DNA from: Candidatus Nomurabacteria bacterium
Lineage (GTDB): Bacteria > Patescibacteriota > Minisyncoccia > Phycocordibacterales > SBAW01
Direction: 5' to 3'
Assembly (NCBI GenBank): GCA_943356415.1
Contig: CALREW010000002.1
Location: forward strand, 128,325 to 192,324
DNA: 64,000 bases
In this document: piece after piece, positions 1-64,000 of the stretch
How the letters are laid out: every line of letters starts with the position of its first letter
How positions within the stretch are numbered: position 1 is the stretch's first letter
Made by a program: the position numbers and the translations under genes
The notes under the pieces: model-generated
Database searches by the model: none
Told to the model about the DNA's origin: nothing
The model's input: the letters and a program-made list of their open reading frames with translations, nothing else

Positions 1-1029
1 GTGTTCAGAGCGTTTCATTTGTGCAATGAGGTCGTCCTTGCTCATCGCCCCCACAAATTTATCCATATACATGCCGAGCATCATCGGTGATACTGGCGGC
101 CGATCGATACTCATCTGATATTTCACGTCATTGAGCTGCACCGTAACGCCCTCTGGACCGTCCCAATATTTTTTTGGATCGCTTTTATCAATATCTCGGT
201 AGTTCATTACCTGCCCATTGAGGTACAGGCGTCCGCGCGGAGTCACCCCCGATTCAGGATTGAGCCATTTCAGCTTTCCGTGCTTATTTTCATAATCCGG
301 CTCTGCAAGAAATGGGTTTTCCTTTGAAACGCCAGCGGTTGAGAGGTCAGAGAGTGCCGCAATAAGCTCTGGATTTTTGGTCTCAATAACGTACGAGTTC
401 TTTCCGCGCTGTTTTGTTGCTTCAACTTCCCCAATAAGCCAATCATGCCTGATGCGCGAAGCATCTTTGGTAAGTCTCGTATCAGTCTCAGCTGCTTGTG
501 CGCGCTTCGCATCGAGCTCCGCAGCTTTTGCCAATTTGTATTTCACCGTCCACTCTTCTCCTTCAATATCGAAACGCGTCACGTCAAAATCACGCAAAAG
601 ACGCAGCGCCGTTTGTTTGAGACCTATTCCGTTACCTCCCGCAGTATTAATATCTCCAGGCTTTTCCGAGTGTGGACTCAAAACGCCCGTATTGTCCTGA
701 AACGGCCAATTCCCCTGGATGGTAAATTGCACTGTTCCATCGCGAAGCTTTTTTGATGCGATATGTACCCCGTCGAGCGTACCAGGGCTCGTTGGATTAT
801 GGTCAACAAAATTTTGAACGAGTTCACGAGAAAGCCACGGCGACGGATACGAGTCTTTTGACTTGCCAAGAAACGTATCGGTTGCAATCGGGTGCGAGTG
901 AGATCCGTCGCGTTCAAGAAGCCATGATACTAATCCTTGCTGCGTGAGAAGAGCGGCTTGAGGAACAGCGGCGCCGTCACGTCGATTTGCTGGTGCGGAC
1001 CCTGGTGCGCGGGGACTCCAAAATGCCAT
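1..1029 (-). CDS. GHKL/HATPase_c-domain ATP-binding protein, N-terminal ~340 aa (C-terminus runs off window start)
   Basis: Continuous minus-strand open frame from ATG at 1027-1029 to position 1. It is absent from the ORF track because no stop lies in the window. N-box-like ELVQNFVDHN, G1-like FQDNTGV and G2-like GGNGIGLK occur in GHKL order and spacing. Confidence 0.5.
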   Translation of the reverse strand, partial: MAFWSPRAPGSAPANRRDGAAVPQAALLTQQGLVSWLLERDGSHSHPIATDTFLGKSKDSYPSPWLSRELVQNFVDHNPTSPGTLDGVHIASKKLRDGTVQFTIQGNWPFQDNTGVLSPHSEKPGDINTAGGNGIGLKQTALRLLRDFDVTRFDIEGEEWTVKYKLAKAAELDAKRAQAAETDTRLTKDASRIRHDWLIGEVEATKQRGKNSYVIETKNPELIAALSDLSTAGVSKENPFLAEPDYENKHGKLKWLNPESGVTPRGRLYLNGQVMNYRDIDKSDPKKYWDGPEGVTVQLNDVKYQMSIDRPPVSPMMLGMYMDKFVGAMSKDDLIAQMKRSEH

Positions 1030-1067
1030 GTGAGTTGGTACCAGAAGTGTAACAGAGAAAGCGCGCC

Positions 1068-1694
1068 CTATTCAGGATTTGCCACTCTAAACGTGACCGT
1101 CGAAACCATTTTTCTAAAATCAGCGAGACCTTGCGCGTAATGGCACATGTCGGAAGCGTCAAATTCGTAATAGATGCCTTTGTAGACGGTGATTATTTTG
1201 AGAGGAAACTTTTTTGGCACAAGTCTCCACGGAGATTGATCCTCCGGCCTGTTTCCAATTCTTTGACAATCAAACCCGGTTTCGACGGCCACAATTCCGT
1301 CAACCGTAGTGCTTGCGATGTAACCACCCGCCTCAATCTGCGCATCACGCAAGAAACCGTAGTACGTCTGTCCTTTTGGAAGGTCGTCAGGTTCTGCGGC
1401 TAGCCAGGCATCAAGGTTTTCAATGTCTGTTTTTTGCATCTGTACCGTTAGCCAGAAATCTAAGTTCGGTATTGAGAGTTGGATTCCGTCACGCGCAGCA
1501 TTGAGCGACGGCGAACCAGTGAGTCGGTACGGCGCGTTTGGGTATTGAAAGGTGACCACAAACTTCTCCGAACGATACGTACTCCAGTGCTGGGTAACCG
1601 CCCACCACAGAAATCCGACGCAAACGACGAGAATCCCTGCGCTAGTAAGGGTGAGGAGCGTTTTTGCCTTCCTTGATTTGAGGAATCGAACCAT
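1068..1694 (-). CDS. hypothetical membrane-anchored protein (single N-terminal TM), likely co-transcribed with the downstream GHKL gene
   Basis: 208-aa ORF with a hydrophobic N-terminal segment LLTLTSAGILVVCVGFLWWAV and a TAG stop at 1068. Its 3' end overlaps the GHKL ORF start by about 40 nt. Confidence 0.5.
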   Translation of the reverse strand: MVRFLKSRKAKTLLTLTSAGILVVCVGFLWWAVTQHWSTYRSEKFVVTFQYPNAPYRLTGSPSLNAARDGIQLSIPNLDFWLTVQMQKTDIENLDAWLAAEPDDLPKGQTYYGFLRDAQIEAGGYIASTTVDGIVAVETGFDCQRIGNRPEDQSPWRLVPKKFPLKIITVYKGIYYEFDASDMCHYAQGLADFRKMVSTVTFRVANPE

Positions 1695-1735
1695 ACCAAA
1701 ACTATACCTCTCTAAAGGGAATTCCAGCCTTCTCC

Positions 1736-2284
1736 TTAGTTAAGGGTATATTCCCAGCCTGGCTTCCAGGCTTTTGTTTTTCGCCAGTCTTCAGCAAGTG
1801 CTTCCTTCCAGGTTTTTCCTTTGATCAAAACATCCAGCGATAACTGAGGCGCTTTGTGCCCGACAATGGCAACATGCTTTCCGTCGTAATTCTTTTTCAA
1901 AAATTCAAGAAAATCGGAAACGCGATTCTTTACGTCTTCATAACTTTCTCCATCTGGAAATGGCTTTTCAATACATTCCTCTTCTTGCATTGGCTCAACA
2001 GTGTCCGAAGAAGCTCCGTTGAGGCTCCCATAGCTGCATTCGCGAAGTCGTGCGTCAGGAATGATCGGGTACATTCCATCCCACGCAAGCTTTGCGGAGT
2101 CGTGTGCACGTTTAAGATCTGAACAAAATACGACATCGAACTTTTGATCCTTGGTCTGTTCTTTCAACGCAACCGACTGTGATACGCCAAGTTCAGAGAG
2201 CTCCACATCCTTCCAGCCAGAGGAGATGTGCTGCTCGTTATCGGTGGTTGTTCCGTGCACAAAGTACGTTATTTGTAGGCTCAT
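1736..2284 (-). CDS. histidine phosphatase family protein (phosphoglycerate mutase-like)
   Basis: N-terminal FVHGTT resembles the RHG motif, SDLKRAHDSA resembles SPLxRAxxTA, and the second His is in VGHKAPQLSL. Confidence 0.65.
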   Translation of the reverse strand: MSLQITYFVHGTTTDNEQHISSGWKDVELSELGVSQSVALKEQTKDQKFDVVFCSDLKRAHDSAKLAWDGMYPIIPDARLRECSYGSLNGASSDTVEPMQEEECIEKPFPDGESYEDVKNRVSDFLEFLKKNYDGKHVAIVGHKAPQLSLDVLIKGKTWKEALAEDWRKTKAWKPGWEYTLN

Positions 2285-2309
2285 GTTGTTTACTCTTTTA
2301 CTTATTTTG

Positions 2310-2394
2310 CGGAGACGCAGGGATTCGAACCCTGGAGGGAGTAACCCCTACCTCGTTAGCAGTGAGGCGCTTTCGACCACTCAGCCACGTCTCC
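2310..2394 (-). tRNA. tRNA-Ser (anticodon GCU), type II with long variable arm
   Basis: Acceptor ggagacg/cgtctcc and T-arm caggg-ttcgaat-ccctg are present. Anticodon loop is ct-GCT-aa with an A-C mismatch at the loop-closing pair. Long variable stem agggg/tccct. CCA is not encoded. Confidence 0.8.
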
Positions 2395-2500
2395 AAATAT
2401 AAGGAGAATTGTCTCCAAATATGCGTGCACCATACCATATCAGACCTATCCCTTCACCCACGTATTGCTATACTTCTTCCATTAGTAACCCAACCTCTCT

Positions 2501-3412
2501 ATGAACTTTTTTTCCACTATCAAAGCGACGTTCTGGAATCCTTCCTTTTATAGGACTGCAGCCGAGGAACACTCGCACCCATTTGGGTATTACTTCAAAA
2601 TGGCTCTCCTTCTTTCAATCATTATGACGGTTGGGTTCTGCCTTTTCGCAGGTCCGAACATCAACGCAACGCTAAGTTCGCTTCCGGATGCCGTTGTTGC
2701 CTACTATCCGGACGACCTTGAAGTGACGCTAAGCGATGGGGCGGTCACCGTAAACCAGCCACAGCCATACATGCTTCCCTTCCCAACGCAGTGGCAAGGT
2801 GACAAAGCAGAGAAGAACCCAACAAACCTTGTTGTTTTCGATACGGAAAAAACATTTTCCGTTGAAAGTTTCAAAGGGTACGACACGGCGGCTCTTGTGA
2901 CGCACGACGCCCTAGTTATAAAAAGTGACAGCGACATCCGTGTCGTACCCATGAGCGACTTCTCATGCAAAGGAGAAAACAACACCCCTTGCAACTACAC
3001 GCTCACCAATGACAAGCTCGCTGCATTCTTAGAACACGTGAAGCCTCTTACCGTGTACGTACTGCCCACGCTTGCTGTCGGCGCTCTGTTGGTGCTTATC
3101 GTCATCTATGCATTGGGACTACTCGCACTTCTCATTACTGCAGCCATTGGAATGCTCGCAATAAAACTTTTTGCGAAAGTTCCTACGCGTCTTGGCTTTG
3201 GAACAACATACCGAATGTGCGTGTACGCCGTGACACCAGCACTCGTGATTGAAGCAATCTTGAGCGTCGTCCGTACCGCGTCCGGCGCATCGGTCCCCTA
3301 CCTACACGGCTTTACCTTCGAACTTATTCTGACGATTCTTGTTATTGTGCTCAATCTTCGCGCTGCCTATCGAAACACCAATGAAACCTCGACAACCTCG
3401 CCACAACAGTAA
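2501..3412 (+). CDS. hypothetical polytopic membrane protein
   Basis: 303-aa ORF with several hydrophobic helices at both termini. No recognisable catalytic motif. Confidence 0.45.
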   Translation: MNFFSTIKATFWNPSFYRTAAEEHSHPFGYYFKMALLLSIIMTVGFCLFAGPNINATLSSLPDAVVAYYPDDLEVTLSDGAVTVNQPQPYMLPFPTQWQGDKAEKNPTNLVVFDTEKTFSVESFKGYDTAALVTHDALVIKSDSDIRVVPMSDFSCKGENNTPCNYTLTNDKLAAFLEHVKPLTVYVLPTLAVGALLVLIVIYALGLLALLITAAIGMLAIKLFAKVPTRLGFGTTYRMCVYAVTPALVIEAILSVVRTASGASVPYLHGFTFELILTILVIVLNLRAAYRNTNETSTTSPQQ

Positions 3413-4199
3413 TTCTGCGGACACAAAGAACGACACTTCGTGGGAGAAGGTAGCTACGTGGTACGACGAACATCTCGAAGAAGATGCCGACACGTATCAA
3501 GCAAAGGTTATACTCCCCAACCTCACGCGCATTCTTGCACTTACCGGCACCGAGCGCGTGCTTGATCTCGGCTGCGGCCAAGGATTCTTTGCCCGACAAT
3601 TCGCAATCGGAGCGAGAAATCTTATTGGAGCCGACCTGTCGAGCTCGCTTATCACGTACGCAAAGGAGCGCTCCGGAGGTACGCGCATCACCTACTACGT
3701 AGCCGACGCACAAAAATTATCCTTCGCACGCGATGCATCGTTCGACATTGTCTACTGCGTGCTTGCACTTCAAAACATGGAGAGGCTTCCTGAAGTAGTA
3801 GCTGAAGCGAAGCGCGTACTTACTCAAAATGGTCGTTTTATCTTTGTACTCAACCATCCGGCATTCCGCATACCGAAACGCTCCATGTGGGGCTGGGACG
3901 AGGGGTCAAAAACACAGTTCAGACGCCTGGATAGCTACCTTTCTAGCTCTCAAGAGAAAATCGACATGTCGCCAGGAGCCACAAAGGCTACCTATACCGT
4001 CTCATTCCACCGCTCGATGCAGGACTATACGAAAGCACTGCGTGCGGCGGGGTTTGCGGTAGTTCGCCTTGAAGAGTGGATATCGCACAAAAAGAGCCAG
4101 GCAGGGCCTCGCATGAAAGCCGAGGACCGGGCGCGTAAAGAGTTTCCGCTCTTCCTTTGTATAGAAGCAGTGGCGCTTGGTGGTAAAATGAGTGTCTAA
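3381..4199 (+). CDS. class I SAM-dependent methyltransferase
   Basis: Motif I VLDLGCGQGFF, acidic post-I residue in IGADLS, and VLALQNM / NGRFIFV motifs. Start moved to the internal ATG at 3381 to avoid a 32-nt overlap with the upstream gene. Confidence 0.75.
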   Translation: MKPRQPRHNSNSADTKNDTSWEKVATWYDEHLEEDADTYQAKVILPNLTRILALTGTERVLDLGCGQGFFARQFAIGARNLIGADLSSSLITYAKERSGGTRITYYVADAQKLSFARDASFDIVYCVLALQNMERLPEVVAEAKRVLTQNGRFIFVLNHPAFRIPKRSMWGWDEGSKTQFRRLDSYLSSSQEKIDMSPGATKATYTVSFHRSMQDYTKALRAAGFAVVRLEEWISHKKSQAGPRMKAEDRARKEFPLFLCIEAVALGGKMSV

Positions 4200-4215
4200 C
4201 CGGTAAAAGGGACGT

Positions 4216-4722
4216 ATGAATAAAAATCTATTTCTTATCGGTCTTGGGGTCGTCATACTCGTTGCAGCTGGAATTCTGTTCTTTAAAGAAAAGCCGCAAC
4301 CGGTTACTACGACAGAAAATCCTGCAACACAGTCGCCTCAATCGGCAACTGAGGTAGCGTCTACGTCTACAAAGGATACGGGTGTGGGTGCAAGCGTTAA
4401 CGTACATGTCGGCACCTCCCCCGTTGTCATCTCCTTCACCGACAACGGATATTCACCAACAAGCGTCACGATTAAAAAAGGTCAGACGGTGCGCTTCGTA
4501 AATAACGCAACTGTGGAGACGTGGCCGGCATCTGCCAACCACCCATCACACACGGTCTATCCTGAGAAAACTGCCGGCGATTGTCTCGGCTCTGCCTTTG
4601 ATGCCTGCCGAGGACTGAAGTCGGGCGAGTCGTGGGACTTTACGTTCAACAGCATTGGTTCCTGGGGCTTCCATGACCACTTGCACGCAAACAAGCGCGG
4701 TACGGTTGTTGTGACTCAGTAA
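4216..4722 (+). CDS. membrane-anchored cupredoxin-like domain protein
   Basis: N-terminal TM, a Thr/Ser-rich linker, then a beta-rich domain with His/Cys candidates (NHPSH, GDCLG, FHDHLH) resembling the plastocyanin/cupredoxin fold. Confidence 0.45.
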   Translation: MNKNLFLIGLGVVILVAAGILFFKEKPQPVTTTENPATQSPQSATEVASTSTKDTGVGASVNVHVGTSPVVISFTDNGYSPTSVTIKKGQTVRFVNNATVETWPASANHPSHTVYPEKTAGDCLGSAFDACRGLKSGESWDFTFNSIGSWGFHDHLHANKRGTVVVTQ

Positions 4723-4727
4723 GAAAG

Positions 4728-5087
4728 ATGCCGAAAGCTGTAGAACACATTCTTCGAGCAGGGCTTGCGTTCGCCTTTATCTACCCAGCGGTAGCTGGGT
4801 ACTTAAATCCATTCTCGTGGATTGGTTACTTTCCTGAGTTTCTAAGAGACTCAGTGGGAAACGACACGCTGTTATTAAATGGATTTGGTTCTCTTGAGAT
4901 CGCAATTGCACTATGGACACTGTCCGGTTGGCGCATCTTTGTTCCTTCAATCCTTGCCGCAGTAATACTCGTTGGTATCATTCTCTTCAATGCAGCACAG
5001 ATGGATGTCATCTTCCGCGACGTATCCATTCTTGCTATAGCACTCGCTCTTGCACTTACCTCAAGAAAAGACCAGGCTCCTGCTTAG
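4728..5087 (+). CDS. small integral membrane protein (DoxX-like?)
   Basis: 119 aa with 3-4 hydrophobic helices. Translationally coupled 6 nt after the previous gene. Confidence 0.4.
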   Translation: MPKAVEHILRAGLAFAFIYPAVAGYLNPFSWIGYFPEFLRDSVGNDTLLLNGFGSLEIAIALWTLSGWRIFVPSILAAVILVGIILFNAAQMDVIFRDVSILAIALALALTSRKDQAPA

Positions 5088-6241
5088 CGAATTGCTTTAG
5101 CAACAGAAGGTACCACGCGCTTGTCGAATGTGCCTGGCACTATCATTGCGGCGGTTGGTTTCTTTACAAGTGCAGCAAGTGCTTTTGCTGCTTTGAGCTT
5201 CATGGCATCCGTAATTTTAGTTACCTTATTGTCGATAGCTCCACGAAACACGCCAGGGAACGCGAGCGAGTTGTTAATCTGGTTTGGGTAGTCGGAACGC
5301 CCTGTTGCAATAACCGCTGCACCACCGAGCACTGCTTCCTCAGGCAATATCTCAGGTACCGGATTTGCGAGGCCAAAGACAATCGGCTTCTTTGCCATGA
5401 GTTTGATATGCGAAGCGTTCATAAGACCCGGGCCCGATACACCGATAACCGCATCAGCTCCTTCGAGGGCCTCGGACAGACCCCCTGCAATCTGCCGCTT
5501 GTTTGTAAACGCCGCGAGCTCTTTCTTGTGTGGAGTGAGGTCTTTACGACCGCGGAGAATAATCCCCTTGCTATCAAGCATGACGATGTCTCCGACACCG
5601 AGAAGTTTTAAGAGATTCGCAACCGCCGTACCCGCAGCGCCAGCACCCGAGACCACCACTTTCATTTTCTTGAGATCTTTTTTCACGACTTTTGCTGCAT
5701 TGATAAGACCTGCAACCACCACAATAGCGGTGCCGTGCTGGTCATCATGCATTACCGGAATATCGAGTGCCGCTTTGACGCGCGCTTCAATATCAAAACA
5801 TTTCGGCGCCGCAATATCTTCAAGATTGATACCGCCGAACATTGGTGCAATACGAATGACGGTCTCAACTATTTCATCAGCGTCCTGCGTATCAAGCACA
5901 ATAGGAAATGCTTCAAGATCGGCAAGCGACTTAAAGAGCACCGCCTTCCCTTCCATGACTGGAATCGCGCCGTACGGCCCGATATTACCGAGCCCAAGAA
6001 CTGCCGAACCGTCAGAGACGATAGCGATGGTGCGTCCTTTCATCGTGTACTCACGCGCCTTTCCCGGATTCTTAGCGAGGTAGGAGGAGACCGCTCCGAC
6101 TCCCGGGGTGTAGACGGTGGAGAGATCTTCGCGGTTGTGAACGGGTTGAGCAGGAGTCGTGCGAATCTTACCGCCTAGTTTCTTGTGAAGTGCGAGCGCA
6201 AGCTTCGCATAGTCTTTTTTCTGTGTAGATTTCTTTTTCAT
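5084..6241 (-). CDS. NAD(P)-dependent malic enzyme (short type)
   Basis: 385 aa with YTPGV, two Rossmann dinucleotide-binding motifs GLGNIGP and VVSGAGAAG, and FPGVFRGA characteristic of malic enzymes. Confidence 0.85.
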   Translation of the reverse strand: MKKKSTQKKDYAKLALALHKKLGGKIRTTPAQPVHNREDLSTVYTPGVGAVSSYLAKNPGKAREYTMKGRTIAIVSDGSAVLGLGNIGPYGAIPVMEGKAVLFKSLADLEAFPIVLDTQDADEIVETVIRIAPMFGGINLEDIAAPKCFDIEARVKAALDIPVMHDDQHGTAIVVVAGLINAAKVVKKDLKKMKVVVSGAGAAGTAVANLLKLLGVGDIVMLDSKGIILRGRKDLTPHKKELAAFTNKRQIAGGLSEALEGADAVIGVSGPGLMNASHIKLMAKKPIVFGLANPVPEILPEEAVLGGAAVIATGRSDYPNQINNSLAFPGVFRGAIDNKVTKITDAMKLKAAKALAALVKKPTAAMIVPGTFDKRVVPSVAKAIR

Positions 6242-6264
6242 CCAGCAATACTAGCAGAAAGATA

Positions 6265-7356
6265 CTATTCCCCCATTTTAGGCAGATCAGGTGGCAAGTT
6301 GTCGTATATAAGTGACCCGCGCCAGTAGCACTCGATGCGCGTTCCTGAGCCAGGATTATTCGAATATTGAACAACTGCGATTCTTGAAGCAATGATCCCG
6401 AATGCCTGGGCTTGGCATGTTGTATTAGCTTCCGCCTGAGTAAGATTGGGCACCGTAATGTGGGGCGCTTTATTGAAATACAAGACATACGTGCCTAGAG
6501 GTTCTGTTGGAATAGGCACAACGGGGGTCGGAGGTGGTTGAGGAGATGGTATTGGGGTGGAAGGAGTGGGCGGCGGCGAATTGTAGGTTGGAGCTGGTGA
6601 AGATTGGCTCGGGTAAACGTACGTAGGTGAACAAAACGGATAGGTACCTGCAGTGCCAGCGGGACACTGCGTTGAAGCAGCGAACGTGGGGACCGCTTGC
6701 CAACATGTTGACCTGCCTCCCGGACCTTCTACTCCGAGTACGACGTACGGGTAACCTTCGATGTTTGCCGCGATTGTCGTGCTGCCTTGCAGTGCAATTT
6801 CTTCACCATTCATAACGAAATTATTTTTAGTGGGCGTCAGTTGCCACGCAGCGCGCGTCGCATACTTCGTGGTCCACGAAAGTGTCGCAGTATCCTTGAG
6901 AAGATAGCTCAGCTTGTCTGTCGAGATTATGCAAGAAGGCGCTTGAGCAGGAGTGCTCGTTGCAGACGTTTCACTCTTTACTGCAGTGTTTACTACAGAA
7001 TTAGTTGCGGAAACCGAGGCACAATACTCAACCATCTTTGCTCTCGTAAGCGGCCCAACCGTACCGACAACAGGGAGCCCTCTCTCTTGTTGAAAACGCG
7101 ACACGTACTGTTGCGTTAGCGGCCCAAAAAAACCAGTTACCAGTGTATCCATCTTTTGGGCGTATAGCGCTGCAAGGAATGTTTGCAATTCACGCACCTG
7201 TCCCTCGGAGGAAACGTCTTTCATACCTCGTGAAAGATTCTTACTAAACTTTGGACAGGCGGAGACAGCCTGCACATTCGTCAAAGGGAACAAAAAGCCA
7301 ACTGCTATTGCCACTACAATAAAATGTGTGGATGTGACTTTGATGGCCCGCACCAT
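6265..7356 (-). CDS. secreted peptidoglycan-binding (PG_binding_1) domain protein with Pro/Thr-rich linker
   Basis: PG_binding_1 signature QVRELQTFLAALY...GFFGPLTQQYVSRFQQERGLPVVGTVGPLT and a PTPSTPIPSPQPPPTP linker. Start set at the internal ATG at 7354-7356, because the longer ORF would overlap the divergent recG. Confidence 0.6.
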   Translation of the reverse strand: MVRAIKVTSTHFIVVAIAVGFLFPLTNVQAVSACPKFSKNLSRGMKDVSSEGQVRELQTFLAALYAQKMDTLVTGFFGPLTQQYVSRFQQERGLPVVGTVGPLTRAKMVEYCASVSATNSVVNTAVKSETSATSTPAQAPSCIISTDKLSYLLKDTATLSWTTKYATRAAWQLTPTKNNFVMNGEEIALQGSTTIAANIEGYPYVVLGVEGPGGRSTCWQAVPTFAASTQCPAGTAGTYPFCSPTYVYPSQSSPAPTYNSPPPTPSTPIPSPQPPPTPVVPIPTEPLGTYVLYFNKAPHITVPNLTQAEANTTCQAQAFGIIASRIAVVQYSNNPGSGTRIECYWRGSLIYDNLPPDLPKMGE

Positions 7357-7439
7357 ACAAATAGGTGCCCCCAGTATACCAGCCGACCTAGAAGCAAATA
7401 TGGGCGTGGTGATAAAAAGAGAAGCGCCTGTGCTGTGAA

Positions 7440-9638
7440 GTGCCATCTCGCTATACTGTGCCAATGCAGCTCACGGACCCCATCACCGACCATTATCGTC
7501 TGACTGCTCCGCATAAAGCAGCGCTCAAGCGTCTCGGGCTTGCGACCGTGCGCGATCTCCTTTTACATCTCCCCTTTCGCTACGAACACGCAGGCGAAAC
7601 CGCGACCATTGGGGGACTCCAACCTGGCATGCAGGTATCGCTTGTGGGTGTCATAAGCAAGCTCGCAGCAAAACGTGCCTGGAAGAGTAAGCGCCCAATC
7701 GCCGAAGGGAGACTCACTGATCAGTCCGGCACGCTCAAGGTTATGTGGTTTAACCAACCGTATCTGGCCAAAATGGTCGTCGAAGGCTCAACCGTTCGTG
7801 CCACGGGACGCGTCTCTGGCACTCCCGGCAAGCTATACCTCGCAAACCCGGCAATAGAACCTGCGGGTGACTTAGAGAGTGGAGCGCTTTTTGAAAAACT
7901 CGAGCAGGTCGAAAAGAAAAAGGAGGAGTCATCGCCAACACAGCTGTATGCCATGTACCCAGAAACACAAGGCATTACTTCGCTTTGGTTTCGCCACAAC
8001 ATTGAAAAAGCGCTAAAAAGCGACGCGCTCGACGAATTAACTGATGCAATACCCGAAGATGTACTTGAGAAGTACCATCTTCCAAAACTTCGCACTGCCC
8101 TTATTTGGGCGCACACACCCAAAGACTTAAAAAATGCAGAGGCCGCTCGAAAGCGTTTTGCATTCGAGGAAGTGTTTTACATTCAGATAGAACGGCAGCG
8201 TCTACGCGCAGAGGAAGCCCGCGAAAAAAGTTTTACGGTAGACGCACCCAAAGAAGCGGTTTCGTCTTTTATGGAAACCTTCCCATTTACTGCAACAAAA
8301 GCACAAGTGCGCGCCGTTGAAGCAATACTCTCCGACATGAAGCGCGGACATCCCATGTCACGGCTTCTTGAAGGAGACGTGGGTTCGGGCAAAACGGCAG
8401 TTGCAGCAACCGCTGCATATTCAGTTGTACGCACCAGGCCCACAGGCCAAAATTTCGGCACACTCCAAGTCGCTTATATGGCGCCTACTGAAATACTCGC
8501 CAAGCAACACTTTGAATCCTTTATAAAGATATTTGAAGCGCATCCAGTCCCTATCGCACTTATGACTGGTTCGGGATGCTACAAATTTCCATCGAAAGTG
8601 CGGGCAGGCAGTGCAACTCCCATATCACGCGCGCAACTTTTAAAGTGGGTAGGAAACGGTGAGATACCGATCGTCATCGGCACGCACGCGCTTATCGAAA
8701 AGTCGGTTCGCTTCAAACACCTGGCTCTTGTCATCATCGATGAGCAGCATCGTTTTGGCACTGCGCAGCGCCGCAAGCTCGCGCGCAAAGACGTCGCACT
8801 CCCCCATTTGCTTTCTATGACTGCAACGCCCATACCGCGAACACTCGCTCTTACTATTTACGGCGATCTCGATCTCACGCTGCTTGATGAAATGCCAGCA
8901 GGACGAAAACCGATTATTACTGAAATTCTTGGCCCGCAAGATCGCGCGAAAGCCTACGACCGTATGCGCGCTGAGATGGCTGAAGGAAGACAGTGCTACG
9001 TTATCTGCCCACGCATCGACGAACCCGATCCAGAAAAAGCACTCGCCCTTATTGCAAAGTCAGTAAAAGAAGAAGCCAAGCGGCTAAAAAAGGAAGTTTT
9101 CCAAGACTGCGAGATAGACATCCTCCACAGCAAGATGAAGCCTGCGGAAAAGGATGAGGTGATGCGTGCATTTTCGGCGCATGAGACAGACATCTTGGTA
9201 GCAACGTCCGTGGTTGAAGTCGGTGTTAATGTTCCAAACGCAACGGTAATCCTGATCGAAGGGGCTGAACGCTTCGGTCTCTCTCAACTCCACCAGTTAC
9301 GCGGTCGTGTTGTCCGTTCAAACCATCAGGCATATTGCTTTGCACTTGCTGAAAGCAAAGGTGAAACGACACGCAAACGCCTTTCGTCGCTTAAGAATGC
9401 AAAGAACGGTTTCGAACTTGCCGAGGCCGACTTGATGCAACGCGGCCCCGGAGAACTCTCCGGCCGAAAACAATGGGGTATCTCCGACATTGGCATGGAG
9501 GCACTCAAAAATTTAAAACTCGTTGAAGCGGCACGCGATGAAGCAATTGCTCTTGTAAAAAGCGACGAGACCCTGAAGAACCATCCCCTGCTTCGCGAGC
9601 AAGTGGCACACCGCAGCAAGACGCTTCATTTTGAATAG
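7440..9638 (+). CDS. recG: ATP-dependent DNA helicase RecG
   Basis: 732 aa with an N-terminal wedge/OB region, Walker A GDVGSGKT, a DEQHRFG box and a helicase C-terminal domain with QLHQLRGRVVR. Confidence 0.9.
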   Translation: MPSRYTVPMQLTDPITDHYRLTAPHKAALKRLGLATVRDLLLHLPFRYEHAGETATIGGLQPGMQVSLVGVISKLAAKRAWKSKRPIAEGRLTDQSGTLKVMWFNQPYLAKMVVEGSTVRATGRVSGTPGKLYLANPAIEPAGDLESGALFEKLEQVEKKKEESSPTQLYAMYPETQGITSLWFRHNIEKALKSDALDELTDAIPEDVLEKYHLPKLRTALIWAHTPKDLKNAEAARKRFAFEEVFYIQIERQRLRAEEAREKSFTVDAPKEAVSSFMETFPFTATKAQVRAVEAILSDMKRGHPMSRLLEGDVGSGKTAVAATAAYSVVRTRPTGQNFGTLQVAYMAPTEILAKQHFESFIKIFEAHPVPIALMTGSGCYKFPSKVRAGSATPISRAQLLKWVGNGEIPIVIGTHALIEKSVRFKHLALVIIDEQHRFGTAQRRKLARKDVALPHLLSMTATPIPRTLALTIYGDLDLTLLDEMPAGRKPIITEILGPQDRAKAYDRMRAEMAEGRQCYVICPRIDEPDPEKALALIAKSVKEEAKRLKKEVFQDCEIDILHSKMKPAEKDEVMRAFSAHETDILVATSVVEVGVNVPNATVILIEGAERFGLSQLHQLRGRVVRSNHQAYCFALAESKGETTRKRLSSLKNAKNGFELAEADLMQRGPGELSGRKQWGISDIGMEALKNLKLVEAARDEAIALVKSDETLKNHPLLREQVAHRSKTLHFE

Positions 9639-9719
9639 CCCTCGGGGTATAGTCTCCCCAACGGGTGCTTAAATTTGGTTAGAGCCGAGCTTATCATCCG
9701 AGTGTAAGGAGAAACAAAA

Positions 9720-9792
9720 GGGCGTGTAGCTCAATGGTTAGAGCACCGAGCTTATACCTCGGCGGCTCCTGGTTCGAGTCCAGGCACGCCCA
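9720..9792 (+). tRNA. tRNA-Ile with anticodon UAU (rare in bacteria)
   Basis: 73-nt cloverleaf: acceptor gggcgtg/cacgccc, D-arm gctc-aatggtta-gagc, anticodon stem ccgag/ctcgg with loop c-t-TAT-a-c, T-arm cctgg-ttcgagt-ccagg, discriminator A. No CCA encoded. Confidence 0.7.
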
Positions 9793-9891
9793 CCCATTCG
9801 ACTCACTAACGTTCGCTCAGGGTAAACACCAGAAAAAGAAGAGGCCGCCCCGAAAGGCGACCTTGTTCTTGTTGGACCTTTCGATCCGAAA

Positions 9892-10089
9892 TTACGGCAA
9901 CAGCTGGAGAACCTTGTCCCAGTTGTCCCGAAGCAGCAAAGCGACAGGAATGGCGACGCTGAAGGTGATGGCGATCGCCACGCATCGACGGTTATCCCGC
10001 GTCATTTTGCGATCAAACGCGGAAGGTTCTTTTGTGCCCAGATCCATTACGACAATACTCCCCTCAACAACGTGTGAGTAGACAATCAA
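9892..10089 (-). CDS. possible small membrane protein (65 aa)
   Basis: Small ORF with one hydrophobic helix, followed on the minus strand by a hairpin plus T-run at about 9838-9870. Coding status is uncertain. Confidence 0.25.
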   Translation of the reverse strand: MIVYSHVVEGSIVVMDLGTKEPSAFDRKMTRDNRRCVAIAITFSVAIPVALLLRDNWDKVLQLLP

Positions 10090-10208
10090 TGGAAGGTGAA
10101 CAAGCGACCTCCTTTGTTTGTATAAACCTTTGAGAAGCTCGGGTCAACCTGGGGAAAAATCTAGGGACTCTGCTATAGTGCCCGGCGGAACCATTCGGGA
10201 GAGAATCG

Positions 10209-11261
10209 ATGCTCTATGAAAAAGTCCTCCGTCCTGGCCTTTGGAGCGTTTCAGCAAACGACGCTGAGATCGCACATCGGCTTACTATCCGTAGTCTCGC
10301 CGCGCTTGAGCACGTGCCTGGTGCACTCGAACTCATCCGCTCTACGCAAAAGATCGGTGAGCAGGAGCCCGTCACACTCTGCGGCATCACCTTTCCAAAC
10401 CGCCTCGGACTTGCCGCGGGTTGCGACAAGCATGCGGAAGCGCTGCTCGCGCTCTTCGCGCTCGGGTTCGGCCACATCGAGGTGGGAACCATCCTTCCCC
10501 GACCGCAGGAAGGCAACCCGCGTCCGCGCCTGTTTCGTTTGCCGGAGGATCACTCCGTCATAAACCGGATGGGCTTCAATAGTCACGGTGCAGACACTGT
10601 GGCCAAGCGACTCGCGCGGTACCGCCGACTCGGCCCCATGCCGGGACCTGTCGGCCTTTCGCTCGGGAAGATGAAGACGACCGACAACGCCGTCGCTTCG
10701 GTCGACTTCATCGATGTGCTCCGCACTCTGGTTCTCTACGGGGACTACCTGGTGGGGAACGTCAGCTCGCCGAACACGCCTGAACTGCGCGAGCTCCAAG
10801 GCAAAGCGTACCTGACTGCGCTCGTTCGGAGCATCGTCGAGGCGGACCGTGAATGCCGCGCCAGGTTGAAGCTGGCTCCTCGTCCGCTTTTCGTGAAAAT
10901 CGCCCCAGACAACATGAGTCGATTCGCGCTCGAGCAAACGCTCGAAGCCATCGTCGAAGGCGGCGGCTCGGGCGTCATCGTGTGCAACACCACGACGGAG
11001 CGTCCTGAGAGCCTTGTTCACCCACTCAAGAACGAAGCCGGTGGACTGAGCGGCCCTCGCCTCTTCTCCACCATGCTCGCGTTGGTGAGAAAGGTGCGTG
11101 AGCTCCATCCGGAGATGCCGATCATCGCGGTCGGCGGCATCTCGAGTCGCCTCGACGCCGTCAAAGCGCTGCGAGCGGGCGCGGACCTCGTACAAATCTA
11201 TACTGGGCTTGTGTTCCAAGGACCCAAGCTCATCCGAGACATCCTCCAAACGCCCCTCTAA
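10209..11261 (+). CDS. pyrD: dihydroorotate dehydrogenase (quinone), class 2
   Basis: 350 aa with NRLGLAAG, GFGHIEVGT, NRMGFNSHG, NVSSPNTP and the C-terminal GGISS...GADLVQIYTG motifs. GC-rich with G/C-ending codons. Confidence 0.85.
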   Translation: MLYEKVLRPGLWSVSANDAEIAHRLTIRSLAALEHVPGALELIRSTQKIGEQEPVTLCGITFPNRLGLAAGCDKHAEALLALFALGFGHIEVGTILPRPQEGNPRPRLFRLPEDHSVINRMGFNSHGADTVAKRLARYRRLGPMPGPVGLSLGKMKTTDNAVASVDFIDVLRTLVLYGDYLVGNVSSPNTPELRELQGKAYLTALVRSIVEADRECRARLKLAPRPLFVKIAPDNMSRFALEQTLEAIVEGGGSGVIVCNTTTERPESLVHPLKNEAGGLSGPRLFSTMLALVRKVRELHPEMPIIAVGGISSRLDAVKALRAGADLVQIYTGLVFQGPKLIRDILQTPL

Positions 11262-11284
11262 GGTGTGCGGAGAGAAAGAAACCC

Positions 11285-11320
11285 CGTCCGGGCGCTCACG
11301 CGCCCGGCGGTTTCTTTTTT
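11285..11320 (+). terminator. GC-rich intrinsic terminator after pyrD
   Basis: Hairpin ccgtccgggcgc-tcac-gcgcccggcgg followed by tttctttttt. Confidence 0.7.
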
Positions 11321-11392
11321 ATTGACCATAGACTAAAGTGCATTTCGGATGCATGCGTCGAAGGGACGCCTGCGCAACGGAGGAAAAAAGTC

Positions 11393-12523
11393 ATGCCCCT
11401 TGTCACTACTGCGGACGATGGGTCCGTGAAAAGCGTCAAGCTGCCTCGTCCATCAAATCCACACGGACATGTCCGCGATGGAGCGCTGCGTGAAGCGGTC
11501 ACGCCCTGGGTGTTGGCGAACACCAAGCACCTGATCGTCATGCCGAATGTCGATCCGCCGCTGAAGACCGTGGAAGCCTCACTCACCTACCTCGGAGAGG
11601 TCGAGCGCATCCGGGACCGGCTCGGACTCGGAACCAATGTGCTCGGCACGCTCTACAATCACGACGGCATCACGCCGAAGATGATCGAGCAGATGGCTGC
11701 GACCAAGCGGATCGTCTCCGTCAAGTGCTACCCCGCCAAGGCGGGCATGACCACTGGCAGCGGTCAGGGCATCCCGCTCGAGCAGACGTCTGACGACGTG
11801 CTGCGGGCTGCCATCGACAACAACATCGTCTACCAGGTGCACGGCGAAGTGGACACCATGAAGGATGGCACACCGCTTGAACCCGCGATGCGGGAGCGGT
11901 ACTACATGACTGATGTGCTTCCGTATGTCCGCGATGCGCATCCCGATCTGCGTATCTCGGTCGAACACGGCACCACCGTCCAAGCGGTGCGTTTGGTCGA
12001 CGGAGATCCGAGCGGCAAGACCGTGATGACCATCACGCCGCAACATCTCCTGTTCGTCGACGACGACTTCATGCAGCCGTGGGGCAACGACCTCAAGTGC
12101 ATGCCCATCCTCAAGTGGCCGACCGACCGGGCTGCACTCATCAAGGCGGCGACGTCAGGCGACCGTCGTTTCTTCGCCGGGACGGACACCGCGCCGCACC
12201 CGTCGAGGAAGAAGCGGGGGGATTTCCAGCTCGCCGCCAACGGCTGCTGGCTTCCCCACTGGATCTCGCTCTACACCCAGGCGTTCCACGCCGCGGGCAA
12301 GCTCGACTCCGTGTTCGACGACTTCATGTCCTACAGCTTCGCCGACTGGATGGGTCTGCCCAGGCCAGAGCCCGATGACACGGTTCTCGTCACGTGCGAC
12401 ACCGCACATGACATACCGGCACCGATCAACATCGAGGGGGAGGACGACGTCGTCATTCCCCTCGGTTGGACCGAGACCGGCAATCGCCTGCGCGTCGGCT
12501 TCTCGGTTCGTGCCGACTTCTGA
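11393..12523 (+). CDS. pyrC: dihydroorotase, class II (E. coli PyrC type)
   Basis: N-terminal PSNPHGHVRDG...VMPNVDPP aligns with E. coli PyrC PDDWHLHLRDG...VMPNLAPP. Also has the KCYPA lysine region, VHGEV, and FFAGTDTAPH. Confidence 0.85.
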   Translation: MPLVTTADDGSVKSVKLPRPSNPHGHVRDGALREAVTPWVLANTKHLIVMPNVDPPLKTVEASLTYLGEVERIRDRLGLGTNVLGTLYNHDGITPKMIEQMAATKRIVSVKCYPAKAGMTTGSGQGIPLEQTSDDVLRAAIDNNIVYQVHGEVDTMKDGTPLEPAMRERYYMTDVLPYVRDAHPDLRISVEHGTTVQAVRLVDGDPSGKTVMTITPQHLLFVDDDFMQPWGNDLKCMPILKWPTDRAALIKAATSGDRRFFAGTDTAPHPSRKKRGDFQLAANGCWLPHWISLYTQAFHAAGKLDSVFDDFMSYSFADWMGLPRPEPDDTVLVTCDTAHDIPAPINIEGEDDVVIPLGWTETGNRLRVGFSVRADF

Positions 12524-12546
12524 ACCTTGCGACTCCGGTCGCAACG

Positions 12547-12580
12547 GAAACGCCGCCCTCGGGCGGCGTTCTCTGTTGTG
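12547..12580 (+). terminator. intrinsic terminator after pyrC
   Basis: Hairpin cgccgccc-tcg-ggcggcg followed by ttctctgtt. Confidence 0.55.
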
Positions 12581-12650
12581 TTGTTGCATCGAAGAAGATG
12601 CATGGTACCGTTTATTTTGGCACCGCTTTCTCCGTGCCAGGGAGAGAATA

Positions 12651-12932
12651 ATGAACCCTCGCAAAACGACGACCATCGCCGATCAGGAGCCTATGGCCTT
12701 CTGGGTGGTCTACCTCATCTTTGGCCTCGCTATTTGGCCTCTCACGACGCTGGCGCCCATCATCCCCAACTGGCTTGTCGCCACTGGTCTCCTGACCATG
12801 GCGGTATGTGCCATGGGCCTCATCGGCAAAAGCGGCATGGTCCTGCTCGTGGGCTTCTGCTGCTACCTCGGGATGTCGGTGATGGCCGCCATCCTCGCCG
12901 TGAGCGAGGCGATGCCGAAGTCCATCGGCTGA
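12651..12932 (+). CDS. small high-GC membrane protein (93 aa)
   Basis: RBS ggagag 7 nt upstream of the ATG. Three hydrophobic helices. Same high-GC codon style as pyrC and pyrD. Confidence 0.4.
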   Translation: MNPRKTTTIADQEPMAFWVVYLIFGLAIWPLTTLAPIIPNWLVATGLLTMAVCAMGLIGKSGMVLLVGFCCYLGMSVMAAILAVSEAMPKSIG

Positions 12933-12947
12933 CGGTGCAAGTGGCCA

Positions 12948-12986
12948 TAGGAAAGGGCCGCCTCCGGGCGGCCCTTTCTCCTGTCT
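12948..12986. terminator. bidirectional GC-rich terminator between the pyr cassette and ftsH
   Basis: Hairpin aagggccgcc-tccg-ggcggccctt followed by tctcct. Confidence 0.55.
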
Positions 12987-13002
12987 GAATCTTACAGATG
13001 CG

Positions 13003-14979
13003 CTACACCAACGGCTGATGTTCAATATCGAGCAATTTCTTTTTTGGTGTAATGCCGTTTGCTATAAGCAAATCTTCAAACGCTTCGCGCTCGAGCGTCT
13101 CTACTTCAACTAGGGCTTTAGCAATCGCATCGAGCGCTTTGCGGTGATGCGTGATGATATGCTCAGCTTTCTTGTACGCTTCATCAACGATGCGTTTCAC
13201 CTCGCTATCTATTTCAGCGGCAACACGTTCTGAATGATCGCCCGAAGCACCCACACCGCCAAACATGGGGCGCCCTCCATCATTTTCAAGCGCCATCGGA
13301 CCCATTTTTTCTGACATGCCGTAGCGCGTGACCATGTCGCGCGCGAGGCCGGTCAATACTTGCAGGTCATTTGATGCACCAGTCGTGAGGTCATCGAATA
13401 TCATTTGCTCAGCAACGTATCCACCAAGAGATACTGCGATGTCGTCAAGAAATTCTTTCTTCGACTGCATGCGGCTATCTTCAAACGGGAGCTTCAAGGT
13501 GTACCCTGCAGCGCGTCCACGTGAGATGATCGATATTTTGTGTACCGGATCGGCATACGGTAAGACTGAAGCAACAAGTGCGTGTCCTGCTTCGTGATAC
13601 GCGGTTATTTCTTTTTCTTTTTTGTTAAGCACGTGGCTCTTTCGCTCGGGACCGAGCATCACCTTTTCTATTGCACGGATAAGGTCGTACTGAGTGACCT
13701 TCTTACGGTTTTCTCTCGCAGCCAGAATTGCCCCTTCGTTCATGAGCGAATAGAGGTCCGCGCCCGAGAAGCCCGGCGTGCGCTCTGCGATAACTTTCAA
13801 ATCCACATCTTCACCAAGCGGTTTCTTGCGCGCGTGGATAAGGAGTATCTCAACGCGATCGTTGCGGTCTGGTAAGTCGATCGTGACGCGTCTATCAAAG
13901 CGGCCCGGGCGAAGGAGTGCTGGATCAAGTACGTCAGGACGGTTGGTTGCAGCCATAACGATAACTTTTTCGTTCGGCTCAAACCCATCCATTTCAACTA
14001 GTATCTGGTTGAGGGTTTGTTCGCGCTCGTCGTTACCGCCACCCACCCCTGTACCGCGCACGCGTCCGACAGCATCGATTTCATCGACAAAGATAATGGC
14101 TGGTGCTGCCTTTTTCGCCATTTTAAAGAGATCACGTACGCGAGACGCACCAACACCAACGAACATTTCTACGAATTCAGAGCCCGATATTGAAAAGAAC
14201 GGTACGCCCGCTTCCCCTGCAACTGCACGGGCAAGCAGTGTCTTGCCAGTACCTGGTCCGCCCATCAAAAGCACGCCCTTGGGAATGCGGGCGCCGATAT
14301 CGAGAAACTTCTTTGGCGATCTGAGGAAGTCGACTATCTCAACCAATTCTTCTTTTGCCTCTTTTGCACCAGCAACATCTTTGAAGGTCACGCGTTGACC
14401 TTGATCGTTGGGGTCAATGATGCGTGCTTTTGACTGACCGAACGTAAACGCCTGCATGCCGCCCGCACCTTTCATTTGTCTCGAGAAATACCACGCAAGC
14501 ACCACGAGTAGGAGTATTGGTCCGAAAAACGGAGCGAGAAGCGCGAGCCAGAAAGTAAAGCCACTTTGGCGTTCTATTTCAATTGAAACTGACTTCAGTG
14601 CGTCCGGGCTGACACCATAATTATTAAGCGTGTCGGAAAGAGCGGTCGCGGCTTCTTTCTTCGCAAGTTTCTTTGCAGGCGTGGCATCCCCTTCAGCTTG
14701 GTAGGTTGCAGTTACCTCATCGCCAGAGACAACAATGCTTTTAACTTTGCCGTCGCGAATGTCTGTGGCGAGTTGCGATATAGCGACCGGCTCAGGCTTG
14801 TTGGCCTTTGACTCAATGACATAGGAATACACGCCAGCCAAAATAAATATGCCGAGCACCGCTACACCGAGGTTCACCCAAAAGGAACTCACCGGCGGCA
14901 TCGGTGGCATACCACCCTTGCGCCCCTTCTTCCCGTCTGGCTTTTTGTTGTTTTGAGGAGGCATCTTGGAGTCCGACAT
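13003..14979 (-). CDS. ftsH: ATP-dependent zinc metalloprotease FtsH
   Basis: 658 aa with an N-terminal TM, the AAA module [23 protein letters not shown], and the zinc site HEAGHALV. Confidence 0.95.
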
Positions 14980-15018
14980 GCAGGTTAGTATAGCGGACTA
15001 CGCGCTTTTTTTCATTTA

Positions 15019-15507
15019 TTGATGCTCGGCAGTACCTCGCTGCGGTGGTATTCTCCTGATGTGGCCAATCTGATTGAACACAAGAAAGCACGACTCGACT
15101 ATGAAGCCCTCGAAGAACTCGAGGCAGGTTTGGAGTTGCTTGGAATTGAGGTGAAGTCGTTACGCTCCAAACGCGGCAAGCTTGATGGCGCGCACATCAT
15201 CGTTCGTGGTGGCGAAGCGTTTATTGTAGGTATGGATATACCTCCCTACCAAGCTGGCAACACACCAAAAGACTATGACTCTGCTCGTACACGTAAACTG
15301 CTTCTTACAACAAAGGAACTAAACGAGCTTGCGAGCGCCGAGCGGCAGAAAGGATTGACAATAGTGCCAATTTCAGTGTATAATAAGGGGAACAAGCTCA
15401 AGGTGCGTATCGCTATTGCTCGCGGTAAAAAGAAGTACGATAAGCGCGAGGACCTGAAGAAAAAAGCGGTGAAGCGCGACATTGATCGCTTGATGAAAGA
15501 ACGTTGA
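15019..15507 (+). CDS. smpB: SsrA-binding protein SmpB
   Basis: IEHKKARLDYEALEELEAGLELLGIEVKSLRS matches the SmpB consensus. Sits directly upstream of the tmRNA. Confidence 0.9.
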   Translation: MMLGSTSLRWYSPDVANLIEHKKARLDYEALEELEAGLELLGIEVKSLRSKRGKLDGAHIIVRGGEAFIVGMDIPPYQAGNTPKDYDSARTRKLLLTTKELNELASAERQKGLTIVPISVYNKGNKLKVRIAIARGKKKYDKREDLKKKAVKRDIDRLMKER

Positions 15508-15561
15508 AAATCATAGGCCCTTCCCTGCGAACCTGGGAACATTCGTATTCGTTGGTTTACA

Positions 15562-15940
15562 GGGGGTGCAAGGCCTAGACAATAGAGACCTCTCACTTGC
15601 TGTGCGAGATAGAAGCCCGGATCTTCTTAAAAAGCCGGAAAACATGACTGCAAAGTCGACTCAATCGCCGTATTTCTCGGCGAATGACTTCGCGTTCGCT
15701 TACGCTCGCGCGTAACTGAACCGGACATCGATACCGCTAAGCCCGAGTGCGGATATTCGGTGGTATATATCGGGCTTATAACGCGAGAGTCGCTCCGACT
15801 TGCGTTAGACATTAAGGAGATCGGTCAGAAACGATCTTGTCCGTTCCCCACGTTGCTGACTTAAAACACAGAATGGAATACATCTCGTAGACTCACTCGT
15901 GAATCTCCTTTGCACGCGGGTTCAACTCCCGCCACCTCCA
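15562..15940 (+). ncRNA. ssrA: tmRNA (ssrA), standard one-piece
   Basis: 5' acceptor strand gggggtg pairs with 3' cacctcc, including the G3-U wobble used by AlaRS. The T-arm gcgggttcaactcccgc is almost identical to the E. coli tmRNA 3' end. A candidate tag ORF GCG AAT GAC TTC GCG TTC GCT TAC GCT CGC GCG TAA (ANDFAFAYARA) lies at 15680-15715. Located beside smpB. A terminator hairpin follows. Confidence 0.75.
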
Positions 15941-15953
15941 CATGTACAAAAAT

Positions 15954-15980
15954 GCCTGCATCCGCAGGCTATTTTTTTTT
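15954..15980 (+). terminator. intrinsic terminator after ssrA
   Basis: Hairpin gcctgca-tcc-gcaggc followed by tattttttttt. Confidence 0.7.
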
Positions 15981-16136
15981 GTGGGGTGGAGCGAGGCATC
16001 TGCATGCCTCGCGTCGGGAGTTGAAAAGCGCAGCGATGCCGAGCAAGCATGCGAGACCGCGAGCTAGGGTCGTGCGGCGACTTACGCGACGGCGGAAGTC
16101 GCACGCCTGACCAACCGCCACCTCCACCACTTCGCA

Positions 16137-16166
16137 AAAAGACTCCGCCATCCGGAGTCTTTTTGC
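16137..16166. terminator. bidirectional terminator (serves the minus-strand VWA gene)
   Basis: Hairpin agactccg-ccat-ccggagtct with A-tract and T-tract on either side. Confidence 0.6.
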
Positions 16167-16180
16167 TGCCATAAAAACTA

Positions 16181-17725
16181 CTAAACGACCGACGGAGGGA
16201 TTTGCGGAGGATTTTGAACAGGAGGAGCGACGTTCTCCGGTGCTTTTGGCATAACCGTAGTCATCGGAGGAGCAATGGGCGCTGTTGGCTGCGGCGGCAC
16301 ATTTTGCGGAGGAGGCACTTGGGGGGTGTACTGAGGAGCTGCGGGTGCGGATGTTGCTATCGGAGTGGAAACACTTTTCTTTGTAAGCAACTTCACAATA
16401 ACAATCAGAAGAATGAGGACGATAAGCGCGCCGACTCCAAAGAGTGCGTACAGTGCTTTAGTCGGAAGACCGAACGGTCCTGGAAGGTTCGTTCCTGACG
16501 ACGCTTGAGTTCCGTCAGTTGTTGGTGCGTTTGTCTCTTGGTAGGAGGTGTTCGAGTCAGTCGACGCTGCTACAGGAGTTGTTGGCGCGACTGGTTGATC
16601 AGACTCTACGAGGAAGATTGCATTTTTTGCCATTGCACCTCCCCACTTTTCTGCAGTAGTACCAGACGGAACGGGTTCACCGACAAGAAGATAGTACGTA
16701 CCACCCGTAGTGCCAGACGAGTACAACGTATCGTCGTCGGATTGGGACGCGTGAATAACGCTAATCTGTCCTCGCACCGCTCGTAATTCATTGGCATACA
16801 CTATGCCTGCAGCAATTTTTCGATCGCTCTTATATGGGTCTGACGCGAGTAACGGCTTGAATATTCCTGAAGCGTAATCGTAATAGACGCCTGAGGGTCC
16901 CGTTGCGACAGAAATTTTTATCTTCTCCCCTGGTTTAATCGTTAGTTTGAAGTAATCGAAGTCTCCAGACTTTTGGTTATGGTCGAGATGATACGTGCCG
17001 GGAGTAATGGCTACAGCAGTCTCAAACCCGTTTCCTCCACGGATGGCGGTGCCTAGTTGCGAATCGGTATTGCTTTTATCTATAGGTTTTTCAGCTTCGC
17101 GAATTGCCGAGAGGCTCGAAGCAAGACTCGCGCTGTCTTTTGCGTCAAAGTATTGTCCTCCCCCACTTGTCGCAACCGCAGAGAGCTGCGCACGTGCCTC
17201 GGCATCGACATCGATACCAATGACATACGTCTGGACTTTTATTCCAGCAGCCTTCAATGCAGCTGCTGCAGCGGCAGGATTGCCGTCGCAGGTCTCTTTT
17301 CCGTCGGTCAACAAAATGAGCGCGTTATCTTCCCCGACAACAAAATCGTTTTGCGCTTGACTAAGCGCATAGGCAGTCGGCGTGTAAGACCCGACGGCGT
17401 TAATAGTTGCAACCTTGCTTGAAACAGCGCTGCGATCTGCAGTAAAAGGAACGGCCAAAGAAGTCTGCAGACACGCGGCTTCCTTACTCGTGCGCTTAAC
17501 TTCGCCATATGGACGCAGGGCGACCTTCACAGAGGGGTCAAGCTGACTCAAAAGAGTCGAAACGGCGCTCTTAGCCGCGTTGATGCGGGACGTTCCACCA
17601 AGAGACTCGGTCATGGATCCAGACGCATCGAACACCACAAGGATGTTGCTGGCCGCAAGAGCACTCAGTGGCAGTGCCAAGCTAAGTGCTACACCAAGCC
17701 CAAGAGTCGCCTTTCGCAACAACAT
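16181..17725 (-). CDS. secreted von Willebrand factor A (VWA) domain protein with C-terminal TM and Pro-rich tail
   Basis: Signal peptide, then the MIDAS-like VVFDASGSM and LLTDGKETCDG, a C-terminal hydrophobic helix, and a PQVPPPQNVPPQP tail. Confidence 0.7.
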   Translation of the reverse strand: MLLRKATLGLGVALSLALPLSALAASNILVVFDASGSMTESLGGTSRINAAKSAVSTLLSQLDPSVKVALRPYGEVKRTSKEAACLQTSLAVPFTADRSAVSSKVATINAVGSYTPTAYALSQAQNDFVVGEDNALILLTDGKETCDGNPAAAAAALKAAGIKVQTYVIGIDVDAEARAQLSAVATSGGGQYFDAKDSASLASSLSAIREAEKPIDKSNTDSQLGTAIRGGNGFETAVAITPGTYHLDHNQKSGDFDYFKLTIKPGEKIKISVATGPSGVYYDYASGIFKPLLASDPYKSDRKIAAGIVYANELRAVRGQISVIHASQSDDDTLYSSGTTGGTYYLLVGEPVPSGTTAEKWGGAMAKNAIFLVESDQPVAPTTPVAASTDSNTSYQETNAPTTDGTQASSGTNLPGPFGLPTKALYALFGVGALIVLILLIVIVKLLTKKSVSTPIATSAPAAPQYTPQVPPPQNVPPQPTAPIAPPMTTVMPKAPENVAPPVQNPPQIPPSVV

Positions 17726-17728
17726 GAA

Positions 17729-18046
17729 TTAGCGGAGGAGCGTAATGCCGCCGATAAGCGGAAGAGGCTTCATCGTTCCACTGGTTGCGCTCATGATTCC
17801 AGTGATAACGAGGTACAAAACAAAAAGCGAAACAATTGGATTTAGGAACACTAGGAAAAAGGAGAAGCTAAGCGGTATCAAAAACCATGATATCGCAAAG
17901 TGAGCAATCATCGTGAAGATAAACAGAACGAGACCTTGGTTAGCATGAAAGGTGACGAACGGTGAACGATTAGGAGTAAGGAGTGGTATTAAAAAAATAA
18001 CGTATCCGAGAGCCGCAACTAGCTTATCGTTTTGTCCTTGAGGCAT
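17729..18046 (-). CDS. small integral membrane protein
   Basis: 105 aa with three hydrophobic helices. Tightly coupled 3 nt upstream of the VWA gene. Confidence 0.4.
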   Translation of the reverse strand: MPQGQNDKLVAALGYVIFLIPLLTPNRSPFVTFHANQGLVLFIFTMIAHFAISWFLIPLSFSFFLVFLNPIVSLFVLYLVITGIMSATSGTMKPLPLIGGITLLR

Positions 18047-18237
18047 ACATGAGGGTTATGAATATACGAGTAATTCTAGCTTGCAAAACACCCCATCAAA
18101 CCAACGTTGTGGATAATGAATTTTCTGTTGACACGCTCTCCACTCGGGACTACCCTGGCGAAGGATTTGGAGTGTAGTACGTGCTCCAAAAGAATTTCGT
18201 ACCGACAATCGTCAATGAGGACCGGAAAGGGGACTCG

Positions 18238-19140
18238 ATGAGCACTCATAGACATCGAACCGGCGGCACGAGCGTGCCTCCTACCAAACCGCGCGGCCAA
18301 CAGATGGGCCCCGGAGGCCGCTACTGGCAGTGGAGCGAGAAGCAGCGCGACAGCGAACTCGACCAACTCCCCGTTGCGCTGAGGAAGCGTCTCGAGGAAA
18401 TCATCGGGCACATCGCGGACGCGCTCGCCCAACCGAAGGCCATCTACCCACAGATGGACAGCTACCGCGCCAAGAGCCAGCACCAGGCCGGCATCTTCGT
18501 CACCGCGGGTGAGAATCATCGCAGGGCGGCACAGCACAAGGTTGAGATCGCATTCGGGACCAAAGGCCAATACGGCTTGGGGCCTCGCGTGATGCTCACC
18601 ATCTGGGGGCTGAACGCGAGTGCGCTCAATAGCCTCTTCGCTAAGACCGGCGGCGACCTCAACAAGCTCGCGAAGCAGGTCGTCGAAAAGTGCAACCTGT
18701 CAGTGCCGATCGAATCGGTGTCTGCCCCCGCGGCCGCACCCATTCACCTCAACGGCCACAGCGCCGAGCGTCGGGACGAAGGCGTCTCACTTGCCGCTGC
18801 GGGTCCGTCGGTCGTACTCGAAACTTCCACGTCGAGTCCGCCCACCTGCCACAACGGCCAGGCGGCGATTGAGCTGCGACCTGACGGGCAATCGTCAGCG
18901 AAGCAAGAAGCGGTCATCCGCATCATCGCCACCGGTCACGGCATTTTCAATGGCCGGGACTTCGGGCGCGACGAGTTGGCGTTCGAGCTCGAAGACGCCT
19001 GCCCGCCAATCAATAACGCTAAGGCGCTCATCGACCAGATGATCGCGTGGGGCCACCTCGCTTCGGACGGCGCTCGACTCCACATCACACCTCAGGGCTA
19101 CGATTTCTGCTTCGGCGGACCATCGATCGCCTCCAATTAA
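18238..19140 (+). CDS. hypothetical protein, high-GC cassette
   Basis: RBS aaagggga before the ATG at 18238. About 300 aa with no recognisable motif. GC-rich codon usage distinct from the flanking genes. Confidence 0.4.
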   Translation: MSTHRHRTGGTSVPPTKPRGQQMGPGGRYWQWSEKQRDSELDQLPVALRKRLEEIIGHIADALAQPKAIYPQMDSYRAKSQHQAGIFVTAGENHRRAAQHKVEIAFGTKGQYGLGPRVMLTIWGLNASALNSLFAKTGGDLNKLAKQVVEKCNLSVPIESVSAPAAAPIHLNGHSAERRDEGVSLAAAGPSVVLETSTSSPPTCHNGQAAIELRPDGQSSAKQEAVIRIIATGHGIFNGRDFGRDELAFELEDACPPINNAKALIDQMIAWGHLASDGARLHITPQGYDFCFGGPSIASN

Positions 19141-19142
19141 TG

Positions 19143-19196
19143 CGCCTTCGGGCGCGAGCGGTACGCCCCGGCTTCGGCCGGGGCGTATTGTTTTAA
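19143..19196 (+). terminator. GC-rich tandem hairpin terminator
   Basis: Hairpins gcgcc-ttcg-ggcgc and cgccccggc-ttcg-gccggggcg followed by tattgtttt. Confidence 0.65.
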
Positions 19197-19290
19197 AAAA
19201 TCACTTCCTTGACCGCTCAGCAGCGTCGTGACAGATTGGCTCTGGAACCGCGTCTATCAACCAAGCGGTTGCACGAGAGGGAGTGAACCT

Positions 19291-19626
19291 TTGACCCAAT
19301 CGATTGAACCCTGCCCCATCACGGGGTATCGCTGGAAATCAGGCAATACGTGCCCGCCGAAGAGCACTCGCCTGCTCGCGCTCTTCTACGCACAAGCGCG
19401 CGGCACTACCATCACCGAGGACGGCGCCGCCAAGCTCATCTTCGACAACTGTCGCGACATGCGCGTGTCGGTGGAGCACGAACTGGCAACGCTGCACCAC
19501 CACGGATGCCTCGTTCACGGGGAAAAGCTCGACGGCAAGCAGACCTACCAGGTCGGCGACAAGAAAAACGCGTGGGTCTTGCTCGAGCCCTACCTCGACA
19601 AGATTGGCGAACCCGCGCTCGCCTGA
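19291..19626 (+). CDS. hypothetical Cys/His-containing small protein, high-GC cassette
   Basis: RBS gagggag, a 7-nt spacer, then an in-frame TTG at 19291. The ORF track gives a GTG start at 19228. Contains CPITGYRWKSGNTCPP and HHHGCLVH. Confidence 0.35.
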   Translation: MTQSIEPCPITGYRWKSGNTCPPKSTRLLALFYAQARGTTITEDGAAKLIFDNCRDMRVSVEHELATLHHHGCLVHGEKLDGKQTYQVGDKKNAWVLLEPYLDKIGEPALA

Positions 19627-19748
19627 ACACCGATCTCCATCGATTCCACTCATCACCCATTTGGAGGGAGAACTGCCCCGGCGCATCGCCGGGGTTTCTC
19701 GTTGAAAGAGACTCTCCCCCCTGCTATACTCCCCCTACGTAAAGGCCC

Positions 19749-20279
19749 TTGGATACTCCCCGCGTAAACAAACAAATCCGCGCCCCTCAATTGCGCGTCA
19801 TCGGCCCCGAAGGCGAGAACTTCGGTGTTATGGAGTTTGCTGACGCCATGGCAAAAGCCGAGGAACTCGGTTTCGATCTCATTGAAATCTCCCCGAATGC
19901 CGTTCCTCCTATCGGCAAAATAATGGACTTCGGTAAGTACCAGTATCTTGAACAGAAAAAGCAGCGTGAGGTTAAACAGAAGTCCCACACCACCGAGACT
20001 AAGTCCGTGCAGGTGAAAATCGGTACCGGCGACCATGATATGGCTCTCAAAGCCAAGCGCTCTGCTGAGTGGCTCGGTGAAGGCCACCGCGTCAAAGTAG
20101 ACCTCTTCCTATGGGGCCGATACAAATATATGGAGTTCGCCTTCCTTAAGGAACGCTTGGAGCGCTTCCTCAAGCTTATCCCGGCTGATTTCAAAATTGC
20201 CGATCCAATAGCCAAGGGACCAAAAGGGCTTACTTGCGTAATTGAGAGGGCGTCCAAAACCAAGCCTGCCCAAGGTTGA
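19749..20279 (+). CDS. infC: translation initiation factor IF-3
   Basis: IRAPQLRVIGPEGENFGVMEFADAMAKAEELGFDLIEISPNAVPPIGKIMDFGKYQY is highly similar to the IF-3 N-domain. Starts with a non-ATG (TTG) codon, which is typical of infC. Confidence 0.9.
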   Translation: MDTPRVNKQIRAPQLRVIGPEGENFGVMEFADAMAKAEELGFDLIEISPNAVPPIGKIMDFGKYQYLEQKKQREVKQKSHTTETKSVQVKIGTGDHDMALKAKRSAEWLGEGHRVKVDLFLWGRYKYMEFAFLKERLERFLKLIPADFKIADPIAKGPKGLTCVIERASKTKPAQG

Positions 20280-20354
20280 ATTCCCAAAGGGCTGGTGGTA
20301 TAGTCGTGGGGCTTCAGGCAGGCCTTTTGAGGGCCTTTTTGATTCAAATCCTAT

Positions 20355-20544
20355 GGCTATAAAGAGCAACAAATCATTCACTCGCCGCATAAAAATCACT
20401 CGAACTGGCAAGCTGGTTACCCGCAAGCCAGGTCAGAACCATTTCAATGCGAAAGAGTCGAGCTCGGGTCGCATGAACCGTCGCCGCAGCGGCTCGGTTG
20501 TACTTGATAGCAAGACCAGCCAACGCTATATCACTACTGCATAA
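20355..20544 (+). CDS. rpmI: 50S ribosomal protein L35
   Basis: 63 aa basic protein MAIKSNKSFTRRIKITRTGKLVTRKPGQNHF, placed between infC and rplT. Confidence 0.85.
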
Positions 20545-20564
20545 CGCAACTTTCTTAAACTTTT

Positions 20565-20906
20565 ATGGCACGATCAAAAGGAGGTATTGGTGCAGCGAAG
20601 CGCCGCCGCAATGTACTAGCCCAGGTAAAGGGCTACCGTTTTGGCCGCTCCAAGAAGGAACGCATGGCCAAGGAGGCTATTGCGAAGGCGGGTAAATACT
20701 CTTTCGCCCACCGAAAGGATAAAAAGAACGACTACCGCCAACTCTTTATGATTCGCATTGGCGCGGGCCTCGGAGGTGCTATCTCATACAGCAAATTTAT
20801 CGGTGGACTGAAAAAGCAAGGTATTGTTATCAACCGCAAAATGCTTGCCGAACTTGCCGCTGATCATCCGAAAGCGTTCGACGCTATCGTCGCCAAAGTA
20901 AAGTAG
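20565..20906 (+). CDS. rplT: 50S ribosomal protein L20
   Basis: MARSKGGIGAAKRRRNVLAQVKGYRFGRSK...YRQLFMIRI matches the L20 signature. Confidence 0.95.
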   Translation: MARSKGGIGAAKRRRNVLAQVKGYRFGRSKKERMAKEAIAKAGKYSFAHRKDKKNDYRQLFMIRIGAGLGGAISYSKFIGGLKKQGIVINRKMLAELAADHPKAFDAIVAKVK

Positions 20907-20920
20907 CATATGACCTCACC

Positions 20921-20950
20921 AAAACCCCGCCGCACGGCGGGGTTTTGGTA
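20921..20950. terminator. bidirectional intrinsic terminator after rplT
   Basis: Hairpin aaaaccccgccg-cac-ggcggggtttt. Confidence 0.7.
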
Positions 20951-20954
20951 TGTG

Positions 20955-21566
20955 CTATGCGATACGTTTACCTTGTCGCTTTTCGTTCTCGAAACGGAAC
21001 GTTGAATGATGCTCTTTGTCTTTGCGAACCATTTCCATAATCCGCTCAACGAGAGCTTTCGGGTCAGTGTCGAAAATAATCTTGTTGTTAGGGCGGTATG
21101 CTTTTTCGACAATCATCTTTATCACGTCATCGGTATCCCAATCAGCCTCAAGGATGCCTATCGGCTTATTGTCTTCAAATGCGATAGTAAATTCGTGAAT
21201 GGTCCCGATGCGTCCACAACCAAACAAAACGGCATCGGAGGAGCGCGTCAGTATCAAGTCACGTCCCGGATATCCAAATCCTGTATAGATAATGATATCC
21301 ATATGATCCGTGGGGAGCTGGTAGACTTCAACATGCTCCTTCTCGGAAGATGCCGGTGAAAAGCCGATGGAAAATCCTCCTGCTTCTTTTGCGCCCACCG
21401 CAGACCACATAGGGAACCCTGTGGTAGCGCCAGTGACAATGACACCGCCTTGTCGGACTATCTCATGACCAAGGAGCTTTGCCTTATCAAATGCATCGAG
21501 CCCACAGTGTCCGGTGTCAGCTGCTCCTGAAACGCAGATTTTAAAATAGTTGTAAATCTCTCCCAT
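20955..21566 (-). CDS. LOG/TIGR00725-like Rossmann-fold nucleotide-binding protein
   Basis: ICVSGAADTG and VIVTGATTG glycine-rich loops, typical of the SLOG/LOG (lysine decarboxylase-like) family. Confidence 0.5.
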   Translation of the reverse strand: MGEIYNYFKICVSGAADTGHCGLDAFDKAKLLGHEIVRQGGVIVTGATTGFPMWSAVGAKEAGGFSIGFSPASSEKEHVEVYQLPTDHMDIIIYTGFGYPGRDLILTRSSDAVLFGCGRIGTIHEFTIAFEDNKPIGILEADWDTDDVIKMIVEKAYRPNNKIIFDTDPKALVERIMEMVRKDKEHHSTFRFENEKRQGKRIA

Positions 21567-21592
21567 GCAATCTCTTTTACAAACGTATTCTA

Positions 21593-22966
21593 CTACAAGT
21601 TCAAGTCTGCTTTCGTTCCCTGTTGTGGCGCTTCAGCCTGTATACCGATGAAATCACGGATGCGCTGCACAAGAAAGAGCGAACTCTTCGGCTCTCCCAT
21701 CACTACAAACACGCTCTGAAGTCGTCCGGCAGAGCGATGCACGAAAGAAAGGAGGCCTTCTGTATCGCGATGTGCTGAATATCCGTAAATAGTCTCAACG
21801 TGTGCCCGTACTTCAATCTTTTCTTTATGAACTGAGAGCGTCTTTGCACCTTCAATAAGCTGGCGACCAATGCTTCCTGCTGCTTGGTAACCGACAATAA
21901 GCAAGGTGTTGTGCTCGTCGGGAAGATATACCCGTTCATGACTTAGCACGCGACCACCTTGTGACATGCCCGAGCCTGCGATGATGATTTTCGCGTCTTG
22001 ATTCTTATGAATTGCAGCGCTCTCTTGCGGCGAAGTGACAAACCGCAGTTCAGGGAAGGAAAAGAGCTTCTCCCCTCTCTCTACGCGCTGACGTATCTCA
22101 TCCCTGAAGTAGTTCGGATGGGCGCTGAACGCTTCGGTAATCTTGATTGCGAGCGGTGAATCAACATACACCAACATTGGAGGAACTTTCTTTTCGTGAA
22201 ATAGATTTCGTATTTCAAATATAAGGTCCTGTGTACGCTCAGTTGAAAAGGCCGGTATAAGAAGCGTGCCTCCGCGAGAAGCAGTTGCTTCTATGACACG
22301 CTCAAGTTGCAGCGCCCTGTCTTCAACATGCTCTTGTTTCTTATCGCCATACACGCTTTCCATCACAAAGTAGTCCGCATTGTCTACATCATCGACGGGG
22401 CCTACTAACAACGAATGGTCATTACCGAGGTCGCCGGTAAAGACAATGCGATTATTTCCCCGCACAATCTCTACCATCGCTGAACCGAGGATATGTCCTG
22501 CATTGAGTAAGCGTGCTTGGTATCCGTGCGGGAGTTGAATTTCTTGCTGGTACGGCACTCCTTTCCAAAGGACGAGAGCGGCGCGAACATCCTCAACGCT
22601 ATAGAGAAGCTCCTTTCCGTCGTCTCGCGCTTCGCGTGCAAGGAGTGCTTGACTGTCGAGAAGAAGCGGCTCTGCAAGCGCGCGCGTTGCTTCAGTCGAG
22701 ATAATGGTTCCGCGAAATCCTTCGCGTACGAGTTTGGGTATCCGGCCGATATGGTCGATGTGCGCGTGAGTGACAAGGAGATGTGAGATGGAGGCGGGCG
22801 CATAAGGGAACGGTTTTTCGTTAGTCGCCTCCGCATACGCACTCCCCTGAAAAAGACCACAATCAACGAGTATGCCGTCCTTGCCAAGGGCTGAAGCATC
22901 TTCGAGTAAAAAATTTGCTCCAGTTACCGAACCTGCACCCCCGCAAAAATGAAGAGTGCTTTTCAT
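21593..22966 (-). CDS. beta-CASP family MBL-fold ribonuclease (RNA-metabolising metallo-beta-lactamase)
   Basis: VTHAHIDHIG metallo-beta-lactamase motif in the N-terminal third, followed by a beta-CASP-like region and a C-terminal RMMBL-like segment. 457 aa. Confidence 0.7.
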   Translation of the reverse strand: MKSTLHFCGGAGSVTGANFLLEDASALGKDGILVDCGLFQGSAYAEATNEKPFPYAPASISHLLVTHAHIDHIGRIPKLVREGFRGTIISTEATRALAEPLLLDSQALLAREARDDGKELLYSVEDVRAALVLWKGVPYQQEIQLPHGYQARLLNAGHILGSAMVEIVRGNNRIVFTGDLGNDHSLLVGPVDDVDNADYFVMESVYGDKKQEHVEDRALQLERVIEATASRGGTLLIPAFSTERTQDLIFEIRNLFHEKKVPPMLVYVDSPLAIKITEAFSAHPNYFRDEIRQRVERGEKLFSFPELRFVTSPQESAAIHKNQDAKIIIAGSGMSQGGRVLSHERVYLPDEHNTLLIVGYQAAGSIGRQLIEGAKTLSVHKEKIEVRAHVETIYGYSAHRDTEGLLSFVHRSAGRLQSVFVVMGEPKSSLFLVQRIRDFIGIQAEAPQQGTKADLNL

Positions 22967-23349
22967 ACCGTATGTGTAGGGTCAACGGTTCGATGTGCCC
23001 ACCAAATGGCGAGACCGCCTCCAAGCACGTCAGCGCAAAGATCTTGTAGCGTATCGCTCGTAAATCCAGCCTCAAGAAATGCAGTGGTGCCAACAAGATA
23101 TTCAAAAATTTCCCACGAAACTCCAATGCAAAGTAATAGTACAAATGCAACGTGCGGTGTCCATTGTCGCGAAATACCCCAAGACGCAACAATGTAAGAG
23201 AGCACTCCAACCATACCAGCTGCGGCTATGTGCACCGGAAAATCAAACCATGGCAAAGACCAATACAGCGCAAAGTGAATGGCGAGTGCGTGTGCGGTTG
23301 CAGCAAACACCGCCAAAAGAGCTGCAACGATAAAAAGACGAGTGCGCAT
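22963..23349 (-). CDS. small polytopic membrane protein
   Basis: Start set at MRTRLFIVAALL (ATG 23347-23349), giving 128 aa with four predicted helices. The long ORF-track N-terminus is probably a 5' leader. Confidence 0.4.
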   Translation of the reverse strand: MRTRLFIVAALLAVFAATAHALAIHFALYWSLPWFDFPVHIAAAGMVGVLSYIVASWGISRQWTPHVAFVLLLCIGVSWEIFEYLVGTTAFLEAGFTSDTLQDLCADVLGGGLAIWWAHRTVDPTHTV

Positions 23350-23664
23350 AGAAGCAAGTATAACAATCAGATACCTAGAAACGAGAAACCTCCGTCGTCG
23401 GTTTCCCGTGCGGAGGTCTGCTCGATGGGATCCAAGAAGTATCGTCCTGGTATATACCAGGTGGGTGCCCGCAGCGGACGCGAATGCTGTTGCAGTCGTG
23501 CCGCGATATGAGGCTCCCTGACGATAATCAAGGACGCAACTTCCTGAATCCTGCACAAAGTATAACAAAGGTCATATTTCGCACCTGTGCATAGCGCATT
23601 AGAACACATCGCCTTAAAAAGAGTCGGCCCCGCCTTACGGCGGGACCGGTGCTCTGACGCGCCC

Positions 23665-23937
23665 TTAGTGGGCGGTCCTCAGTCGGCGCAGCGGCCGAGC
23701 GAAGACCGTGTACCCGTTCGGGCTACGCATGGGAGCGAGCTCCCATTTCTCCCCCGGCTGCGGAAGAAGCCCTTCATCCTCTTCGACGACGATCTTGAAG
23801 CGATCGCCGCCGTAGCGGAAGTGAGCCCACAGCTCCCGCTTGTGGTCGTAGACCTGCTCGCGCAGGCAGACCTGGAAGCGGCTGGGGAAGTCGGCGGGGA
23901 GCCGATGGTAGTAGTAGACGTTCTTGGCGTTCGCCAT
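23665..23937 (-). CDS. hypothetical 90-aa protein, high-GC cassette
   Basis: Begins MANAKNVYYYHRL with RBS aggaagg. A GC-rich terminator ggtcccgcc-gtaa-ggcggggcc plus T-run lies downstream on the minus strand. Strong G/C codon bias. Confidence 0.4.
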   Translation of the reverse strand: MANAKNVYYYHRLPADFPSRFQVCLREQVYDHKRELWAHFRYGGDRFKIVVEEDEGLLPQPGEKWELAPMRSPNGYTVFARPLRRLRTAH

Positions 23938-24135
23938 GATGGCGTTCCTTCCTGAAATAGAGTGCTGCCGCACCCTATCAGGTCAGAACACCATTGTTCA
24001 AAAACCTTAGAGTGCAGCTGTCAAAGACAAGCTACGCTCTACGTACTAGAACCAGCGACATGGGCGCCTCCATAAGTGGTGTACAGACGCGAATATTTAA
24101 CTAAGTTTATTAAAAATGTCAAGACCCGTCAGACC

Positions 24136-24702
24136 CTACTTGTCTCCTTCTTTCTTTACAGGTTTTTTAAAATAAACCGGTTCCTCTTTTGTCTCAGTCC
24201 CTTCAACCACCGGCTCAGTTCCCCAAACCAAGGCATGACTGGACCAAAAAGTACGTGCAGCGTCATTTGCATTCTTATCCCACGGTTCAACTTCAGACTT
24301 CGGTCCCATATACGCAAACAGACAAATATATTGATTCTGCCCGGGTTCTTTGTCACGCAAAAGACCGAACGTTATACTCGATGTCGGTTCAGGTTCACGC
24401 CCCTTTACAAATCGGGTTAATTCTTGCCTCCCTTGTCGTTGTGCAAAAATAATCTCATCACCTTCCTTCGTTTCAATACACACCGAACGCCCAACCTCTC
24501 TACCGAAATCTACCGATTCCGTAATAAATGGGCGATCTTTGGGTTCAACGGAAGCAAGCGCCTGCGAAAGAAGACTTTTAATATTGCCCTGATTATGAAT
24601 ATGGCTCGAGGCTCGATCTCTCACAACCGTCCCTCCTTTTAAAAAACCGAGGATGGGGGTGGTGGGGTATTCGCGCCCAGACGATTGACTCCTTCCTTCC
24701 AT
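24136..24702 (-). CDS. hypothetical protein
   Basis: 188-aa ORF with no recognisable motifs. Confidence 0.35.
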   Translation of the reverse strand: MEGRSQSSGREYPTTPILGFLKGGTVVRDRASSHIHNQGNIKSLLSQALASVEPKDRPFITESVDFGREVGRSVCIETKEGDEIIFAQRQGRQELTRFVKGREPEPTSSITFGLLRDKEPGQNQYICLFAYMGPKSEVEPWDKNANDAARTFWSSHALVWGTEPVVEGTETKEEPVYFKKPVKKEGDK

Positions 24703-24712
24703 CTACATTTCT

Positions 24713-25297
24713 TTAAGCGTCTATACCGAACCTTGGATACTTAAAGATAGGAGACTTCCCAAACCAGTGCTCTATTTCGTGTGCTGCCTCTTCAGGAGTT
24801 TCTGACGCATGGACGAGGTTAAAGACTGCGCGCTTCTCAGCGTTAGCAATAGCCGGAGAGTCTGCAGAGTAATCCCCGCGGATAGTGCCCATCTCAGCTA
24901 AATACGGCATGGTGGGTCCAACTATTTTGCGAACCATATCTACCGCATGCACACCTTCAACAACCATACGCACCATTGGCGCGGATGTCATAAAATCCAT
25001 GAGCCATGTGCGCACTACCTTCCCTATTTCAACATTCTCGGTGGTACCAAAATCTTTTACGATATCGTAGCCGTATTTTTCATACGTGTGCTTGGTCTTC
25101 TCGCCAATGCGAGTGAGCCATGCGTCATCCTTTGGGTAGTGTGCGTCCATTGCCTCATGCGTTGACTCAAACATCTCGAGCGCGACTATCTTCAAATCAC
25201 GTTGCTCAAAGCGCTTGATTATCTCACCGATGAGGCCCTTACGGACACCATCAGGTTTAACGAGCACGAATGTCTTTTCTTCTTTTGGGTTTTTCAT
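24713..25297 (-). CDS. ndk: nucleoside diphosphate kinase (long form)
   Basis: FVLVKPDGVRKGLIGEIIKRFE and catalytic-His region ...NLVHASETPEEA, with an internal insertion. Confidence 0.8.
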   Translation of the reverse strand: MKNPKEEKTFVLVKPDGVRKGLIGEIIKRFEQRDLKIVALEMFESTHEAMDAHYPKDDAWLTRIGEKTKHTYEKYGYDIVKDFGTTENVEIGKVVRTWLMDFMTSAPMVRMVVEGVHAVDMVRKIVGPTMPYLAEMGTIRGDYSADSPAIANAEKRAVFNLVHASETPEEAAHEIEHWFGKSPIFKYPRFGIDA

Positions 25298-25336
25298 AGA
25301 TATAGAAAAATGCTGCTTTCGCAGCGTTGACGCGAC

Positions 25337-28057
25337 TTAGGAATAGCGGGCCATAACCTCAGCCTCCACCTCCGCACGATCGCGTCCGTACTTAACGTAC
25401 GACATTTGGCGTAGCTGGTCAACGGTTTCCATGGTCCCCGCCTTGAAGGCGACCGTCTCAAGAGTGAACGGTTTCTCTGGCTTGTTGCGCAACAAAAGAC
25501 GCACAACCGCGTTCTGATTGTCGATAGCGATGAGGTCTGCCTCAGAAACCGCAGGTGCGAAGAACGGCGCCAATGTCTTTGCATCCTCAGGGCCCACACG
25601 GAAAGCGCACAAGGAGCCGACGTTGCCGAAGACGGCATCACGTATCTCGTCGGTGAGTTGTGCGATGAACTGGTGCGCCACCGTGAGCGAGAGCTTGTAT
25701 TTGCGAGCTTCGCTGAAGATGGTTGCAATCGACGGCGTCGTGAAATTCTGGAATTCGTCTATGTGGAGATAGAACGGCGGCAACTCCTTACCAAAAGAAT
25801 CGGCTCGGGAGAGAGCCGCGATAAGGAATTTGCCGACGATAATGAGACCGAGCAAGTTGGCGTTGAGGTCGCCGATGCGGCCTTTGGCAAGATTTACAAG
25901 CAATATCTTCTTCTGGTCCATGATAGACCTGAAGTCGAAGGCGGAGTTTTGTTGGGAAATAATAGGTCGCATTATCTCGTTTGACGTAAAGACGTCGAAC
26001 TTACTTGTGACGTACGGACCATAGTTTTCAAGTCCCTGCTCGCCTGAAGCCTGCAGTGCAATGCCGCGCCAGAACTGTGCAACTACCGGGTTTTTGCAGC
26101 GCGAAAGCTTCAGCTCACGGAACGCAGGATCAGAGAAAATGCGGCCGATATCAAGCAACGTAGAGCCTGAAGCCGGGTCTTCCATAACAAGGAGTGCCGC
26201 ATTACGGAAGTACTGCTCAAATGCCGGACCCATAGACTCTGGTATTGCCCCGAAGAGCTTTTTGAAGATACCGAGAAGTTCGTCGACAACGAGCGATTTT
26301 TGTTCTGGGTAACGTGTATCGTACTCGAGCATGTTGACGCCGATAGGTCGCGAAACCTCACCCGGGTCAAAGTAGATAACATCCCCTGCCCGCTCAGGTG
26401 GTATTGCGGAGAGCACCTCCATCACGTCGGAGCCGTGCGGGTCGATAAAACAGACGCCCGCGCCTGAACGGATATCGTGCATGATGACATTCTTCAGGAA
26501 CGTCGATTTACCGGTACCCGTCTGACCAATGACATAGAAGTGGCGTAGGCGGTCGCTGTCCGGCAAATGCACCTCCTGCGTGCCGCCACCATACCGGTTG
26601 AGCCCGAGCAGTGCACCCTCGCTAGGAAGATCCGGGGGCGCCGAAACTTGTACGGACTTCACTTGTCGCAATCCTGGCGCACTCTCTATACCAACCGGCG
26701 GCAAATGCGCCATGGTGGTCAGTTCCGAGAGAGACATCGGCAAGGCGGCATTTTTATCGTACGTGCGGTAAATAAGCTTACGCAAAAATCGCGATACCGA
26801 AGCGCGCTTTACTGTCTTAAAAATAAGGGTGTTCCCTGCCGTGTCGGTAAATTGTTTGAACGATGCTTCGATAGAACGCACAATGGCTCCCGCACGCTCA
26901 GGCGTTGACGCACCGGCAACGAGACGAATGTTTACTTTTACAATCGGGGTTTTTATCTTTTTCTCAATATTTTTTACCCGAGGATCAGCGTCGCGAGTTG
27001 CACCTGATTCTTTCTTCTTTGGCGGAAAGAAAAAGACTTGGAGTGCTTTGACCGCTTTCCCAAGCACTGTCTTGCGGATATCGGTCGCGCTTTGTACTGA
27101 GATACCTTCGTGTATCTGTTCGAGGGCGTACTGATATTTCGCCAAAAGTCCTCCGTCACGCGGTTCAATCACAAACTGTATGACGGCTCCCTCCCGATCC
27201 CGATCCAGTTTGTTAAACGTTGAAAGTACGATGTTAAGCGGGTCGTATTCAAACTCGTCATACGTCTTTAGCGCGTAGATATCACGCTTGGTAAAACGCG
27301 CCTCAGAAGCCGACGCGTACGCGTTTTCTCCAAAGAGATTGTAATCGTCGTTGCGGCGCGAGAGACGTGCTTTTGGAAATACCGAAAGCAACTGGCGCTC
27401 AAAGAGTTCGGACACCTCAGTCGGAACCGCCGCATAAAACGAAGCCGAACTCATGCCAACCGGATTAGCAAGTTCAAAAACAATATGATTATTTGACGTG
27501 CGCGAGCCTTTGGTTGAAAGGAGTCCTTGATAGAGCTGCTCCATTGAGGCAATGAGCTCTTTGAGTGGTCGTCGCTTCTCTTCAGCCTCAACATTCTCTG
27601 GCAAAATAATGTCGTAAAGTACCATGTTCAAATCACGCGCTAGTGCCGTTTTGCTCTCAAGACCGCGCGCGTTATTTCCGTCAGCTAAATACGCAACGAG
27701 CAACCGATGAAAGTCGTCTATGAGGTGTGGGTTTTTGGTTGCTTCAACCGCAGCCATGGCTCTCCAGACACCTTTCTCCTGGAGAATGCCTATGAGTTCT
27801 CCCATCTTTTCGTCATGCATCTCAGGTGGAAGCGAGAGATGGACCGCATCTGGGTGCGCTTGGGCTTCCTCGTGGAGTGCTTCCGGTACCGCTTGGCGAT
27901 GTTCTGCGACCACGTGCGCGACAGCGCGCTCCCGCGGACGCTCGGTATTTGTTTGCGCCAAAGCAGTCTCCGCCTCGCTTACACGCGAGCGAAGATAATC
28001 TAATTCTTCCTCCGGACTCGAGAACGAGCGCGGGGCGCTTTGCGCCATCCCTTCCAT
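25337..28057 (-). CDS. HerA/FtsK-superfamily P-loop ATPase, TraD/VirD4- or DUF87-like (906 aa)
   Basis: Walker A HFYVIGQTGTGKSTFL, Walker B-like LHIDEFQNF, and a coiled-coil N-terminus. Large size and domain order resemble conjugative coupling proteins or DUF87 ATPases common in CPR genomes. Confidence 0.55.
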   Translation of the reverse strand: MEGMAQSAPRSFSSPEEELDYLRSRVSEAETALAQTNTERPRERAVAHVVAEHRQAVPEALHEEAQAHPDAVHLSLPPEMHDEKMGELIGILQEKGVWRAMAAVEATKNPHLIDDFHRLLVAYLADGNNARGLESKTALARDLNMVLYDIILPENVEAEEKRRPLKELIASMEQLYQGLLSTKGSRTSNNHIVFELANPVGMSSASFYAAVPTEVSELFERQLLSVFPKARLSRRNDDYNLFGENAYASASEARFTKRDIYALKTYDEFEYDPLNIVLSTFNKLDRDREGAVIQFVIEPRDGGLLAKYQYALEQIHEGISVQSATDIRKTVLGKAVKALQVFFFPPKKKESGATRDADPRVKNIEKKIKTPIVKVNIRLVAGASTPERAGAIVRSIEASFKQFTDTAGNTLIFKTVKRASVSRFLRKLIYRTYDKNAALPMSLSELTTMAHLPPVGIESAPGLRQVKSVQVSAPPDLPSEGALLGLNRYGGGTQEVHLPDSDRLRHFYVIGQTGTGKSTFLKNVIMHDIRSGAGVCFIDPHGSDVMEVLSAIPPERAGDVIYFDPGEVSRPIGVNMLEYDTRYPEQKSLVVDELLGIFKKLFGAIPESMGPAFEQYFRNAALLVMEDPASGSTLLDIGRIFSDPAFRELKLSRCKNPVVAQFWRGIALQASGEQGLENYGPYVTSKFDVFTSNEIMRPIISQQNSAFDFRSIMDQKKILLVNLAKGRIGDLNANLLGLIIVGKFLIAALSRADSFGKELPPFYLHIDEFQNFTTPSIATIFSEARKYKLSLTVAHQFIAQLTDEIRDAVFGNVGSLCAFRVGPEDAKTLAPFFAPAVSEADLIAIDNQNAVVRLLLRNKPEKPFTLETVAFKAGTMETVDQLRQMSYVKYGRDRAEVEAEVMARYS

Positions 28058-28082
28058 GCGCTTCAGTATAACGTGGAATGCA

Positions 28083-28847
28083 CTAAGCTACGGTCACAAC
28101 TTCAGCACCTTTCGCGGTAATGACAACCGTGTGTTCAAAATGCGCAGAGAGTGACTTATCAAATGTGCGATAGGTGTATCCATCTTTCATAAGTTCAATA
28201 TCATCCCCACCGATGTTAAACATCGGTTCAAGCGCAAGCACCATACCTTCTTCAAGCACCGGGCCCGTGCCTGCTTTCCCATAGTTAGGAACAAACGGCA
28301 ATTCGTGAACCTTGTGCCCAACGCCATGACCTCCGAGTTCACGCACAATGCCGTACCCTGCTTTTACTGCAAAAGCTTCTATGGCGGAGGAAATATCTCC
28401 GATGCGATTGCCAGGCACAACCTGCGAAATGCCTGCTTTGAGTGCGTCCTTTGTAACCTTCAAAAGCTCAGCCACTTCAGACGACACCTTCCCGACAGGT
28501 ACGGTACGTGCCATATCAACAATAAGACCTTTATGTGAGAGTCCGAGATCGAGGCCAACAATGTCTCCTTCTTTAAGCACGCGCGTACCGGGGAGTCCGT
28601 GAACGACTTCCTCGTTTACTGAGATACAAACAGTTGCGGGAAATGGAAAATCCGCACCGTCGGGCTGGTAGTTAAGAAATGCTGGTTCATCACCTCCGTC
28701 ACGAATGAGTTTTTCGGCAAGAGTATCGAGTTCTTTGGTGGTAACGCCAGGGCGCACAGCCGCTTCAACCGCATCAAGTACTCGTGCGAGGCGTTTACCT
28801 CCCACGCGAAGTGCTTGTATATCTTCTTTTGACTTAAGGCGACTCAT
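28083..28847 (-). CDS. map: methionine aminopeptidase type I
   Basis: Metal ligands in ISVNEEVVHG, DIVGLDLG, GHGVGHKVHE and MVLALEP. Confidence 0.9.
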   Translation of the reverse strand: MSRLKSKEDIQALRVGGKRLARVLDAVEAAVRPGVTTKELDTLAEKLIRDGGDEPAFLNYQPDGADFPFPATVCISVNEEVVHGLPGTRVLKEGDIVGLDLGLSHKGLIVDMARTVPVGKVSSEVAELLKVTKDALKAGISQVVPGNRIGDISSAIEAFAVKAGYGIVRELGGHGVGHKVHELPFVPNYGKAGTGPVLEEGMVLALEPMFNIGGDDIELMKDGYTYRTFDKSLSAHFEHTVVITAKGAEVVTVA

Positions 28848-29437
28848 TAGAGCTTAGAAAGGTGATCGAGTACATCCTGGTGAACAACCTCGATCGGTCT
28901 TTCTCCTTCAATATCAATAACTTTTCCTTTTTGTCTAAAAAATTCTATGGCCGGACCGGTCTTGGCTTCGTACTCCGCAAATCGAACTTTGAGTTTTTCT
29001 TCTGAGTCGCTCTCGGGGCGACTCTCAACACCCGCGCGCGCAAGTTGGCGGCGCATCGATTCTTCCTGTGAGATAGAGAGGCAGAACATAACATACGGTC
29101 TGCGCAACCACTCCATGACGTCATCGAACTGTTGCGCCTCAAAAACCGTCTTTGCCGTACTCTCGTGAATAATGCCGACGTTTAGGGGACGATGGAGTGT
29201 CACTTCCTGGAAGAGAAACGTCGAAAACCATGGGGGCATGAGCAAGCCTCCATCGTATTGTTCGCGGATGCGCTTAGCCAAATCGCTTTCGCCCACTCGA
29301 AGTTCACGGTAGCGGCCTCCAGTAGAAAACACCTCGAAGCCCGTCTTTTCAGACAGGAGTTTTGATTGCACGCCCTTCCCTGAGCCGGTCTGGCCCATGA
29401 AGAGGATGGTTTTGATATTTGGGGTGAATTCAGCCAT
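28847..29437 (-). CDS. adk: adenylate kinase (short, lid-less type)
   Basis: P-loop FMGQTGSGKG beginning at MAEFTPNIK. Lies in the canonical secY-adk-map position. Confidence 0.8.
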   Translation of the reverse strand: MAEFTPNIKTILFMGQTGSGKGVQSKLLSEKTGFEVFSTGGRYRELRVGESDLAKRIREQYDGGLLMPPWFSTFLFQEVTLHRPLNVGIIHESTAKTVFEAQQFDDVMEWLRRPYVMFCLSISQEESMRRQLARAGVESRPESDSEEKLKVRFAEYEAKTGPAIEFFRQKGKVIDIEGERPIEVVHQDVLDHLSKL

Positions 29438-29489
29438 ATGCGAACACAAGCACCATAGCATAGCCGCAGCCTTCTGCTATAGTGCCTCG

Positions 29490-30041
29490 ATGAATCGGAT
29501 TATCACTATTGCCGGCGCTCCAGGCTCGGGCAAATCGTCAACGGCAAAGCGCGTAGCAGAGGCACTTGGCTTTAAACATTTTTCCTCTGGCGATCTCTTC
29601 AGACAAATAGCAGCTGAACGAGGTGTATCTATAGAAGAGATAAATAAAACTGCTGAGCTTGAGCAAGAAATAGACCATGCCGTTGATCAAAAGCTTCGTG
29701 ACTGCGCGACAGAAGATGGGCTGGTTATAGACTCACGCCTCGCATACCACTGGTTGCCTAATTCATTCAAAGTCTATCTTGCACTCCCGCTAGAGAAAGC
29801 AGCGGAGCGTATTTTTGCGCACGTGAAGGATGTTGGTCGTGAAAGTGAAAATGCAAAGACGCTCGAAGAGACACTGCAGAATGTGCGCATGCGCGCAGAG
29901 AGTGAAAAGAAGCGCTATATGAATCTCTACGGCATCGACCCTTCTGACCTCTCCCCTTTTGATCTTGTGGTTGATACCGAAAAAAACAATCTCGACGAGG
30001 TAGTCGAGCTGGTGCTGAGCGAGTACAAAAAACGTTCGTAG
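29490..30041 (+). CDS. cmk: cytidylate kinase
   Basis: IITIAGAPGSGKSSTAKRVAEALGFKHFSSGDLFR and LVIDSRLA motifs. Start set at MNRIITIAG. Confidence 0.8.
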   Translation: MNRIITIAGAPGSGKSSTAKRVAEALGFKHFSSGDLFRQIAAERGVSIEEINKTAELEQEIDHAVDQKLRDCATEDGLVIDSRLAYHWLPNSFKVYLALPLEKAAERIFAHVKDVGRESENAKTLEETLQNVRMRAESEKKRYMNLYGIDPSDLSPFDLVVDTEKNNLDEVVELVLSEYKKRS

Positions 30042-30106
30042 GTCTCCCCTAAAAATGCAAAGGGCCGGCAATCGCTCGCCGGCCCCGCACTACGCACGCA
30101 TTTGGA

Positions 30107-31201
30107 TTACTTGATGGACGCCTGCGCGTCCTGGAGAAGGCTGACCCACATCGCGACCAGCTCCTTGCCACCTTCCTTGTGGCGACGGCCGGCCATCAAC
30201 GTGGAGTGGAAGTCAGGCGTGCGCTCGTAGAGCGCCTCCTGCTTCTCCTTCATGACGCGGTAGAGCCTGGACCGCTCCTGGTCCTCGGGGGAGTTGTAGG
30301 CAGCATGTCCTTGCTGCACCCGGCTCCACCAAGCATCATGGGCTTGGGTGTAGTCGGCGTACCGTTCCTGCACGTCAGGATCGTAGAAGCGCTCGAAAGC
30401 GCGCTTGACCCCATCGAGCCGTTCGGCACGGTAGCCTTGCTCCTCCTTGGGAAGTTCGCGGAACGCTGCGAGTGCAGCAGCCTTTCGCTTGTTGTAGAAG
30501 GCTTCGAGCCGCTGCGGATCGCGCAGATGCTTGCGGGCCTTCTCCATCATCGCCTTGCGGATGCTGTCGATCAGCGCCCCCGACGTATCGGGGATGCCGC
30601 GCTCGGCGTATGCCGTGTTCGGGGCGCCATCGCTTTCATGGCTATAGTAGAGCGCCCACCAGCAGCGGTTGCCGGTGTAGGGCTCCCCGAAGACGGGTCG
30701 GCAGAAGTTACGCTCCAGCAGGACCGCCTTGGCGCCGTAGACGCCGGCGTGCTGGTGCTTGACCGTCTTGGCAACGGTCTCGTCCGTCACCATGATCTCG
30801 AAACCCATGGCTTCGACGCGTTCGAGCGCCGTTTCCATGGCATTCCAGATCCTCCAATCGGCGATAGCCTTGCCGATAGGGCCTTGAAAGATCACCGCTC
30901 CGAGAGCGATGACGATCGCGCACAGGGCCGCGATCACACCCATCCACAACTTCCTCATTTTCCGTTTTCCTTGCTCCTTGATGCCGCGAGGAGCGGCATC
31001 GACAGCTACGGGAGAGCCGTTGCGGTCTCCGATGATGAAATCCACGCTGAGGCCACCCGCAAGGGTGACCCCATCCACAACAGAAGCCACGAGGAGCTTC
31101 TTGTTGAAGTGAGGATTCTTCTCTTCGGTTACCTTAACGACCCAGGTCATGACACCGCGGAAGGGATCCTTCCCGACCACGTGTCCCTTAGTGCGCTCCA
31201 T
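30107..31201 (-). CDS. hypothetical membrane protein, high-GC cassette (364 aa)
   Basis: GC-rich coding with an internal TM helix WMGVIAALCAIVIALGAVIF. Own promoter and structured leader upstream. No recognisable catalytic motif. Confidence 0.45.
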   Translation of the reverse strand: MERTKGHVVGKDPFRGVMTWVVKVTEEKNPHFNKKLLVASVVDGVTLAGGLSVDFIIGDRNGSPVAVDAAPRGIKEQGKRKMRKLWMGVIAALCAIVIALGAVIFQGPIGKAIADWRIWNAMETALERVEAMGFEIMVTDETVAKTVKHQHAGVYGAKAVLLERNFCRPVFGEPYTGNRCWWALYYSHESDGAPNTAYAERGIPDTSGALIDSIRKAMMEKARKHLRDPQRLEAFYNKRKAAALAAFRELPKEEQGYRAERLDGVKRAFERFYDPDVQERYADYTQAHDAWWSRVQQGHAAYNSPEDQERSRLYRVMKEKQEALYERTPDFHSTLMAGRRHKEGGKELVAMWVSLLQDAQASIK

Positions 31202-31204
31202 CCT

Positions 31205-31300
31205 ACCGTTCCTTTCAGATAAGCGGGTGGTCCGGGTATCGGACCACCGAGCAAGCGGCGAATATGCCCCGCCTATTCGGTGGTCCGATATATAAGTAAT
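31205..31300 (-). promoter_or_regulatory. structured 5' leader with mutually exclusive hairpins (candidate riboregulator)
   Basis: On the minus strand the elements cggaccaccg / cggtggtccg / ccggaccacc can form two alternative 9-10 bp stems just upstream of the RBS aaagga. Confidence 0.4.
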
Positions 31301-31329
31301 CCAAATGTCAAAGTACCTAACTTGAACTA

Positions 31330-31357
31330 ATTATACCATATATAGAAATATAGTCAA
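31330..31357 (-). promoter_or_regulatory. near-consensus sigma70 promoter TTGACT-N16-TATAAT
   Basis: The minus-strand sequence reads ttgactatatttctatatatggtataatt within an AT-rich block. It drives the high-GC gene at 30107..31201. Confidence 0.6.
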
Positions 31358-31446
31358 GTACTTTTAGAGGAGTCGCAAATAGGGTGCGCATATGAAAAAA
31401 GCCCGCGGTTAGGGGCTAAAATAGGGTTTCTGAGTCAGAGGACTCG

Positions 31447-31557
31447 AAAAATTGCTTCAGATGCAAGACGTGGGGCTAAGGTCCCCGCGAGGCGTATCTG
31501 GCATACGACGAGCGGGGCCGAGGGGCCCCGCAACGCAGCAGATGGAGCAATTTTGCG
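31447..31557. ncRNA. candidate structured RNA element (three-way junction) immediately 3' of secY
   Basis: A 16-nt long-range helix ggactcgaaaaattgc / gcaattttgcgagtcc (1 mismatch) encloses two GC hairpins gtggggctaaggtccccgc and gcggggccgaggggccccgc. Confidence 0.3.
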
Positions 31558-31561
31558 AGTC

Positions 31562-32833
31562 CTAGTACTCGCGAATGGCGAGTTGGGCATCTATACGGCG
31601 TACGAGATCAAGCACTACGGAGACCACGATGAGGAGAGCGGTACCACCAATCGCCAGGGTATTTATGCCCGTGAGTCCTTGCATAACGATAGGCAGCACT
31701 GCAATAACGCCGAGGAAGAGTGCTCCTGGGAGCGTAATGCGGGTCACCACCTTTGCGAGGTAATCAGCGGTCGAAGCACCTGGGCGCACGCCCGGGATAA
31801 ACGCGCCGTCACGCTGGAGGTTCTGCGCAACTTGGTTTGGATCGAAGGTTACTGCGGTATAGAAGTACGTGAAGATAAAGACAAGTACGAAGTAGGACGT
31901 ACCGTATACCCAATGATTATTGAGAAGCGCGACGGCGTCGCTTGCGAACTTCACCAAGCGTGCACTATCAGAACCCGCGAGGAGCCCGAATGCCATCTGC
32001 GGAAGCAGCAAGATAGAAAGTGCGAAGATGATCGGGATTACGCCTGCTTGGTTGAGACGGAATGGGAGATATGTCGTTCCCCCACCCATCACACGCATAC
32101 CGCGAACACGCTTTGCGTAGGTCACCGGTATCGGACGCTCTGCTTCTGATACAACAACAACGCCCGCAATCGTCACAACTGCGACCGCAACGAAAGCGAT
32201 GTAGACAGGGAGCTGTGACGCATCGAACGTAAAGATAAGCTGACTTACCGTTGAAGGGAGGCGCGAAACAATACCTGCAAAGATAAGCATCGATACACCC
32301 TGGCCGATACCGAACTCAGAGATAAGTTCGCCGAGCCACATAAGGAGCATTGAACCTGCCGTCACGATGCCGACGTTCACCGCAAACTCAAACGGAGGAA
32401 GCGACGGAACGATACCCTGTCGCGTGAGGATAACGAGAAATGCGATGCCTTGAAGAACCGCGAGCGGCAAGGTGAGGAGGCGCGAGTACTGCGCAAAGCG
32501 GATGCGACCTGCTTCCCCTTCCTCTTGATACATGGCCTTCAGCTTCGGGAAGATGATGGTCATGAGCTGCATGATGATGGACGCCGTGATATACGGGCCC
32601 ACACCAAGGAGCACGATAGAAAGGTTAGAAAGACCGCCACCAGCAAAAATGTTGAGGATGCCGAAGAATTGATTTTGTGAAAACAGCTGTGCGAGCGCGT
32701 CGAGGTTAACGCCAGGAATCGGGATAGACGCAAGCGCGCGGAAAATAAATATCGCGGCAAGCACAAAAACCACACGACGCACCAGCGTCCAGTCCGAGAA
32801 GAACAGTGACGCTTTCTCGCGGAGTGTTTGCAT
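31562..32833 (-). CDS. secY: preprotein translocase subunit SecY
   Basis: 423 aa with 10 TM helices. Conserved GIMPYIxASI-like region (GVGPYITASIIMQL). Position after rplO. Confidence 0.95.
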   Translation of the reverse strand: MQTLREKASLFFSDWTLVRRVVFVLAAIFIFRALASIPIPGVNLDALAQLFSQNQFFGILNIFAGGGLSNLSIVLLGVGPYITASIIMQLMTIIFPKLKAMYQEEGEAGRIRFAQYSRLLTLPLAVLQGIAFLVILTRQGIVPSLPPFEFAVNVGIVTAGSMLLMWLGELISEFGIGQGVSMLIFAGIVSRLPSTVSQLIFTFDASQLPVYIAFVAVAVVTIAGVVVVSEAERPIPVTYAKRVRGMRVMGGGTTYLPFRLNQAGVIPIIFALSILLLPQMAFGLLAGSDSARLVKFASDAVALLNNHWVYGTSYFVLVFIFTYFYTAVTFDPNQVAQNLQRDGAFIPGVRPGASTADYLAKVVTRITLPGALFLGVIAVLPIVMQGLTGINTLAIGGTALLIVVSVVLDLVRRIDAQLAIREY

Positions 32834-32838
32834 ATGAG

Positions 32839-33282
32839 TTAGGCAATCGAACCGCCCGCTGCTTCTATTTTACGCTTTGCTTCAGCTGAGATGCTCATGC
32901 CAGCAACAAACATCAATTTCTTTGTGAGTTCACCGTCGCCGAGGATTTTTACCTTCGGACGCACCGATTTGCCACCACGCACCACGCCGCGCTTCACAAG
33001 TTCAGGGACGCTCACCGTCTCACCTGCAGCAAAGAAATGCTCGAGTGTCTTTACGTTAACTGCCTTTGCAGGCGCAACGATAGATACGTTGGTGTTTTTG
33101 CCGCGACCGCGAAGCTTAGGGAGTTTCTTGATAAGGTCGCGTGCTTCCGGACGGATGCGGTGACCGGCGCGCGCCTTCTGACCCTTGGTGCCGCGACCTG
33201 CCGTTTTTCCACGCTTACCACCACGACCCACTATTTTGTGAGCTTTGTTTGCGGTCCGACGTTTGAGTGTATTGAGCTGCAT
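32839..33282 (-). CDS. rplO: 50S ribosomal protein L15
   Basis: MQLNTLKRRTANKAHKIVGRGGKRGKTAGRGTKGQK matches the L15 signature. Confidence 0.9.
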   Translation of the reverse strand: MQLNTLKRRTANKAHKIVGRGGKRGKTAGRGTKGQKARAGHRIRPEARDLIKKLPKLRGRGKNTNVSIVAPAKAVNVKTLEHFFAAGETVSVPELVKRGVVRGGKSVRPKVKILGDGELTKKLMFVAGMSISAEAKRKIEAAGGSIA

Positions 33283-33294
33283 GGTGTTTTTAAA

Positions 33295-33906
33295 TTAGCT
33301 CTTCAACGACTGGAGTGCCTGAACGGTGGCGCGTGCATTGTTGAGGTGATTTTTGCTGCGGGAATGAATCTTGGCAGTGACGTTGGTTATGCCGGCAAGC
33401 TCAAGGACGGTGCGTACTGCGCCTCCAGCAACGAGACCGCGGCGAGGAGCCGGGCGAAGTGCAATAACGGATGCCGCGTATTTAGCCTCAACGTCGTGCG
33501 CGATCGAGTTGTCCTTGCGGAGCGTGAGCGTGAGGAGGTGTTTTCGTGCATCGCGTGTTGCTTTATCGATCGCAAGTGCCGTATCCCCTGCCTTACCAAG
33601 ACCAACGCCGACTTTTCCTTTCTTGTTGCCGATAACAATCGCAACCGAGAAGTTAAAGCGACGACCTCCTGCCATAACGCGCGCAACGCGGCGTATGTTG
33701 ATGATCTTGTTATCAAACTCTGAACGTGGGCGCTCAGCACGAGGACCTCCACGGCGCGGAGGTCGTCCTCCACGCTCGCCACGGCGGAACTGGCCACGCT
33801 TTTCTACTGCAGCCTCAGGAGCCTGCGTTTCGGATACCGCAGATGCCTCGACTACCGTCTCTACAGTCGTATCTATTGGGTTGTTGGTTTCGTCAGCCAT
33901 AGTCAT
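33295..33906 (-). CDS. rpsE: 30S ribosomal protein S5 (N-terminally extended)
   Basis: INIRRVARVMAGGRRFNFSVAIVIGNKKGKVGVGLGKA matches the S5 core. L30 is absent between S5 and L15. Confidence 0.9.
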   Translation of the reverse strand: MTMADETNNPIDTTVETVVEASAVSETQAPEAAVEKRGQFRRGERGGRPPRRGGPRAERPRSEFDNKIINIRRVARVMAGGRRFNFSVAIVIGNKKGKVGVGLGKAGDTALAIDKATRDARKHLLTLTLRKDNSIAHDVEAKYAASVIALRPAPRRGLVAGGAVRTVLELAGITNVTAKIHSRSKNHLNNARATVQALQSLKS

Positions 33907-33909
33907 TGA

Positions 33910-34263
33910 TTAAAACGCGAGTCCACCTTCACGTGCCCCTTCTGCAAGTGCTGCGACGCGGCCGATAAAGCGGAAACCTCCACGATCGAAGACAACCGTA
34001 CTAATGCCTTTTGCTTTTGCGCGTGCGGCAATTTCAGTACCGAGTCGTTTTGATGCAGAAACTTTGTTTGCTTCCTTTACGAATTCTTTTGTGGAACCAG
34101 CAACGAGCGTCGTCTGCGCTTCATCATCAACAAGCTGCGCTACCATATAGCGGTTCGACTTGTAGACAGAAAGGCGTGGGCGCGCGGCCGTACCCGAGAT
34201 ACGCGCGCGTATCTTGTTGTGGCGCCTCGTGAGCTTATTTTGTTTTACTGCAATGCCTTTCAT
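33910..34263 (-). CDS. rplR: 50S ribosomal protein L18
   Basis: RPRLSVYKSNRYMVAQLVDD...VFDRGGFRFIGRV. Confidence 0.9.
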   Translation of the reverse strand: MKGIAVKQNKLTRRHNKIRARISGTAARPRLSVYKSNRYMVAQLVDDEAQTTLVAGSTKEFVKEANKVSASKRLGTEIAARAKAKGISTVVFDRGGFRFIGRVAALAEGAREGGLAF

Positions 34264-34268
34264 ATGTG

Positions 34269-34802
34269 TTATGCAGTCTTTTTACCTTGCTTGCGGCGGA
34301 CGACTTCACCTTCGTAGCGAATACCTTTGCCTTTGTATGGTTCAGGCTTCTTCAGAGCGCGTATTTCAGCTGCAAACTGTCCGACCGCCTCTTTGTCAAA
34401 ACCACTGAGTGTGAGGCCAGTCTTATCGATCGATGCCTTAATACCATCAGGGATTTTCATTTTGACCGGGTGAGAGAAACCGAGGTTGAGATTGATGCTG
34501 TCCCCCGCCACTTCCCATTTGAAACCGACGCCTTCAATGGCGAGCTTCTTGGTGAAGCCTACAGTCACACCCGCCATCATATTGCGAACATGCGATGCAT
34601 ACGTGCCAACCAATGCGCGGGCGGTGAGCGACGTGCTCTTCTGTTCAACCTGCACGCCTTCTGCCGAAATAGAGATGCCTATCTCGCGCGGAATATCCTT
34701 CGAGAGTGTCCCGAGTGGTCCTTTGACCACGACAGAAACCGCAGAAGCATTTACTTCAGCTCCCTTAGGAATAGCGATGGGTCGTTTAGCAAGTCGAGAC
34801 AT
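34269..34802 (-). CDS. rplF: 50S ribosomal protein L6
   Basis: MSRLAKRPIAIPKGAEV...KGKGIRYEGE. Confidence 0.9.
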   Translation of the reverse strand: MSRLAKRPIAIPKGAEVNASAVSVVVKGPLGTLSKDIPREIGISISAEGVQVEQKSTSLTARALVGTYASHVRNMMAGVTVGFTKKLAIEGVGFKWEVAGDSINLNLGFSHPVKMKIPDGIKASIDKTGLTLSGFDKEAVGQFAAEIRALKKPEPYKGKGIRYEGEVVRRKQGKKTA

Positions 34803-34808
34803 ATAGAT

Positions 34809-35201
34809 TTACCAGATTTCAAACAAAGCCTCACCGCCAACACGCTCTTTGCGAGCAGCTGCGTCAGTGAGCACTCCTTTGGGAGTTGAAAGTACGAGAA
34901 GACCTTTCCCGCGTTTTACCGGGAATACTTCGCGAACACCTTTGTAGATGCGGCGCGAAGGCTTGGAGATGCGCTTAGTGCCGACAATCGCCGGCTTGCC
35001 GTCCTTGTAGGTGAGCTCGACAACCATGTGCTTGAGTGCAGTCTTTCCGCGGCGGCTTATTTCGCCAACATAGCCTTCCTTTGCAAGAAGATTGGCAAGC
35101 TCATTCTTCATTTTAGAGAACGGCATGATGACCTCAGTCTTTCCAACACGGTTGGCGTTTTTGAGGCGTATGAGGAAATCAGCAATAGGGTCGGTAGTCA
35201 T
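34809..35201 (-). CDS. rpsH: 30S ribosomal protein S8
   Basis: MTTDPIADFLIRLKNANRVGK. Confidence 0.9.
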   Translation of the reverse strand: MTTDPIADFLIRLKNANRVGKTEVIMPFSKMKNELANLLAKEGYVGEISRRGKTALKHMVVELTYKDGKPAIVGTKRISKPSRRIYKGVREVFPVKRGKGLLVLSTPKGVLTDAAARKERVGGEALFEIW

Positions 35202-35207
35202 GTTGGG

Positions 35208-35393
35208 TTACCAGGAAGACTTCTTAACGCCCGGGATCATGCCTTCACTTGCAAGTTCGCGGAAGCAGAGGCGGCAGAGATCGAAGTCGCGCATGTAGGC
35301 ACGCTTGCGGCCGCACTTGAAGCAACGGCGAACGACCCGAGACTTAAACTTCGGGACGCGCGACGAACGTACTTTGGTCGATGTTTTCGCCAT
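35208..35393 (-). CDS. rpsZ: 30S ribosomal protein S14, zinc-binding short type Z
   Basis: 61 aa MAKTSTKV...[25 protein letters not shown] with a C-x2-C...C-x2-C pattern. Start set at the internal ATG. Confidence 0.85.
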
Positions 35394-35590
35394 GTGTTTT
35401 TGTGCCCTTTTGTGCCTTGGTCTCCTAAGTATTGGGGACCGAAGCGCTGTTCCATCCGTATCCGCCGCTATAAAAGTGAGCCCGGGCGGACGAGAAGGAA
35501 ACAAAAATGCCTGCAAACAGGCACCGAGGCATCGTATCAGCGCTACGGGGCAGTGTCAAACCAGACGGAGGCGGCGCAGGGAGGAGTCGG

Positions 35591-35618
35591 TTGACAGTCC
35601 CGCTCCTTCACGTATGAC
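35591..35618 (+). promoter_or_regulatory. sigma70-like promoter TTGACA-N16-TATGAC
   Basis: The sequence ttgacagtcccgctccttcacgtatgac lies 30 nt upstream of the plus-strand high-GC ORF. It points opposite to the ribosomal operon. Confidence 0.55.
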
Positions 35619-35649
35619 AGTAGATGGAGTCCACCTGGGAGAGATCCAT

Positions 35650-36051
35650 ATGAGCCACCGCCTCGCAATCTTTCTGTCCGCGCTCCTGTTTGGGGCGCTC
35701 GCGCTTATGGCGCCTGCAGCCGCTCAAATGGTGCCTGCGCCGACCGATATATCGGGAAAGCTGGACCGCCTTGAGCTCAACCCGGGAGAGGTGTCCCCAT
35801 GCGGTCCCTACTTCCTACCAACCGACCCGGGCTACGTCACCTTCAAGCTGGAGAACCGGCCGAACGGGGACCGCATGCTGGCGCTCGTCTTCATCATGCA
35901 GGTCCGGAATGTCCGTCTCGTGATCGATAACACGAAGGACGTGCCCTTCTTCTCAGCTCGGATGAACGCAGCTCGGCTCGAGTTGGTCCAGATCCGGCTC
36001 TCACAAGCAGCGCACGATCGGGCGCTATCATGCTTCTCTGAGAAAAGTTGA
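35650..36051 (+). CDS. hypothetical secreted protein (signal peptide), high-GC cassette inside the spc operon
   Basis: RBS ggagag 7 nt before the ATG. Signal peptide MSHRLAIFLSALLFGALALMAPAAAQ. GC-rich codons. On the opposite strand to rpsZ and rplE. Confidence 0.45.
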   Translation: MSHRLAIFLSALLFGALALMAPAAAQMVPAPTDISGKLDRLELNPGEVSPCGPYFLPTDPGYVTFKLENRPNGDRMLALVFIMQVRNVRLVIDNTKDVPFFSARMNAARLELVQIRLSQAAHDRALSCFSEKS

Positions 36052-36069
36052 TGGCATAGGGCCGTCAAC

Positions 36070-36105
36070 GAAACCGGCGCCACTCGGCGCCGGTTTTCGT
36101 TTTCG
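36070..36105. terminator. bidirectional GC-rich terminator
   Basis: Hairpin aaaccggcgcc-actc-ggcgccggttt followed by tcgttttcg. Lies right at the rplE stop. Confidence 0.65.
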
Positions 36106-36639
36106 CTACTTTTTGAACGGAAAACCGAGATGGGTCAGGTACGCAATTGCTTCTTTTGAGCTCTTGGCTGTAGTAACTACCGTTATTGCGAGACCGAATA
36201 CATCTTTGATGTCCTCATCTGCAGTTTCAGGGAATACGGTGTGCTCCTTGATGCCGAGCGTGTAGTTACCTACTTCGTCAGCGGCAGTCAAAGAAATACC
36301 TTTGAAGTCTTTGGTGCGTGGAAGTGCGATGTGGATGAGACGATTTACAAAATCCTGCATGCGCTTTCCGCGAAGCGTGATCTGATACCCGACTGGGTCA
36401 CCTGCGCGAACCTTAAACGTCGCAATGGACTTCTTGGCTGCACGCACGGCTGGCTTCTGACCAGTGATTTTGCCGAGGCGGTCTGCAACAAGCGCAATCT
36501 TGTTTTTGTCCTTCATCGAACCAGTACCAACAGAAATAACAACCTTAACGAGCTTCGGCGTCTCCATGATATTGCGGTAACCGAAATCTCCCTTGAGGGA
36601 CTCGAGCGCTTTCTTCTGTTTGTCTTGAATGAGTTCCAT
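36106..36639 (-). CDS. rplE: 50S ribosomal protein L5
   Basis: IMETPKLVKVVISVGTG...ITLRGKRMQDFVNRLI. Confidence 0.9.
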   Translation of the reverse strand: MELIQDKQKKALESLKGDFGYRNIMETPKLVKVVISVGTGSMKDKNKIALVADRLGKITGQKPAVRAAKKSIATFKVRAGDPVGYQITLRGKRMQDFVNRLIHIALPRTKDFKGISLTAADEVGNYTLGIKEHTVFPETADEDIKDVFGLAITVVTTAKSSKEAIAYLTHLGFPFKK

Positions 36640-36648
36640 GGAAGTGGT

Positions 36649-36903
36649 TTAGGCCTTTGCCTTCTTAGCCTTCGTCTCGCCCTTGATCATCACTTTGCTT
36701 ACGCGAATCGGGAGTGTCTTCTCGATTATCTGTCCCTTGGAACCAGATTTGCGCGCCTTCTCATGGCGTTTTACCTGGTTTACGCCCTCGATAAGCACGA
36801 GGCCAGCCTTCGGAAAGGCGCGGAGCACCTTGCCGGTTTTTCCCTTGTACTCGCCGGAGAGTACGGTGACGGTATCGCCTTTCTTTACGTGAAGCGTATT
36901 CAT
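36649..36903 (-). CDS. rplX: 50S ribosomal protein L24
   Basis: MNTLHVKKGDTVTVLSGEYKGKTGKVL is the KOW motif. Start set at the internal ATG at 36901-36903. Confidence 0.85.
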   Translation of the reverse strand: MNTLHVKKGDTVTVLSGEYKGKTGKVLRAFPKAGLVLIEGVNQVKRHEKARKSGSKGQIIEKTLPIRVSKVMIKGETKAKKAKA

Positions 36904-36907
36904 AAAT

Positions 36908-37279
36908 TTATATGACCTCAGGGGCCTTAGACGCGATGTCCTGGAAACCAAGCTCTGAAAGCTCACGCGGGATAGGACCAAAGATGCGACCTCCCTTTGG
37001 ATCGTTCTTGCCCTTTTCAAGGATAACGACTGCATTCTCGTCGAAACGGATGTAAGAACCATCCTTGCGGCGGAATGGCTTGCGCTGACGAACGACGACC
37101 GCCTCAAGAACATCCTTTTTCTTTACGCCTTTGCGCGGTTCCGCAACTTGAATAGAGAGAACGACTTTCTCGCCTATCTCTGCATAACGCTTCTTAGAAG
37201 AGCCGAGCACCTTGAAGATGCGTCCGATCTTTCCACCGGTGTTGTCAGCTATTTTTACGATTGAGCGAGGTTGAATCAT
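36908..37279 (-). CDS. rplN: 50S ribosomal protein L14
   Basis: MIQPRSIVKIADNTGGK. Confidence 0.95.
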   Translation of the reverse strand: MIQPRSIVKIADNTGGKIGRIFKVLGSSKKRYAEIGEKVVLSIQVAEPRKGVKKKDVLEAVVVRQRKPFRRKDGSYIRFDENAVVILEKGKNDPKGGRIFGPIPRELSELGFQDIASKAPEVI

Positions 37280-37285
37280 ATGAGT

Positions 37286-37528
37286 TTAGGCGATGACCTC
37301 GAAGGACTTATTCTTCGAAATAGGGCGGCATGAACGGATAGTCACCGTATCACCTTCCTTGGCGGTATTGCCCGGGTTGTGTGCCTGGAAACGCTTCCAA
37401 AGCTTCATGTACTTCTTGTACTTCGGATGCTTCACATAGCGAGTGACGCGCACAACAACGGTGTCCTTCATTTTGTCGGACACTACGGTGCCGGTGAACG
37501 TCTTAAGTTGTACTGTTTTCTGTTCCAT
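37286..37528 (-). CDS. rpsQ: 30S ribosomal protein S17
   Basis: KTFTGTVVSDKMKDTVVVRVTRYVKHPKYKKY. Confidence 0.9.
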   Translation of the reverse strand: MEQKTVQLKTFTGTVVSDKMKDTVVVRVTRYVKHPKYKKYMKLWKRFQAHNPGNTAKEGDTVTIRSCRPISKNKSFEVIA

Positions 37529-37533
37529 ATGCG

Positions 37534-37719
37534 TTATGCGTTTTTCTGAGCAGTCATTTCCGTAAGGGCGCGAGCGATATCTTTACGAAGGGTCTTTTGC
37601 TTCTTTACGTTGCGATCAGAGCTTCCTGCAGTACCAAAGCGTATCGAGCGCAGCTCTTCCTGCTTTTCAGCAACAAGCTTCATGAGTTCACCCGCTCCTT
37701 TTCCTTTCATGTCAGTCAT
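37534..37719 (-). CDS. rpmC: 50S ribosomal protein L29
   Basis: 61 aa helical protein MKGKGAGELMKLVAEKQEELRSIRF, in the L16-L29-S17 position. Confidence 0.85.
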   Translation of the reverse strand: MTDMKGKGAGELMKLVAEKQEELRSIRFGTAGSSDRNVKKQKTLRKDIARALTEMTAQKNA

Positions 37720-37725
37720 AGAGGG

Positions 37726-38148
37726 TTAGTGCGCGCGAGCGACAACTTTGCTTTTAAGCGGCAATTTTGCGCCAGCCTTCTTGAGGGCTTCACGCGCAAC
37801 TGCTTCAGGAATACCGTCGACTTCGAACATAACGCGACCTGGAAGAACTTCGACTTCGTAACCTACCGGGTCTCCCTTTCCTTTACCGAGCTTTACCTCC
37901 GGTGGCTTCTTGGTGAATGGCTTGTCAGGAAAAACGCGTATCCAGATCTTGCCGGTCTTGCCCATCGAGCGCACGATAACCTTGCGCGCAGACTCAATCT
38001 GGTTGGACTTCACGCGATGCTCAGAAACTGCCTTGAGGCCAAAGCTTCCGAACGCCAAAGTAGTGCCGCGAGTAGCAACTCGGACTTTGTTGGCATTGCG
38101 GCGCATCGTGTGCCACTTGCGAAATTTTACTTTCTTAGGAAAAAGCAT
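37726..38148 (-). CDS. rplP: 50S ribosomal protein L16
   Basis: MLFPKKVKFRKWH...RGTTLAFGSFGLKA. Confidence 0.95.
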   Translation of the reverse strand: MLFPKKVKFRKWHTMRRNANKVRVATRGTTLAFGSFGLKAVSEHRVKSNQIESARKVIVRSMGKTGKIWIRVFPDKPFTKKPPEVKLGKGKGDPVGYEVEVLPGRVMFEVDGIPEAVAREALKKAGAKLPLKSKVVARAH

Positions 38149-38154
38149 GGTGGG

Positions 38155-38832
38155 TTATTTAGCAGTCGAGCCCTTCTCCTTCTCAGGGAAGATATCGCCG
38201 CGGTAGAGCCAAACTTTGACGCCAATGACACCGTACGGGAGGTAGGCCTTCTCGCGAGCGTAGTCGATATCTGCACGGAATGTCTGTAGCGGGATGCGGC
38301 CACGCTTAAGCTCTTCAGTACGAGCCATGTCGCCACCGCCGAGGCGACCACCGAGAGCGATGCGCACACCTTTGACATCGCGGTTTGCGATTACTTTCTC
38401 AATCGTTTGCTTGAGAACGCGGCGAAACGGCATGCGCTTTTCGAGCGCTTCAGCAACCATGTAGGCCACAACCGCAGCATTACTCTCCGGTGAACGAATC
38501 TCTTCGATATCAAGCTTAATGTCTGTTGCCGGAAGCTTTTCCTTCTGCATGAGAGCGACGATCTTGTTGCGCAACTTGGTCGAGCCATCACCACCGCGGC
38601 CAATGATGATACCCGGGCGCGAAGTTTTGATGATGATGCGCAAGAGTTTTGCATTGCGCTCAAACTCGATGGCAGCTGCGTACATACCGCGAAGTTCCTT
38701 TACAAGCATCTGACGAATGAGGACGTCTGCCTTAAGGTTAGTGCGGTAATTTTTGTCCGTGGCAAACCAGCGAGACTTCCAGTCCCTGATGATGCCGAGG
38801 CGATGTGAATATGGATGGACTATTTTAGACAT
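38155..38832 (-). CDS. rpsC: 30S ribosomal protein S3
   Basis: KH domain region plus GIKVWLYRGDIF. Confidence 0.95.
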   Translation of the reverse strand: MSKIVHPYSHRLGIIRDWKSRWFATDKNYRTNLKADVLIRQMLVKELRGMYAAAIEFERNAKLLRIIIKTSRPGIIIGRGGDGSTKLRNKIVALMQKEKLPATDIKLDIEEIRSPESNAAVVAYMVAEALEKRMPFRRVLKQTIEKVIANRDVKGVRIALGGRLGGGDMARTEELKRGRIPLQTFRADIDYAREKAYLPYGVIGVKVWLYRGDIFPEKEKGSTAK

Positions 38833-38836
38833 AGGT

Positions 38837-39250
38837 TTATTTTGCCGCTTCTGCGGTTACCTGCTTCTTCGTCGCCTTTTTGGTAGCAACCTTCTTTGCC
38901 TTTGCGGGTTTAGAGCCTGCCGGGGCAGTGAGGGTGAGGGTGATATGACTTGAGCGCTTGAGGATCTGAGCTGCCGAGCCGCGGGCGCGAGGCATAAAAC
39001 GCTTGAGCACCGTGCCTTCATTGACCTCAATATGCGAAAGGATCATAGACTCAGGAGTTGATTCCCCCGCTTGCTTGGCGTTAGCAACTGCCGAGCGAAC
39101 AAGCTTCTCCATAGGGAGAGAGGCGCGCTTCGGAAGCGTGCTCAATGTTGCGATGGCTTCAGCTGCAGACTTGCCGCGAATAAGATCGGCAACGAGACGC
39201 ACTTTGCGGGGTGCTTGTCGGTAGTTACTGAGTTTAGCGGTAGTAGCCAT
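38837..39250 (-). CDS. rplV: 50S ribosomal protein L22
   Basis: SNYRQAPRKVRLVADLIRGKSAAEA. Confidence 0.9.
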   Translation of the reverse strand: MATTAKLSNYRQAPRKVRLVADLIRGKSAAEAIATLSTLPKRASLPMEKLVRSAVANAKQAGESTPESMILSHIEVNEGTVLKRFMPRARGSAAQILKRSSHITLTLTAPAGSKPAKAKKVATKKATKKQVTAEAAK

Positions 39251-39256
39251 GGTGGT

Positions 39257-39604
39257 TTATTTCTTCGGTGCAGCAGCAGCTTCAGGTTTTGCAGCCTTGG
39301 CAGCAGCAATCTCAGACTCCTTCTTTTTGATCTCGAGCTCTTTCTGCATCTTTCCTCCGTGACGAACGAACTTCTTTGTAGGAGAGAATTCACCGAGGCG
39401 ATGACCCACCATATCTTCGGTAACCAACACTTCGATATGAGTCTTGCCGTTGTGTACGCCAAACTTGAAACCAACCATCTCAGGAGAAATCTGACTGCGG
39501 CGGTACCACGTGTTTATAACCCCAGTGGTCTGAGGCTTTTTACCCTCAATTTTCTTGAGGAGTTTTGGTTCAACGAAGGGTCCTTTAGTGAGTGAGCGTG
39601 CCAT
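39257..39604 (-). CDS. rpsS: 30S ribosomal protein S19 (C-terminal Ala/Lys-rich extension)
   Basis: [18 protein letters not shown]...[18 protein letters not shown]. Confidence 0.9.
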
Positions 39605-39687
39605 TGTTTTTTCTGTTTGCCCGAGCAGGTTTCGGTTTTTGTTTTGCTCTACGTGATCGAAGCTTTGAGCCCCAATCTCGTCGGCTT

Positions 39688-39715
39688 AAACAAAAACCCG
39701 CCCAAGCGGGAATGG
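39688..39715 (-). terminator. intrinsic terminator between the IS element and rpsS
   Basis: The minus strand reads cccgc-ttgg-gcggg followed by tttttgttt. Confidence 0.5.
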
Positions 39716-39758
39716 ACAGATACTACCTACCCCTCTCCCCAATTGCAAGGCTTTTCCA

Positions 39759-39798
39759 GATCAAAATGTTCGAGGCCCGGGCCTCGAACATTTTGATC
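39759..39798. repeat. 40-nt perfect palindrome (left end hairpin)
   Basis: The sequence gatcaaaatgttcgaggccc|gggcctcgaacattttgatc is exactly self-complementary. Confidence 0.9.
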
Positions 39799-39806
39799 GT
39801 CATTCA

Positions 39807-40490
39807 TCATAGTTCAACTGAACTGGTTGGAATCTTGTCCTCAAGTGTCTTGGCTGTACTACTGTTCACAAAATCCAAGTAATTACTCTGCTTAGTGCCA
39901 TCGAACTGACTAATGAGGATATCGCTAGAAAGGAGACTCCCCCACCGATTTTCTTCCACCATGTCTTGGAAAGAAGAATACGGATACGCAAGCTCGTAAC
40001 CTTTCCACTTTGCGAGCTCTCTCGGGTTGCGATGAATATAAGCCGAAAGATATAAGAGCTGGTCATTGTCCTGCACGTGCACATTCTTGTATCTGCTTTC
40101 AAAAAGGTGCCCCGCGGCTTTGTACTTTGTATTGAAATACATGGCATATCCCGTTGAAAGTCGTTGCATATAGGCGCTGATACCTCCTTCGGTAGTCTCT
40201 TTAAGCAAAAGGTGGAAATGATTGGGCATGATGCAAAATGCTACAAGCTCAATCAATTTATTTTTTTCGATGCTCTCCAATTGGCTCTTCGGTATCCGAA
40301 AACCCTCTTCGAGAGCTGCCGATTTCAAGTACCGACGGATATTCGGCAAAGCAACATCCGATTGGCAGTGGAGGATCAAAAAAAGGAAACGGAGCCAATC
40401 GTGCTCATCCTTAAAGAGATTCGCTTTATGCGCCCCGCGATTGAACACATGGTAATACTCTCCAAAAGAAATTTCTCGAGCTACCGTCAT
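39807..40490 (-). CDS. tnpA: IS200/IS605-like Y1 (HuH) transposase TnpA / REP-associated tyrosine transposase
   Basis: HuH motif MPNHFHLLL, catalytic Tyr region GHLFESRYKNVHV, and N-terminal YHVFNRGAHKANLF. Confidence 0.75.
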   Translation of the reverse strand: MTVAREISFGEYYHVFNRGAHKANLFKDEHDWLRFLFLILHCQSDVALPNIRRYLKSAALEEGFRIPKSQLESIEKNKLIELVAFCIMPNHFHLLLKETTEGGISAYMQRLSTGYAMYFNTKYKAAGHLFESRYKNVHVQDNDQLLYLSAYIHRNPRELAKWKGYELAYPYSSFQDMVEENRWGSLLSSDILISQFDGTKQSNYLDFVNSSTAKTLEDKIPTSSVEL

Positions 40491-40508
40491 TCAACCGAGT
40501 TTAACATG

Positions 40509-40536
40509 TTTGTTCGAGGCCCGGGCCTCGAACAAA
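40509..40536. repeat. 28-nt perfect palindrome (right end hairpin)
   Basis: The sequence tttgttcgaggccc|gggcctcgaacaaa has the same core as the left-end palindrome. Confidence 0.9.
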
Positions 40537-40583
40537 AACTTCTTTGGCAAATGCTTATGAATATTTAAGAGCAAAAAGCCGAA

Positions 40584-40612
40584 CGGGGCGCCAGATGGCG
40601 CCCCGTGGGGGT
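40584..40612 (-). terminator. GC-rich terminator after purE
   Basis: The minus strand reads ggggcgcc-atct-ggcgcccc followed by gttcggctttttgctc. Confidence 0.65.
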
Positions 40613-40661
40613 GGAGGATGGTTGGAGTTTCGTGAAGTCGAACGTCGCTTGTCGGGCGAGG

Positions 40662-41273
40662 TTACTTCTTCTTGCCGGCGGCCTTCTTGGCCTTCGGCAT
40701 GACGAACTTCGGCGGCGCGACCGGCACATTGTCGCTCTGGTGGGTGACGTAGCGATGCAGCGCATCGCGGACGTTCGGCCTGTAGAGACCGACCATCGAG
40801 GCAGCCAGCAGTGCCGCGTTAGCGGCGGCACCCATGCCAACCGTTGCGACGGGCACGCCGGGCGGCATCTGGACGATGGAGAGCAATGCATCCATCCCAT
40901 CGAGACCCGTCTTCGGCGGATTGCCGATGATGGGAACCCCGATGACCGGGATGCTCGGCGCGTGGGCCTTCATCATGCCGGGCAGATGTGCGGCACCGCC
41001 GGCACCAGCGATGATGATGCGGTTGCTGATGTTGGCCCGGTGTGCGAGGAACTCCACGCGGCGTGGGGTCCGATGCGCCGACGTGATGAACGTCTGATAG
41101 GTGACGCTGAGTTCGACGAGGACGCGGACGCAGTCCCACATGCCACCTGCGATGCCCTCACGCCAGTCGCTGATGGAGCCCATCGCGACGAGGACGTCGA
41201 CCTTCTTCAGTTCCTTCGCCCGCTTGACGAAGTCCGTCCACGTTTTCGGCTCATCTGGCATAAAGTCAGCCAT
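40662..41273 (-). CDS. purE: N5-carboxyaminoimidazole ribonucleotide mutase (PurE), high-GC cassette inside the S10 operon
   Basis: VLVAMGSISDW, SAHRTP and IAGAGGAAHLPGMMKAHAPSIPVIGVPI are PurE signatures. Strong G/C-ending codon bias. Lies between rplB and rpsS, which are normally adjacent. Confidence 0.85.
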   Translation of the reverse strand: MADFMPDEPKTWTDFVKRAKELKKVDVLVAMGSISDWREGIAGGMWDCVRVLVELSVTYQTFITSAHRTPRRVEFLAHRANISNRIIIAGAGGAAHLPGMMKAHAPSIPVIGVPIIGNPPKTGLDGMDALLSIVQMPPGVPVATVGMGAAANAALLAASMVGLYRPNVRDALHRYVTHQSDNVPVAPPKFVMPKAKKAAGKKK

Positions 41274-41419
41274 GGCCTTTTACCTTTCCGCCCGAATGGG
41301 CTTATCTCAATGGTTGTACGCGCGGGGCAAATGCCCTACCGGAAGTCACTCTACTCAATAGCGTCTCGGGCGCAACAACAAACCACCCGCCATTCGGCGG
41401 GTGGTTTGTTTTGATTTCG

Positions 41420-42271
41420 TTAGTCTGCTTTGCGCTTCTTGCCGACGCGACGGCGAGAAACGATGAGGCGATTGGAGTATTTCTTCGGCGTGCGAGTCTT
41501 TTGACCCTTACCTGCAGGGCGTCCCCACATGGTGACAAGGCGGCGACGTCCGCGACCTTGGCGTCCTTCACCACCGCCGTATGGGTGGTCAACTGGGTTC
41601 ATGGCAGTACCTCGAACGGTCGGACGGATACCTTTCCAGCGACTGCGTCCTGCTTTACCGAAGTTAACAAGGTGATGTTCAGGATTTGAAACTTCGCCGA
41701 TAGTGGCAAAGCACGTCTCGAGAACTTTGCGCACTTCAGTCGACGGCATCTTGAGGTCAACATAGCCTCCGTCGCGAGCGATAACTTCGATGTGGGTACC
41801 TGCGGAGCGACCAAGTTTGCCACCGTTGCCTGGCTTTATCTCGACGTTGTATACGAAAGTACCAACGGGAACATTCTTGAGCGGCATTGCATTGCCTGGT
41901 ACTGGCTTTGCGTCAGGACCACAAACAATCTCTGCGCCGGCCTTTACTGACTGAGGAAGAAGGCGGTAGCGACGAGAACCATCCTTGTAGACAACGACAC
42001 CAACGAAACCTGAGCGGTTTGGATCGTATTCAATAGTCTCAACACGACCAGGGACACCCACTTTATCGTAATGAGAAGTAACCTCACGGAAGAGACGCTT
42101 GGCACCGCCTCCTTTGTGACGCACGGTTATGCGGCCGACATTGTTACGACCAACACCACGCTTAAACCCAGAGGTGAGTGGCTTGTACGGATCGGTCGTG
42201 GTCAACTCCTTGCGGAAGTTGATGCCAGTCATGCCGCGGCGTGATTTTGTGTATGGCTTATACGTTTTCAT
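41420..42271 (-). CDS. rplB: 50S ribosomal protein L2
   Basis: GRNNVGRITVRHKGGG...HPYGGGEGR. Confidence 0.95.
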   Translation of the reverse strand: MKTYKPYTKSRRGMTGINFRKELTTTDPYKPLTSGFKRGVGRNNVGRITVRHKGGGAKRLFREVTSHYDKVGVPGRVETIEYDPNRSGFVGVVVYKDGSRRYRLLPQSVKAGAEIVCGPDAKPVPGNAMPLKNVPVGTFVYNVEIKPGNGGKLGRSAGTHIEVIARDGGYVDLKMPSTEVRKVLETCFATIGEVSNPEHHLVNFGKAGRSRWKGIRPTVRGTAMNPVDHPYGGGEGRQGRGRRRLVTMWGRPAGKGQKTRTPKKYSNRLIVSRRRVGKKRKAD

Positions 42272-42276
42272 ATCGG

Positions 42277-42663
42277 TTATGCAATCTCAATCTTATCTCC
42301 CTTGTTGAGGTAGACGTAGGCCTTCTTTCCACGATTGGTGTAGCCGTCTTTCTGAGTTTGGCGAGTTTTTACGCGCACGGCAGGGATGCTGGTCACGCGG
42401 ATTTTGCGTGGAGTCACTTTGAAGAGCTCGATGATAGCATTGCGAACCATCGGCTTCGTGGTCGTGCGGGCGATGTTGAACACATAGACGCCGTGGTCAG
42501 TGCCGATGGCAGCCTTCTCAGTGATGCGAGGAGCTTTAAGAAGGTGCGAGAACTGAGCCTTACCTGAAGAGACTGCGCGGGGTGCTACAACCTTCTTCTC
42601 AGCAGCTTCTGCTGCAGGAGCGGCTTTCGTTTCAGTATTCTTTTTTCGATTGAAAATAGCCAT
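42277..42663 (-). CDS. rplW: 50S ribosomal protein L23
   Basis: LKAPRITEKAAIGTDHGVYVFNI. Confidence 0.9.
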   Translation of the reverse strand: MAIFNRKKNTETKAAPAAEAAEKKVVAPRAVSSGKAQFSHLLKAPRITEKAAIGTDHGVYVFNIARTTTKPMVRNAIIELFKVTPRKIRVTSIPAVRVKTRQTQKDGYTNRGKKAYVYLNKGDKIEIA

Positions 42664-42669
42664 GGTGGT

Positions 42670-43422
42670 TTATGCGTTCGCGCGCTTTACGAGTGCTTCG
42701 ATAGTTTCTTTCGGGGAAACCATAACGAGGTACTTCGAGGTGAGGAGCGCGACTGGATTGAGGTTGGCGGCGTCGATAACTTCAACGTTTCCGAAGTTTC
42801 CGAAACTCTTGCGAACCGGCACATCAAACGTCGGCGTTGAAACAAGTGCGGCATTTGAGCGCTTGGTTGCGAGCGCCTCAAATCCTTTCACCTTCGAGAG
42901 ACCTGAGAGAATGGACTTCGCCATCGATGCTTTAGGTGCAGTAATGCCGAGCGATTCGACAAAGATAACTTCTCCGTCGCGAAGTTTGCGCGAGAGTGTC
43001 ACGAAGAGTGCCTTGCGGCGCATCGAACGGTTGATTTTCTTCTCGTATGACTTCTCGTTGCGAGGACCGTGCGTAACACCTCCACCTACCCAGATAGGAG
43101 AGCGAGAAGAACCATGACGTGCGCGACCAGTTCCCTTCTGCTTCCACGGCTTGCGTCCACCACCGCGCACTTCTGAACGGTCTTTCGTGTGTGCAATCGG
43201 GTTGCGGGCATTTGCCTGCATCGAGGTAACCACTTGGTGCACCATGTCAGAGTTCCAGGAGAGGCCAAAGAGTTCTGCGGGCAACTCGATTGAACCAACG
43301 GACTTGCCTTTGATGTCATAGATATCAGCCGAGAGAGCCGCACCAACGGTCTTCTTTTCTTTGCGAGGTGCAACCTTCTTCGGTGCAGCTGCTTTTTTTG
43401 TTGTAGTAGTTTTCGTAGCCAT
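42670..43422 (-). CDS. rplD: 50S ribosomal protein L4
   Basis: RGGGRKPWKQKGTGRARHGS. Confidence 0.9.
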   Translation of the reverse strand: MATKTTTTKKAAAPKKVAPRKEKKTVGAALSADIYDIKGKSVGSIELPAELFGLSWNSDMVHQVVTSMQANARNPIAHTKDRSEVRGGGRKPWKQKGTGRARHGSSRSPIWVGGGVTHGPRNEKSYEKKINRSMRRKALFVTLSRKLRDGEVIFVESLGITAPKASMAKSILSGLSKVKGFEALATKRSNAALVSTPTFDVPVRKSFGNFGNVEVIDAANLNPVALLTSKYLVMVSPKETIEALVKRANA

Positions 43423-43431
43423 AAAAATGTA

Positions 43432-44079
43432 TTAGCCCACTATCTCAACAAGCGTCCCGCGACGGCCTGGGACTGCACCTGCAATGACGAGCTCGCCGGT
43501 TTCCGGAAGTACTTGGAGAACCTGGAGGCCTTTGACCGTAATGCGATCGCCACCCATGCGACCAGCCATGCGCATATCCTTGACGACACGACCGCCTGCG
43601 CGACCACCGCCACCGATGGAACCCGGCTCACGCTCAGAGTGTTTCTGACCGTGCGTGCGGCGACCTCCAGCAAAACCGTGGCGCTTCACAACACCTTGGA
43701 AACCCTTACCCTTTGAAGTTGCAGAGACTGCAACCATATCGCCCGGAGCGAATACTGAAATATCGTATGTAGAACCAACCTCCGCGCCAGAAATATCAGC
43801 GACTTTGAGTTTCTCTCCACCAATAAAACCCGACGCGCTACGCACTTCGCGGTACACGCGATATCCCTTACCTTTGCCGTGACCTATTTGTGCCTTGTTT
43901 ACTTTGCGCTCAGGAAGCTCTTCGTTTGCAACTTGCACTGCTGCATAGCCGTCCTTCTCTTTAGTCTTTATCTGCGTAACAACCATTGGGGATGCAACGA
44001 GAATCGTTGCAGCATAGGCACGACCGTCCTCTGAGAAGACGGTGGTCATGTTGCGTTTGGTTGCGAGGATGTATTTCAT
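43432..44079 (-). CDS. rplC: 50S ribosomal protein L3
   Basis: KGKGFQGVVKRHGFAGG. Start set at MKYILATKRNMTTVF (ATG 44077-44079). Confidence 0.9.
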   Translation of the reverse strand: MKYILATKRNMTTVFSEDGRAYAATILVASPMVVTQIKTKEKDGYAAVQVANEELPERKVNKAQIGHGKGKGYRVYREVRSASGFIGGEKLKVADISGAEVGSTYDISVFAPGDMVAVSATSKGKGFQGVVKRHGFAGGRRTHGQKHSEREPGSIGGGGRAGGRVVKDMRMAGRMGGDRITVKGLQVLQVLPETGELVIAGAVPGRRGTLVEIVG

Positions 44080-44218
44080 GGAAATAAAAAACGCGCCCGA
44101 ATGGCGCAACTCCTCAAGAGGAGTTCGTGCCATTGGTCCCCCGCTTGGGGACGTAGCCATCTCAATCTGAGATGCAGGGAGACTATACATGGGCAAGCTT
44201 TTTGGTGCAAGCACAAAT

Positions 44219-44245
44219 CAAAGACCCGGCTTTTGGCCGGGTCTT
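44219..44245. terminator. hairpin in the unusual 190-nt rpsJ-rplC spacer (terminator or attenuator)
   Basis: Hairpin aaagacccggc-tttt-ggccgggtcttt. A second palindrome, actcctcttgaggagt, lies further downstream on the minus strand. Confidence 0.45.
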
Positions 44246-44268
44246 TGATTTAAATTCTTGGGATTTCT

Positions 44269-44643
44269 TTACGCGCCCATTTTGACGTCAATCGTGACGC
44301 CTGAAGGGAGCGAGAGGTTAGTGAGTGCCTCGATAACCTTCGGAGACGGATCAAGTATCTCAATCAATCGCTTGTGTACGCGCATCTCGAACTGTTCTCG
44401 CGCGTCCTTGTAGATGAACGTAGAGCGGTTGACCGTGTACTTCTTGATTTCCGTCGGAAGTGGCACCGGACCAACGACCTTTGCGTCATAGCGAAGCGCA
44501 GTGTCGATGATCTGTCGCACTGAGGCGTCGAGCACCTTGTGCTCGTACGCGCGCACGCGGATGCGTAGACGCTCAGGCGTGTCCGCCTTTGCGGCTTTAC
44601 CGGTGCGGCGCTTTGCGGGCTTCTCTTGTGCGGTAGATGCCAT
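44269..44643 (-). CDS. rpsJ: 30S ribosomal protein S10 (N-terminal basic extension)
   Basis: RIRVRAYEHKVLDASVRQIIDTALRYDAKVVGPVPLPT. Confidence 0.9.
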   Translation of the reverse strand: MASTAQEKPAKRRTGKAAKADTPERLRIRVRAYEHKVLDASVRQIIDTALRYDAKVVGPVPLPTEIKKYTVNRSTFIYKDAREQFEMRVHKRLIEILDPSPKVIEALTNLSLPSGVTIDVKMGA

Positions 44644-44651
44644 AGAGGTGC

Positions 44652-45842
44652 TTACGCGATGATCTTAGTTACCACACCGGCACCGACCGTCTTACCACCT
44701 TCGCGAACTGCGAAGCGAGTCTGATCTTCAAGTGCAACCGGTGCAACAAGCTTCACTTTGAATGTGATCGTGTCACCCGGCATAACCATCTCAGTGCCTG
44801 ACGGCAACGTTACGTCGCCAGTTACGTCAGTGGTGCGGATGTAGAACTGCGGCTTGTAGCCAGAGAAGAACGGGGTGTGGCGACCACCTTCATCCTTGTT
44901 GAGGATGTAGACTTCTGCCTCAAACTCCGTGTGCGGAGTAACTGAACCCGGCTTCACAATGACCTGACCGCGGTGGATGTCTTCCTTTTTGACACCACGA
45001 ACGAGGATACCGGCGTTGTCGCCTGCGAGACCCTCATCGAGCTGCTTGTTGAACATTTCGATACCGGTGATGGTCGTCTTAACCGTGTCTTTAAGACCGA
45101 CGATTTCAACTTCCTCACCTACCTTGATGCGACCGCGCTCAATGCGGCCAGTAACCACGGTTCCGCGGCCTTCAATCGAGAAGATGTCTTCGACTGGCAT
45201 AAGGAATGGCTTGTCGAGTTCGCGAGCCGGCATCGGGATGTACTCATCGAGTGCCTTGGTGAGCTCAAGAACCTTCTGTGCCCACGGATCATCGAGGCTT
45301 GTTGCCTCAAGTGCCTTGAGACCGGAGCCCTTGATAACCGGAGCATTGTCGCCGTCATAGCCCTGCTTCGTGAGAAGTTCACGAACTTCCTGCTCAACGA
45401 GGTCAACCATGTCTTGGTCATCAACCATGTCTACCTTGTTGAGGAAGACAATGATCTTCGGGACACCGACTTGCTTGGCAAGAAGGATGTGTTCGCGCGT
45501 CTGAGGCATTGCGCCGTCAGTTGCAGCAACCACGAGGATAGCGCCGTCCATCTGGGCTGCGCCGGTGATCATGTTCTTGATGTAGTCCGCGTGGCCAGGA
45601 GCGTCGATGTGCGCGTAGTGGCGGTTAGCGGTTTCGTACTCGTTGTGCGAGAGCGAAATAGTAATACCGCGCGCCTTTTCTTCAGGCGCGTTGTCAATCT
45701 CATCAACCTTCTTCATCTTCACCGTGTTACCGGCAAGATTGAGGACGTTGAGGATCGCTGCCGTGAGCGTGGTCTTTCCATGGTCGACGTGACCGATGGT
45801 GCCGACGTTCACATGGGGCTTCGAACGATCGAAGGATGCCAT
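44652..45842 (-). CDS. tuf: elongation factor Tu
   Basis: [18 protein letters not shown] and NKVD GTPase motifs across 396 aa. Confidence 0.97.
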
Positions 45843-46088
45843 ATGTATTTGGTCCTGTGTCTAGATGTGCGGGATGCTGGAACCTCAGGAGTGCGCGAGA
45901 ACGCTTTCTCTTGAGGGCTCGGCAACCCGTGCCTGATAAATGTGCTCCGGACGCTCAACTGAGCGCACCGGAACATGAAAACCACACGCAATATGCGTTA
46001 CGCACAAAGGTAACAGAGGGAGCCATAAGAATCAACCCTTAACGCATCGCGGGCCGCCCAAAAGTGAGGGCGGCCCGTCGTTGAACGG

Positions 46089-46679
46089 TCATGCCACGCC
46101 GGCAACTGCGGCGAGTCCAAGCTCAATGAACTGGCTATCCGGCTGCCGCCCGCTTCGAGCGGCATACAGGAGCGCCAAGATCATGTCAGCCATGCCGATG
46201 AACTGAGCCAGACGTTGCATGCACGCATCATCATCTGGCAGCGGCATCACCGCGAAGGTCCACTCAAGAAAACTCCCTGCCGGGGTCTCCTTGATAGAAA
46301 ACCCGCAGTGATACCCATCGAGCTTGCTGAAGTAGTCCGCGAGGCCGTCTCGCCAAGTCGCGAGATGTACGAGCTGTGGCCTGTCGAATGGGCACGCTTC
46401 GAATTTGAATTCCTTGCTGAGCCAGCCGTCTTCATCACTCCACGAACAATGGAGATAATGTGCGACATGCTTCGGGAAGTGGATTGACGGCACGCACAAG
46501 CGCGCCATATCCTCTTTCCGCTCAACAAGAGTATTCCTATCGAAGCGCTTCTGAAGAAGCCAGGTAAAAAGGTCGAGCGGTGTCGTCACGGCGATATCCC
46601 CCGCAAATTGTTGAGTCTCCTTCTCAATTGAACCACTTCTTCGCAAAACGAAAAGACCCCTCTCGGGGCCGTTTCGCAC
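46089..46679 (-). CDS. hypothetical protein, elevated-GC insertion between fusA and tuf
   Basis: 196-aa ORF with a GTG start 15 nt after the fusA stop. The true start is uncertain. No known motifs. GC is visibly above neighbouring genes. Confidence 0.35.
   Translation of the reverse strand: MRNGPERGLFVLRRSGSIEKETQQFAGDIAVTTPLDLFTWLLQKRFDRNTLVERKEDMARLCVPSIHFPKHVAHYLHCSWSDEDGWLSKEFKFEACPFDRPQLVHLATWRDGLADYFSKLDGYHCGFSIKETPAGSFLEWTFAVMPLPDDDACMQRLAQFIGMADMILALLYAARSGRQPDSQFIELGLAAVAGVA
46640..46672 (-). terminator. intrinsic terminator after fusA
   Basis: The minus strand reads ggcccc-gaga-ggggtc followed by ttttcgttttgcg. Confidence 0.6.
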
Positions 46680-46694
46680 ACTTCACTTTTTGTA

Positions 46695-48905
46695 TTAGGA
46701 GATGCGGGATGGGGCGCCACCGCGAGCGTCGATAATCGTCTTCGCCACGTTTGGTGGAACGATGTCGTAGCGATCAAACTCCATGGTGAAGCCGGCGCGA
46801 CCTTCTGTCATAGAACGCAAGGAGGTCATGTAGCCGAACATTTCAGAGAGCGGGACTTTCGCGACGAGCACTTTGTTCATGCCGCGATCCGTCATACTCT
46901 CGATCTGTCCGCGCTTTGAGTTCATTGAGCCAGCAACGTCACCCATGAATTTCTCTGGCGTGACGATTTCCACTTTCATAATCGGTTCGAGAATGACTGG
47001 CTTTGCGCGAGCTGCTGCTTCCTGGAATGCCATCGAGCCTGCAATTTTGAATGCGATTTCAGAGGAGTCCACATCGTGGTAGGAACCGTCGTAGAGTTCG
47101 ACTGAAATATCCACCATCTTGTAGCCAGCAACAATGCCGCGCTCCATAGCTTCGACGATACCCTTCTCAACAGCAGGGATGAATTCTTGCGGAATAACAC
47201 CTCCCTTGATGTTGTTGATGAACTCGAAGTGCGCTTCGCGCGTGATGTTCTTTGCGATTTTCTTTTCAGGATCAATCGCTTCAAGCGGCTTCATGCGTAT
47301 CTTCGCGTGTCCGTACTGACCACGACCACCCGTCTGCTTGATGTACTTAGCATCAGCCTCGCTTGAGCTCGTGATGGTCTCGCGGTACGCGACTTGCGGC
47401 TTGCCCACATTTGCTTCAACAGAGAACTCGCGCTTCATGCGGTCAACAAGAATCTCGAGGTGAAGCTCACCCATGCCTGCGATAAGGGTCTCGCCTGTTT
47501 CGGGATCAGAGGTAACGCGGAACGTTGGGTCTTCGTCGGAAAGTTTTTTGAGTGCCATACCCATTTTCTCTTGGTCAGCCTTGGTCTTTGGCTCGATGCG
47601 CATCGAGATAACCGGTTCAGGGAACTTAATCTGCTCGAGGATTATTGGGTTTGCTTCATCGCAGAGCGTGTGCGACGTTTTGGTCTCTTTAATACCTACC
47701 GCTGCAGCAATTTCTCCGGCAAAGACTTTCTTTACCTCTTCGCGGTCATTTGCCTGGAGGCGCACGATGCGGCCGAGGCGCTCTTTGTTCCCTGTGGTCG
47801 AGTTATAGATGTAGGAACCTGACTCGATGGTTCCGGAGTAGACACGGAAGAACGTCAGTTGGCCGACGAATGGGTCAGTTTGCAGTTTGAAGGCAAGCGC
47901 AGTGAACGGTTCGCTGTCAGATGCATGGCGTTCTATTTCCTCACCGGTGCGTGGGTCGATGCCTTTGACTGCCGGCATATCAAGCGGACTCGGGAGGTAA
48001 TCAACAACCGCATCAAGTACCAACTGCACACCTTTGTTTTTGAGAGCGGAACCGCAGTAAACCGGAAAGATTTTGTTTGCAATGACTGCCTTGCGAAGGA
48101 TTGATTTGAGGCGAGCCATATCCATCTCCTTTCCTTCAAGGTATTCATTCATCGCCTCATCGTCGTTCTCAACGATTTTTTCAACCATTTCAGCGCGATA
48201 TTTCTTGGCTTCATCCATCATGTCCGCAGGAATTTCCATTTCAACAACCGACTTACCCATGTCGCCTTCAAACTTGTAGGCCTTCATTTTCATAAGGTCC
48301 ACAATGCCCGAGAAGTTTTCTTCAAGGCCGATCGGAAGCTGCATGCGCACGGCACGCTTGTTGAGACGATCGAGAATGGACTGGTATGAGCGCTCGAATG
48401 AGGCGCCCATGCGATCTAGTTTGTTGATGAGACAGACGCGCGGAACATTGGCCTCGTCAGCGTAGCGCCAGTTTGTTTCCGACTGTGGCTCTACTCCTGC
48501 GACACCGTCAAAGACGACGATAGCGCCATCGAGCACACGCATCGAGCGCTTCACCTCTACGGTAAAGTCGATGTGCCCTGGGGTGTCGATGATATTGAAG
48601 CGATGCTTCTGTGACTTATCAGCCTGATCCACGTCGCTCTTAGTCCAGAAACAAGTAATAGCAGCGGCGGTGATGGTGATACCGCGTTCGCGTTCCTGTT
48701 CCATCCAGTCCGTCGTCGTCTCACCGTCGTGCACCTCGCCTATTTTGTGACTCTCTCCGGTGTAGTAGAGGATGCGTTCAGACGTGGTCGTCTTACCTGC
48801 ATCGATATGAGCGATGATTCCAAAATTGCGTACTTTCTCTAGGGGGTAGTCTCGGTCCATAGGTTGGTGAAAAATAAAAAAGCCCTGAACGTGCTTTGGA
48901 GACAA
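46695..48905 (-). CDS. fusA: elongation factor G
   Basis: [17 protein letters not shown] and NKLD motifs, followed by EF-G domains III-V. Confidence 0.95.
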
Positions 48906-49004
48906 TCTAACACACCGCTTCTAAAAAGAAAGCGGGCCTGCCATTCCCCGAAGGGAGCGGCAGGCCCGATGTTCGGCGGCTGTTTCAGCCGCGAAGGTCT
49001 GACA

Positions 49005-50510
49005 TCAGCACATCCTGCCGATGTCACAGTCGACGAACGTGTCGATGACCAAGTGAGGTTCGTGCGCACACCTCATGCTGCGGCGTTTTCCGTGAGAGAG
49101 GTTCACGCGCACTACCCTACAGCCAAGCTCGTGCGCGTAGAGAAGCTCGTGTTCAGGGTTGTCCCCGACCACGATCATATGTTCCGGCGGGAGACCAGAT
49201 TCATCGAGGAGGCGTTTGAGCCTCTCGCGCTTGTCTGCTCCCTTCTCGACGATATGAACGCTGTCGAACATATCGTTGATACCGAGAACCTCCAGCTTGC
49301 GCTCTTGGTACCCGATCTCACCTGCAGAAAGGAGGACCCTGCGGTGCCCGGCGTGCGAGAGTGCGCCGAGGAATTGCCGAGCGCCCGGTACCAATGTCAG
49401 AAACTCGATACGTCCGACATCGCCTTGGAGATCCTTGGTGGTGTTAGCCAACGTATCGTCGAGATCCACAACGAATATACGGGGTTCCACAGGCAGGCCT
49501 GGCTCCATGAGACCCATAACCGCGTGCGCGAGCCTGGTGCCGTCATGGTGGATGAGCCCTTGTTGTAGCGCTCGCTCGCTCACGAAGTCGCCCGTGACGA
49601 TGCGGTGTGTCGAACCCTTGAAGAGCAGTTCCTTTTCTCCAGCGTGGAGGATCACCGGTTCGGCTTTCTCCTCACGGAAGTATTTGTCGAGCATCGCCTT
49701 CGGGATGCGGCCTTCGTTGACGAGAATGGCATCGAACTTCTTGCGCCCGACCCCATACCGAAGCAGCGGCAGTTCCACGAAGTCCTTGGCTGAGAACCCG
49801 CGCGTTTCTGCATACTTCGTCATCAGGTTGACGATGTAGATCAGCTGGCCGGCAGATGCACTGATGGCGTCCGCGAGGCCGTCAACTAGTAGCAACGGTA
49901 TGATCGACGTGTAGAGGTCGCCCGGTCCGAGAACGATGACATCCGCTTCGCGAATAGCCTTGTCAGCCTCCGCGCAGATGTACGCGCTGCGATCTAGACG
50001 TACCCGAAGCACGTAGCGATCATCCTTGAGGCTGCGGGTGTCGATCAAACCCTCGCCCATCATTTCACTGCCATCGCTGAGTTCAGCAATGAGATGGCAG
50101 TCGTTGGTCGATATCGGATAGATGGAGGCCCTGCAGCCACACACCTTCGCGACAGCTTGCGACGCTTGACTGCGTCCGTACAGCTGCTCGCTCGCGGCGA
50201 GAATCAGATTGCCGAGGCTCCGATCCTTGAGCGGCGAACCTTGCCCCTCGGGGAAGCGATACGCCATGAAAGGCGCCATGGGGTTGGTGGTGTCCATGGT
50301 GGCAAGGATGAGCCGTCGAGCATCGCCCGGAGGCAACACTCCTTGTTCGGTCCTCAAATTGCCTGAATCGCCGCCGCTATCACCGATGTTGACGATGTGC
50401 GTCCGTTCACCGATGGCGAGGTCGCCAAAGCCGCGAGCGACATTGAACCCACCGGTGCCACCGGTGAGGGTAACAACGCGAAGATTGCGCCGAGCACGAA
50501 GTGGGCTCAT
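49005..50510 (-). CDS. YvcK/CofD-family (gluconeogenesis factor-like) domain fused to a C-terminal HAD-like hydrolase, high-GC cassette
   Basis: N-terminal VTLTGGTGGFNVARG and HIVNIGDSGGDSG match the UPF0052/CofD fold. The C-terminal part has FVVDLDDTLANT and VVGDNPEHELLYAHELG, which match HAD motifs I and III/IV. RBS aggaaagg. Start set at MSPLRARRN. Confidence 0.55.
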   Translation of the reverse strand: MSPLRARRNLRVVTLTGGTGGFNVARGFGDLAIGERTHIVNIGDSGGDSGNLRTEQGVLPPGDARRLILATMDTTNPMAPFMAYRFPEGQGSPLKDRSLGNLILAASEQLYGRSQASQAVAKVCGCRASIYPISTNDCHLIAELSDGSEMMGEGLIDTRSLKDDRYVLRVRLDRSAYICAEADKAIREADVIVLGPGDLYTSIIPLLLVDGLADAISASAGQLIYIVNLMTKYAETRGFSAKDFVELPLLRYGVGRKKFDAILVNEGRIPKAMLDKYFREEKAEPVILHAGEKELLFKGSTHRIVTGDFVSERALQQGLIHHDGTRLAHAVMGLMEPGLPVEPRIFVVDLDDTLANTTKDLQGDVGRIEFLTLVPGARQFLGALSHAGHRRVLLSAGEIGYQERKLEVLGINDMFDSVHIVEKGADKRERLKRLLDESGLPPEHMIVVGDNPEHELLYAHELGCRVVRVNLSHGKRRSMRCAHEPHLVIDTFVDCDIGRMC

Positions 50511-50596
50511 GGTCGTACCTTTCCTGTTGATGATGCGGTATTGAAGTAAGAGCTCCGAGGGCAAGCCTACCTGAGCAGACTTCTGCCTTCCAGTTC

Positions 50597-50628
50597 CAAA
50601 CGATAGAACCATCCTCACGTGAGGATGG
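50597..50628. repeat. 32-nt perfect palindrome centred on CACGTG
   Basis: The sequence atagaaccatcctcac|gtgaggatggttctat. A second imperfect palindrome, ggtaattttgcg-ag-cgcaaaattacc, overlaps the rpsG stop at 50655-50680. Confidence 0.8.
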
Positions 50629-50677
50629 TTCTATCGAAACCCTTCAACAACCTCAGGGTAATTTTGCGAGCGCAAAA

Positions 50678-51148
50678 TTACCAAGCAAAGTGGGCAAACG
50701 CTTTGTTGGCTTCTGCCATACGATGCGTATCCTCACGCTTCTTCACTGCAGCACCTTCGTTGTTGGACGCTGCAAGCAGTTCATCTGCAAGGCGCTTATG
50801 CATCGGCATACCTTTCTTTGAAGTAGCCGCATCGAGTATCCAGCGGTAGGTAAGAGCCGTGCGGCGCTCAGGACGCACTTCGCGCGGAACTTGGTAGTTA
50901 GCACCACCGACACGACGAGAACGAACCTCCATGAGCGGACCTACATTCTTTAGTGCGGCCTCAAAAATCTCGAGAGGATTGTCGGTCTTGGTCTTTTCTT
51001 TAATGTCATCGAGTGCACCGTAAACAATTTTTCGGGCAATGTGCTTCTTGCCGTCCTTCATGACGTAATTAACAAACTTCTCGATTTTTACCGAGTCGTA
51101 CTTGGAGTCAGCACCGACGATATTTCGATTTTTTACTTTGCGACGCAT
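50678..51148 (-). CDS. rpsG: 30S ribosomal protein S7
   Basis: MRRKVKNRNIVGADSKYDSVKIEKFVNYVMKDGKK. Confidence 0.95.
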   Translation of the reverse strand: MRRKVKNRNIVGADSKYDSVKIEKFVNYVMKDGKKHIARKIVYGALDDIKEKTKTDNPLEIFEAALKNVGPLMEVRSRRVGGANYQVPREVRPERRTALTYRWILDAATSKKGMPMHKRLADELLAASNNEGAAVKKREDTHRMAEANKAFAHFAW

Positions 51149-51153
51149 AGAAA

Positions 51154-51573
51154 TTATTTACCACCTGCCTTAGGACGCTTTACACCGTAGCGGCTGCGAG
51201 AAACTTTGCGGCCTTCAACAGCGCCTGCATCGAGACGGCCGCGTACCACTTGGTAACGAACGTTAATGTCCTTCACGCGACCTGCACGCACAACAACAAC
51301 GGAGTGCTCTTGGAGATTATGCTTCTCACCCGGAATATAGGCGGTGATTTCAGTTCCATTTGTGAGGCGCACGCGAGCAATCTTACGAATAGCTGAGTTC
51401 GGCTTGCGAGGAGTGACGGTTGTTACCTTAGTGCAGACGCCACGCTTGAAAGGAGACGGGTAGAACGTTGGTCGGTTCTTGAGCACGTTAAAACCGCGCT
51501 GGAGTGCCGGCGCTTTGGATTTCTTTATCTGCGATTTGCGTCCTTTGCGGACGAGTTGGCTGATGCGTGACAT
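51154..51573 (-). CDS. rpsL: 30S ribosomal protein S12
   Basis: [16 protein letters not shown]...[11 protein letters not shown]. Confidence 0.95.
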
Positions 51574-51633
51574 ACCTTGCGTGGAGCAATAAAAAACCGC
51601 CGTGAAGCGTGCCGCTACCTTATCAAAGCCTTC

Positions 51634-52281
51634 TTATAACTGCAATAGTGAGGTGCCTGTGAGGCCGCCGAAGAGACTGCCAAGAAGGGCGCTGAAGATA
51701 GGAGCAAAAAGGTAGAAGACGAGAAGCACGAGGGCAAAGCCCATAAAGGGTCCGAGAGCAGCAATTCGACGCTCAAACTCACGATATTTGAGATCAAGTC
51801 CTGGAGGCAATATGCCGCCGAGAACCTTTGCGCCATCAAGTGGCGGTACCGGTATCAAGTTAAAGAGACCCAGCATAAGGTTGATGTAGACCGCAAAACC
51901 AACAACTTCTAAAAATGCTGCAGAAAAACCACCACCGAAGAAACGAATACTGAGGCCAAGTACGATAGCTAAACAGAAGTTGGTGAGCGCACCAGCTGCA
52001 GCCACAAAGGCTTCAGCGTATCGACCCCGAAGATTGTATGGGTTGTACGGAACCGGCTTTGCGTACCCAAAAAGTATTGGGGAGTGCATCATAACCATAA
52101 GAGCCGGGAGCAGTACTGAACCGAATGGATCGATATGCTTCAGAGGATTAAGGGTGAGACGCCCTGCCATACGCGCCGTTGGGTCTCCAAGGAAGTTGGC
52201 GGCATAGCCATGAGCCACCTCATGGAGGACCGCTGATATAAGGAGGATGACGACTGCAACCAGGATTGAACTTAGTTCCAT
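51634..52281 (-). CDS. site-2 protease family (M50) zinc metalloprotease
   Basis: HEVAHG zinc motif in the first TM helix, with a polytopic membrane topology. Confidence 0.7.
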   Translation of the reverse strand: MELSSILVAVVILLISAVLHEVAHGYAANFLGDPTARMAGRLTLNPLKHIDPFGSVLLPALMVMMHSPILFGYAKPVPYNPYNLRGRYAEAFVAAAGALTNFCLAIVLGLSIRFFGGGFSAAFLEVVGFAVYINLMLGLFNLIPVPPLDGAKVLGGILPPGLDLKYREFERRIAALGPFMGFALVLLVFYLFAPIFSALLGSLFGGLTGTSLLQL

Positions 52282-52399
52282 TCCGAATAGTTTATAGGCA
52301 CTGGGCGCTAGGCGCTAGCTACTTCCTATAGCCTAACCGCCTAGTCTCAGCTCCCCTCTCTTCCAATCGGAGGACCGCTGTGATACGGTATCTGACGTT

Positions 52400-52642
52400 A
52401 TGGCACGCGTATGCGAAGTCACAAAAAAGGGCTCGATCGTTGGCGGCGGCTACAGTAATCGCACTCGTGCGACGAAGTTCAACCCGACCGGCAAAGTTCG
52501 CAAACAGCCCAACCTCCAAAAGAAGCGCATTTTTGTGCCTGAGCTTAATCGTTCAATTATGCTGACCCTCTCCACCTCAGCGTTGCGCACCATCCAAAAG
52601 CGCGGAGCGTACGTCACCCTCAAAAAAGCAGGTCTTATTTAA
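52400..52642 (+). CDS. rpmB: 50S ribosomal protein L28
   Basis: MARVCEVTKKGSIVGGGYSNRTRATKF...FVPELNRS. Confidence 0.8.
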   Translation: MARVCEVTKKGSIVGGGYSNRTRATKFNPTGKVRKQPNLQKKRIFVPELNRSIMLTLSTSALRTIQKRGAYVTLKKAGLI

Positions 52643-52663
52643 GAAATCAACGTGTGAGACGCG

Positions 52664-52706
52664 AAACGGCCCGCCCCTGTTTAAGGGCGGGCCGTTTCCT
52701 TTTGCG
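52664..52706. terminator. bidirectional GC-rich terminator between rpmB and gmk
   Basis: Hairpin aaacggcccgccc-ctgtttaa-gggcgggccgttt followed by cctttt. Confidence 0.7.
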
Positions 52707-52717
52707 CCTCACGGCGC

Positions 52718-53308
52718 TCAAGGTCTGGTGAAGAACTCTGAAGCGAGCCTCTGAATGCGCTCCACGTCGAAGCGCGCATCCAGGAAATTGTACGGCACAC
52801 CCGACTGAGACGCTTCCGCACGCCAAGTCCGGCATTCGGCGATGTCTCGCTCGACATGCCGTTCGCCACGCGTTTCAAGCCGTGTGCGTAACATCACCTC
52901 ATCAGCAATATCGAGAAAGAGGAATCGAACCATCCTCTCCTTGCCGATGGATTGTGCGAAGCGGAGCAGGTCCTTGGCGTTGTCGACGGAAATATCGGCT
53001 ACCGCGAGCGGCCCACTATCACTTAAGGCCTGCTTAACCGACATCTTCGTCGCGCCATGGAGATATCCTCCTCGCTCAAACTGCCAGAGTATCTCCTTAG
53101 ACGCGATGCGCTTTTGGAACTCCGCGGAGGTGGTGTATTCGTACGCGCTAGGGGTATCAGAAGGCCGAGCCGGACGTGTCGTGATGCGAACGAGTGGCGC
53201 AGCTTTCGGGAAGATATTGAGCAGTCCCTGCTGCAGGGTGGTCTTTCCAGCACCTGCAGGGCCGCTGATAACCCAAATGCCGCTCTGCGGCACAGCAAAG
53301 TGACGCAT
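52718..53308 (-). CDS. gmk: guanylate kinase-like protein
   Basis: P-loop GPAGAGKTTL and ITTRPARP, matching the TTRxPR guanylate kinase motif. GC is moderately elevated. Confidence 0.65.
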   Translation of the reverse strand: MRHFAVPQSGIWVISGPAGAGKTTLQQGLLNIFPKAAPLVRITTRPARPSDTPSAYEYTTSAEFQKRIASKEILWQFERGGYLHGATKMSVKQALSDSGPLAVADISVDNAKDLLRFAQSIGKERMVRFLFLDIADEVMLRTRLETRGERHVERDIAECRTWRAEASQSGVPYNFLDARFDVERIQRLASEFFTRP

Positions 53309-53366
53309 GGTGTAACACCTTGAGTTGTTTCAACCAAACCTAGTAATACAACTCGAATAAAGCGTG

Positions 53367-54248
53367 TCAACGTTTACTCCACACCTTTCCATCAGAGGTA
53401 AATTCAATAGTTCCATCTTTGCACGTCCATAGATACGGAATTTTGTGCGCAGCGAGACGCTCCAATACTTCCTTGTGAGGATGCCCATAGGAGTTGTCGC
53501 AGCCTGCAGAAACAATAGCGACGTCAGGGTCGACCATCGCAAGTAATTTTTCTCCACTTGAAGTGCGGGAACCGTGGTGACCGAGTTTTAGTATCTGACT
53601 TTTGAGTTTTTCTCCATCAAGTGCTGTCACAAAATCTTCGACGGGCACGACGGTATCACCCATAAGCATGACGCGTGTATCACCATAGACCAATTGCATG
53701 ATGAGAGACCCTGGATTGCTGTCGAGAGCAGCCACGTCGCGGTCAGGAAAAAGAACTTTGAGGTACGCTCCACCGCCGAGGTCTATCGTTTCGCTACGCT
53801 TTGGAAATGTGCGCGAAACTCCTTCGCTTTCAACCGCCTTTACAAGCGCGTTGTACATCGGCGAGTCTTTTGCGGTTCCTGATTCAAATTCTCGTGCAAC
53901 GTCATACCGTTTGAGAACATCAAGAAATCCCGCGAAATGATCTTGATCCGGATTGGTGACAATAATTGCATCGAGGGAGCGATCCCATAGCGGCATAACG
54001 CCACTTAGTTCACGAACTACCGAGGAGTCCGGGCCGCCGTCGACCACAACCTGTGTACCTGTTGGTGATTCGATAAAAATGGCATCCCCTTGCCCAACAT
54101 CAAGAAATGCGACCGTGAGTTTTCCGTTTCTATCATTAGAAGAAAACAAAACGGTTAGTGAAGCAGCACACACGAGAACGAGAAGTGCGAGAAGGAGTGC
54201 GGGCATGTATCGTCTTGCCAACAAAGTCATGCGCAAAAGTATACCCAT
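53367..54248 (-). CDS. ComEC-associated MBL-fold metallo-hydrolase domain protein (stand-alone)
   Basis: N-terminal TM, then VGQGDAIFIE, NPDQDHFAG and LGHHGS metallo-beta-lactamase motifs typical of the ComEC C-terminal domain. Confidence 0.7.
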   Translation of the reverse strand: MGILLRMTLLARRYMPALLLALLVLVCAASLTVLFSSNDRNGKLTVAFLDVGQGDAIFIESPTGTQVVVDGGPDSSVVRELSGVMPLWDRSLDAIIVTNPDQDHFAGFLDVLKRYDVAREFESGTAKDSPMYNALVKAVESEGVSRTFPKRSETIDLGGGAYLKVLFPDRDVAALDSNPGSLIMQLVYGDTRVMLMGDTVVPVEDFVTALDGEKLKSQILKLGHHGSRTSSGEKLLAMVDPDVAIVSAGCDNSYGHPHKEVLERLAAHKIPYLWTCKDGTIEFTSDGKVWSKR

Positions 54249-54294
54249 AAACTGCCTCGCGCCCGCCGATTACCTCGGCGGGCGCGCGTATTGT

Positions 54295-55293
54295 TCACTT
54301 CGACATCCTGTGGAAGTCGAAGAAATCGAAACCATGCCGGACGACCCTGTCGACTAACGAATAGGAGCCGTCGCGCATGAACTCCTCGGTGAGGATGTAA
54401 TCGGGAATGACCCCATGAGCCTCCCGCAAAGTTGGCCATTTACCGTTGCCGACGATCACCTCACCCACCGTCACGCTCACCTCGACATGACGCTCTGGCG
54501 GGAAATAGGCCATCTGGTAGGCCGACTTCCCGAACGTCTGACGGCCCATGATACGTACACCGATGGGATTGGCTTGCCTCGCGTATGCAGCAAGCATCTC
54601 ACCGGCAGATGCCGTGCGCCCATCAACGAGGATGAGCGTCTGACGTCCGTGCAGCATGCCGCGAGCTTGTGCGTAGTACGGTTGGGAGTCTCGCGCCGTC
54701 CGATCAGTCATCACCAAGGCTCCACGGCCTGGCGCAAAGAGCCCAGCGAGGCCGATCATTTCATCGAACATTCCCCCAGGAGAGCTCCGGAGGTCGAGGA
54801 TGAGCTTGTCGGTTTGCTCCATCGCCGCAAGGACCGAGTACGCCTTTTCGTACGTACCTAGCGTTCCAAAGTGATGGATCGCTAGGTACTGGATGCCGGG
54901 CACGCGATCGTGGATGACGCCTGCTCCAACCTTCAAATTGGAGTGAGCCGATGTGGTCGGCTGGTAATTTGGCTGGCTGGCGTTCAGGGCCTGGAGGAAC
55001 CAGCTCTCGTGCAGCGGAAGAATGCGGCTGTATTGGTCCATGCATCCTTCTTTTTGCAATTGCTCCACCAGCTTGAGGGTACTCTGGCCCGCATTCGCGC
55101 GGCAGTACAGGTCAGCCAATTTTGGCATGCACTCTGTCCTGACCGGATGGAGAGCGATGCGCGCAAATTGCGCAATCAGGTCGTTCTCCCCGCAGTCCCG
55201 AAACAAAGTGTCTTGTGCCAGCGTCCGACCAGGGCACAACATGACGATAACGGCAGCAAGTGCCGCCAAGCAAACGCTCGCGAACCGCTTCAT
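54295..55293 (-). CDS. secreted S41-family peptidase (C-terminal processing protease-like), elevated GC
   Basis: Signal peptide, then LILDLRSSPGGMFDEMIGLAGLF and LVDGRTASAGEMLA...GRQTFGKS, which carry the Ser/Lys dyad context. Confidence 0.65.
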   Translation of the reverse strand: MKRFASVCLAALAAVIVMLCPGRTLAQDTLFRDCGENDLIAQFARIALHPVRTECMPKLADLYCRANAGQSTLKLVEQLQKEGCMDQYSRILPLHESWFLQALNASQPNYQPTTSAHSNLKVGAGVIHDRVPGIQYLAIHHFGTLGTYEKAYSVLAAMEQTDKLILDLRSSPGGMFDEMIGLAGLFAPGRGALVMTDRTARDSQPYYAQARGMLHGRQTLILVDGRTASAGEMLAAYARQANPIGVRIMGRQTFGKSAYQMAYFPPERHVEVSVTVGEVIVGNGKWPTLREAHGVIPDYILTEEFMRDGSYSLVDRVVRHGFDFFDFHRMSK

Positions 55294-55451
55294 GTCTCAT
55301 CCCCCGCTCTAGAGTTTCCTGGAATTGAAAGGCCAGGTCCTCATATAGCGAACAACTGAAGTGCCATTCGCGCAACTGGATGTGTGAGGATACGTGAGGT
55401 ATGCTTTTTCCATAAGCATCCTCTTATCCTTGTAATTATTTCTCACTCTAT

Positions 55452-56048
55452 ATGACTTACCAAGAACAAAAATTCGAACTCCCCGCTCTCACTGGTATCT
55501 CTCCCAAGCAGCTCGAGGTACATCTCAAGCTGTATGCCGGTTATGTAAAGCATGTGAATGTGCTAAACGCGGTCATCGAAGCCTACAAAAAGACCGAGGA
55601 CGAGGGCGGTAAATATGCCCTATCCGAAGTAAAACGCCGCCTGGGTTTTGAATTCGACGGTATGCGCATGCACGAGCACTACTTCACGCAGTGGGAAAAA
55701 GGTCCCTCTGCACTCGCTGAAAACGGTGCCCTTGCTCTGGCACTCACTCGTCAATATGGCTCAGTCGATGCATTCCTCGCCGAATTCAAAGCCGTTGGCA
55801 TGATGCGCGGCATTGGCTGGGCAGTCCTCTATTTTGATCCAAAAGCTGGTCAGTTCCACACCGCATGGGTAGGCGATCACGAGTTCGGTCAGCTTTCAGG
55901 TCTTCCCGTTATCCTTGTAATGGACATGTGGGAACACGCGTTTATGGTGGATTACGTCCCGGCAGACAAGTCAAAATACGTTGAAGCATTCTTTGTGAAC
56001 CTCAATTGGTCAGTACCAGAGGAACGGTTTGCGCAAGCAAGCAAATAA
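55452..56048 (+). CDS. sod: Fe/Mn superoxide dismutase
   Basis: Metal ligands in LEVHLKLY and MHEHYFTQW, and the C-terminal DMWEHAFMVDY motif (D-x-W-E-H). Confidence 0.7.
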   Translation: MTYQEQKFELPALTGISPKQLEVHLKLYAGYVKHVNVLNAVIEAYKKTEDEGGKYALSEVKRRLGFEFDGMRMHEHYFTQWEKGPSALAENGALALALTRQYGSVDAFLAEFKAVGMMRGIGWAVLYFDPKAGQFHTAWVGDHEFGQLSGLPVILVMDMWEHAFMVDYVPADKSKYVEAFFVNLNWSVPEERFAQASK

Positions 56049-56092
56049 AGAATCCTCTCTAACAAAACACCCCGCGACTGCAGGGTGTTTTG

Positions 56093-56515
56093 TTATGAAA
56101 AGAGTGACGCAACTCGATCGTGCTCGTCAGGCAAAAGATCTGCAAACAGTTTTCCTTCGTGGACGTCGGCATTTGCGTAAAGTGTGTCTTCAAACGTACG
56201 CGGCATAACATGGAAGTGCACGTGATTAACTTTAAATTTACTTTCCGGAAGGAACGGGCGGTAATGCTGCCGCGTGTCGACGCCAGTCGCAAACGCAGCG
56301 AGCAAGCGCTCTTGTGCCAAGTTCACAAGTTTAAATATCCCGGCGAGTTCCTCAGTGCTCAGCTCCCACGGTCGCTCAACGTGTCTATGCGGTATAACGA
56401 GTGTATGCCCTTCAACTTTTCGAGGGTTGCTGAGCATTAAGTACGCAACATCGTTTTGCACGAGGATACGCTGTTTTGGTTCACAAAATGGACATTCCTG
56501 CGGCGTCTTTTCCAT
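56093..56515 (-). CDS. HIT-family hydrolase
   Basis: Histidine triad VNHVHFHVMPR. Confidence 0.8.
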   Translation of the reverse strand: MEKTPQECPFCEPKQRILVQNDVAYLMLSNPRKVEGHTLVIPHRHVERPWELSTEELAGIFKLVNLAQERLLAAFATGVDTRQHYRPFLPESKFKVNHVHFHVMPRTFEDTLYANADVHEGKLFADLLPDEHDRVASLFS

Positions 56516-58019
56516 TCACCTTAGTATAAAGACGCATCATAGAGAGCGCTAGCGGGACAAGAAGCGCATAGCTCACGAAAATAAGCGGTGTTTGGAGTCT
56601 CGCTACGTCGATACTTGCCCCTGGCACGGCAGCTGCGGTTTGAGCAACGTGCACGATGAACCACAGCAAACTAGCTGAGGGGAGCATCGGCAAAAAGGCG
56701 ATGCTACTTGAGAAAAGACCTACGCCTGCGGCGATTGCTCCGAACAACATCGACGCAGGTACGAGTGGTAGTGCAAGAATGTTTGCTGGAAGCGCGACAA
56801 GTGAGAGTTGTCCGGTATAAAAAATGAGCGCCGGCAAAACAAAACACTGGGTCGCGAGCGTCGCAGAGGCAATCTCTCTTAGACCTGCCCGCACAGATAC
56901 AAAATGTAACTTTGCAGAAAAGAAGGGACCGAGCGTGATAAGACCGAATGTTGCGAGAAACGAAAGTACAAACGATGGATCGTGAGCAATGATCAACGGG
57001 TTGTACAAAACCATGCCGGAAGCAGCAAGGATGAGTGAGCGAAGCGCCAACGATGGGCGACGAAGCATTTGAGCGACCAATGCAATAAGCGCCATGCATG
57101 CAGCACGAATAACAGTCGCAGTGAACCCGACCATTGCAGAAAAAAGTAGGATACTAATGCCACCGAGAATAAGTCGCGCGCGGTTTGATAAGCGTGGAAT
57201 CAAGGAGAGAAGCCATATGCATGCAACCGCGACAACCGTCAGGTTATACCCAGAGAGCACCACAATATGGACGAGACTCGAGCGACGAAACGCATCCGTT
57301 ACTTTTTTAGGAAGCGCATCTTGTTCGCCAAGGAGCATCCCTTCGAGCAACCCTCCCTGCGGTTCAGGAAACACGCTTTGTATTGAGTCTTCAAGCGCGT
57401 GTTTGAAACTGAAAAGTGTCCCGAGCGGAGAGCAACAAGACGCTTTTTGGCCTACTTCTATTGAAGGTCTAAACACCACCGCGCCAATTCCCTTTGCGGC
57501 AAGGTATCCAGGGTAATCGAACGTCGCTCCCGTGTCGGTCTCAAAAGGCTCGGGCAACGATAACTCACCTCGAACTTCTAAGCGGTCTCCGTATGCAATA
57601 GCGCTTCCCCTGTCAGCAAAAAGCATAATCCGGCCAGAAGCCACACCTGCGCCTATTTCTTCAACCTCAAGTACGACGTGCGTGCTCTTTTCACTCTTCT
57701 GCGGATCTAGAATAACGCGCCCAACAATGGTCTCGTCGCGTCCAATGTGGGTCAAAAGAGGGACGGCTACGTCAGTGACGAGCAGAACACGTAAACAACC
57801 GAGCGCACACGCCGCAAGCGCGACGGATACGATGCCTACACGTACATGGAGTATTCCTAGAGACGACAGTGCTAAGAATGCGGCCGCGAGGAGCACGAGT
57901 ACAAAAACAAAAGCACTACCAAAATTGACAAGCGAGTAGAGGAGCGCCCCGAAAAGGAATGCGACTGCGGCTACTTGTAAAAATAATGCGCCTTCATGCG
58001 CCTTTATCCATTGCGGCAT
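56481..58019 (-). CDS. comEC: DNA internalisation competence protein ComEC/Rec2, membrane channel part
   Basis: 512 aa polytopic membrane protein with the competence-domain motif LVHIVVLSGYNLTVVA. It lacks the MBL domain, which is encoded separately at 53367..54248. Confidence 0.8.
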   Translation of the reverse strand: MPQWIKAHEGALFLQVAAVAFLFGALLYSLVNFGSAFVFVLVLLAAAFLALSSLGILHVRVGIVSVALAACALGCLRVLLVTDVAVPLLTHIGRDETIVGRVILDPQKSEKSTHVVLEVEEIGAGVASGRIMLFADRGSAIAYGDRLEVRGELSLPEPFETDTGATFDYPGYLAAKGIGAVVFRPSIEVGQKASCCSPLGTLFSFKHALEDSIQSVFPEPQGGLLEGMLLGEQDALPKKVTDAFRRSSLVHIVVLSGYNLTVVAVACIWLLSLIPRLSNRARLILGGISILLFSAMVGFTATVIRAACMALIALVAQMLRRPSLALRSLILAASGMVLYNPLIIAHDPSFVLSFLATFGLITLGPFFSAKLHFVSVRAGLREIASATLATQCFVLPALIFYTGQLSLVALPANILALPLVPASMLFGAIAAGVGLFSSSIAFLPMLPSASLLWFIVHVAQTAAAVPGASIDVARLQTPLIFVSYALLVPLALSMMRLYTKVNGKDAAGMSIL

Positions 58020-58416
58020 TGGCTAATGCATCGGCAATCTTATTTTTCTCACGCGGCACATGCACGTAGGAAATAATTGGAAAACTTTTTTCTATTAAAA
58101 TCTGCGCCTCCGCGTAGAGCGGTTTGAGATTCGGGTGTTTCACTTTATATCTTCCCTGTAATTGTCGGATCACTAACTCACTATCCATCCGTATTTCAAC
58201 GGTTATTTCTTTAAGGCTCGTCCCGAATTTCTTCTTAGCGACTTTCAGTCCTTCAATAAGTGCCGTGTATTCGGCGACATTGTTTGTCGTGTGTCCGAGA
58301 AACTTAGAGACTTCAGCAATAACGGTGCCGTCAGTAGAGAGAACTGCCGAGCCTGCACCGGCAGGACCAGGGTTTCCTCGAGCGCCGCCATCAGCGTATA
58401 TGTAAATCTTTTCCAT
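57994..58416 (-). CDS. rnhA: ribonuclease HI
   Basis: IYADGGARGNPGPAG, NNVAEYTAL and the DSELV / ADALAN catalytic residues. Confidence 0.85.
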   Translation of the reverse strand: MEKIYIYADGGARGNPGPAGAGSAVLSTDGTVIAEVSKFLGHTTNNVAEYTALIEGLKVAKKKFGTSLKEITVEIRMDSELVIRQLQGRYKVKHPNLKPLYAEAQILIEKSFPIISYVHVPREKNKIADALANAAMDKGA

Positions 58417-58504
58417 TGCGCCTCACTATACCCCATGAGATGGGCTCCTTATCTAATCTGCAGAACTGAGTCTTCTGTATCTCACGGGGTATACCGCACC
58501 GCCC

Positions 58505-60199
58505 CTATATCACGTCGACAATGCGCAAGCGCGCGCGGCGATCCATCGACGAACGCTCGAGATGAGCTACCACGTCGACACGATTACCTATTTCTGGTTT
58601 TTTTGTAAATGTTTCCGGCGTTGAAAAAAATGCGATAGCAGAGAGTTTAGCGTCCCACTCGTCAGTGAGTGTCAGTTCAATATGATTTCCGATTTTTCCA
58701 AACGTCTTTATATGGGCTACGTGCGCACCGGGAATAAGAAATAGCGGCTTTTCGTTGCCAATTCCAAATGGTGCCAACTTCTCAAGTTGAGGCAATGCAC
58801 GCACCGCATCTGCAAGAACAAGTTCTTTGTCGATATAGGAAGGTTCCGCAACAACACCGCGTTGTCTAAGCGCTTCATATGACTGCGTAAGTCTTTCTTT
58901 CAACGAATGAACGCTTGCGTCATCAAGCGAAAAGCCGCCCGAGAACTTATGACCACCAAAGTCAGCGAAGATATCCTTTGCTCCTGCCATAAGCTCCACC
59001 ATATTCATATTTCCGTCGGAACGAACGGATCCTTTGATGGTAGTTCCTCCTTCCCTACCCCACAGCACCACCGGCTTTCCGTATGTCTCTGCGATGGAAT
59101 TCGCGACAAGCCCAAGAAGCCCAGGACGCCATGCAGGATTACCCATAACAATAATTCCTTCAGGGACACCTTCTTCCTCGAGGCGTGCTTTTGCTTCTTT
59201 TACCATCGCTGCCACAGTGCCTTTACGAGCGTCATTCATGCGCGTAAGTTCCTTGGCAATTGTTTTCCCCGACGCGTCATCTGCTGCCGTAAGCATCTCG
59301 AAAGCTAACCGCGGTTCATCCATGCGCGAAGCAGCATTGATGCGCGGCGCGATAGTGAACCCAATATCCTCTTCCGTAAGCATATCTGCGCGTGTGCGTG
59401 CCAAAGCGAGGAGCGCGCGCAATCCTGGGCGCCGATTCTTGCGCATCACCACGAGACCAAAATGTACAAGCGCGCGATTCTCACCAACAAGCGGCATCAT
59501 ATCGGCGACCGTTGCGAGCCCAACAAGATCAAGCAGCCATTTCTCCTGACCCGGAGCAACGCCAAAACGATTTCTGCTCAGGACCGCTTGAATAAGTTTC
59601 CATGCGACACCGGTGCCAGAGAGTCCGTCGAACGGATATTTATTATCGAGGCGTTTTGGATTAATGACCGCAAACCCTTCAGGAAGTTTCTCCGGAGGCA
59701 AGTGGTGGTCGGTGACGATAACTTCAAGCCCAATACTATTTGCATGCGCGACGGGCCCTACGTCAGTAATGCCTGAGTCGACCGTGAGAATTAAAGAGAC
59801 TCCCTCGTCTTTAAGTTTAGTCAGCCCGTCATTATTAAGTCCGTACCCTTCCAAATGGCGGTGCGGAATGTAATTTACAAAATTGTGATATCCGATGAGT
59901 TTAAAAAAATCGTGCAGGAGCGCTCCGCCTGGGATGCCATCACAATCGTAATCGCTCCAAATACCTATTTTTTCACCTCGCTCAATCGCCTTAAGAATAC
60001 GCTCGACGGCCGGTTCCATGTCAGGCAGGAGGAACGGATCGTGGGAGTGCCGCTCAAAAGAAGGTGAAAGAAATTCCTTCGCCTCCTCAGTATCAGTCAC
60101 CCCGCGACTCCACAAAAGTTCCCGTACAAGCTCTGGGTGGGCAGCAAGGTTCTGGTGTGCCTCTGCAGGCGCTTTCTCTCGTAAGGTGTACTCGGCCAT
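58505..60199 (-). CDS. recJ: single-stranded-DNA-specific exonuclease RecJ
   Basis: DHH motifs DYDCDG and VIVTDHH, followed by a DHHA1 region. Confidence 0.85.
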   Translation of the reverse strand: MAEYTLREKAPAEAHQNLAAHPELVRELLWSRGVTDTEEAKEFLSPSFERHSHDPFLLPDMEPAVERILKAIERGEKIGIWSDYDCDGIPGGALLHDFFKLIGYHNFVNYIPHRHLEGYGLNNDGLTKLKDEGVSLILTVDSGITDVGPVAHANSIGLEVIVTDHHLPPEKLPEGFAVINPKRLDNKYPFDGLSGTGVAWKLIQAVLSRNRFGVAPGQEKWLLDLVGLATVADMMPLVGENRALVHFGLVVMRKNRRPGLRALLALARTRADMLTEEDIGFTIAPRINAASRMDEPRLAFEMLTAADDASGKTIAKELTRMNDARKGTVAAMVKEAKARLEEEGVPEGIIVMGNPAWRPGLLGLVANSIAETYGKPVVLWGREGGTTIKGSVRSDGNMNMVELMAGAKDIFADFGGHKFSGGFSLDDASVHSLKERLTQSYEALRQRGVVAEPSYIDKELVLADAVRALPQLEKLAPFGIGNEKPLFLIPGAHVAHIKTFGKIGNHIELTLTDEWDAKLSAIAFFSTPETFTKKPEIGNRVDVVAHLERSSMDRRARLRIVDVI

Positions 60200-60222
60200 T
60201 CGGGTCAGTATACAATCATGGG

Positions 60223-60633
60223 ATGGAGGACTGTATTTTCTGCAAAATTATCCGTGGTGAAATACCTGCCGCCAAGGTATACGAGGACGACAATGTTTTA
60301 GCATTTCTCGATATCCACCCCGTGCGAGAAGGACACACCCTGGTTATTCCAAAACAGCACGTCTCTGAATTCCAAGAGATGGAGACTCCCTCATACGAAA
60401 AAGTAATGGGGGCGGTAAAGAAGATAGCTAAAACACTCCGCAAAAATACGGACGCTAAGCGTGTGGGGATTTCAATAATTGGATTCGATGTTCCTCACGC
60501 ACACGTGCATGTCATACCTCTTCATGAAACTGACGACATCACCTCACAACGCAAAATTGATGGGTTGTTGGGCAATCCAACTCAAGAAGAGCGCGCAGAG
60601 ACAGCGGAAAAAATACGGGCTGCACTTTCTTAA
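60223..60633 (+). CDS. HIT-family hydrolase (second paralogue)
   Basis: CIFCKII and the histidine triad VPHAHVHVIP. Start set at MEDCIF. Confidence 0.8.
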   Translation: MEDCIFCKIIRGEIPAAKVYEDDNVLAFLDIHPVREGHTLVIPKQHVSEFQEMETPSYEKVMGAVKKIAKTLRKNTDAKRVGISIIGFDVPHAHVHVIPLHETDDITSQRKIDGLLGNPTQEERAETAEKIRAALS

Positions 60634-60637
60634 AAGA

Positions 60638-61795
60638 TCAACGATTTTTAAGTACGGCGAGAAATTCGGGGACTGCAATTGAGGTGGCACTATAGGTGAG
60701 GTGTATATCCAGGTGCGTGCGAACCTGCTCCGACATCGACTGGTCAAATATTCTGAGGATAAGTTTCAGTGCTGGAGAGAACGACCTGGCATTTAGACCA
60801 ACTTCCATATTGACGTAGTCATCGTCTATCACTGACAGCAAAGCTTTAGCGGCGCTTACGTTTGCGTCTTCGAGTACTCGCGGTGAACGTGCGTCACCGA
60901 TATAGACATCTGCTCCCAAATTCCGAAAATGACGTATTGCAGGCGATGATTCATTAGATTCAATAATAATAAGTTTCTCTCCTCGTTCAAGAATCCCTTC
61001 GGCGATGAAATAACCCAATCTCCCAAGTCCGCAGAGAATGATGTGGTTTCGGTGACGATACCGTTTGCGCCCCAGAGAGAGCTCCACTCTCTTTTTTATG
61101 ACTCGATCGATCGTGAGAGAAAAAATAAGCCAGATAAAGAATGTGGAGAGAATGATGAGCCCTATACCGGCAACTTTACTTTCAGGAGATGCGTTTAGAA
61201 GATTTATATCGCCGTACCCTACAGTCGCAACCGTAACAATCACAAAATATAGCGCGTCGAGCCACGGAAGCCCGTCGTACAAATGGAAGTAGCAGACCGC
61301 AATACCAATGAGCAAGAGGAACGAGCTAACTAGAATCGTGATGAGGCGGTCCGTTCCCTTTTCTTTTTCACGATCAAGAGGCGTGGGTTTGTAACGCAAC
61401 GCCCGCTCGACCGGACGATCGAGTCCTGCAATAAAAACCGGCGCTGCTATCCGCGCCGGATTTAGAATACGGACATTTGGATGGGCGGCGCGTATATGTG
61501 GGCTTACTCGTTCATTAAAGAGTGAGATAGTGATTGGCAATTTGCTGTTGATCGAAGAAAGAGCGATGAATGTACGGATGTTCGCTTCATCTTTGTCGTC
61601 AACGAGATACGTCATCAAAAACCTGCCGGGATTGAGTGCTGAGAGGTCCTCAACAATGCCATCAAACGTACCTCCATCGTCCCCTTTCAAGTTGGGAGGC
61701 AAAAATTCTTCAATTTTGTAGCCCGCCAACTGTGCCTGCACTTTCAAGCGACGGGCCAGATGTCCAGAACCAATGATGAGGAGTTTGTCGTTCAT
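60638..61795 (-). CDS. potassium channel with RCK/TrkA domains
   Basis: Selectivity filter TVGYGD between two TM helices, flanked by the Rossmann-type motifs LIIGSGHLARRL and IILCGLGRLG. Confidence 0.75.
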   Translation of the reverse strand: MNDKLLIIGSGHLARRLKVQAQLAGYKIEEFLPPNLKGDDGGTFDGIVEDLSALNPGRFLMTYLVDDKDEANIRTFIALSSINSKLPITISLFNERVSPHIRAAHPNVRILNPARIAAPVFIAGLDRPVERALRYKPTPLDREKEKGTDRLITILVSSFLLLIGIAVCYFHLYDGLPWLDALYFVIVTVATVGYGDINLLNASPESKVAGIGLIILSTFFIWLIFSLTIDRVIKKRVELSLGRKRYRHRNHIILCGLGRLGYFIAEGILERGEKLIIIESNESSPAIRHFRNLGADVYIGDARSPRVLEDANVSAAKALLSVIDDDYVNMEVGLNARSFSPALKLILRIFDQSMSEQVRTHLDIHLTYSATSIAVPEFLAVLKNR

Positions 61796-61825
61796 CGCGC
61801 TCAGTATACGGCATGAGAAGGGAGG

Positions 61826-61870
61826 TAACCCAATAGAAAAGGCCGGCGGTTCCCCGCCGGCCTTCCCTTA
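61826..61870 (-). terminator. GC-rich terminator after the VWA cassette
   Basis: The minus strand reads aaggccggcgg-ggaa-ccgccggcctt followed by ttctattgg. Confidence 0.65.
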
Positions 61871-61888
61871 TTGCTGGGGTGAAAACGG

Positions 61889-63016
61889 CTATTCGCCGTC
61901 GCCACCACCGCCACCACCGCCGTCGCCACCACCGCCACCACCGCCGTCGCCACCACCGCCGCCGCCAGCATCGGTATCGACGGTGTCGACTTCCACTGCA
62001 ACGGGGTTAACGCGGTTGTTGCCCACGTCGCCGTCGTTGAGACCGTTGCCCACCTGGGCTTCGGTTTCCTGCTGGCTTTCGGCGAACTGCGTTGCCGGCA
62101 CGTCGTCGGCGCTCGTCACCTCGCCATCGTGGGCGAAGCCTCCGAGCTGATTGCCGTCTTCGCCCATCGAGCCGAGGCTCGGGTCGAAATCGGCCGGCAG
62201 ATCGGCGTCGGCCTGCTGGAGCTCTTCCGGCAAGTCGAGGAGCGACTTGAACGGCTCGTCGAACAGGTTGACGTCGGTATCGACGGCATCCTGCAGCGAC
62301 TGCGTCGTGCCGTCGATACCCATCGCCGCGAAGCGGTCCGCCTCCGAGAAGGCGGGCGCAGCGGCGTTGGCATCGCTGGGACGCAGCAGCATGTAGGCGA
62401 GGCCGAGGCCAGCCGCCGCGGTGAGGCCGGCGACGACCGGATTCACGCGCCCTCCGAGACCGAGGCGACCGAGAAGACCTTGCCGCGGACCGTTGTTGTT
62501 CCGGCCGGCGACATGGACGTTCATGGTCGTTTCCTTCGGGATGCCCATCGTCTGGGCAACCTTCCAGGCATCGATGTTGGCGCCCAGGAAGATGATCACC
62601 CAACCCTGAGCACGGCGTTCGGCGATCTTCTGCTTCACGTCGTCGAGGGTGTACTTCTTGGATGCGTTTTCCAACCCATCGGTGAAGATGACGAGCGTGT
62701 ACTTGACGCCGGCCTCCTCCACACCGTCCGTGAGCGCCGACATGATGGCGTCCAGGAGCGGCGTGAGCGCGCGGGGCTCGTACTCGTCTTCCTTGAGCAG
62801 CTCGATCTCGGAGACCTTGCCGTTACGGAGAACGTCGAAACCCTGGCTGTCCCACTGGACCAGCTTGAAGGCGGCGTCGCGGGCGACCGGGTCGGCCTTG
62901 AGCTTGCCGAGGTAGGCATTGATGCCTTCCACGACGGGGTCCTTCCACTGCGCCATCGAACCGCTGCGATCGACAGTCTTACGGACTTCGTACCTCTGAC
63001 TCGTTTGATCGGCCAT
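61889..63016 (-). CDS. VWA-domain protein with C-terminal Gly/Asp tandem repeat, very high-GC cassette
   Basis: MIDAS-like DRSGSM and FTDGLEN. The C-terminus is DAGGGGGGDGGGGGGGDGGGGGGGDGE, encoded by three tandem 24-nt units. GC looks above 60% with extreme G/C third positions. Confidence 0.55.
   Translation of the reverse strand: MADQTSQRYEVRKTVDRSGSMAQWKDPVVEGINAYLGKLKADPVARDAAFKLVQWDSQGFDVLRNGKVSEIELLKEDEYEPRALTPLLDAIMSALTDGVEEAGVKYTLVIFTDGLENASKKYTLDDVKQKIAERRAQGWVIIFLGANIDAWKVAQTMGIPKETTMNVHVAGRNNNGPRQGLLGRLGLGGRVNPVVAGLTAAAGLGLAYMLLRPSDANAAAPAFSEADRFAAMGIDGTTQSLQDAVDTDVNLFDEPFKSLLDLPEELQQADADLPADFDPSLGSMGEDGNQLGGFAHDGEVTSADDVPATQFAESQQETEAQVGNGLNDGDVGNNRVNPVAVEVDTVDTDAGGGGGGDGGGGGGGDGGGGGGGDGE
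61895..61968. repeat. tandem 24-nt repeat x3 encoding (G7D)n
   Basis: Plus-strand unit gtcgccaccaccgccaccaccgcc, iterated. Confidence 0.8.
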
Positions 63017-63094
63017 GCCGACCTCCTAGTTGTGTGGTTATCCAATTGTGGTGGAAGCATGCCTAGGGACTAGGCACACTCTCATCCAATGACT

Positions 63095-63123
63095 ATTGTA
63101 GGACAATAATAGTATAAAGTCAA
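63095..63123 (-). promoter_or_regulatory. near-consensus sigma70 promoter TTGACT-N17-TACAAT, with a downstream palindromic candidate operator
   Basis: The minus strand reads ttgactttatactattattgtcctacaat. The palindrome gcctagtccctaggc lies between the promoter and the RBS taggaggt. Confidence 0.55.
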
Positions 63124-63158
63124 TACTTCTCTTCGTCTAAAAACGTTGCAGTTCAGGC

Positions 63159-64000
63159 CTACTTTAGCGCCTCAAGCCCGGGCAAAGTGCCATCGGCGAG
63201 GAACTCCAACATCGCTCCCCCACCCGTTGAGAGGAAGACTCGTTCACTATCAAAATTGGTCTTTGTAAGTGCGGCTATAGTATCCCCGCCGCCAACAACC
63301 GCATGCGCGTTTGAACGCACCAATGCATGCGCGAGTGCTTCAGTCTCTGCATTAAACCCGCGCTCATAGATACCTAAGGGGCCGTTCATAAGAACGAAAC
63401 CTGCCTCCTCTATATATTGAGACCATTTCTTTCCCGTCGCAGGTCCCGCGTCGGCGGTGCGCTCGTCAGGGCGGATATCTTCCGGCGCTGCGACACGAGA
63501 AGAAGTTTCCGTTGCTAAAACTAAGTCTACTGGCAACTCGATACGTGGGTTTAAAACAAGCTCAGCGAGTTCGGGCGATTTCTCTGACGTAAGAGAGACT
63601 CCAACAGACAATCCTTTGGCACGAAAAAAATCATTTACAATCGCTCCTCCGATACACACACGGTCATACACAGGAAGCAATTTTTTAATAAGCGGTTCTT
63701 TCGTTTCAAATTTTGCTCCTCCAAAAATAGCGAGTGCGGGATGCTCCGGCGCAAGCGCTCGTGAGAGACGTGCAATTTCTTCAATCACTAACAGCCCCGC
63801 ATACGAGGGTAACTGTTTTGCAACACCAACAACGGATGAATGCGTGCGATGCGAGTCAGCAAACGCGTCGTTAACATAGATATCAGCAAGCGCGGCGAGT
63901 GAACGTGCAAGCGCTTCATCATTTTCTTCCTCACCTCTAAGCTTGCGCACGTTATCTAGCATCAACAATTCCCCTTCGCGTAAAGTGTTTACTTCATCAA
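63159..64000 (-). CDS. pgk: phosphoglycerate kinase, C-terminal ~280 aa (N-terminus runs off window end)
   Basis: FGGAKFETKEPLIKKLL, the hinge, and GGGDT / GGGA nucleotide-binding motifs. The frame stays open to the window edge. Confidence 0.85.
   Translation of the reverse strand, partial: DEVNTLREGELLMLDNVRKLRGEEENDEALARSLAALADIYVNDAFADSHRTHSSVVGVAKQLPSYAGLLVIEEIARLSRALAPEHPALAIFGGAKFETKEPLIKKLLPVYDRVCIGGAIVNDFFRAKGLSVGVSLTSEKSPELAELVLNPRIELPVDLVLATETSSRVAAPEDIRPDERTADAGPATGKKWSQYIEEAGFVLMNGPLGIYERGFNAETEALAHALVRSNAHAVVGGGDTIAALTKTNFDSERVFLSTGGGAMLEFLADGTLPGLEALK

Follow-up and report, generated by a model that had tools for sequence, protein, structure and literature searches.

The S10-spc-alpha cluster of ribosomal protein genes is a textbook case of conserved gene order, and in many pipelines for phylogenomics and binning it is handled as a single syntenic block. 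Elsewhere, accessory genes are found between conserved core genes at chromosomal hot spots, and the two members of a convergent gene pair can share one intrinsic terminator hairpin. In Gammaproteobacteria and Bacilli, small sets of genes have been inserted into the conserved ribosomal cluster; most of these insertions are clade-specific and fall between one classical operon and the next, while an exception analysed in the same study is nrdHEF, which lies between rplL and rsmC within the rpoBC operon (Brandis, 2021; PMC8046335). Most of the RNAs that regulate ribosomal protein synthesis in E. coli are reported to be narrowly distributed to Gammaproteobacteria (Fu et al., 2013; PMC3616713).

The locus considered here lies in Candidatus Nomurabacteria bacterium, on contig CALREW010000002.1, within the 64,000-nucleotide stretch of DNA that was analysed as a whole and that we refer to as the window. 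Reading from right to left along the minus strand, the gene order is S3, L16, L29, S17, L14, L24 and L5, then a gap, then S14, S8, L6, L18, S5, L15 and SecY. The gap, between rplE and rpsZ, measures 712 bp and contains an open reading frame (ORF) on the plus strand, opposite to its ribosomal neighbours, just where the initial annotation had placed it. The ORF runs from the ATG at 35650 to a TGA at 36049-36051 and overlaps none of the ribosomal genes; its translation gives 133 aa rather than the 134 aa first reported. We found no description of a break of the spc operon at L5-S14 in CPR/Patescibacteria in the searchable literature, the coverage of which is incomplete. The features of the region are as follows.

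35208-35393, minus strand: rpsZ, encoding zinc-type S14 (Cys4, 61 aa; Pfam Ribosomal_S14, 1.7e-21), first gene of the downstream unit
35394-35530, minus strand: 5' leader of rpsZ, with a hairpin and U tract (35525-35495), a long helix and the motif CCAAGGCACAAAAGGG (from folding and relatives)
35531-35559, minus strand: promoter-like site of rpsZ, TTGACA-17-TACGAT with a TG extension (consensus scan)
35591-35618, plus strand: promoter-like site of the ORF, TTGACA-N16-TATGAC (sequence pattern; the same in strain L003)
35637-35643, plus strand: Shine-Dalgarno-like GGGAGAG, 6 nt 5' of the ATG at 35650 (read from the sequence)
35650-35724, plus strand: part coding for the predicted signal peptide (MSHRLAIFLSALLFGALALMAPAAA, followed by Q; rule-based)
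35650-36051, plus strand: orphan gene for the 133-aa precursor of a predicted small exported protein (ORF, copies in the species, homologue P0005)
36070-36097, both strands: GC-rich hairpin between the convergent stops of the ORF and rplE (12-bp stem, tail TTTTCGTTTTCG on the plus strand)
36106-36639, minus strand: rplE, encoding ribosomal protein L5 (Pfam Ribosomal_L5, 1.3e-16; Ribosomal_L5_C, 4.7e-30), last gene of the upstream ribosomal unit

The reading that we favour, with a probability of roughly 70%, is that the ORF is a real, species-restricted accessory gene, probably acquired horizontally, which occupies the spacer between the two units of an spc cluster broken at L5-S14. In this model, the classical spc operon is broken between L5 and S14 in a sub-lineage of Patescibacteria; the upstream ribosomal unit would end at the hairpin after rplE, and a promoter and structured leader of its own would restart the S14-to-SecY unit. 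The spacer between the two units tolerates insertions and has been filled by different cargo in different species. The cargo in the present species would be the GC3-rich ORF, probably of horizontal origin, with transcription starting at TTGACA-N16-TATGAC, a modest promoter lying back to back with that of rpsZ, translation starting from the GGGAGAG ribosome-binding site at the ATG at 35650, and transcription ending at the hairpin shared with rplE.

The comparison with related genomes bears most directly on the break itself. We measured the spacing of adjacent genes in 80 loci that were fetched from species-representative genomes using the L5 of the window, a protein whose best identity is 72-74%, to L5 from Adlerbacteria- and Nomurabacteria-type MAGs. 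In the 54 Patescibacteria relatives in which both genes were found, L5 and S14 are separated by a median gap of 460 bp (interquartile range 190-1130 bp, maximum 2856 bp), and this gap is longer than 100 bp in 91% and longer than 400 bp in 54% of the species, whereas the eight other junctions from S17 to L15 in the same set of species have medians of 4-64 bp and are never longer than 400 bp. The L5-S14 median is 29 bp in 13 other bacteria, and the gap is 8-9 bp in two more distant Patescibacteria (L071 and L073). This pattern, across junctions and across groups, indicates that the break is specific to the L5-S14 junction and to a sub-lineage. The initial annotation had described the ORF as an insert facing the highly expressed ribosomal operon. 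It is not, however, an anomalous intrusion into a single such operon: no ribosomal gene is overlapped, and expansion of this junction beyond 100 bp is the rule among the 54 related species (91%), in many of which it is occupied by unrelated cargo. Also considered at the outset was the prospect of homologous inserts throughout the lineage; inserts are indeed near-universal, but they are not homologous to the ORF.

The variety of what lies in the gap is considerable: in 26 loci, the gap contains a total of 70 ORFs that are 70 aa or longer, and these fall into 67 clusters. By Pfam, the cargo includes HicA with a UPF0150/HicB-like partner, PemK/MazF, a reverse transcriptase, DUF559 and DUF2203 proteins, as well as TruB with cytidylate kinase, and many proteins without a family; the type II toxin-antitoxin genes are in L012 and L053. 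Cargo on the opposite strand recurs (L011, L013/L014, L024 and L053), and inspection of the gap of L006 shows an ORF of 55 aa that comes with a terminator of its own, facing L5. A hairpin followed by a T run is present within 100 nt of the L5 stop in 39 of 66 loci, many of them textbook examples, and it is the place of this L5 terminator that the hairpin after rplE occupies in the window. No relative was found with an empty site from which the boundaries and polarity of the insertion could be read.

If the cluster is split, the genes from rpsZ onwards would need a promoter, and a search for one, as had been suggested initially, located TTGACA-17-TACGAT with a TG extension. This is the sole match of the consensus scan in 34800-36800 and one of three TTGACA-N16-18-TANNNT sites in the 64 kb. 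Both its sequence and its recurrence in relatives are those of a sigma-70-type promoter (-35 TTGACA, a spacer of 16-18 nt, and a TATAAT-like -10 whose second and sixth positions are A and T) that is predicted to be active. The -10 element TGATACGAT, as in the TTGACA-17-TGATACGAT of rpsZ, is also found before S14 in L052, and 16 of 47 relatives have a strict sigma-70 match within 200 nt upstream of S14, as opposed to 1.1% of 270 control coding segments.

The leader that would follow from this promoter is ~135 nt long and folds, as a whole, at -49.3 kcal/mol (z = -2.9). Its first hairpin, with a U tract (35525-35495), is terminator-like (-10.5 kcal/mol). After it come a long helix, the 3' arm of which contains GATAC, and, just before the start codon of rpsZ, the motif CCAAGGCACAAAAGGG. 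The closest clade (L005, L006, L008 and L009) has the same order of leader elements and shares motifs with the window, and because of this common layout the segment 35394-35560 looks native rather than inserted; a foreign segment would then be roughly 35560-36067, consisting of the ORF and its promoter-like site. Two classes of S14 leader were distinguished and aligned, and covariation supports a related class of leaders in the relatives. Rfam returned nothing better than E = 4.5 in 35150-36200 and gave no match in the leaders of relatives; in the scan of the entire window, it reported only tmRNA and two tRNAs, all located elsewhere. A terminator-like hairpin directly downstream of the predicted rpsZ promoter is seen both here and in the nearest relatives, and one possibility is that it is an attenuator.

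The initial annotation had offered two ways of accommodating the ORF, either a split operon or tight repression of the insert. The hairpin after rplE, the promoter-like site and leader of rpsZ, and the recurrence of this arrangement favour the split.

The signals that belong to the ORF itself are of uneven quality. Its promoter-like site reads exactly as first described, with TTGACA at 35591-35596, a 16-nt spacer and TATGAC at 35613-35618, a pattern whose exact form is expected 0.02 times per window; promoter activity here, like terminator activity at the other end of the gene, is predicted. The -35 is perfect, and the -10 agrees with TATAAT at 4/6 positions and has neither the conserved final T nor a TG extension, which is why the site is absent from the consensus-scan list. 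The -35 hexamers of the ORF and rpsZ sites lie back to back, 31 bp apart and pointing in opposite directions. At the convergent end, 54 nt separate the stop codon of the ORF from that of rplE, and between the two there is a single palindromic, GC-rich stem of 12 pairs, 8 of them G-C (36070-36097). This hairpin folds at -29.8 kcal/mol on the plus strand and -29.4 kcal/mol on the minus strand (z = -4.9 and -4.0), and no shuffled sequence was as stable.

What follows the stem differs between the strands. On the plus strand, the U tract is canonical (UUUUCGUUUUCG), and the element has the sequence of an intrinsic terminator; on the minus strand, the tail is UUUCGUUGA, which falls below the scan criterion of 5 T in 8, and the consensus terminator scan lists the hairpin on the plus strand only. 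The bidirectional terminator of the initial annotation therefore stands on the ORF side, while on the minus strand the hairpin is a weaker terminator candidate at which the upstream ribosomal unit would presumably end. Given the poor U tract, some read-through from rplE, antisense to the ORF, is likely. Transcriptional interference, which the initial annotation expected, is possible.

Read-through of this kind is central to the best-surviving alternative, which we consider unlikely but worth setting out. It accepts the gene as real and treats the cluster as one unit: polymerase coming from rplE would pass the hairpin and proceed, antisense to the ORF, towards rpsZ, and the ORF would be silenced by collision and by antisense RNA when ribosomal expression is high, so that its product would appear only during a shutdown of ribosome synthesis. 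The minus-strand tail UUUCGUUGA and the listing of the terminator on the plus strand only are what make such passage conceivable, but the stem to be crossed is very stable (-29 kcal/mol). The imperfect -10 of the ORF also counts in favour of a single unit, against which must be set the near-consensus promoter-like site of rpsZ and a leader that resembles those of relatives. Furthermore, the second minus-strand hairpin, with its good U tract (35525-35495), could stop the read-through, but in doing so it would block polymerase from reaching rpsZ, which would thus still need its own promoter. Finally, relatives with kilobases of cargo in the gap, convergent genes included, keep promoters before S14.

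Whichever way the cluster is transcribed, the ORF is very probably a real gene. It is intact, and at the same place, in every contig of the species that was found, these coming from several sequencing runs and two strain lineages; the contigs examined were all six that encode an identical S14, together with those recovered through the ORF itself, and identical or 98% identical copies occupy the same position in L001-L004, L088 and L089. The metagenome runs in which the species is present are ERR5863123, ERR5863124, SRR24750903, SRR24750906 and SRR24750916. The two strain lineages are 98.3% identical over 8.2 kb (1.7% apart). Between them, the ORF has accumulated 4 synonymous and 3 non-synonymous changes (pS 0.039, pN 0.010, dN/dS 0.26), and for the 14 flanking genes, when pooled, the corresponding counts are 115 and 8 (ratio 0.02, pS 0.070). 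As the pS of the ORF is close to that of its neighbours, the ORF was already present before the strains split. It evolves much faster than the ribosomal genes and is at most weakly constrained, the binomial test of purifying selection against neutrality giving p ~0.08 in a hand calculation on 7 substitutions.

Between-strain differences also help to define the start codon. The 90%-identity cluster of the ORF has four sequences (145, 133, 219 and 133 aa), whose differences lie mostly in where the start was called. In strain L003, a 1-nt deletion at 35649, which is the single between-strain indel and sits just outside the frame of the ORF, shifts the upstream ATG at 35614 out of frame, leaving the ATG at 35650 as the conserved start. 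The 145-aa and 219-aa calls (P0001 and P0003) were consequently set aside as start-site artefacts, the ATG at 35614 being further disfavoured by its location inside the -10 hexamer. An exact look-up of P0003 yielded no contig.

The composition of the ORF is that of a coding sequence, with GC values at the three codon positions of 0.64/0.43/0.74, and the other five frames over the same stretch contain 3-6 stop codons. It is also raised, if not extreme: its GC is 0.604, versus 0.527 for the window, and its GC3 is 0.74, versus a mean of 0.56 for 48 proxy genes. The high-GC codons that had been remarked upon are thus present, but the deviation is moderate (z = 1.8) and common to other genes, as 8.4% of 400-nt windows match or exceed the ORF in GC, and a handful of genes in the window, among them purE and two unknown genes, have similarly raised GC.

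The status of the ORF is also supported by a homologue. When the representatives of 1.84 billion protein clusters, covering about 15 billion proteins in all, were scanned exhaustively with phmmer, one genuine homologue emerged: P0005, a protein of 131 aa that aligns end to end with 29% identity (library E = 6e-4, pairwise E = 9e-14). A repetitive 1215-aa protein from the same scan was disregarded as it had no aligned stretch. The ORF product and P0005 have in common the layout of the signal peptide, the motif MQxRNVRxxIDNxKxVP and a pair of cysteines whose positions match, and their mature parts align on their own with E ~1e-7. P0005 is encoded on a 1.8-kb metagenome contig (Logan SRR12113384), outside any ribosomal cluster, by a gene that is convergent with one for a VanY/PG_binding_1 peptidase; the best named full-length relatives of this VanY neighbour are from Parcubacteria-type organisms, and the GC3 of the P0005 gene is 0.81 versus 0.59 for the neighbour. 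The family has two members, which makes the evidence from conservation thin, and it seems confined to Patescibacteria. The presence of a homologue in a different context argues that the ORF neither is open by chance nor arose de novo in the spacer.

Searches elsewhere added no further members. Among 5.8 billion proteins, word-indexed searching with the sequence and with a profile recovered only the ORF's own cluster and P0005, and pattern scans of JGI metagenome contigs and IMG/VR viral contigs found no relatives. Using tblastn, there were zero matches in 72,556 plasmids and 50,697 phages, and no paralogue was detected in the window or in any of the fetched loci; the family is also absent from L086 and L087, the neighbourhoods of two VanY homologues. 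The ORF has no match in Pfam, NCBIfam, PHROGs or PDB sequences, even at relaxed E-value limits of 1-10, nor in PADLOC (limit 0.001), and a reading of the ORF as a defence gene was rejected for this reason. The original statement that the protein has no recognisable family can accordingly be kept as far as named families go, with the addition of one distant homologue. The structure prediction proposed for the mature protein was carried out with AlphaFold2 and gave no usable model, as the pLDDT is 38.3 for the mature part and 38.5 for the full-length protein (3-sequence alignment), with no confident fold.

These results leave little room for the view that the ORF stays open merely by chance, within a GC-rich spacer that is purely non-coding, consisting of spacer, promoter and leader between two ribosomal units, and we think it very unlikely. 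Long shadow ORFs are frequent in the window, and neither family, structure nor fold was found for the ORF, but a chance frame would not be expected to have a full-length homologue, significant against 1.84 billion proteins and in an unrelated genomic context, in which the signal peptide, both cysteines and a 17-residue motif are conserved. While selection can be tested on 7 substitutions only, the codon-position GC is coding-like, the other five frames have 3-6 stops, the Shine-Dalgarno spacing is correct and the strain indel falls just outside the frame.

Species-wide conservation and the homologue P0005 thus make it very probable that the initial annotation was right to see here a gene for an exported protein, export itself being predicted. 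The N-terminus, composed of MSHR, LAIFLSALLFGALALMA and PAAA before Q, fits the rules for a type-I signal peptide (a short positive n-region, an h-region of ~10-20 hydrophobic residues, and small residues at -3 and -1) in a rule-based check, with R4 in the n-region, a hydrophobic core of 17 residues and alanine at both -3 and -1. The maximum Kyte-Doolittle average over 11 residues is 2.52, and the signal peptide of P0005 follows the same layout (PAxA before Q), with PAWA before Q. A lipobox, L-[AS]-[GA]-C, is absent from the end of the signal peptide and the first cysteine is residue 51, which does not fit a lipoprotein processed by SPase II; there is no second hydrophobic segment in the mature part. 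A type II toxin-antitoxin system does not fit either, as there is one gene only in the gap and its product has neither a toxin nor an antitoxin domain.

The predicted mature protein is basic (108 aa, 12.1 kDa, pI 8.0) and contains Cys51 and Cys128 in precursor numbering, features that are predicted for P0005 as well. As a Sec-type precursor, it would be exported through SecYEG and cut by signal peptidase I after Ala25, and its two conserved cysteines would probably form one disulfide. Our best guess, and a tentative one, is that it may serve as an envelope or extracellular accessory factor.

That the insert is the remnant or cargo of a mobile element (whether IS, integron cassette, phage fragment or plasmid fragment) targeting the hairpin after rplE is the least probable of the readings considered, since the raised composition, the IS200-like Y1 transposase gene that the window has, with purE, between rplB and rpsS, and the toxin-antitoxin and reverse transcriptase genes among the junction cargo of relatives have to be weighed against a locus (35200-36300) in which neither a transposase nor an integrase was found, nor any direct or inverted repeats on the flanks, the empty tblastn searches of plasmids and phages, and the lack of any relative in viral or JGI metagenome contigs or of a PHROG match.

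It is tempting to go further and to speculate that the L5-S14 break is a maintained docking slot, with a terminator insulating one side and a promoter plus attenuator-like leader the other, which would repeatedly capture accessory genes such as toxin-antitoxin pairs, retroelements and exported orphans. In the present species, the slot would hold the gene that founds a new protein family, whose members would be small, exported and disulfide-bonded and would act at the symbiont-host interface; through the convergent layout, expression of this gene would be inverse to ribosome synthesis. We consider this extended proposal, taken as a whole, improbable.

Taken alone, the ORF is an ordinary orphan accessory gene in a phylum that is full of hypothetical exported proteins, although one with only a single homologue among 1.84 billion representatives. 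The lineage-wide L5-S14 break and the S14 leaders are of greater interest. A sub-lineage of Patescibacteria breaks the S10-spc-alpha cluster at one fixed point and fills the break with cargo that turns over quickly, and the resulting gap is a defined place in which to seek accessory genes, possibly for host interaction, in these reduced genomes. The leaders before S14, which have no Rfam match, are candidates for a new regulatory RNA of ribosomal protein genes.

How, then, does this locus compare with systems already described? Like the autoregulatory S8 site of the E. coli spc operon (Fu et al., PMC3616713), it has a structured 5' leader ahead of a multi-gene ribosomal unit that includes S8, but here the leader precedes S14 rather than lying at the start of L5, and it has no Rfam match. 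Like convergent gene pairs that share a terminator, the ORF and rplE have stops 54 nt apart with a single stem between them, but the U tract is good on one side only. As in a chromosomal hot spot, the flanking genes, L5 and S14, are fixed while the content varies and often consists of orphan, toxin-antitoxin or retroelement genes; unlike in a hot spot, there is no integrase, tRNA or repeat at the site, which lies in the middle of the most conserved bacterial gene cluster, at a junction made up of terminator, promoter and leader. An event of the same kind is seen in the insertions catalogued in Gammaproteobacteria and Bacilli (PMC8046335), in which, as here, a few unrelated genes interrupt the continuity of the ribosomal cluster between transcription units and leave the neighbouring ribosomal genes intact. 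In contrast to those cases, however, the break described here lies inside the classical spc operon, from rplE to rpsN/Z, is common to a sub-lineage of Patescibacteria, and carries a different cargo in almost every species.

The interval between L5 and S14, which in the window holds the predicted exported orphan protein (35650-36051, +), is expanded in related Patescibacteria species, with a median spacing of 460 bp and a maximum of 2.9 kb from the L5 stop to the S14 start (loci L005-L070 and L074), and the remaining ribosomal-cluster junctions in these relatives are all tight. In more distant Patescibacteria (L071, L073) and in other bacteria, the same spacing is 8-44 bp. The cargo found at this junction in the relatives is mutually unrelated, and comprises HicAB-like genes, MazF, a reverse transcriptase, DUF559, DUF2203, TruB with cytidylate kinase, and many orphans. 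Examples of the interval in individual relatives are:

L020, 4514-7372
L008, 4529-6744
L012, 4532-5686

At the first of these, the cargo (4756-7230) consists of a gene for a 213-aa orphan protein followed by one for a reverse transcriptase of 333 aa, which matches Pfam RVT_1 at 4e-26 and is assigned by PADLOC as a generic RT; it may belong to a diversity-generating retroelement or be a defence RT.

The window's ribosomal cluster is interrupted a second time, at 39807-41273 (-), between rplB and rpsS:

41420-42271, rplB, flanking
40662-41273 (-), purE/AIR carboxylase gene, GC-rich (GC3 0.82)
39807-40490 (-), IS200-like Y1 transposase gene
39257-39604, rpsS, flanking

The window's mean GC3 is 0.56, but a minority of its ORFs reach 0.77-0.81, and the ORF in the L5-S14 gap falls in the same compositional class. 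These ORFs, two of the four listed here having no Pfam family, may represent a pool of horizontally acquired genes:

11393-12523 (+), GC3-rich ORF
18238-19140 (+), GC3-rich ORF
30107-31201 (-), GC3-rich ORF
61889-63016 (-), GC3-rich ORF

The third is a single 364-aa ORF without a family that occupies the region beyond secY. Directly downstream of secY, no similarity is detectable between the window (about 30000-31562) and another strain of the same species (L003, about 4317-5913), which carries there two genes of 177 and 232 aa, also without a family and unrelated to the window's ORF. As judged from this sequence comparison, the region 3' of secY is a strain-variable slot, lying at the opposite end of the S14-SecY unit from the L5-S14 gap.

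Within the expanded interval, an alignment of one class of S14 leaders (A3) predicts a conserved structured RNA immediately 5' of rpsZ, ~110 nt upstream of S14, at L022, L028, L035, L036, L037, L041, L045, L047, L050, L051 and L063, with variants at L025, L029, L056 and L066. Its outer helix, GATCTGTG/CACAAGATC, leads into an internal loop (UUUCUCC / AGAAAA); the inner helix beyond the loop ends in a hairpin that is variable. Compensatory changes occur at 12 of the 18 predicted pairs, and no Rfam match was found at the nine of 15 loci scanned; we consider it a candidate new ribosomal-protein leader. The leader of the window and its closest clade is of a different type:

Window, 35394-35530 (-)
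L005, 4565-4680
L006, 3607-3721
L008, 6648-6747
L009, 5672-5786

Here the predicted promoter is followed immediately by a terminator-like hairpin with a U tract and then by a long helix in which GATAC is conserved; this hairpin may act as an attenuator, or it may halt transcripts reading through from L5.

Inspection of the sequence of L006, among the closest relatives, reveals a 55-aa ORF on the opposite strand (about 3315-3513, -) with its own hairpin and T run facing the L5 stop. Its convergent layout is like that of the window's ORF, although the two sequences are unrelated.

Follow-up and report, generated by a model that had tools for sequence, protein, structure and literature searches.

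A predicted RAYT-like HUH endonuclease gene with matched flanking hairpins in the gap between rplB and rpsS of a Paceibacteria ribosomal gene cluster

How did a transposase-like gene and a GC-rich purE-like gene come to lie between rplB and rpsS in a ribosomal gene cluster of the Paceibacteria (CPR), and was it their arrival that broke the operon at this point? In the window, by which we mean the whole 64-kb stretch of DNA that was analysed, the gap between the two ribosomal genes measures 1.8 kb and contains the GC-rich purE-like gene together with a gene for a Y1 HUH enzyme of 227 aa (hereafter Y1); all four genes are encoded on the minus strand. A sequence-only reading of this DNA had already reported the separation and its two occupants, which open reading frames and Pfam matches bear out, and had ascribed it to an IS200/IS605 transposase that split the S10 operon in company with a captured purE gene. 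We consider it reasonably likely that the gap instead predates both occupants and has taken in two independent tenants, namely a resident RAYT-like Y1 gene with its own hairpins and, at a later time, purE. RAYTs are widespread domesticated HUH enzymes of unknown cellular role, and to our knowledge nearly all work on them has dealt with Proteobacteria and Cyanobacteria. No prior account of a Y1 or RAYT gene at the rplB|rpsS position in CPR was found in the literature searched, the coverage of which was incomplete. The features of the locus, in the direction of transcription, are as follows:

41420 to 42271, minus strand: rplB (ribosomal protein L2; Pfam L2_N/L2_C, that is, Ribosomal_L2_N/C), which closes the upstream ribosomal transcription unit
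41377 to 41410, minus strand: rplB terminator hairpin with a 15-bp stem and a T run, 9 nt past the rplB stop codon
41348 to 41375, minus strand: putative promoter-like element of the purE cassette (TTGCGC, 16-nt spacer, TAGAGT), predicted from sequence
40662 to 41273, minus strand: divergent purE-like gene, putatively class I, 203 aa (Pfam AIRC, 1.4e-43)
40573 to 40606, minus strand: purE intrinsic terminator, a 10-bp GC stem with a T run, its terminator-like hairpin at 40583-40606
40509 to 40536, no strand assigned: 5' cognate palindrome (hairpin) of Y1, 28 nt, perfect, 18 nt upstream of the ATG
39807 to 40490, minus strand: predicted class-2 TnpA_Y1 (RAYT-like) HUH single-strand DNA endonuclease, 227 aa (Pfam PF01797, motifs, fold)
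39759 to 39798, no strand assigned: 3' cognate palindrome (hairpin) of Y1, 40 nt, perfect, 8 nt past the stop codon
39720 to 39748, minus strand: predicted rpsS promoter-like element (TTGCAA at 39743-39748, 17-nt spacer, TAGTAT at 39720-39725)
39688 to 39710, minus strand: leader hairpin CCCGC-TTGG-GCGGG (at 39697-39710) with a T run, directly downstream of the -10 element
39257 to 39604, minus strand: rpsS (ribosomal protein S19; Pfam Ribosomal_S19, 3.7e-32), which opens the downstream ribosomal transcription unit

The same arrangement is found, identical, in two other assemblies (L001 and L002) and is therefore not an assembly chimera; a related population (L097 to L101) carries it at about 94% nucleotide identity. 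The host is an uncultivated, ultra-small member of the Patescibacteria (CPR), placed in the Paceibacteria close to Adlerbacteria. The best named relatives of the rplB product belong to Candidatus Adlerbacteria/Paceibacterota (76% identity), and an Rfam search of the rplB-rpsS gap returned no match. The rplB terminator hairpin, which folds at -19.4 kcal/mol (z -8.6), recurs in L097 with its loop flipped (GAAT vs ATTC), and unrelated terminators occupy its position in other relatives; it is the left edge of a variable slot to which we return below.

The Y1 protein matches Pfam PF01797 (Y1_Tnp) at E 2.4e-12, its score of 47.5 bits lying above the gathering threshold of 23. Its HUH motif is N90-H91-F92-H93 (NHFH) and its catalytic tyrosine lies in Y151-IHRNP; among 43 homologues, H93 is invariant, H91 is at least 90% conserved, and Y151, likewise at least 90% conserved, is followed by an invariant I152-H153-R154-N155. 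The gene is full length with conserved catalytic motifs, so that the HUH assignment stood and the inactive fragment that would have counted against the sequence-only reading was not what we found. Searches of solved structures with the sequence gave marginal matches only (E 0.006-0.016), and a fold search was therefore needed to settle the relationship. For the AF2 model (pLDDT 90.7), the best PDB fold match is TnpA_REP (4ER8_A; E 2.1e-5, TM 0.68 on target), which ranks ahead of ISDra2 and IS608. This E. coli RAYT (YafM, PDB 4ER8) resembles Y1 in combining HUH with a single catalytic tyrosine in Y---NP, the motif by which class 2 TnpA_Y1 is defined (PMC6006769). Judged by its motifs and modelled fold, Y1 is a predicted class-2 TnpA_Y1 of RAYT-like character and not an IS200/IS605 transposase.

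By motifs alone, and outside any joint phylogeny, Y1 would best fit subclass 2.1 of Quentin et al. 2018. Like members of this subclass (Bertels group 1, or TIRYT; PMC6006769) it follows the pattern NH[YF]H ... FQ ... Y[IV]HxNP and carries an SS motif in its proximal tail, and it is close to their length of about 230-240 aa; the FQ at the W-motif position of Y1 is also that of subclasses that have been reported to lack GTAG REPs. The fit to RAYTs is less close in other respects, in that the window protein carries a C-terminal extension of about 75 aa and scores 42.3 bits against NCBIfam NF047646 (REP_Tyr_transpos), below the equivalog cut-off of 80. The family to which it belongs is large in CPR, where 865 clusters at 50% identity score at E <= 1e-30. 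A PHROGs search with Y1 gave no match and viral contigs yielded two weak ones, so that by these searches the enzyme has no phage link.

The two perfect palindromes that were said to bracket the Y1 gene are indeed present, and what they have in common is slightly longer than the 22 nt first reported, at 24 nt (TGTTCGAGGCCCGGGCCTCGAACA). In single-stranded DNA the folding energy is -19.5 kcal/mol for the 40-nt palindrome (z -8.5) and -12.6 kcal/mol for the 28-nt one (z -6.4); both lack T runs on the sense strand, and the foot of these hairpins is TGT...ACA. Relatives carry a hairpin equivalent to the 28-nt palindrome at the same position, and the 40-nt palindrome, within which Logan contigs L001 and L097 terminate, lies 13 nt from the rpsS -35 element. 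A search of the window for the palindrome 22-mer gave two occurrences and no more, also with three mismatches tolerated (shuffled sequences give an expectation of 0), and dispersed copies were found neither in the 64-kb window nor in the rpsS-clade loci, which span 10-20 kb. Across 185,579 species genomes, a collection evidently without the source genome, a 20-nt core was matched once only, by an unrelated intergenic site in a Saccharibacteria MAG that has no Y1 in the vicinity. A 21-nt direct repeat adjoining the palindromes is taken as chance, as it is not conserved in L004.

Matched hairpins on both sides are the mark of the whole Y1 family. At least 14 nt are common to the upstream and downstream flanks of 39 of 64 family genes (61%), compared with 9 of 457 control ORFs (2%), several of which resemble further Y1 paralogues. 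Each locus has a hairpin sequence of its own, built on a common design, TGT-N4-AGG-loop-CCT-N4-ACA, and within the rpsS clade the changes are symmetrical, preserving a perfect palindrome centred on CCCGGG. More distant members also carry hairpin copies kilobases from the gene (L037, L063, L086, L029) or in frame inside the ORF itself (e.g., L082 10156), the latter paralleling the in-frame REP insertions in tnpA_REP of TnpA_Y1 subclass 2.4; unlike in subclass 2.4, the window Y1 gene has no internal hairpin copy.

The REP/RAYT-like organisation suggested from the sequence is thereby upheld, with cognate hairpins bracketing the Y1 gene, and the likeness to RAYT/TnpA_REP extends from the best fold match to the low copy number and the possession of own cognate hairpins flanking the gene. 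There are also clear departures. RAYT hairpins have imperfect stems and GT[AG]G at the foot, whereas those of the window are perfectly palindromic and have TGT there, and the GT[AG]G tetranucleotide of canonical REPs is absent from the Y1-flanking palindromes. A REP/REPIN population, the upkeep of which defines RAYT function, was not seen in the 64-kb window or in the loci of the rpsS clade. Subclass 2.1, for its part, has been reported without REP-like hairpins, some members having terminal inverted repeats (PMC6006769), whereas in the window Y1 family matched hairpins are the rule.

Whether the occupants of the gap broke the operon can be read from relatives that do without Y1. The rpsS promoter-like element scores below the threshold of a generic promoter scan, and its position and hexamers are conserved in L004, L092, L093, L008, L094, L095, L102, L103, L104 and L079, following the pattern TTGAC/TTGCA-17-TAG[T/G]AT. 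Behind it, 9 of 11 relatives have an equivalent GC stem of 4-6 bp followed by a T run, the stem sequences being different. Given its place downstream of the rpsS promoter, the hairpin at 39688-39710 would be a 5' leader element and not the terminator for which it had been taken; the accompanying expectation that rpsS and the genes beyond it need a new promoter agrees with the conserved promoter-like element. The predicted promoter and the leader hairpin with T run occur as well in L102, L103, L104 and L079, four relatives whose gaps contain no Y1, and in L079 rplB and rpsS are simply adjacent with both elements still present. Because the break, complete with its own predicted promoter and leader, exists in relatives without Y1, the insertions did not split the operon, and the rplB|rpsS boundary is, as comparison of these sequences indicates, older than Y1 and purE.

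In the explanation that we favour, the Paceibacteria ribosomal cluster would consist of two transcription units that meet at rplB|rpsS, with a terminator after rplB and a promoter and leader hairpin before rpsS, and the intergenic region between them would serve as a "safe harbour" for independent tenants. Y1 with one cognate hairpin on each side would amount to a minimal "REPtron." If it acted as E. coli TnpA_REP and the TnpA of IS608 and ISDra2 do, the enzyme would bind its hairpin in single-stranded DNA, such as the lagging-strand template, cut its own flanking hairpins at the foot through a 5'-phosphotyrosine intermediate, and then rejoin the strand. Its footprints would be the matched hairpins that are kept, the flips of gene orientation between related lineages, the extra hairpin copies in distant members and the turnover of genes that ends exactly at a hairpin, although a role of Y1 in inversion or cargo turnover is something that we infer from these patterns. 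The purE-like gene would have been acquired later, as an autonomous promoter-gene-terminator unit placed between rplB and the 5' hairpin.

All eight loci that encode a Y1 of 55-100% identity have the gene directly next to rpsS, in either orientation, and this fixed position is one of the features that set the window gene apart from RAYTs; more distant family members lie at other positions that are apparently conserved too. Nucleotide identity to the L097 gene is 97.4%, and of the 18 substitutions 16 fall at third codon positions and a single one changes any of the 227 residues, which indicates purifying selection. The GC3 of Y1 (0.50) is host-like, and there is one copy in the 64-kb window, which covers about 6-10% of a typical CPR genome. 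RAYTs similarly combine short-term vertical inheritance and purifying selection with a phylogeny that is incongruent at depth (PMC5581495). Y1 is, by these comparisons, a gene that has probably long resided beside rpsS and not a fresh jumping-gene insertion.

At greater depth the history of Y1 is less orderly. The gene is co-directional with rpsS in L093 and inverted in L008 and L095; the ribosomal proteins of these hosts are 81-82% identical. Whichever way the gene points, a hairpin is found at a distance of 0-13 nt from the rpsS -35 element; the inverted lineages lack the second hairpin, and an (A)GGGG motif beside the -35 element occurs only in Y1-bearing loci. A co-divergence test across six lineages, comparing Y1 identities (55-65%) with ribosomal-protein identities, gave r = 0.37 (p = 0.18), and the intermediate relatives L102-L104 are without Y1. 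As Y1 is absent from these intermediates and its identities do not track those of the hosts, strict vertical descent would need several losses; the alternative is repeated insertion or replacement of Y1 at one site.

It is on this alternative that the best of the competing explanations builds, in which the hairpin-Y1-hairpin unit would be a site-specific "homing" element, still mobile between genomes and targeted just upstream of the rpsS promoter. Insertion would then have occurred repeatedly and in either orientation, and the shared position would express target specificity and not common descent. The star-like deep divergence of Y1, uncorrelated with that of its hosts, is what such an element might leave behind, as are the two orientations among hosts at 81-82% ribosomal-protein identity, the intermediates that lack the gene, the constant proximity of hairpin and -35 element and the restricted (A)GGGG motif, and horizontal transfer has been reported to dominate RAYT evolution at long time scales (Bertels et al., 2017; PMC5581495). 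However, the close pair formed by the window and L097 shows ordinary vertical co-divergence under purifying selection, the composition of the gene is that of its host, and distant family members keep to their own, apparently conserved, positions. Viral contigs, moreover, are nearly devoid of homologues (2 weak matches), and we saw no second copy, no excision junction and no pair of empty and filled sites. We therefore regard homing as rather unlikely, and long residence of Y1 at an older boundary as the better account.

The neighbouring purE-like gene differs from Y1 in composition, with a GC content of 0.64 and a GC3 of 0.82, compared with a GC3 of 0.49-0.64 in its neighbours. The foreign composition and the separate terminator that had been noted earlier are both confirmed, and a promoter-like element of its own can be added to them. 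In L097 the terminator is identical, both hexamers (-35 and -10) are preserved around a diverged spacer, and the 5' UTR, which is 100% conserved between the two, has a fold no stronger than that of shuffled sequence (z 0.5). The protein scores 143.7 bits against TIGR01162, the model of class-I PurE (N5-CAIR mutase), just short of the cut-off of 149.6, and has the motifs MGSxSD, SAHRTP and AGGAAHLPG. Two homologues are close (92% and 80%) and the rest, canonical PurE included, are at most about 50% identical; the homologue search identified no donor. The linkage of purE to Y1 that had been supposed did not hold, since Y1 is found without purE in six loci (L004, L092, L093, L008, L094, L095) and the slot of L103 contains a different purE (41% identity) together with purC and no Y1, the L103 cassettes having a TAGAGT-type -10 like that of the purE cassette.

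A further comparison is that of L004 with L005, which encode an identical Y1 protein and are homologous over 12.7 kb except for one segment. This segment, of 688 vs 578 nt with unrelated ORFs, runs from the rplB stop codon to the exact outer edge of the 5' palindrome. In this one strain pair, the position of the edge favours a local role for the hairpin, though it may also reflect simple constraint on the hairpin; among 80 metagenome loci there were no near-identical pairs. From composition and distribution, purE is best described as a separate, later and apparently foreign arrival in a slot that varies between strains.

Such a slot invites comparison with integrons (IntI/attI/attC), in which a recombinase gene likewise sits by exchangeable single-gene units and recombination involves folded ssDNA hairpins. 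Y1 and its 5' hairpin would, by this account, be a fixed recombination site at which single-gene cassettes are swapped through ssDNA hairpin chemistry, and the coincidence of the variable edge with the palindrome in strains with identical Y1 proteins, the unrelated cargo genes in one slot and the autonomous promoter-gene-terminator form of that cargo are all in keeping with it. We nevertheless think it quite improbable. The tyrosine recombinase, the attC sites on cassettes and the cassette arrays of integrons are all missing from the window, the cassettes have no common hairpin or attC-like motif, and their far edge is just the rplB stop codon. Variable genes also occupy the Y1-less slots of L103 and L104 and further Y1-less slots elsewhere in the operon, and the case draws on only one strain pair. 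A bolder version, in which Y1 plus the hairpin by the rpsS promoter would constitute a fixed site of ssDNA recombination that flips itself and mediates insertion or replacement of single genes (purE, ORFans), is in our view similarly a long shot; if true, it would represent an HUH-based functional analogue of the integron in the CPR ribosomal-operon safe harbour, possibly coupled to control of ribosomal-protein transcription through the hairpin abutting the -35 element.

Highly improbable, by comparison, is the original proposal of a recent and active IS200/IS605-type insertion that broke the S10 operon, carried purE as captured cargo and exemplifies the mechanism behind all high-GC cassettes. 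The Pfam Y1_Tnp domain, the flanking hairpins and the lack of an obvious target duplication lend it some plausibility, as do the many GC-rich single-gene islands of the window. The TnpA of IS608 and ISDra2 has in common with Y1 the Y1 HUH fold, the absence of target-site duplication and, as predicted for Y1, recognition of ssDNA hairpins. The assignment fails on the particulars. IS200/IS605 TnpA is typified by Y---Q, a core of about 150 aa and multiple near-identical copies; tnpB is a frequent partner, and the LE and RE hairpins are imperfect and differ from each other. The window Y1 shows none of these traits; it has YIHRNP (Y---NP), 227 aa with a C-terminal domain and its nearest fold in TnpA_REP (4ER8), with neither tnpB nor a second copy in the window. 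The operon boundary and rpsS promoter exist without Y1, and Y1 and purE occur independently of one another. It had been suggested that the palindrome core be sought at other cassette borders, and within the window it is found at none of the other high-GC island borders, which have unrelated GC-rich terminators instead. With the palindrome nowhere else in the window, a general hairpin-guided mechanism for the cassettes is unsupported.

That the palindromes are mere terminators, insulators or operator sites beside a decaying Y1 relic, or that the GC-rich purE reflects an assembly chimera, is scarcely credible, for while the palindromes are promoter-proximal and terminator-proximal and Logan contigs break at the 40-nt one, the catalytic motifs are invariant or nearly so under purifying selection, hairpin pairs identical within each locus across the family and copied in frame are unexpected of terminators, as is the want of sense-strand T runs, and the arrangement occurs in three assemblies and a diverged relative.

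If the RAYT-like assignment is correct, the locus reveals a large CPR-specific branch of these enzymes in what may be its simplest form, one that retains only two hairpins around its own gene at a fixed address by an essential promoter. So stripped down, it would be a convenient system for studying RAYT function where there is no REP population to maintain, and it would lend itself to asking if cutting directed by hairpins is what drives inversion and gene turnover at a locus. The "universal" S10-spc cluster of Paceibacteria would be better viewed as a chain of separate transcription units, in the gaps of which accessory genes and genes of horizontal origin (purE, purC, toxins, ORFans) gather, an arrangement that bears on assumptions of marker-gene synteny and on metabolic inference in CPR genomes. 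Elsewhere in the cluster, the fusA-tuf slot is hypervariable too, with no Y1 or palindrome, and what looks like a "cassette swap" there may be a hypervariable allele, the two proteins sharing 20% identity (E 0.006).

The gap between rplB and rpsS contains a purE-like gene, rich in GC, and a gene for a 227-aa Y1 HUH protein (hereafter Y1) with a palindrome on either side. The sequence-only reading had described this feature accurately, as Pfam matches, palindrome coordinates and other assemblies attest.

Features of the rplB-rpsS gap (window positions)
41420-42271, reverse strand: rplB (Pfam L2)
41377-41410, reverse strand: hairpin with a 15-bp stem, the rplB terminator
40662-41273, reverse strand: purE-like gene (Pfam AIRC, 1.4e-43)
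40583-40606, reverse strand: terminator 3' of purE, then a T run
40509-40536: perfect palindrome, 28 nt (5' of Y1)
39807-40490, reverse strand: Y1 ORF, 227 aa (Pfam Y1_Tnp, 2.4e-12)
39759-39798: perfect palindrome, 40 nt (3' of Y1)
39743-39748 and 39720-39725, reverse strand: promoter-like hexamers of rpsS
39688-39710, reverse strand: short GC hairpin and T run
39257-39604, reverse strand: rpsS (Pfam S19)

Because the identical arrangement recurs in two other assemblies, and the same arrangement in a related population of ~94% nucleotide identity, it is not an assembly artefact. Logan contigs end within the 40-nt palindrome, presumably where a short-k de Bruijn assembler folds back on a long perfect palindrome. 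We propose that a class 2 TnpA_Y1 (RAYT-like) gene, resident together with its cognate hairpins, and a purE acquired independently of it would both occupy a gap that already separated two transcription units.

The assignment of Y1 to this class draws on both motif and fold. Across an alignment of 43 homologues, the NHFH HuH motif is invariant or nearly so, the position of the 'W-motif' is occupied by an FQ pair, the tyrosine motif reads YIHRNP, and a conserved C-terminal extension contains YPxSS. A Y---NP motif marks class 2 TnpA_Y1, on the TnpA_REP/RAYT side, whereas IS200/IS605 transposases carry Y---Q, measure ~150 aa and are multi-copy (Quentin et al., 2018; PMC6006769); within that scheme the pattern of Y1 is nearest subclass 2.1. 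An AlphaFold2 model (pLDDT 90.7) finds its best structural match in E. coli TnpA_REP with bound REP hairpin (4ER8), with the ISDra2 and IS608 transposases ranking behind. Sequence alone gives marginal matches to solved structures, and the NCBIfam RAYT equivalog scores Y1 under its cut-off. Of the two affiliations initially offered, IS200/IS605 or REP/RAYT, the second is favored and the first is not. A profile search at E <= 1e-30 places 865 clusters (50% identity) in the family, whose members, where sources give names, belong to Patescibacteria, Paceibacteria or Kaiserbacteria; the closest relatives of the window's RplB are from Adlerbacteria/Paceibacterota.

The two palindromes do share a core, as first reported, though it extends to 24 nt rather than 22. 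The 22-mer occurs at just these two sites in 64 kb with up to 3 mismatches allowed, where none is expected, and both palindromes fold strongly as single-stranded DNA (z -8.5 and -6.4). When the 200 nt upstream were compared with the 200 nt downstream for the 64 family genes having both flanks, at least 14 identical nt were common to the two sides in 39, as against 9 of 457 control ORFs from the same loci, several of the nine resembling extra Y1 paralogues with their own hairpins. In every case the element common to both flanks is a hairpin, locus-specific in sequence but common in design (TGT-N4-AGG-loop-CCT-N4-ACA). Closer relatives retain a perfect palindrome centered on CCCGGG with symmetrical changes in both arms, for example GTTCGAGG.., GTTGGAGG.., GTGCAAGG.., GTCAGAGA.. 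and GTTAGGAA.. Many distant members carry a third, in-frame copy inside the ORF, such as that encoding QLGNLVSK in locus L082 (10156-10178), and in a few members further copies lie kilobases from the gene. Insertions of REPs in frame have been described before, in subclass 2.4 (PMC6006769). Taken together, these flanking, internal and distant copies indicate that the hairpins behave like REPs, but in the window's own clade only gene-flanking copies were seen, in 64 kb of the window and 10-20 kb of each related locus. Internal in-frame hairpins were also noted in L017, L027, L064, L066 and L075, ~50-70 codons from the ORF start. Some Y1-bearing contigs hold further ORFs of ~160-270 aa with their own matched AGG-loop-CCT hairpins (L084 8143-8799, L072 13327-14004, L042 1395-2090, L050 6526-7338), which are likely to be Y1 paralogues that have diverged, each having a hairpin family to itself.

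It had been claimed that an insertion split the S10 operon, but the boundary is older than the insertion. In every lineage examined, rpsS is preceded by a promoter-like element (TTGAC/TTGCA, a 17-nt spacer, and TAG[T/G]AT or TATAGT), including L102, L103 and L104, whose gaps have no Y1, and L079, in which no gene separates rplB from rpsS; rplB has its own terminator in each lineage. These observations argue that, to judge from sequence comparison, transcription units were ancestrally separated at the rplB-rpsS junction in this group. A hairpin and T run 5' of rpsS, first read as an intrinsic terminator necessitating a new promoter, do exist, as does a promoter-like element; however, since the hairpin lies downstream of that conserved promoter, it is better regarded as a 5' leader element of rpsS, either an attenuator or a stabilizer. 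A GC hairpin of 4-6 bp with a T run follows the promoter-like element within ~10 nt in 9 of 11 lineages, and the full combination was seen in the window (39688-39748, reverse strand) and in L004, L092, L093, L095, L102, L103, L104 and L079. Rfam has no match to this leader, a candidate for an undescribed ribosomal-protein leader or attenuator of Paceibacteria.

At 55-100% identity to the window's protein, Y1 sits directly beside rpsS in every sampled locus, with a flanking hairpin always 0-13 nt from the rpsS -35 element in both gene orientations: co-directional with rpsS in the window, L097 (the related population), L092, L004-L007 and L093, and inverted in L008-L011, L094 and L095/L096. Homologues of 31-50% identity sit elsewhere, some at other recurrent positions. 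Between the window and L097, Y1 is 97.4% identical, similar to tuf and rpsJ, and 16 of its 18 substitutions fall at third codon positions, with 1 amino-acid change; this pattern shows Y1 to be functional and, over short time scales, passed on vertically. Among more distant lineages, Y1 identity holds at 55-65% regardless of ribosomal-protein identity (r = 0.37, p = 0.18), orientations are opposite in hosts with 81-82% ribosomal-protein identity, and the gap has no Y1 in L102, L103 and L104 (76-83% RplB identity). This deeper pattern could reflect common descent accompanied by inversions and losses, or else insertion or replacement that recurred at one specific site. The same combination, vertical below genus level and horizontal at depth, has been described for RAYTs (Bertels et al., 2017; PMC5581495). 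What is new relative to published RAYTs is the host, a CPR lineage; the form of the hairpins, perfect palindromes without a GTAG foot; the lack of a visible REP population in the 64-kb window; and the constant position next to the rpsS promoter.

What lies between rplB and the 5' hairpin of Y1 differs from lineage to lineage. In the window and L097 it is purE (92% protein identity); L004 and L005 have unrelated ORFans there (182 and 135 aa), L092 and L093 have large non-ribosomal genes, and L095 has nothing. The Y1 proteins of L004 and L005 are identical, and the two loci align over 12.7 kb apart from one stretch, which begins at the rplB stop codon, ends at the 5' palindrome's outer edge and consists of 688 and 578 nt, respectively, of unrelated sequence. 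L103, whose RplB identity is 83%, has no Y1; its gap (4489-6688) carries purC, an ORFan of 178 aa and a canonical purE with only 41% identity to that of the window, and each of these genes has a promoter-like element and a terminator to itself. purE and Y1 are independent tenants of one gap. Judging by host-like composition (GC3 0.50) and wider distribution, Y1 is the older; judging by foreign composition (GC 0.64, GC3 0.82) and narrow distribution, purE arrived later. No donor of purE was identified, with just 2 homologues above 50% identity. Its -35 and -10 hexamers are the same in L097 with a diverged spacer. The purE 5' UTR (41274-41345, reverse strand) is 100% identical to L097 over ~75 nt, the coding region 89%; its predicted fold is no stronger than that of shuffled sequence (z 0.5), and Rfam gives no match to it. 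The rplB terminator and its L097 counterpart (5864-5897) have the same 15-bp stem with the loop reverse-complemented (GAAT versus ATTC), which suggests a hairpin flip.

The most far-reaching proposal, that hairpin-guided insertion by Y1 lies behind the genome's gene cassettes, is not supported. The window has ~9 GC-rich islands (GC 0.58-0.65, GC3 up to 0.81), most ended by a GC-rich terminator, with genes for a quinone-dependent dihydroorotate dehydrogenase, a CofD+HAD fusion, an S41 peptidase and several ORFans.

GC-rich islands of one or two genes each
10209-12988
18181-19705
23587-23973
30107-31201
35650-36051
49005-50618
54295-55293
61889-63016

Perfect hairpins are abundant in the window (21 versus ~2 expected), but a search of the 64 kb for the palindrome core returned only the two Y1-flanking copies; no Y1-like palindrome borders any other island in the window, where the hairpins are unrelated GC-rich terminators. 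Genes also turn over where Y1 is absent. Between fusA and tuf, the window (46084-46679) and L097 (1-1191) have different ORFs, encoding 196 and 182 aa at 20% identity (E 0.006), with no Y1 nearby, homology resuming at the stop codon and a downstream terminator common to both; the ORF could be a hypervariable ORFan, or the difference could stem from a cassette swap. Relatives have toxin-antitoxin genes in other ribosomal-operon gaps, and with the fusA-tuf variation these imply that gene turnover in gaps is general and does not require Y1. A local, integron-like role for Y1, for which the only evidence is that hairpin and slot edge coincide in a single pair of strains and that the gene's orientation flips, is conceivable but quite improbable.

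Several minor observations concern these regions. In the Adlerbacteria-like loci L104/L105, PemK lies between rpsJ and rplC (2741-3139), and RHH and YafQ-like genes lie 3' of rplE (9922-10411). The island gene between rplE and rpsN encodes a small secreted protein, and the first island begins just 3' of a tRNA (9720-9792). A tmRNA gene (15562-15943; Rfam 90.6 bits) stands beside smpB-like and other housekeeping genes and is unrelated to the Y1 locus. Finally, a second zero-loop perfect palindrome, of 36 nt (CGATAGAACCATCCTCACGTGAGGATGGTTCTATCG) and unrelated in sequence to that of Y1, occupies 50601-50636, with rpsG on one side and the GC-rich CofD+HAD gene on the other.
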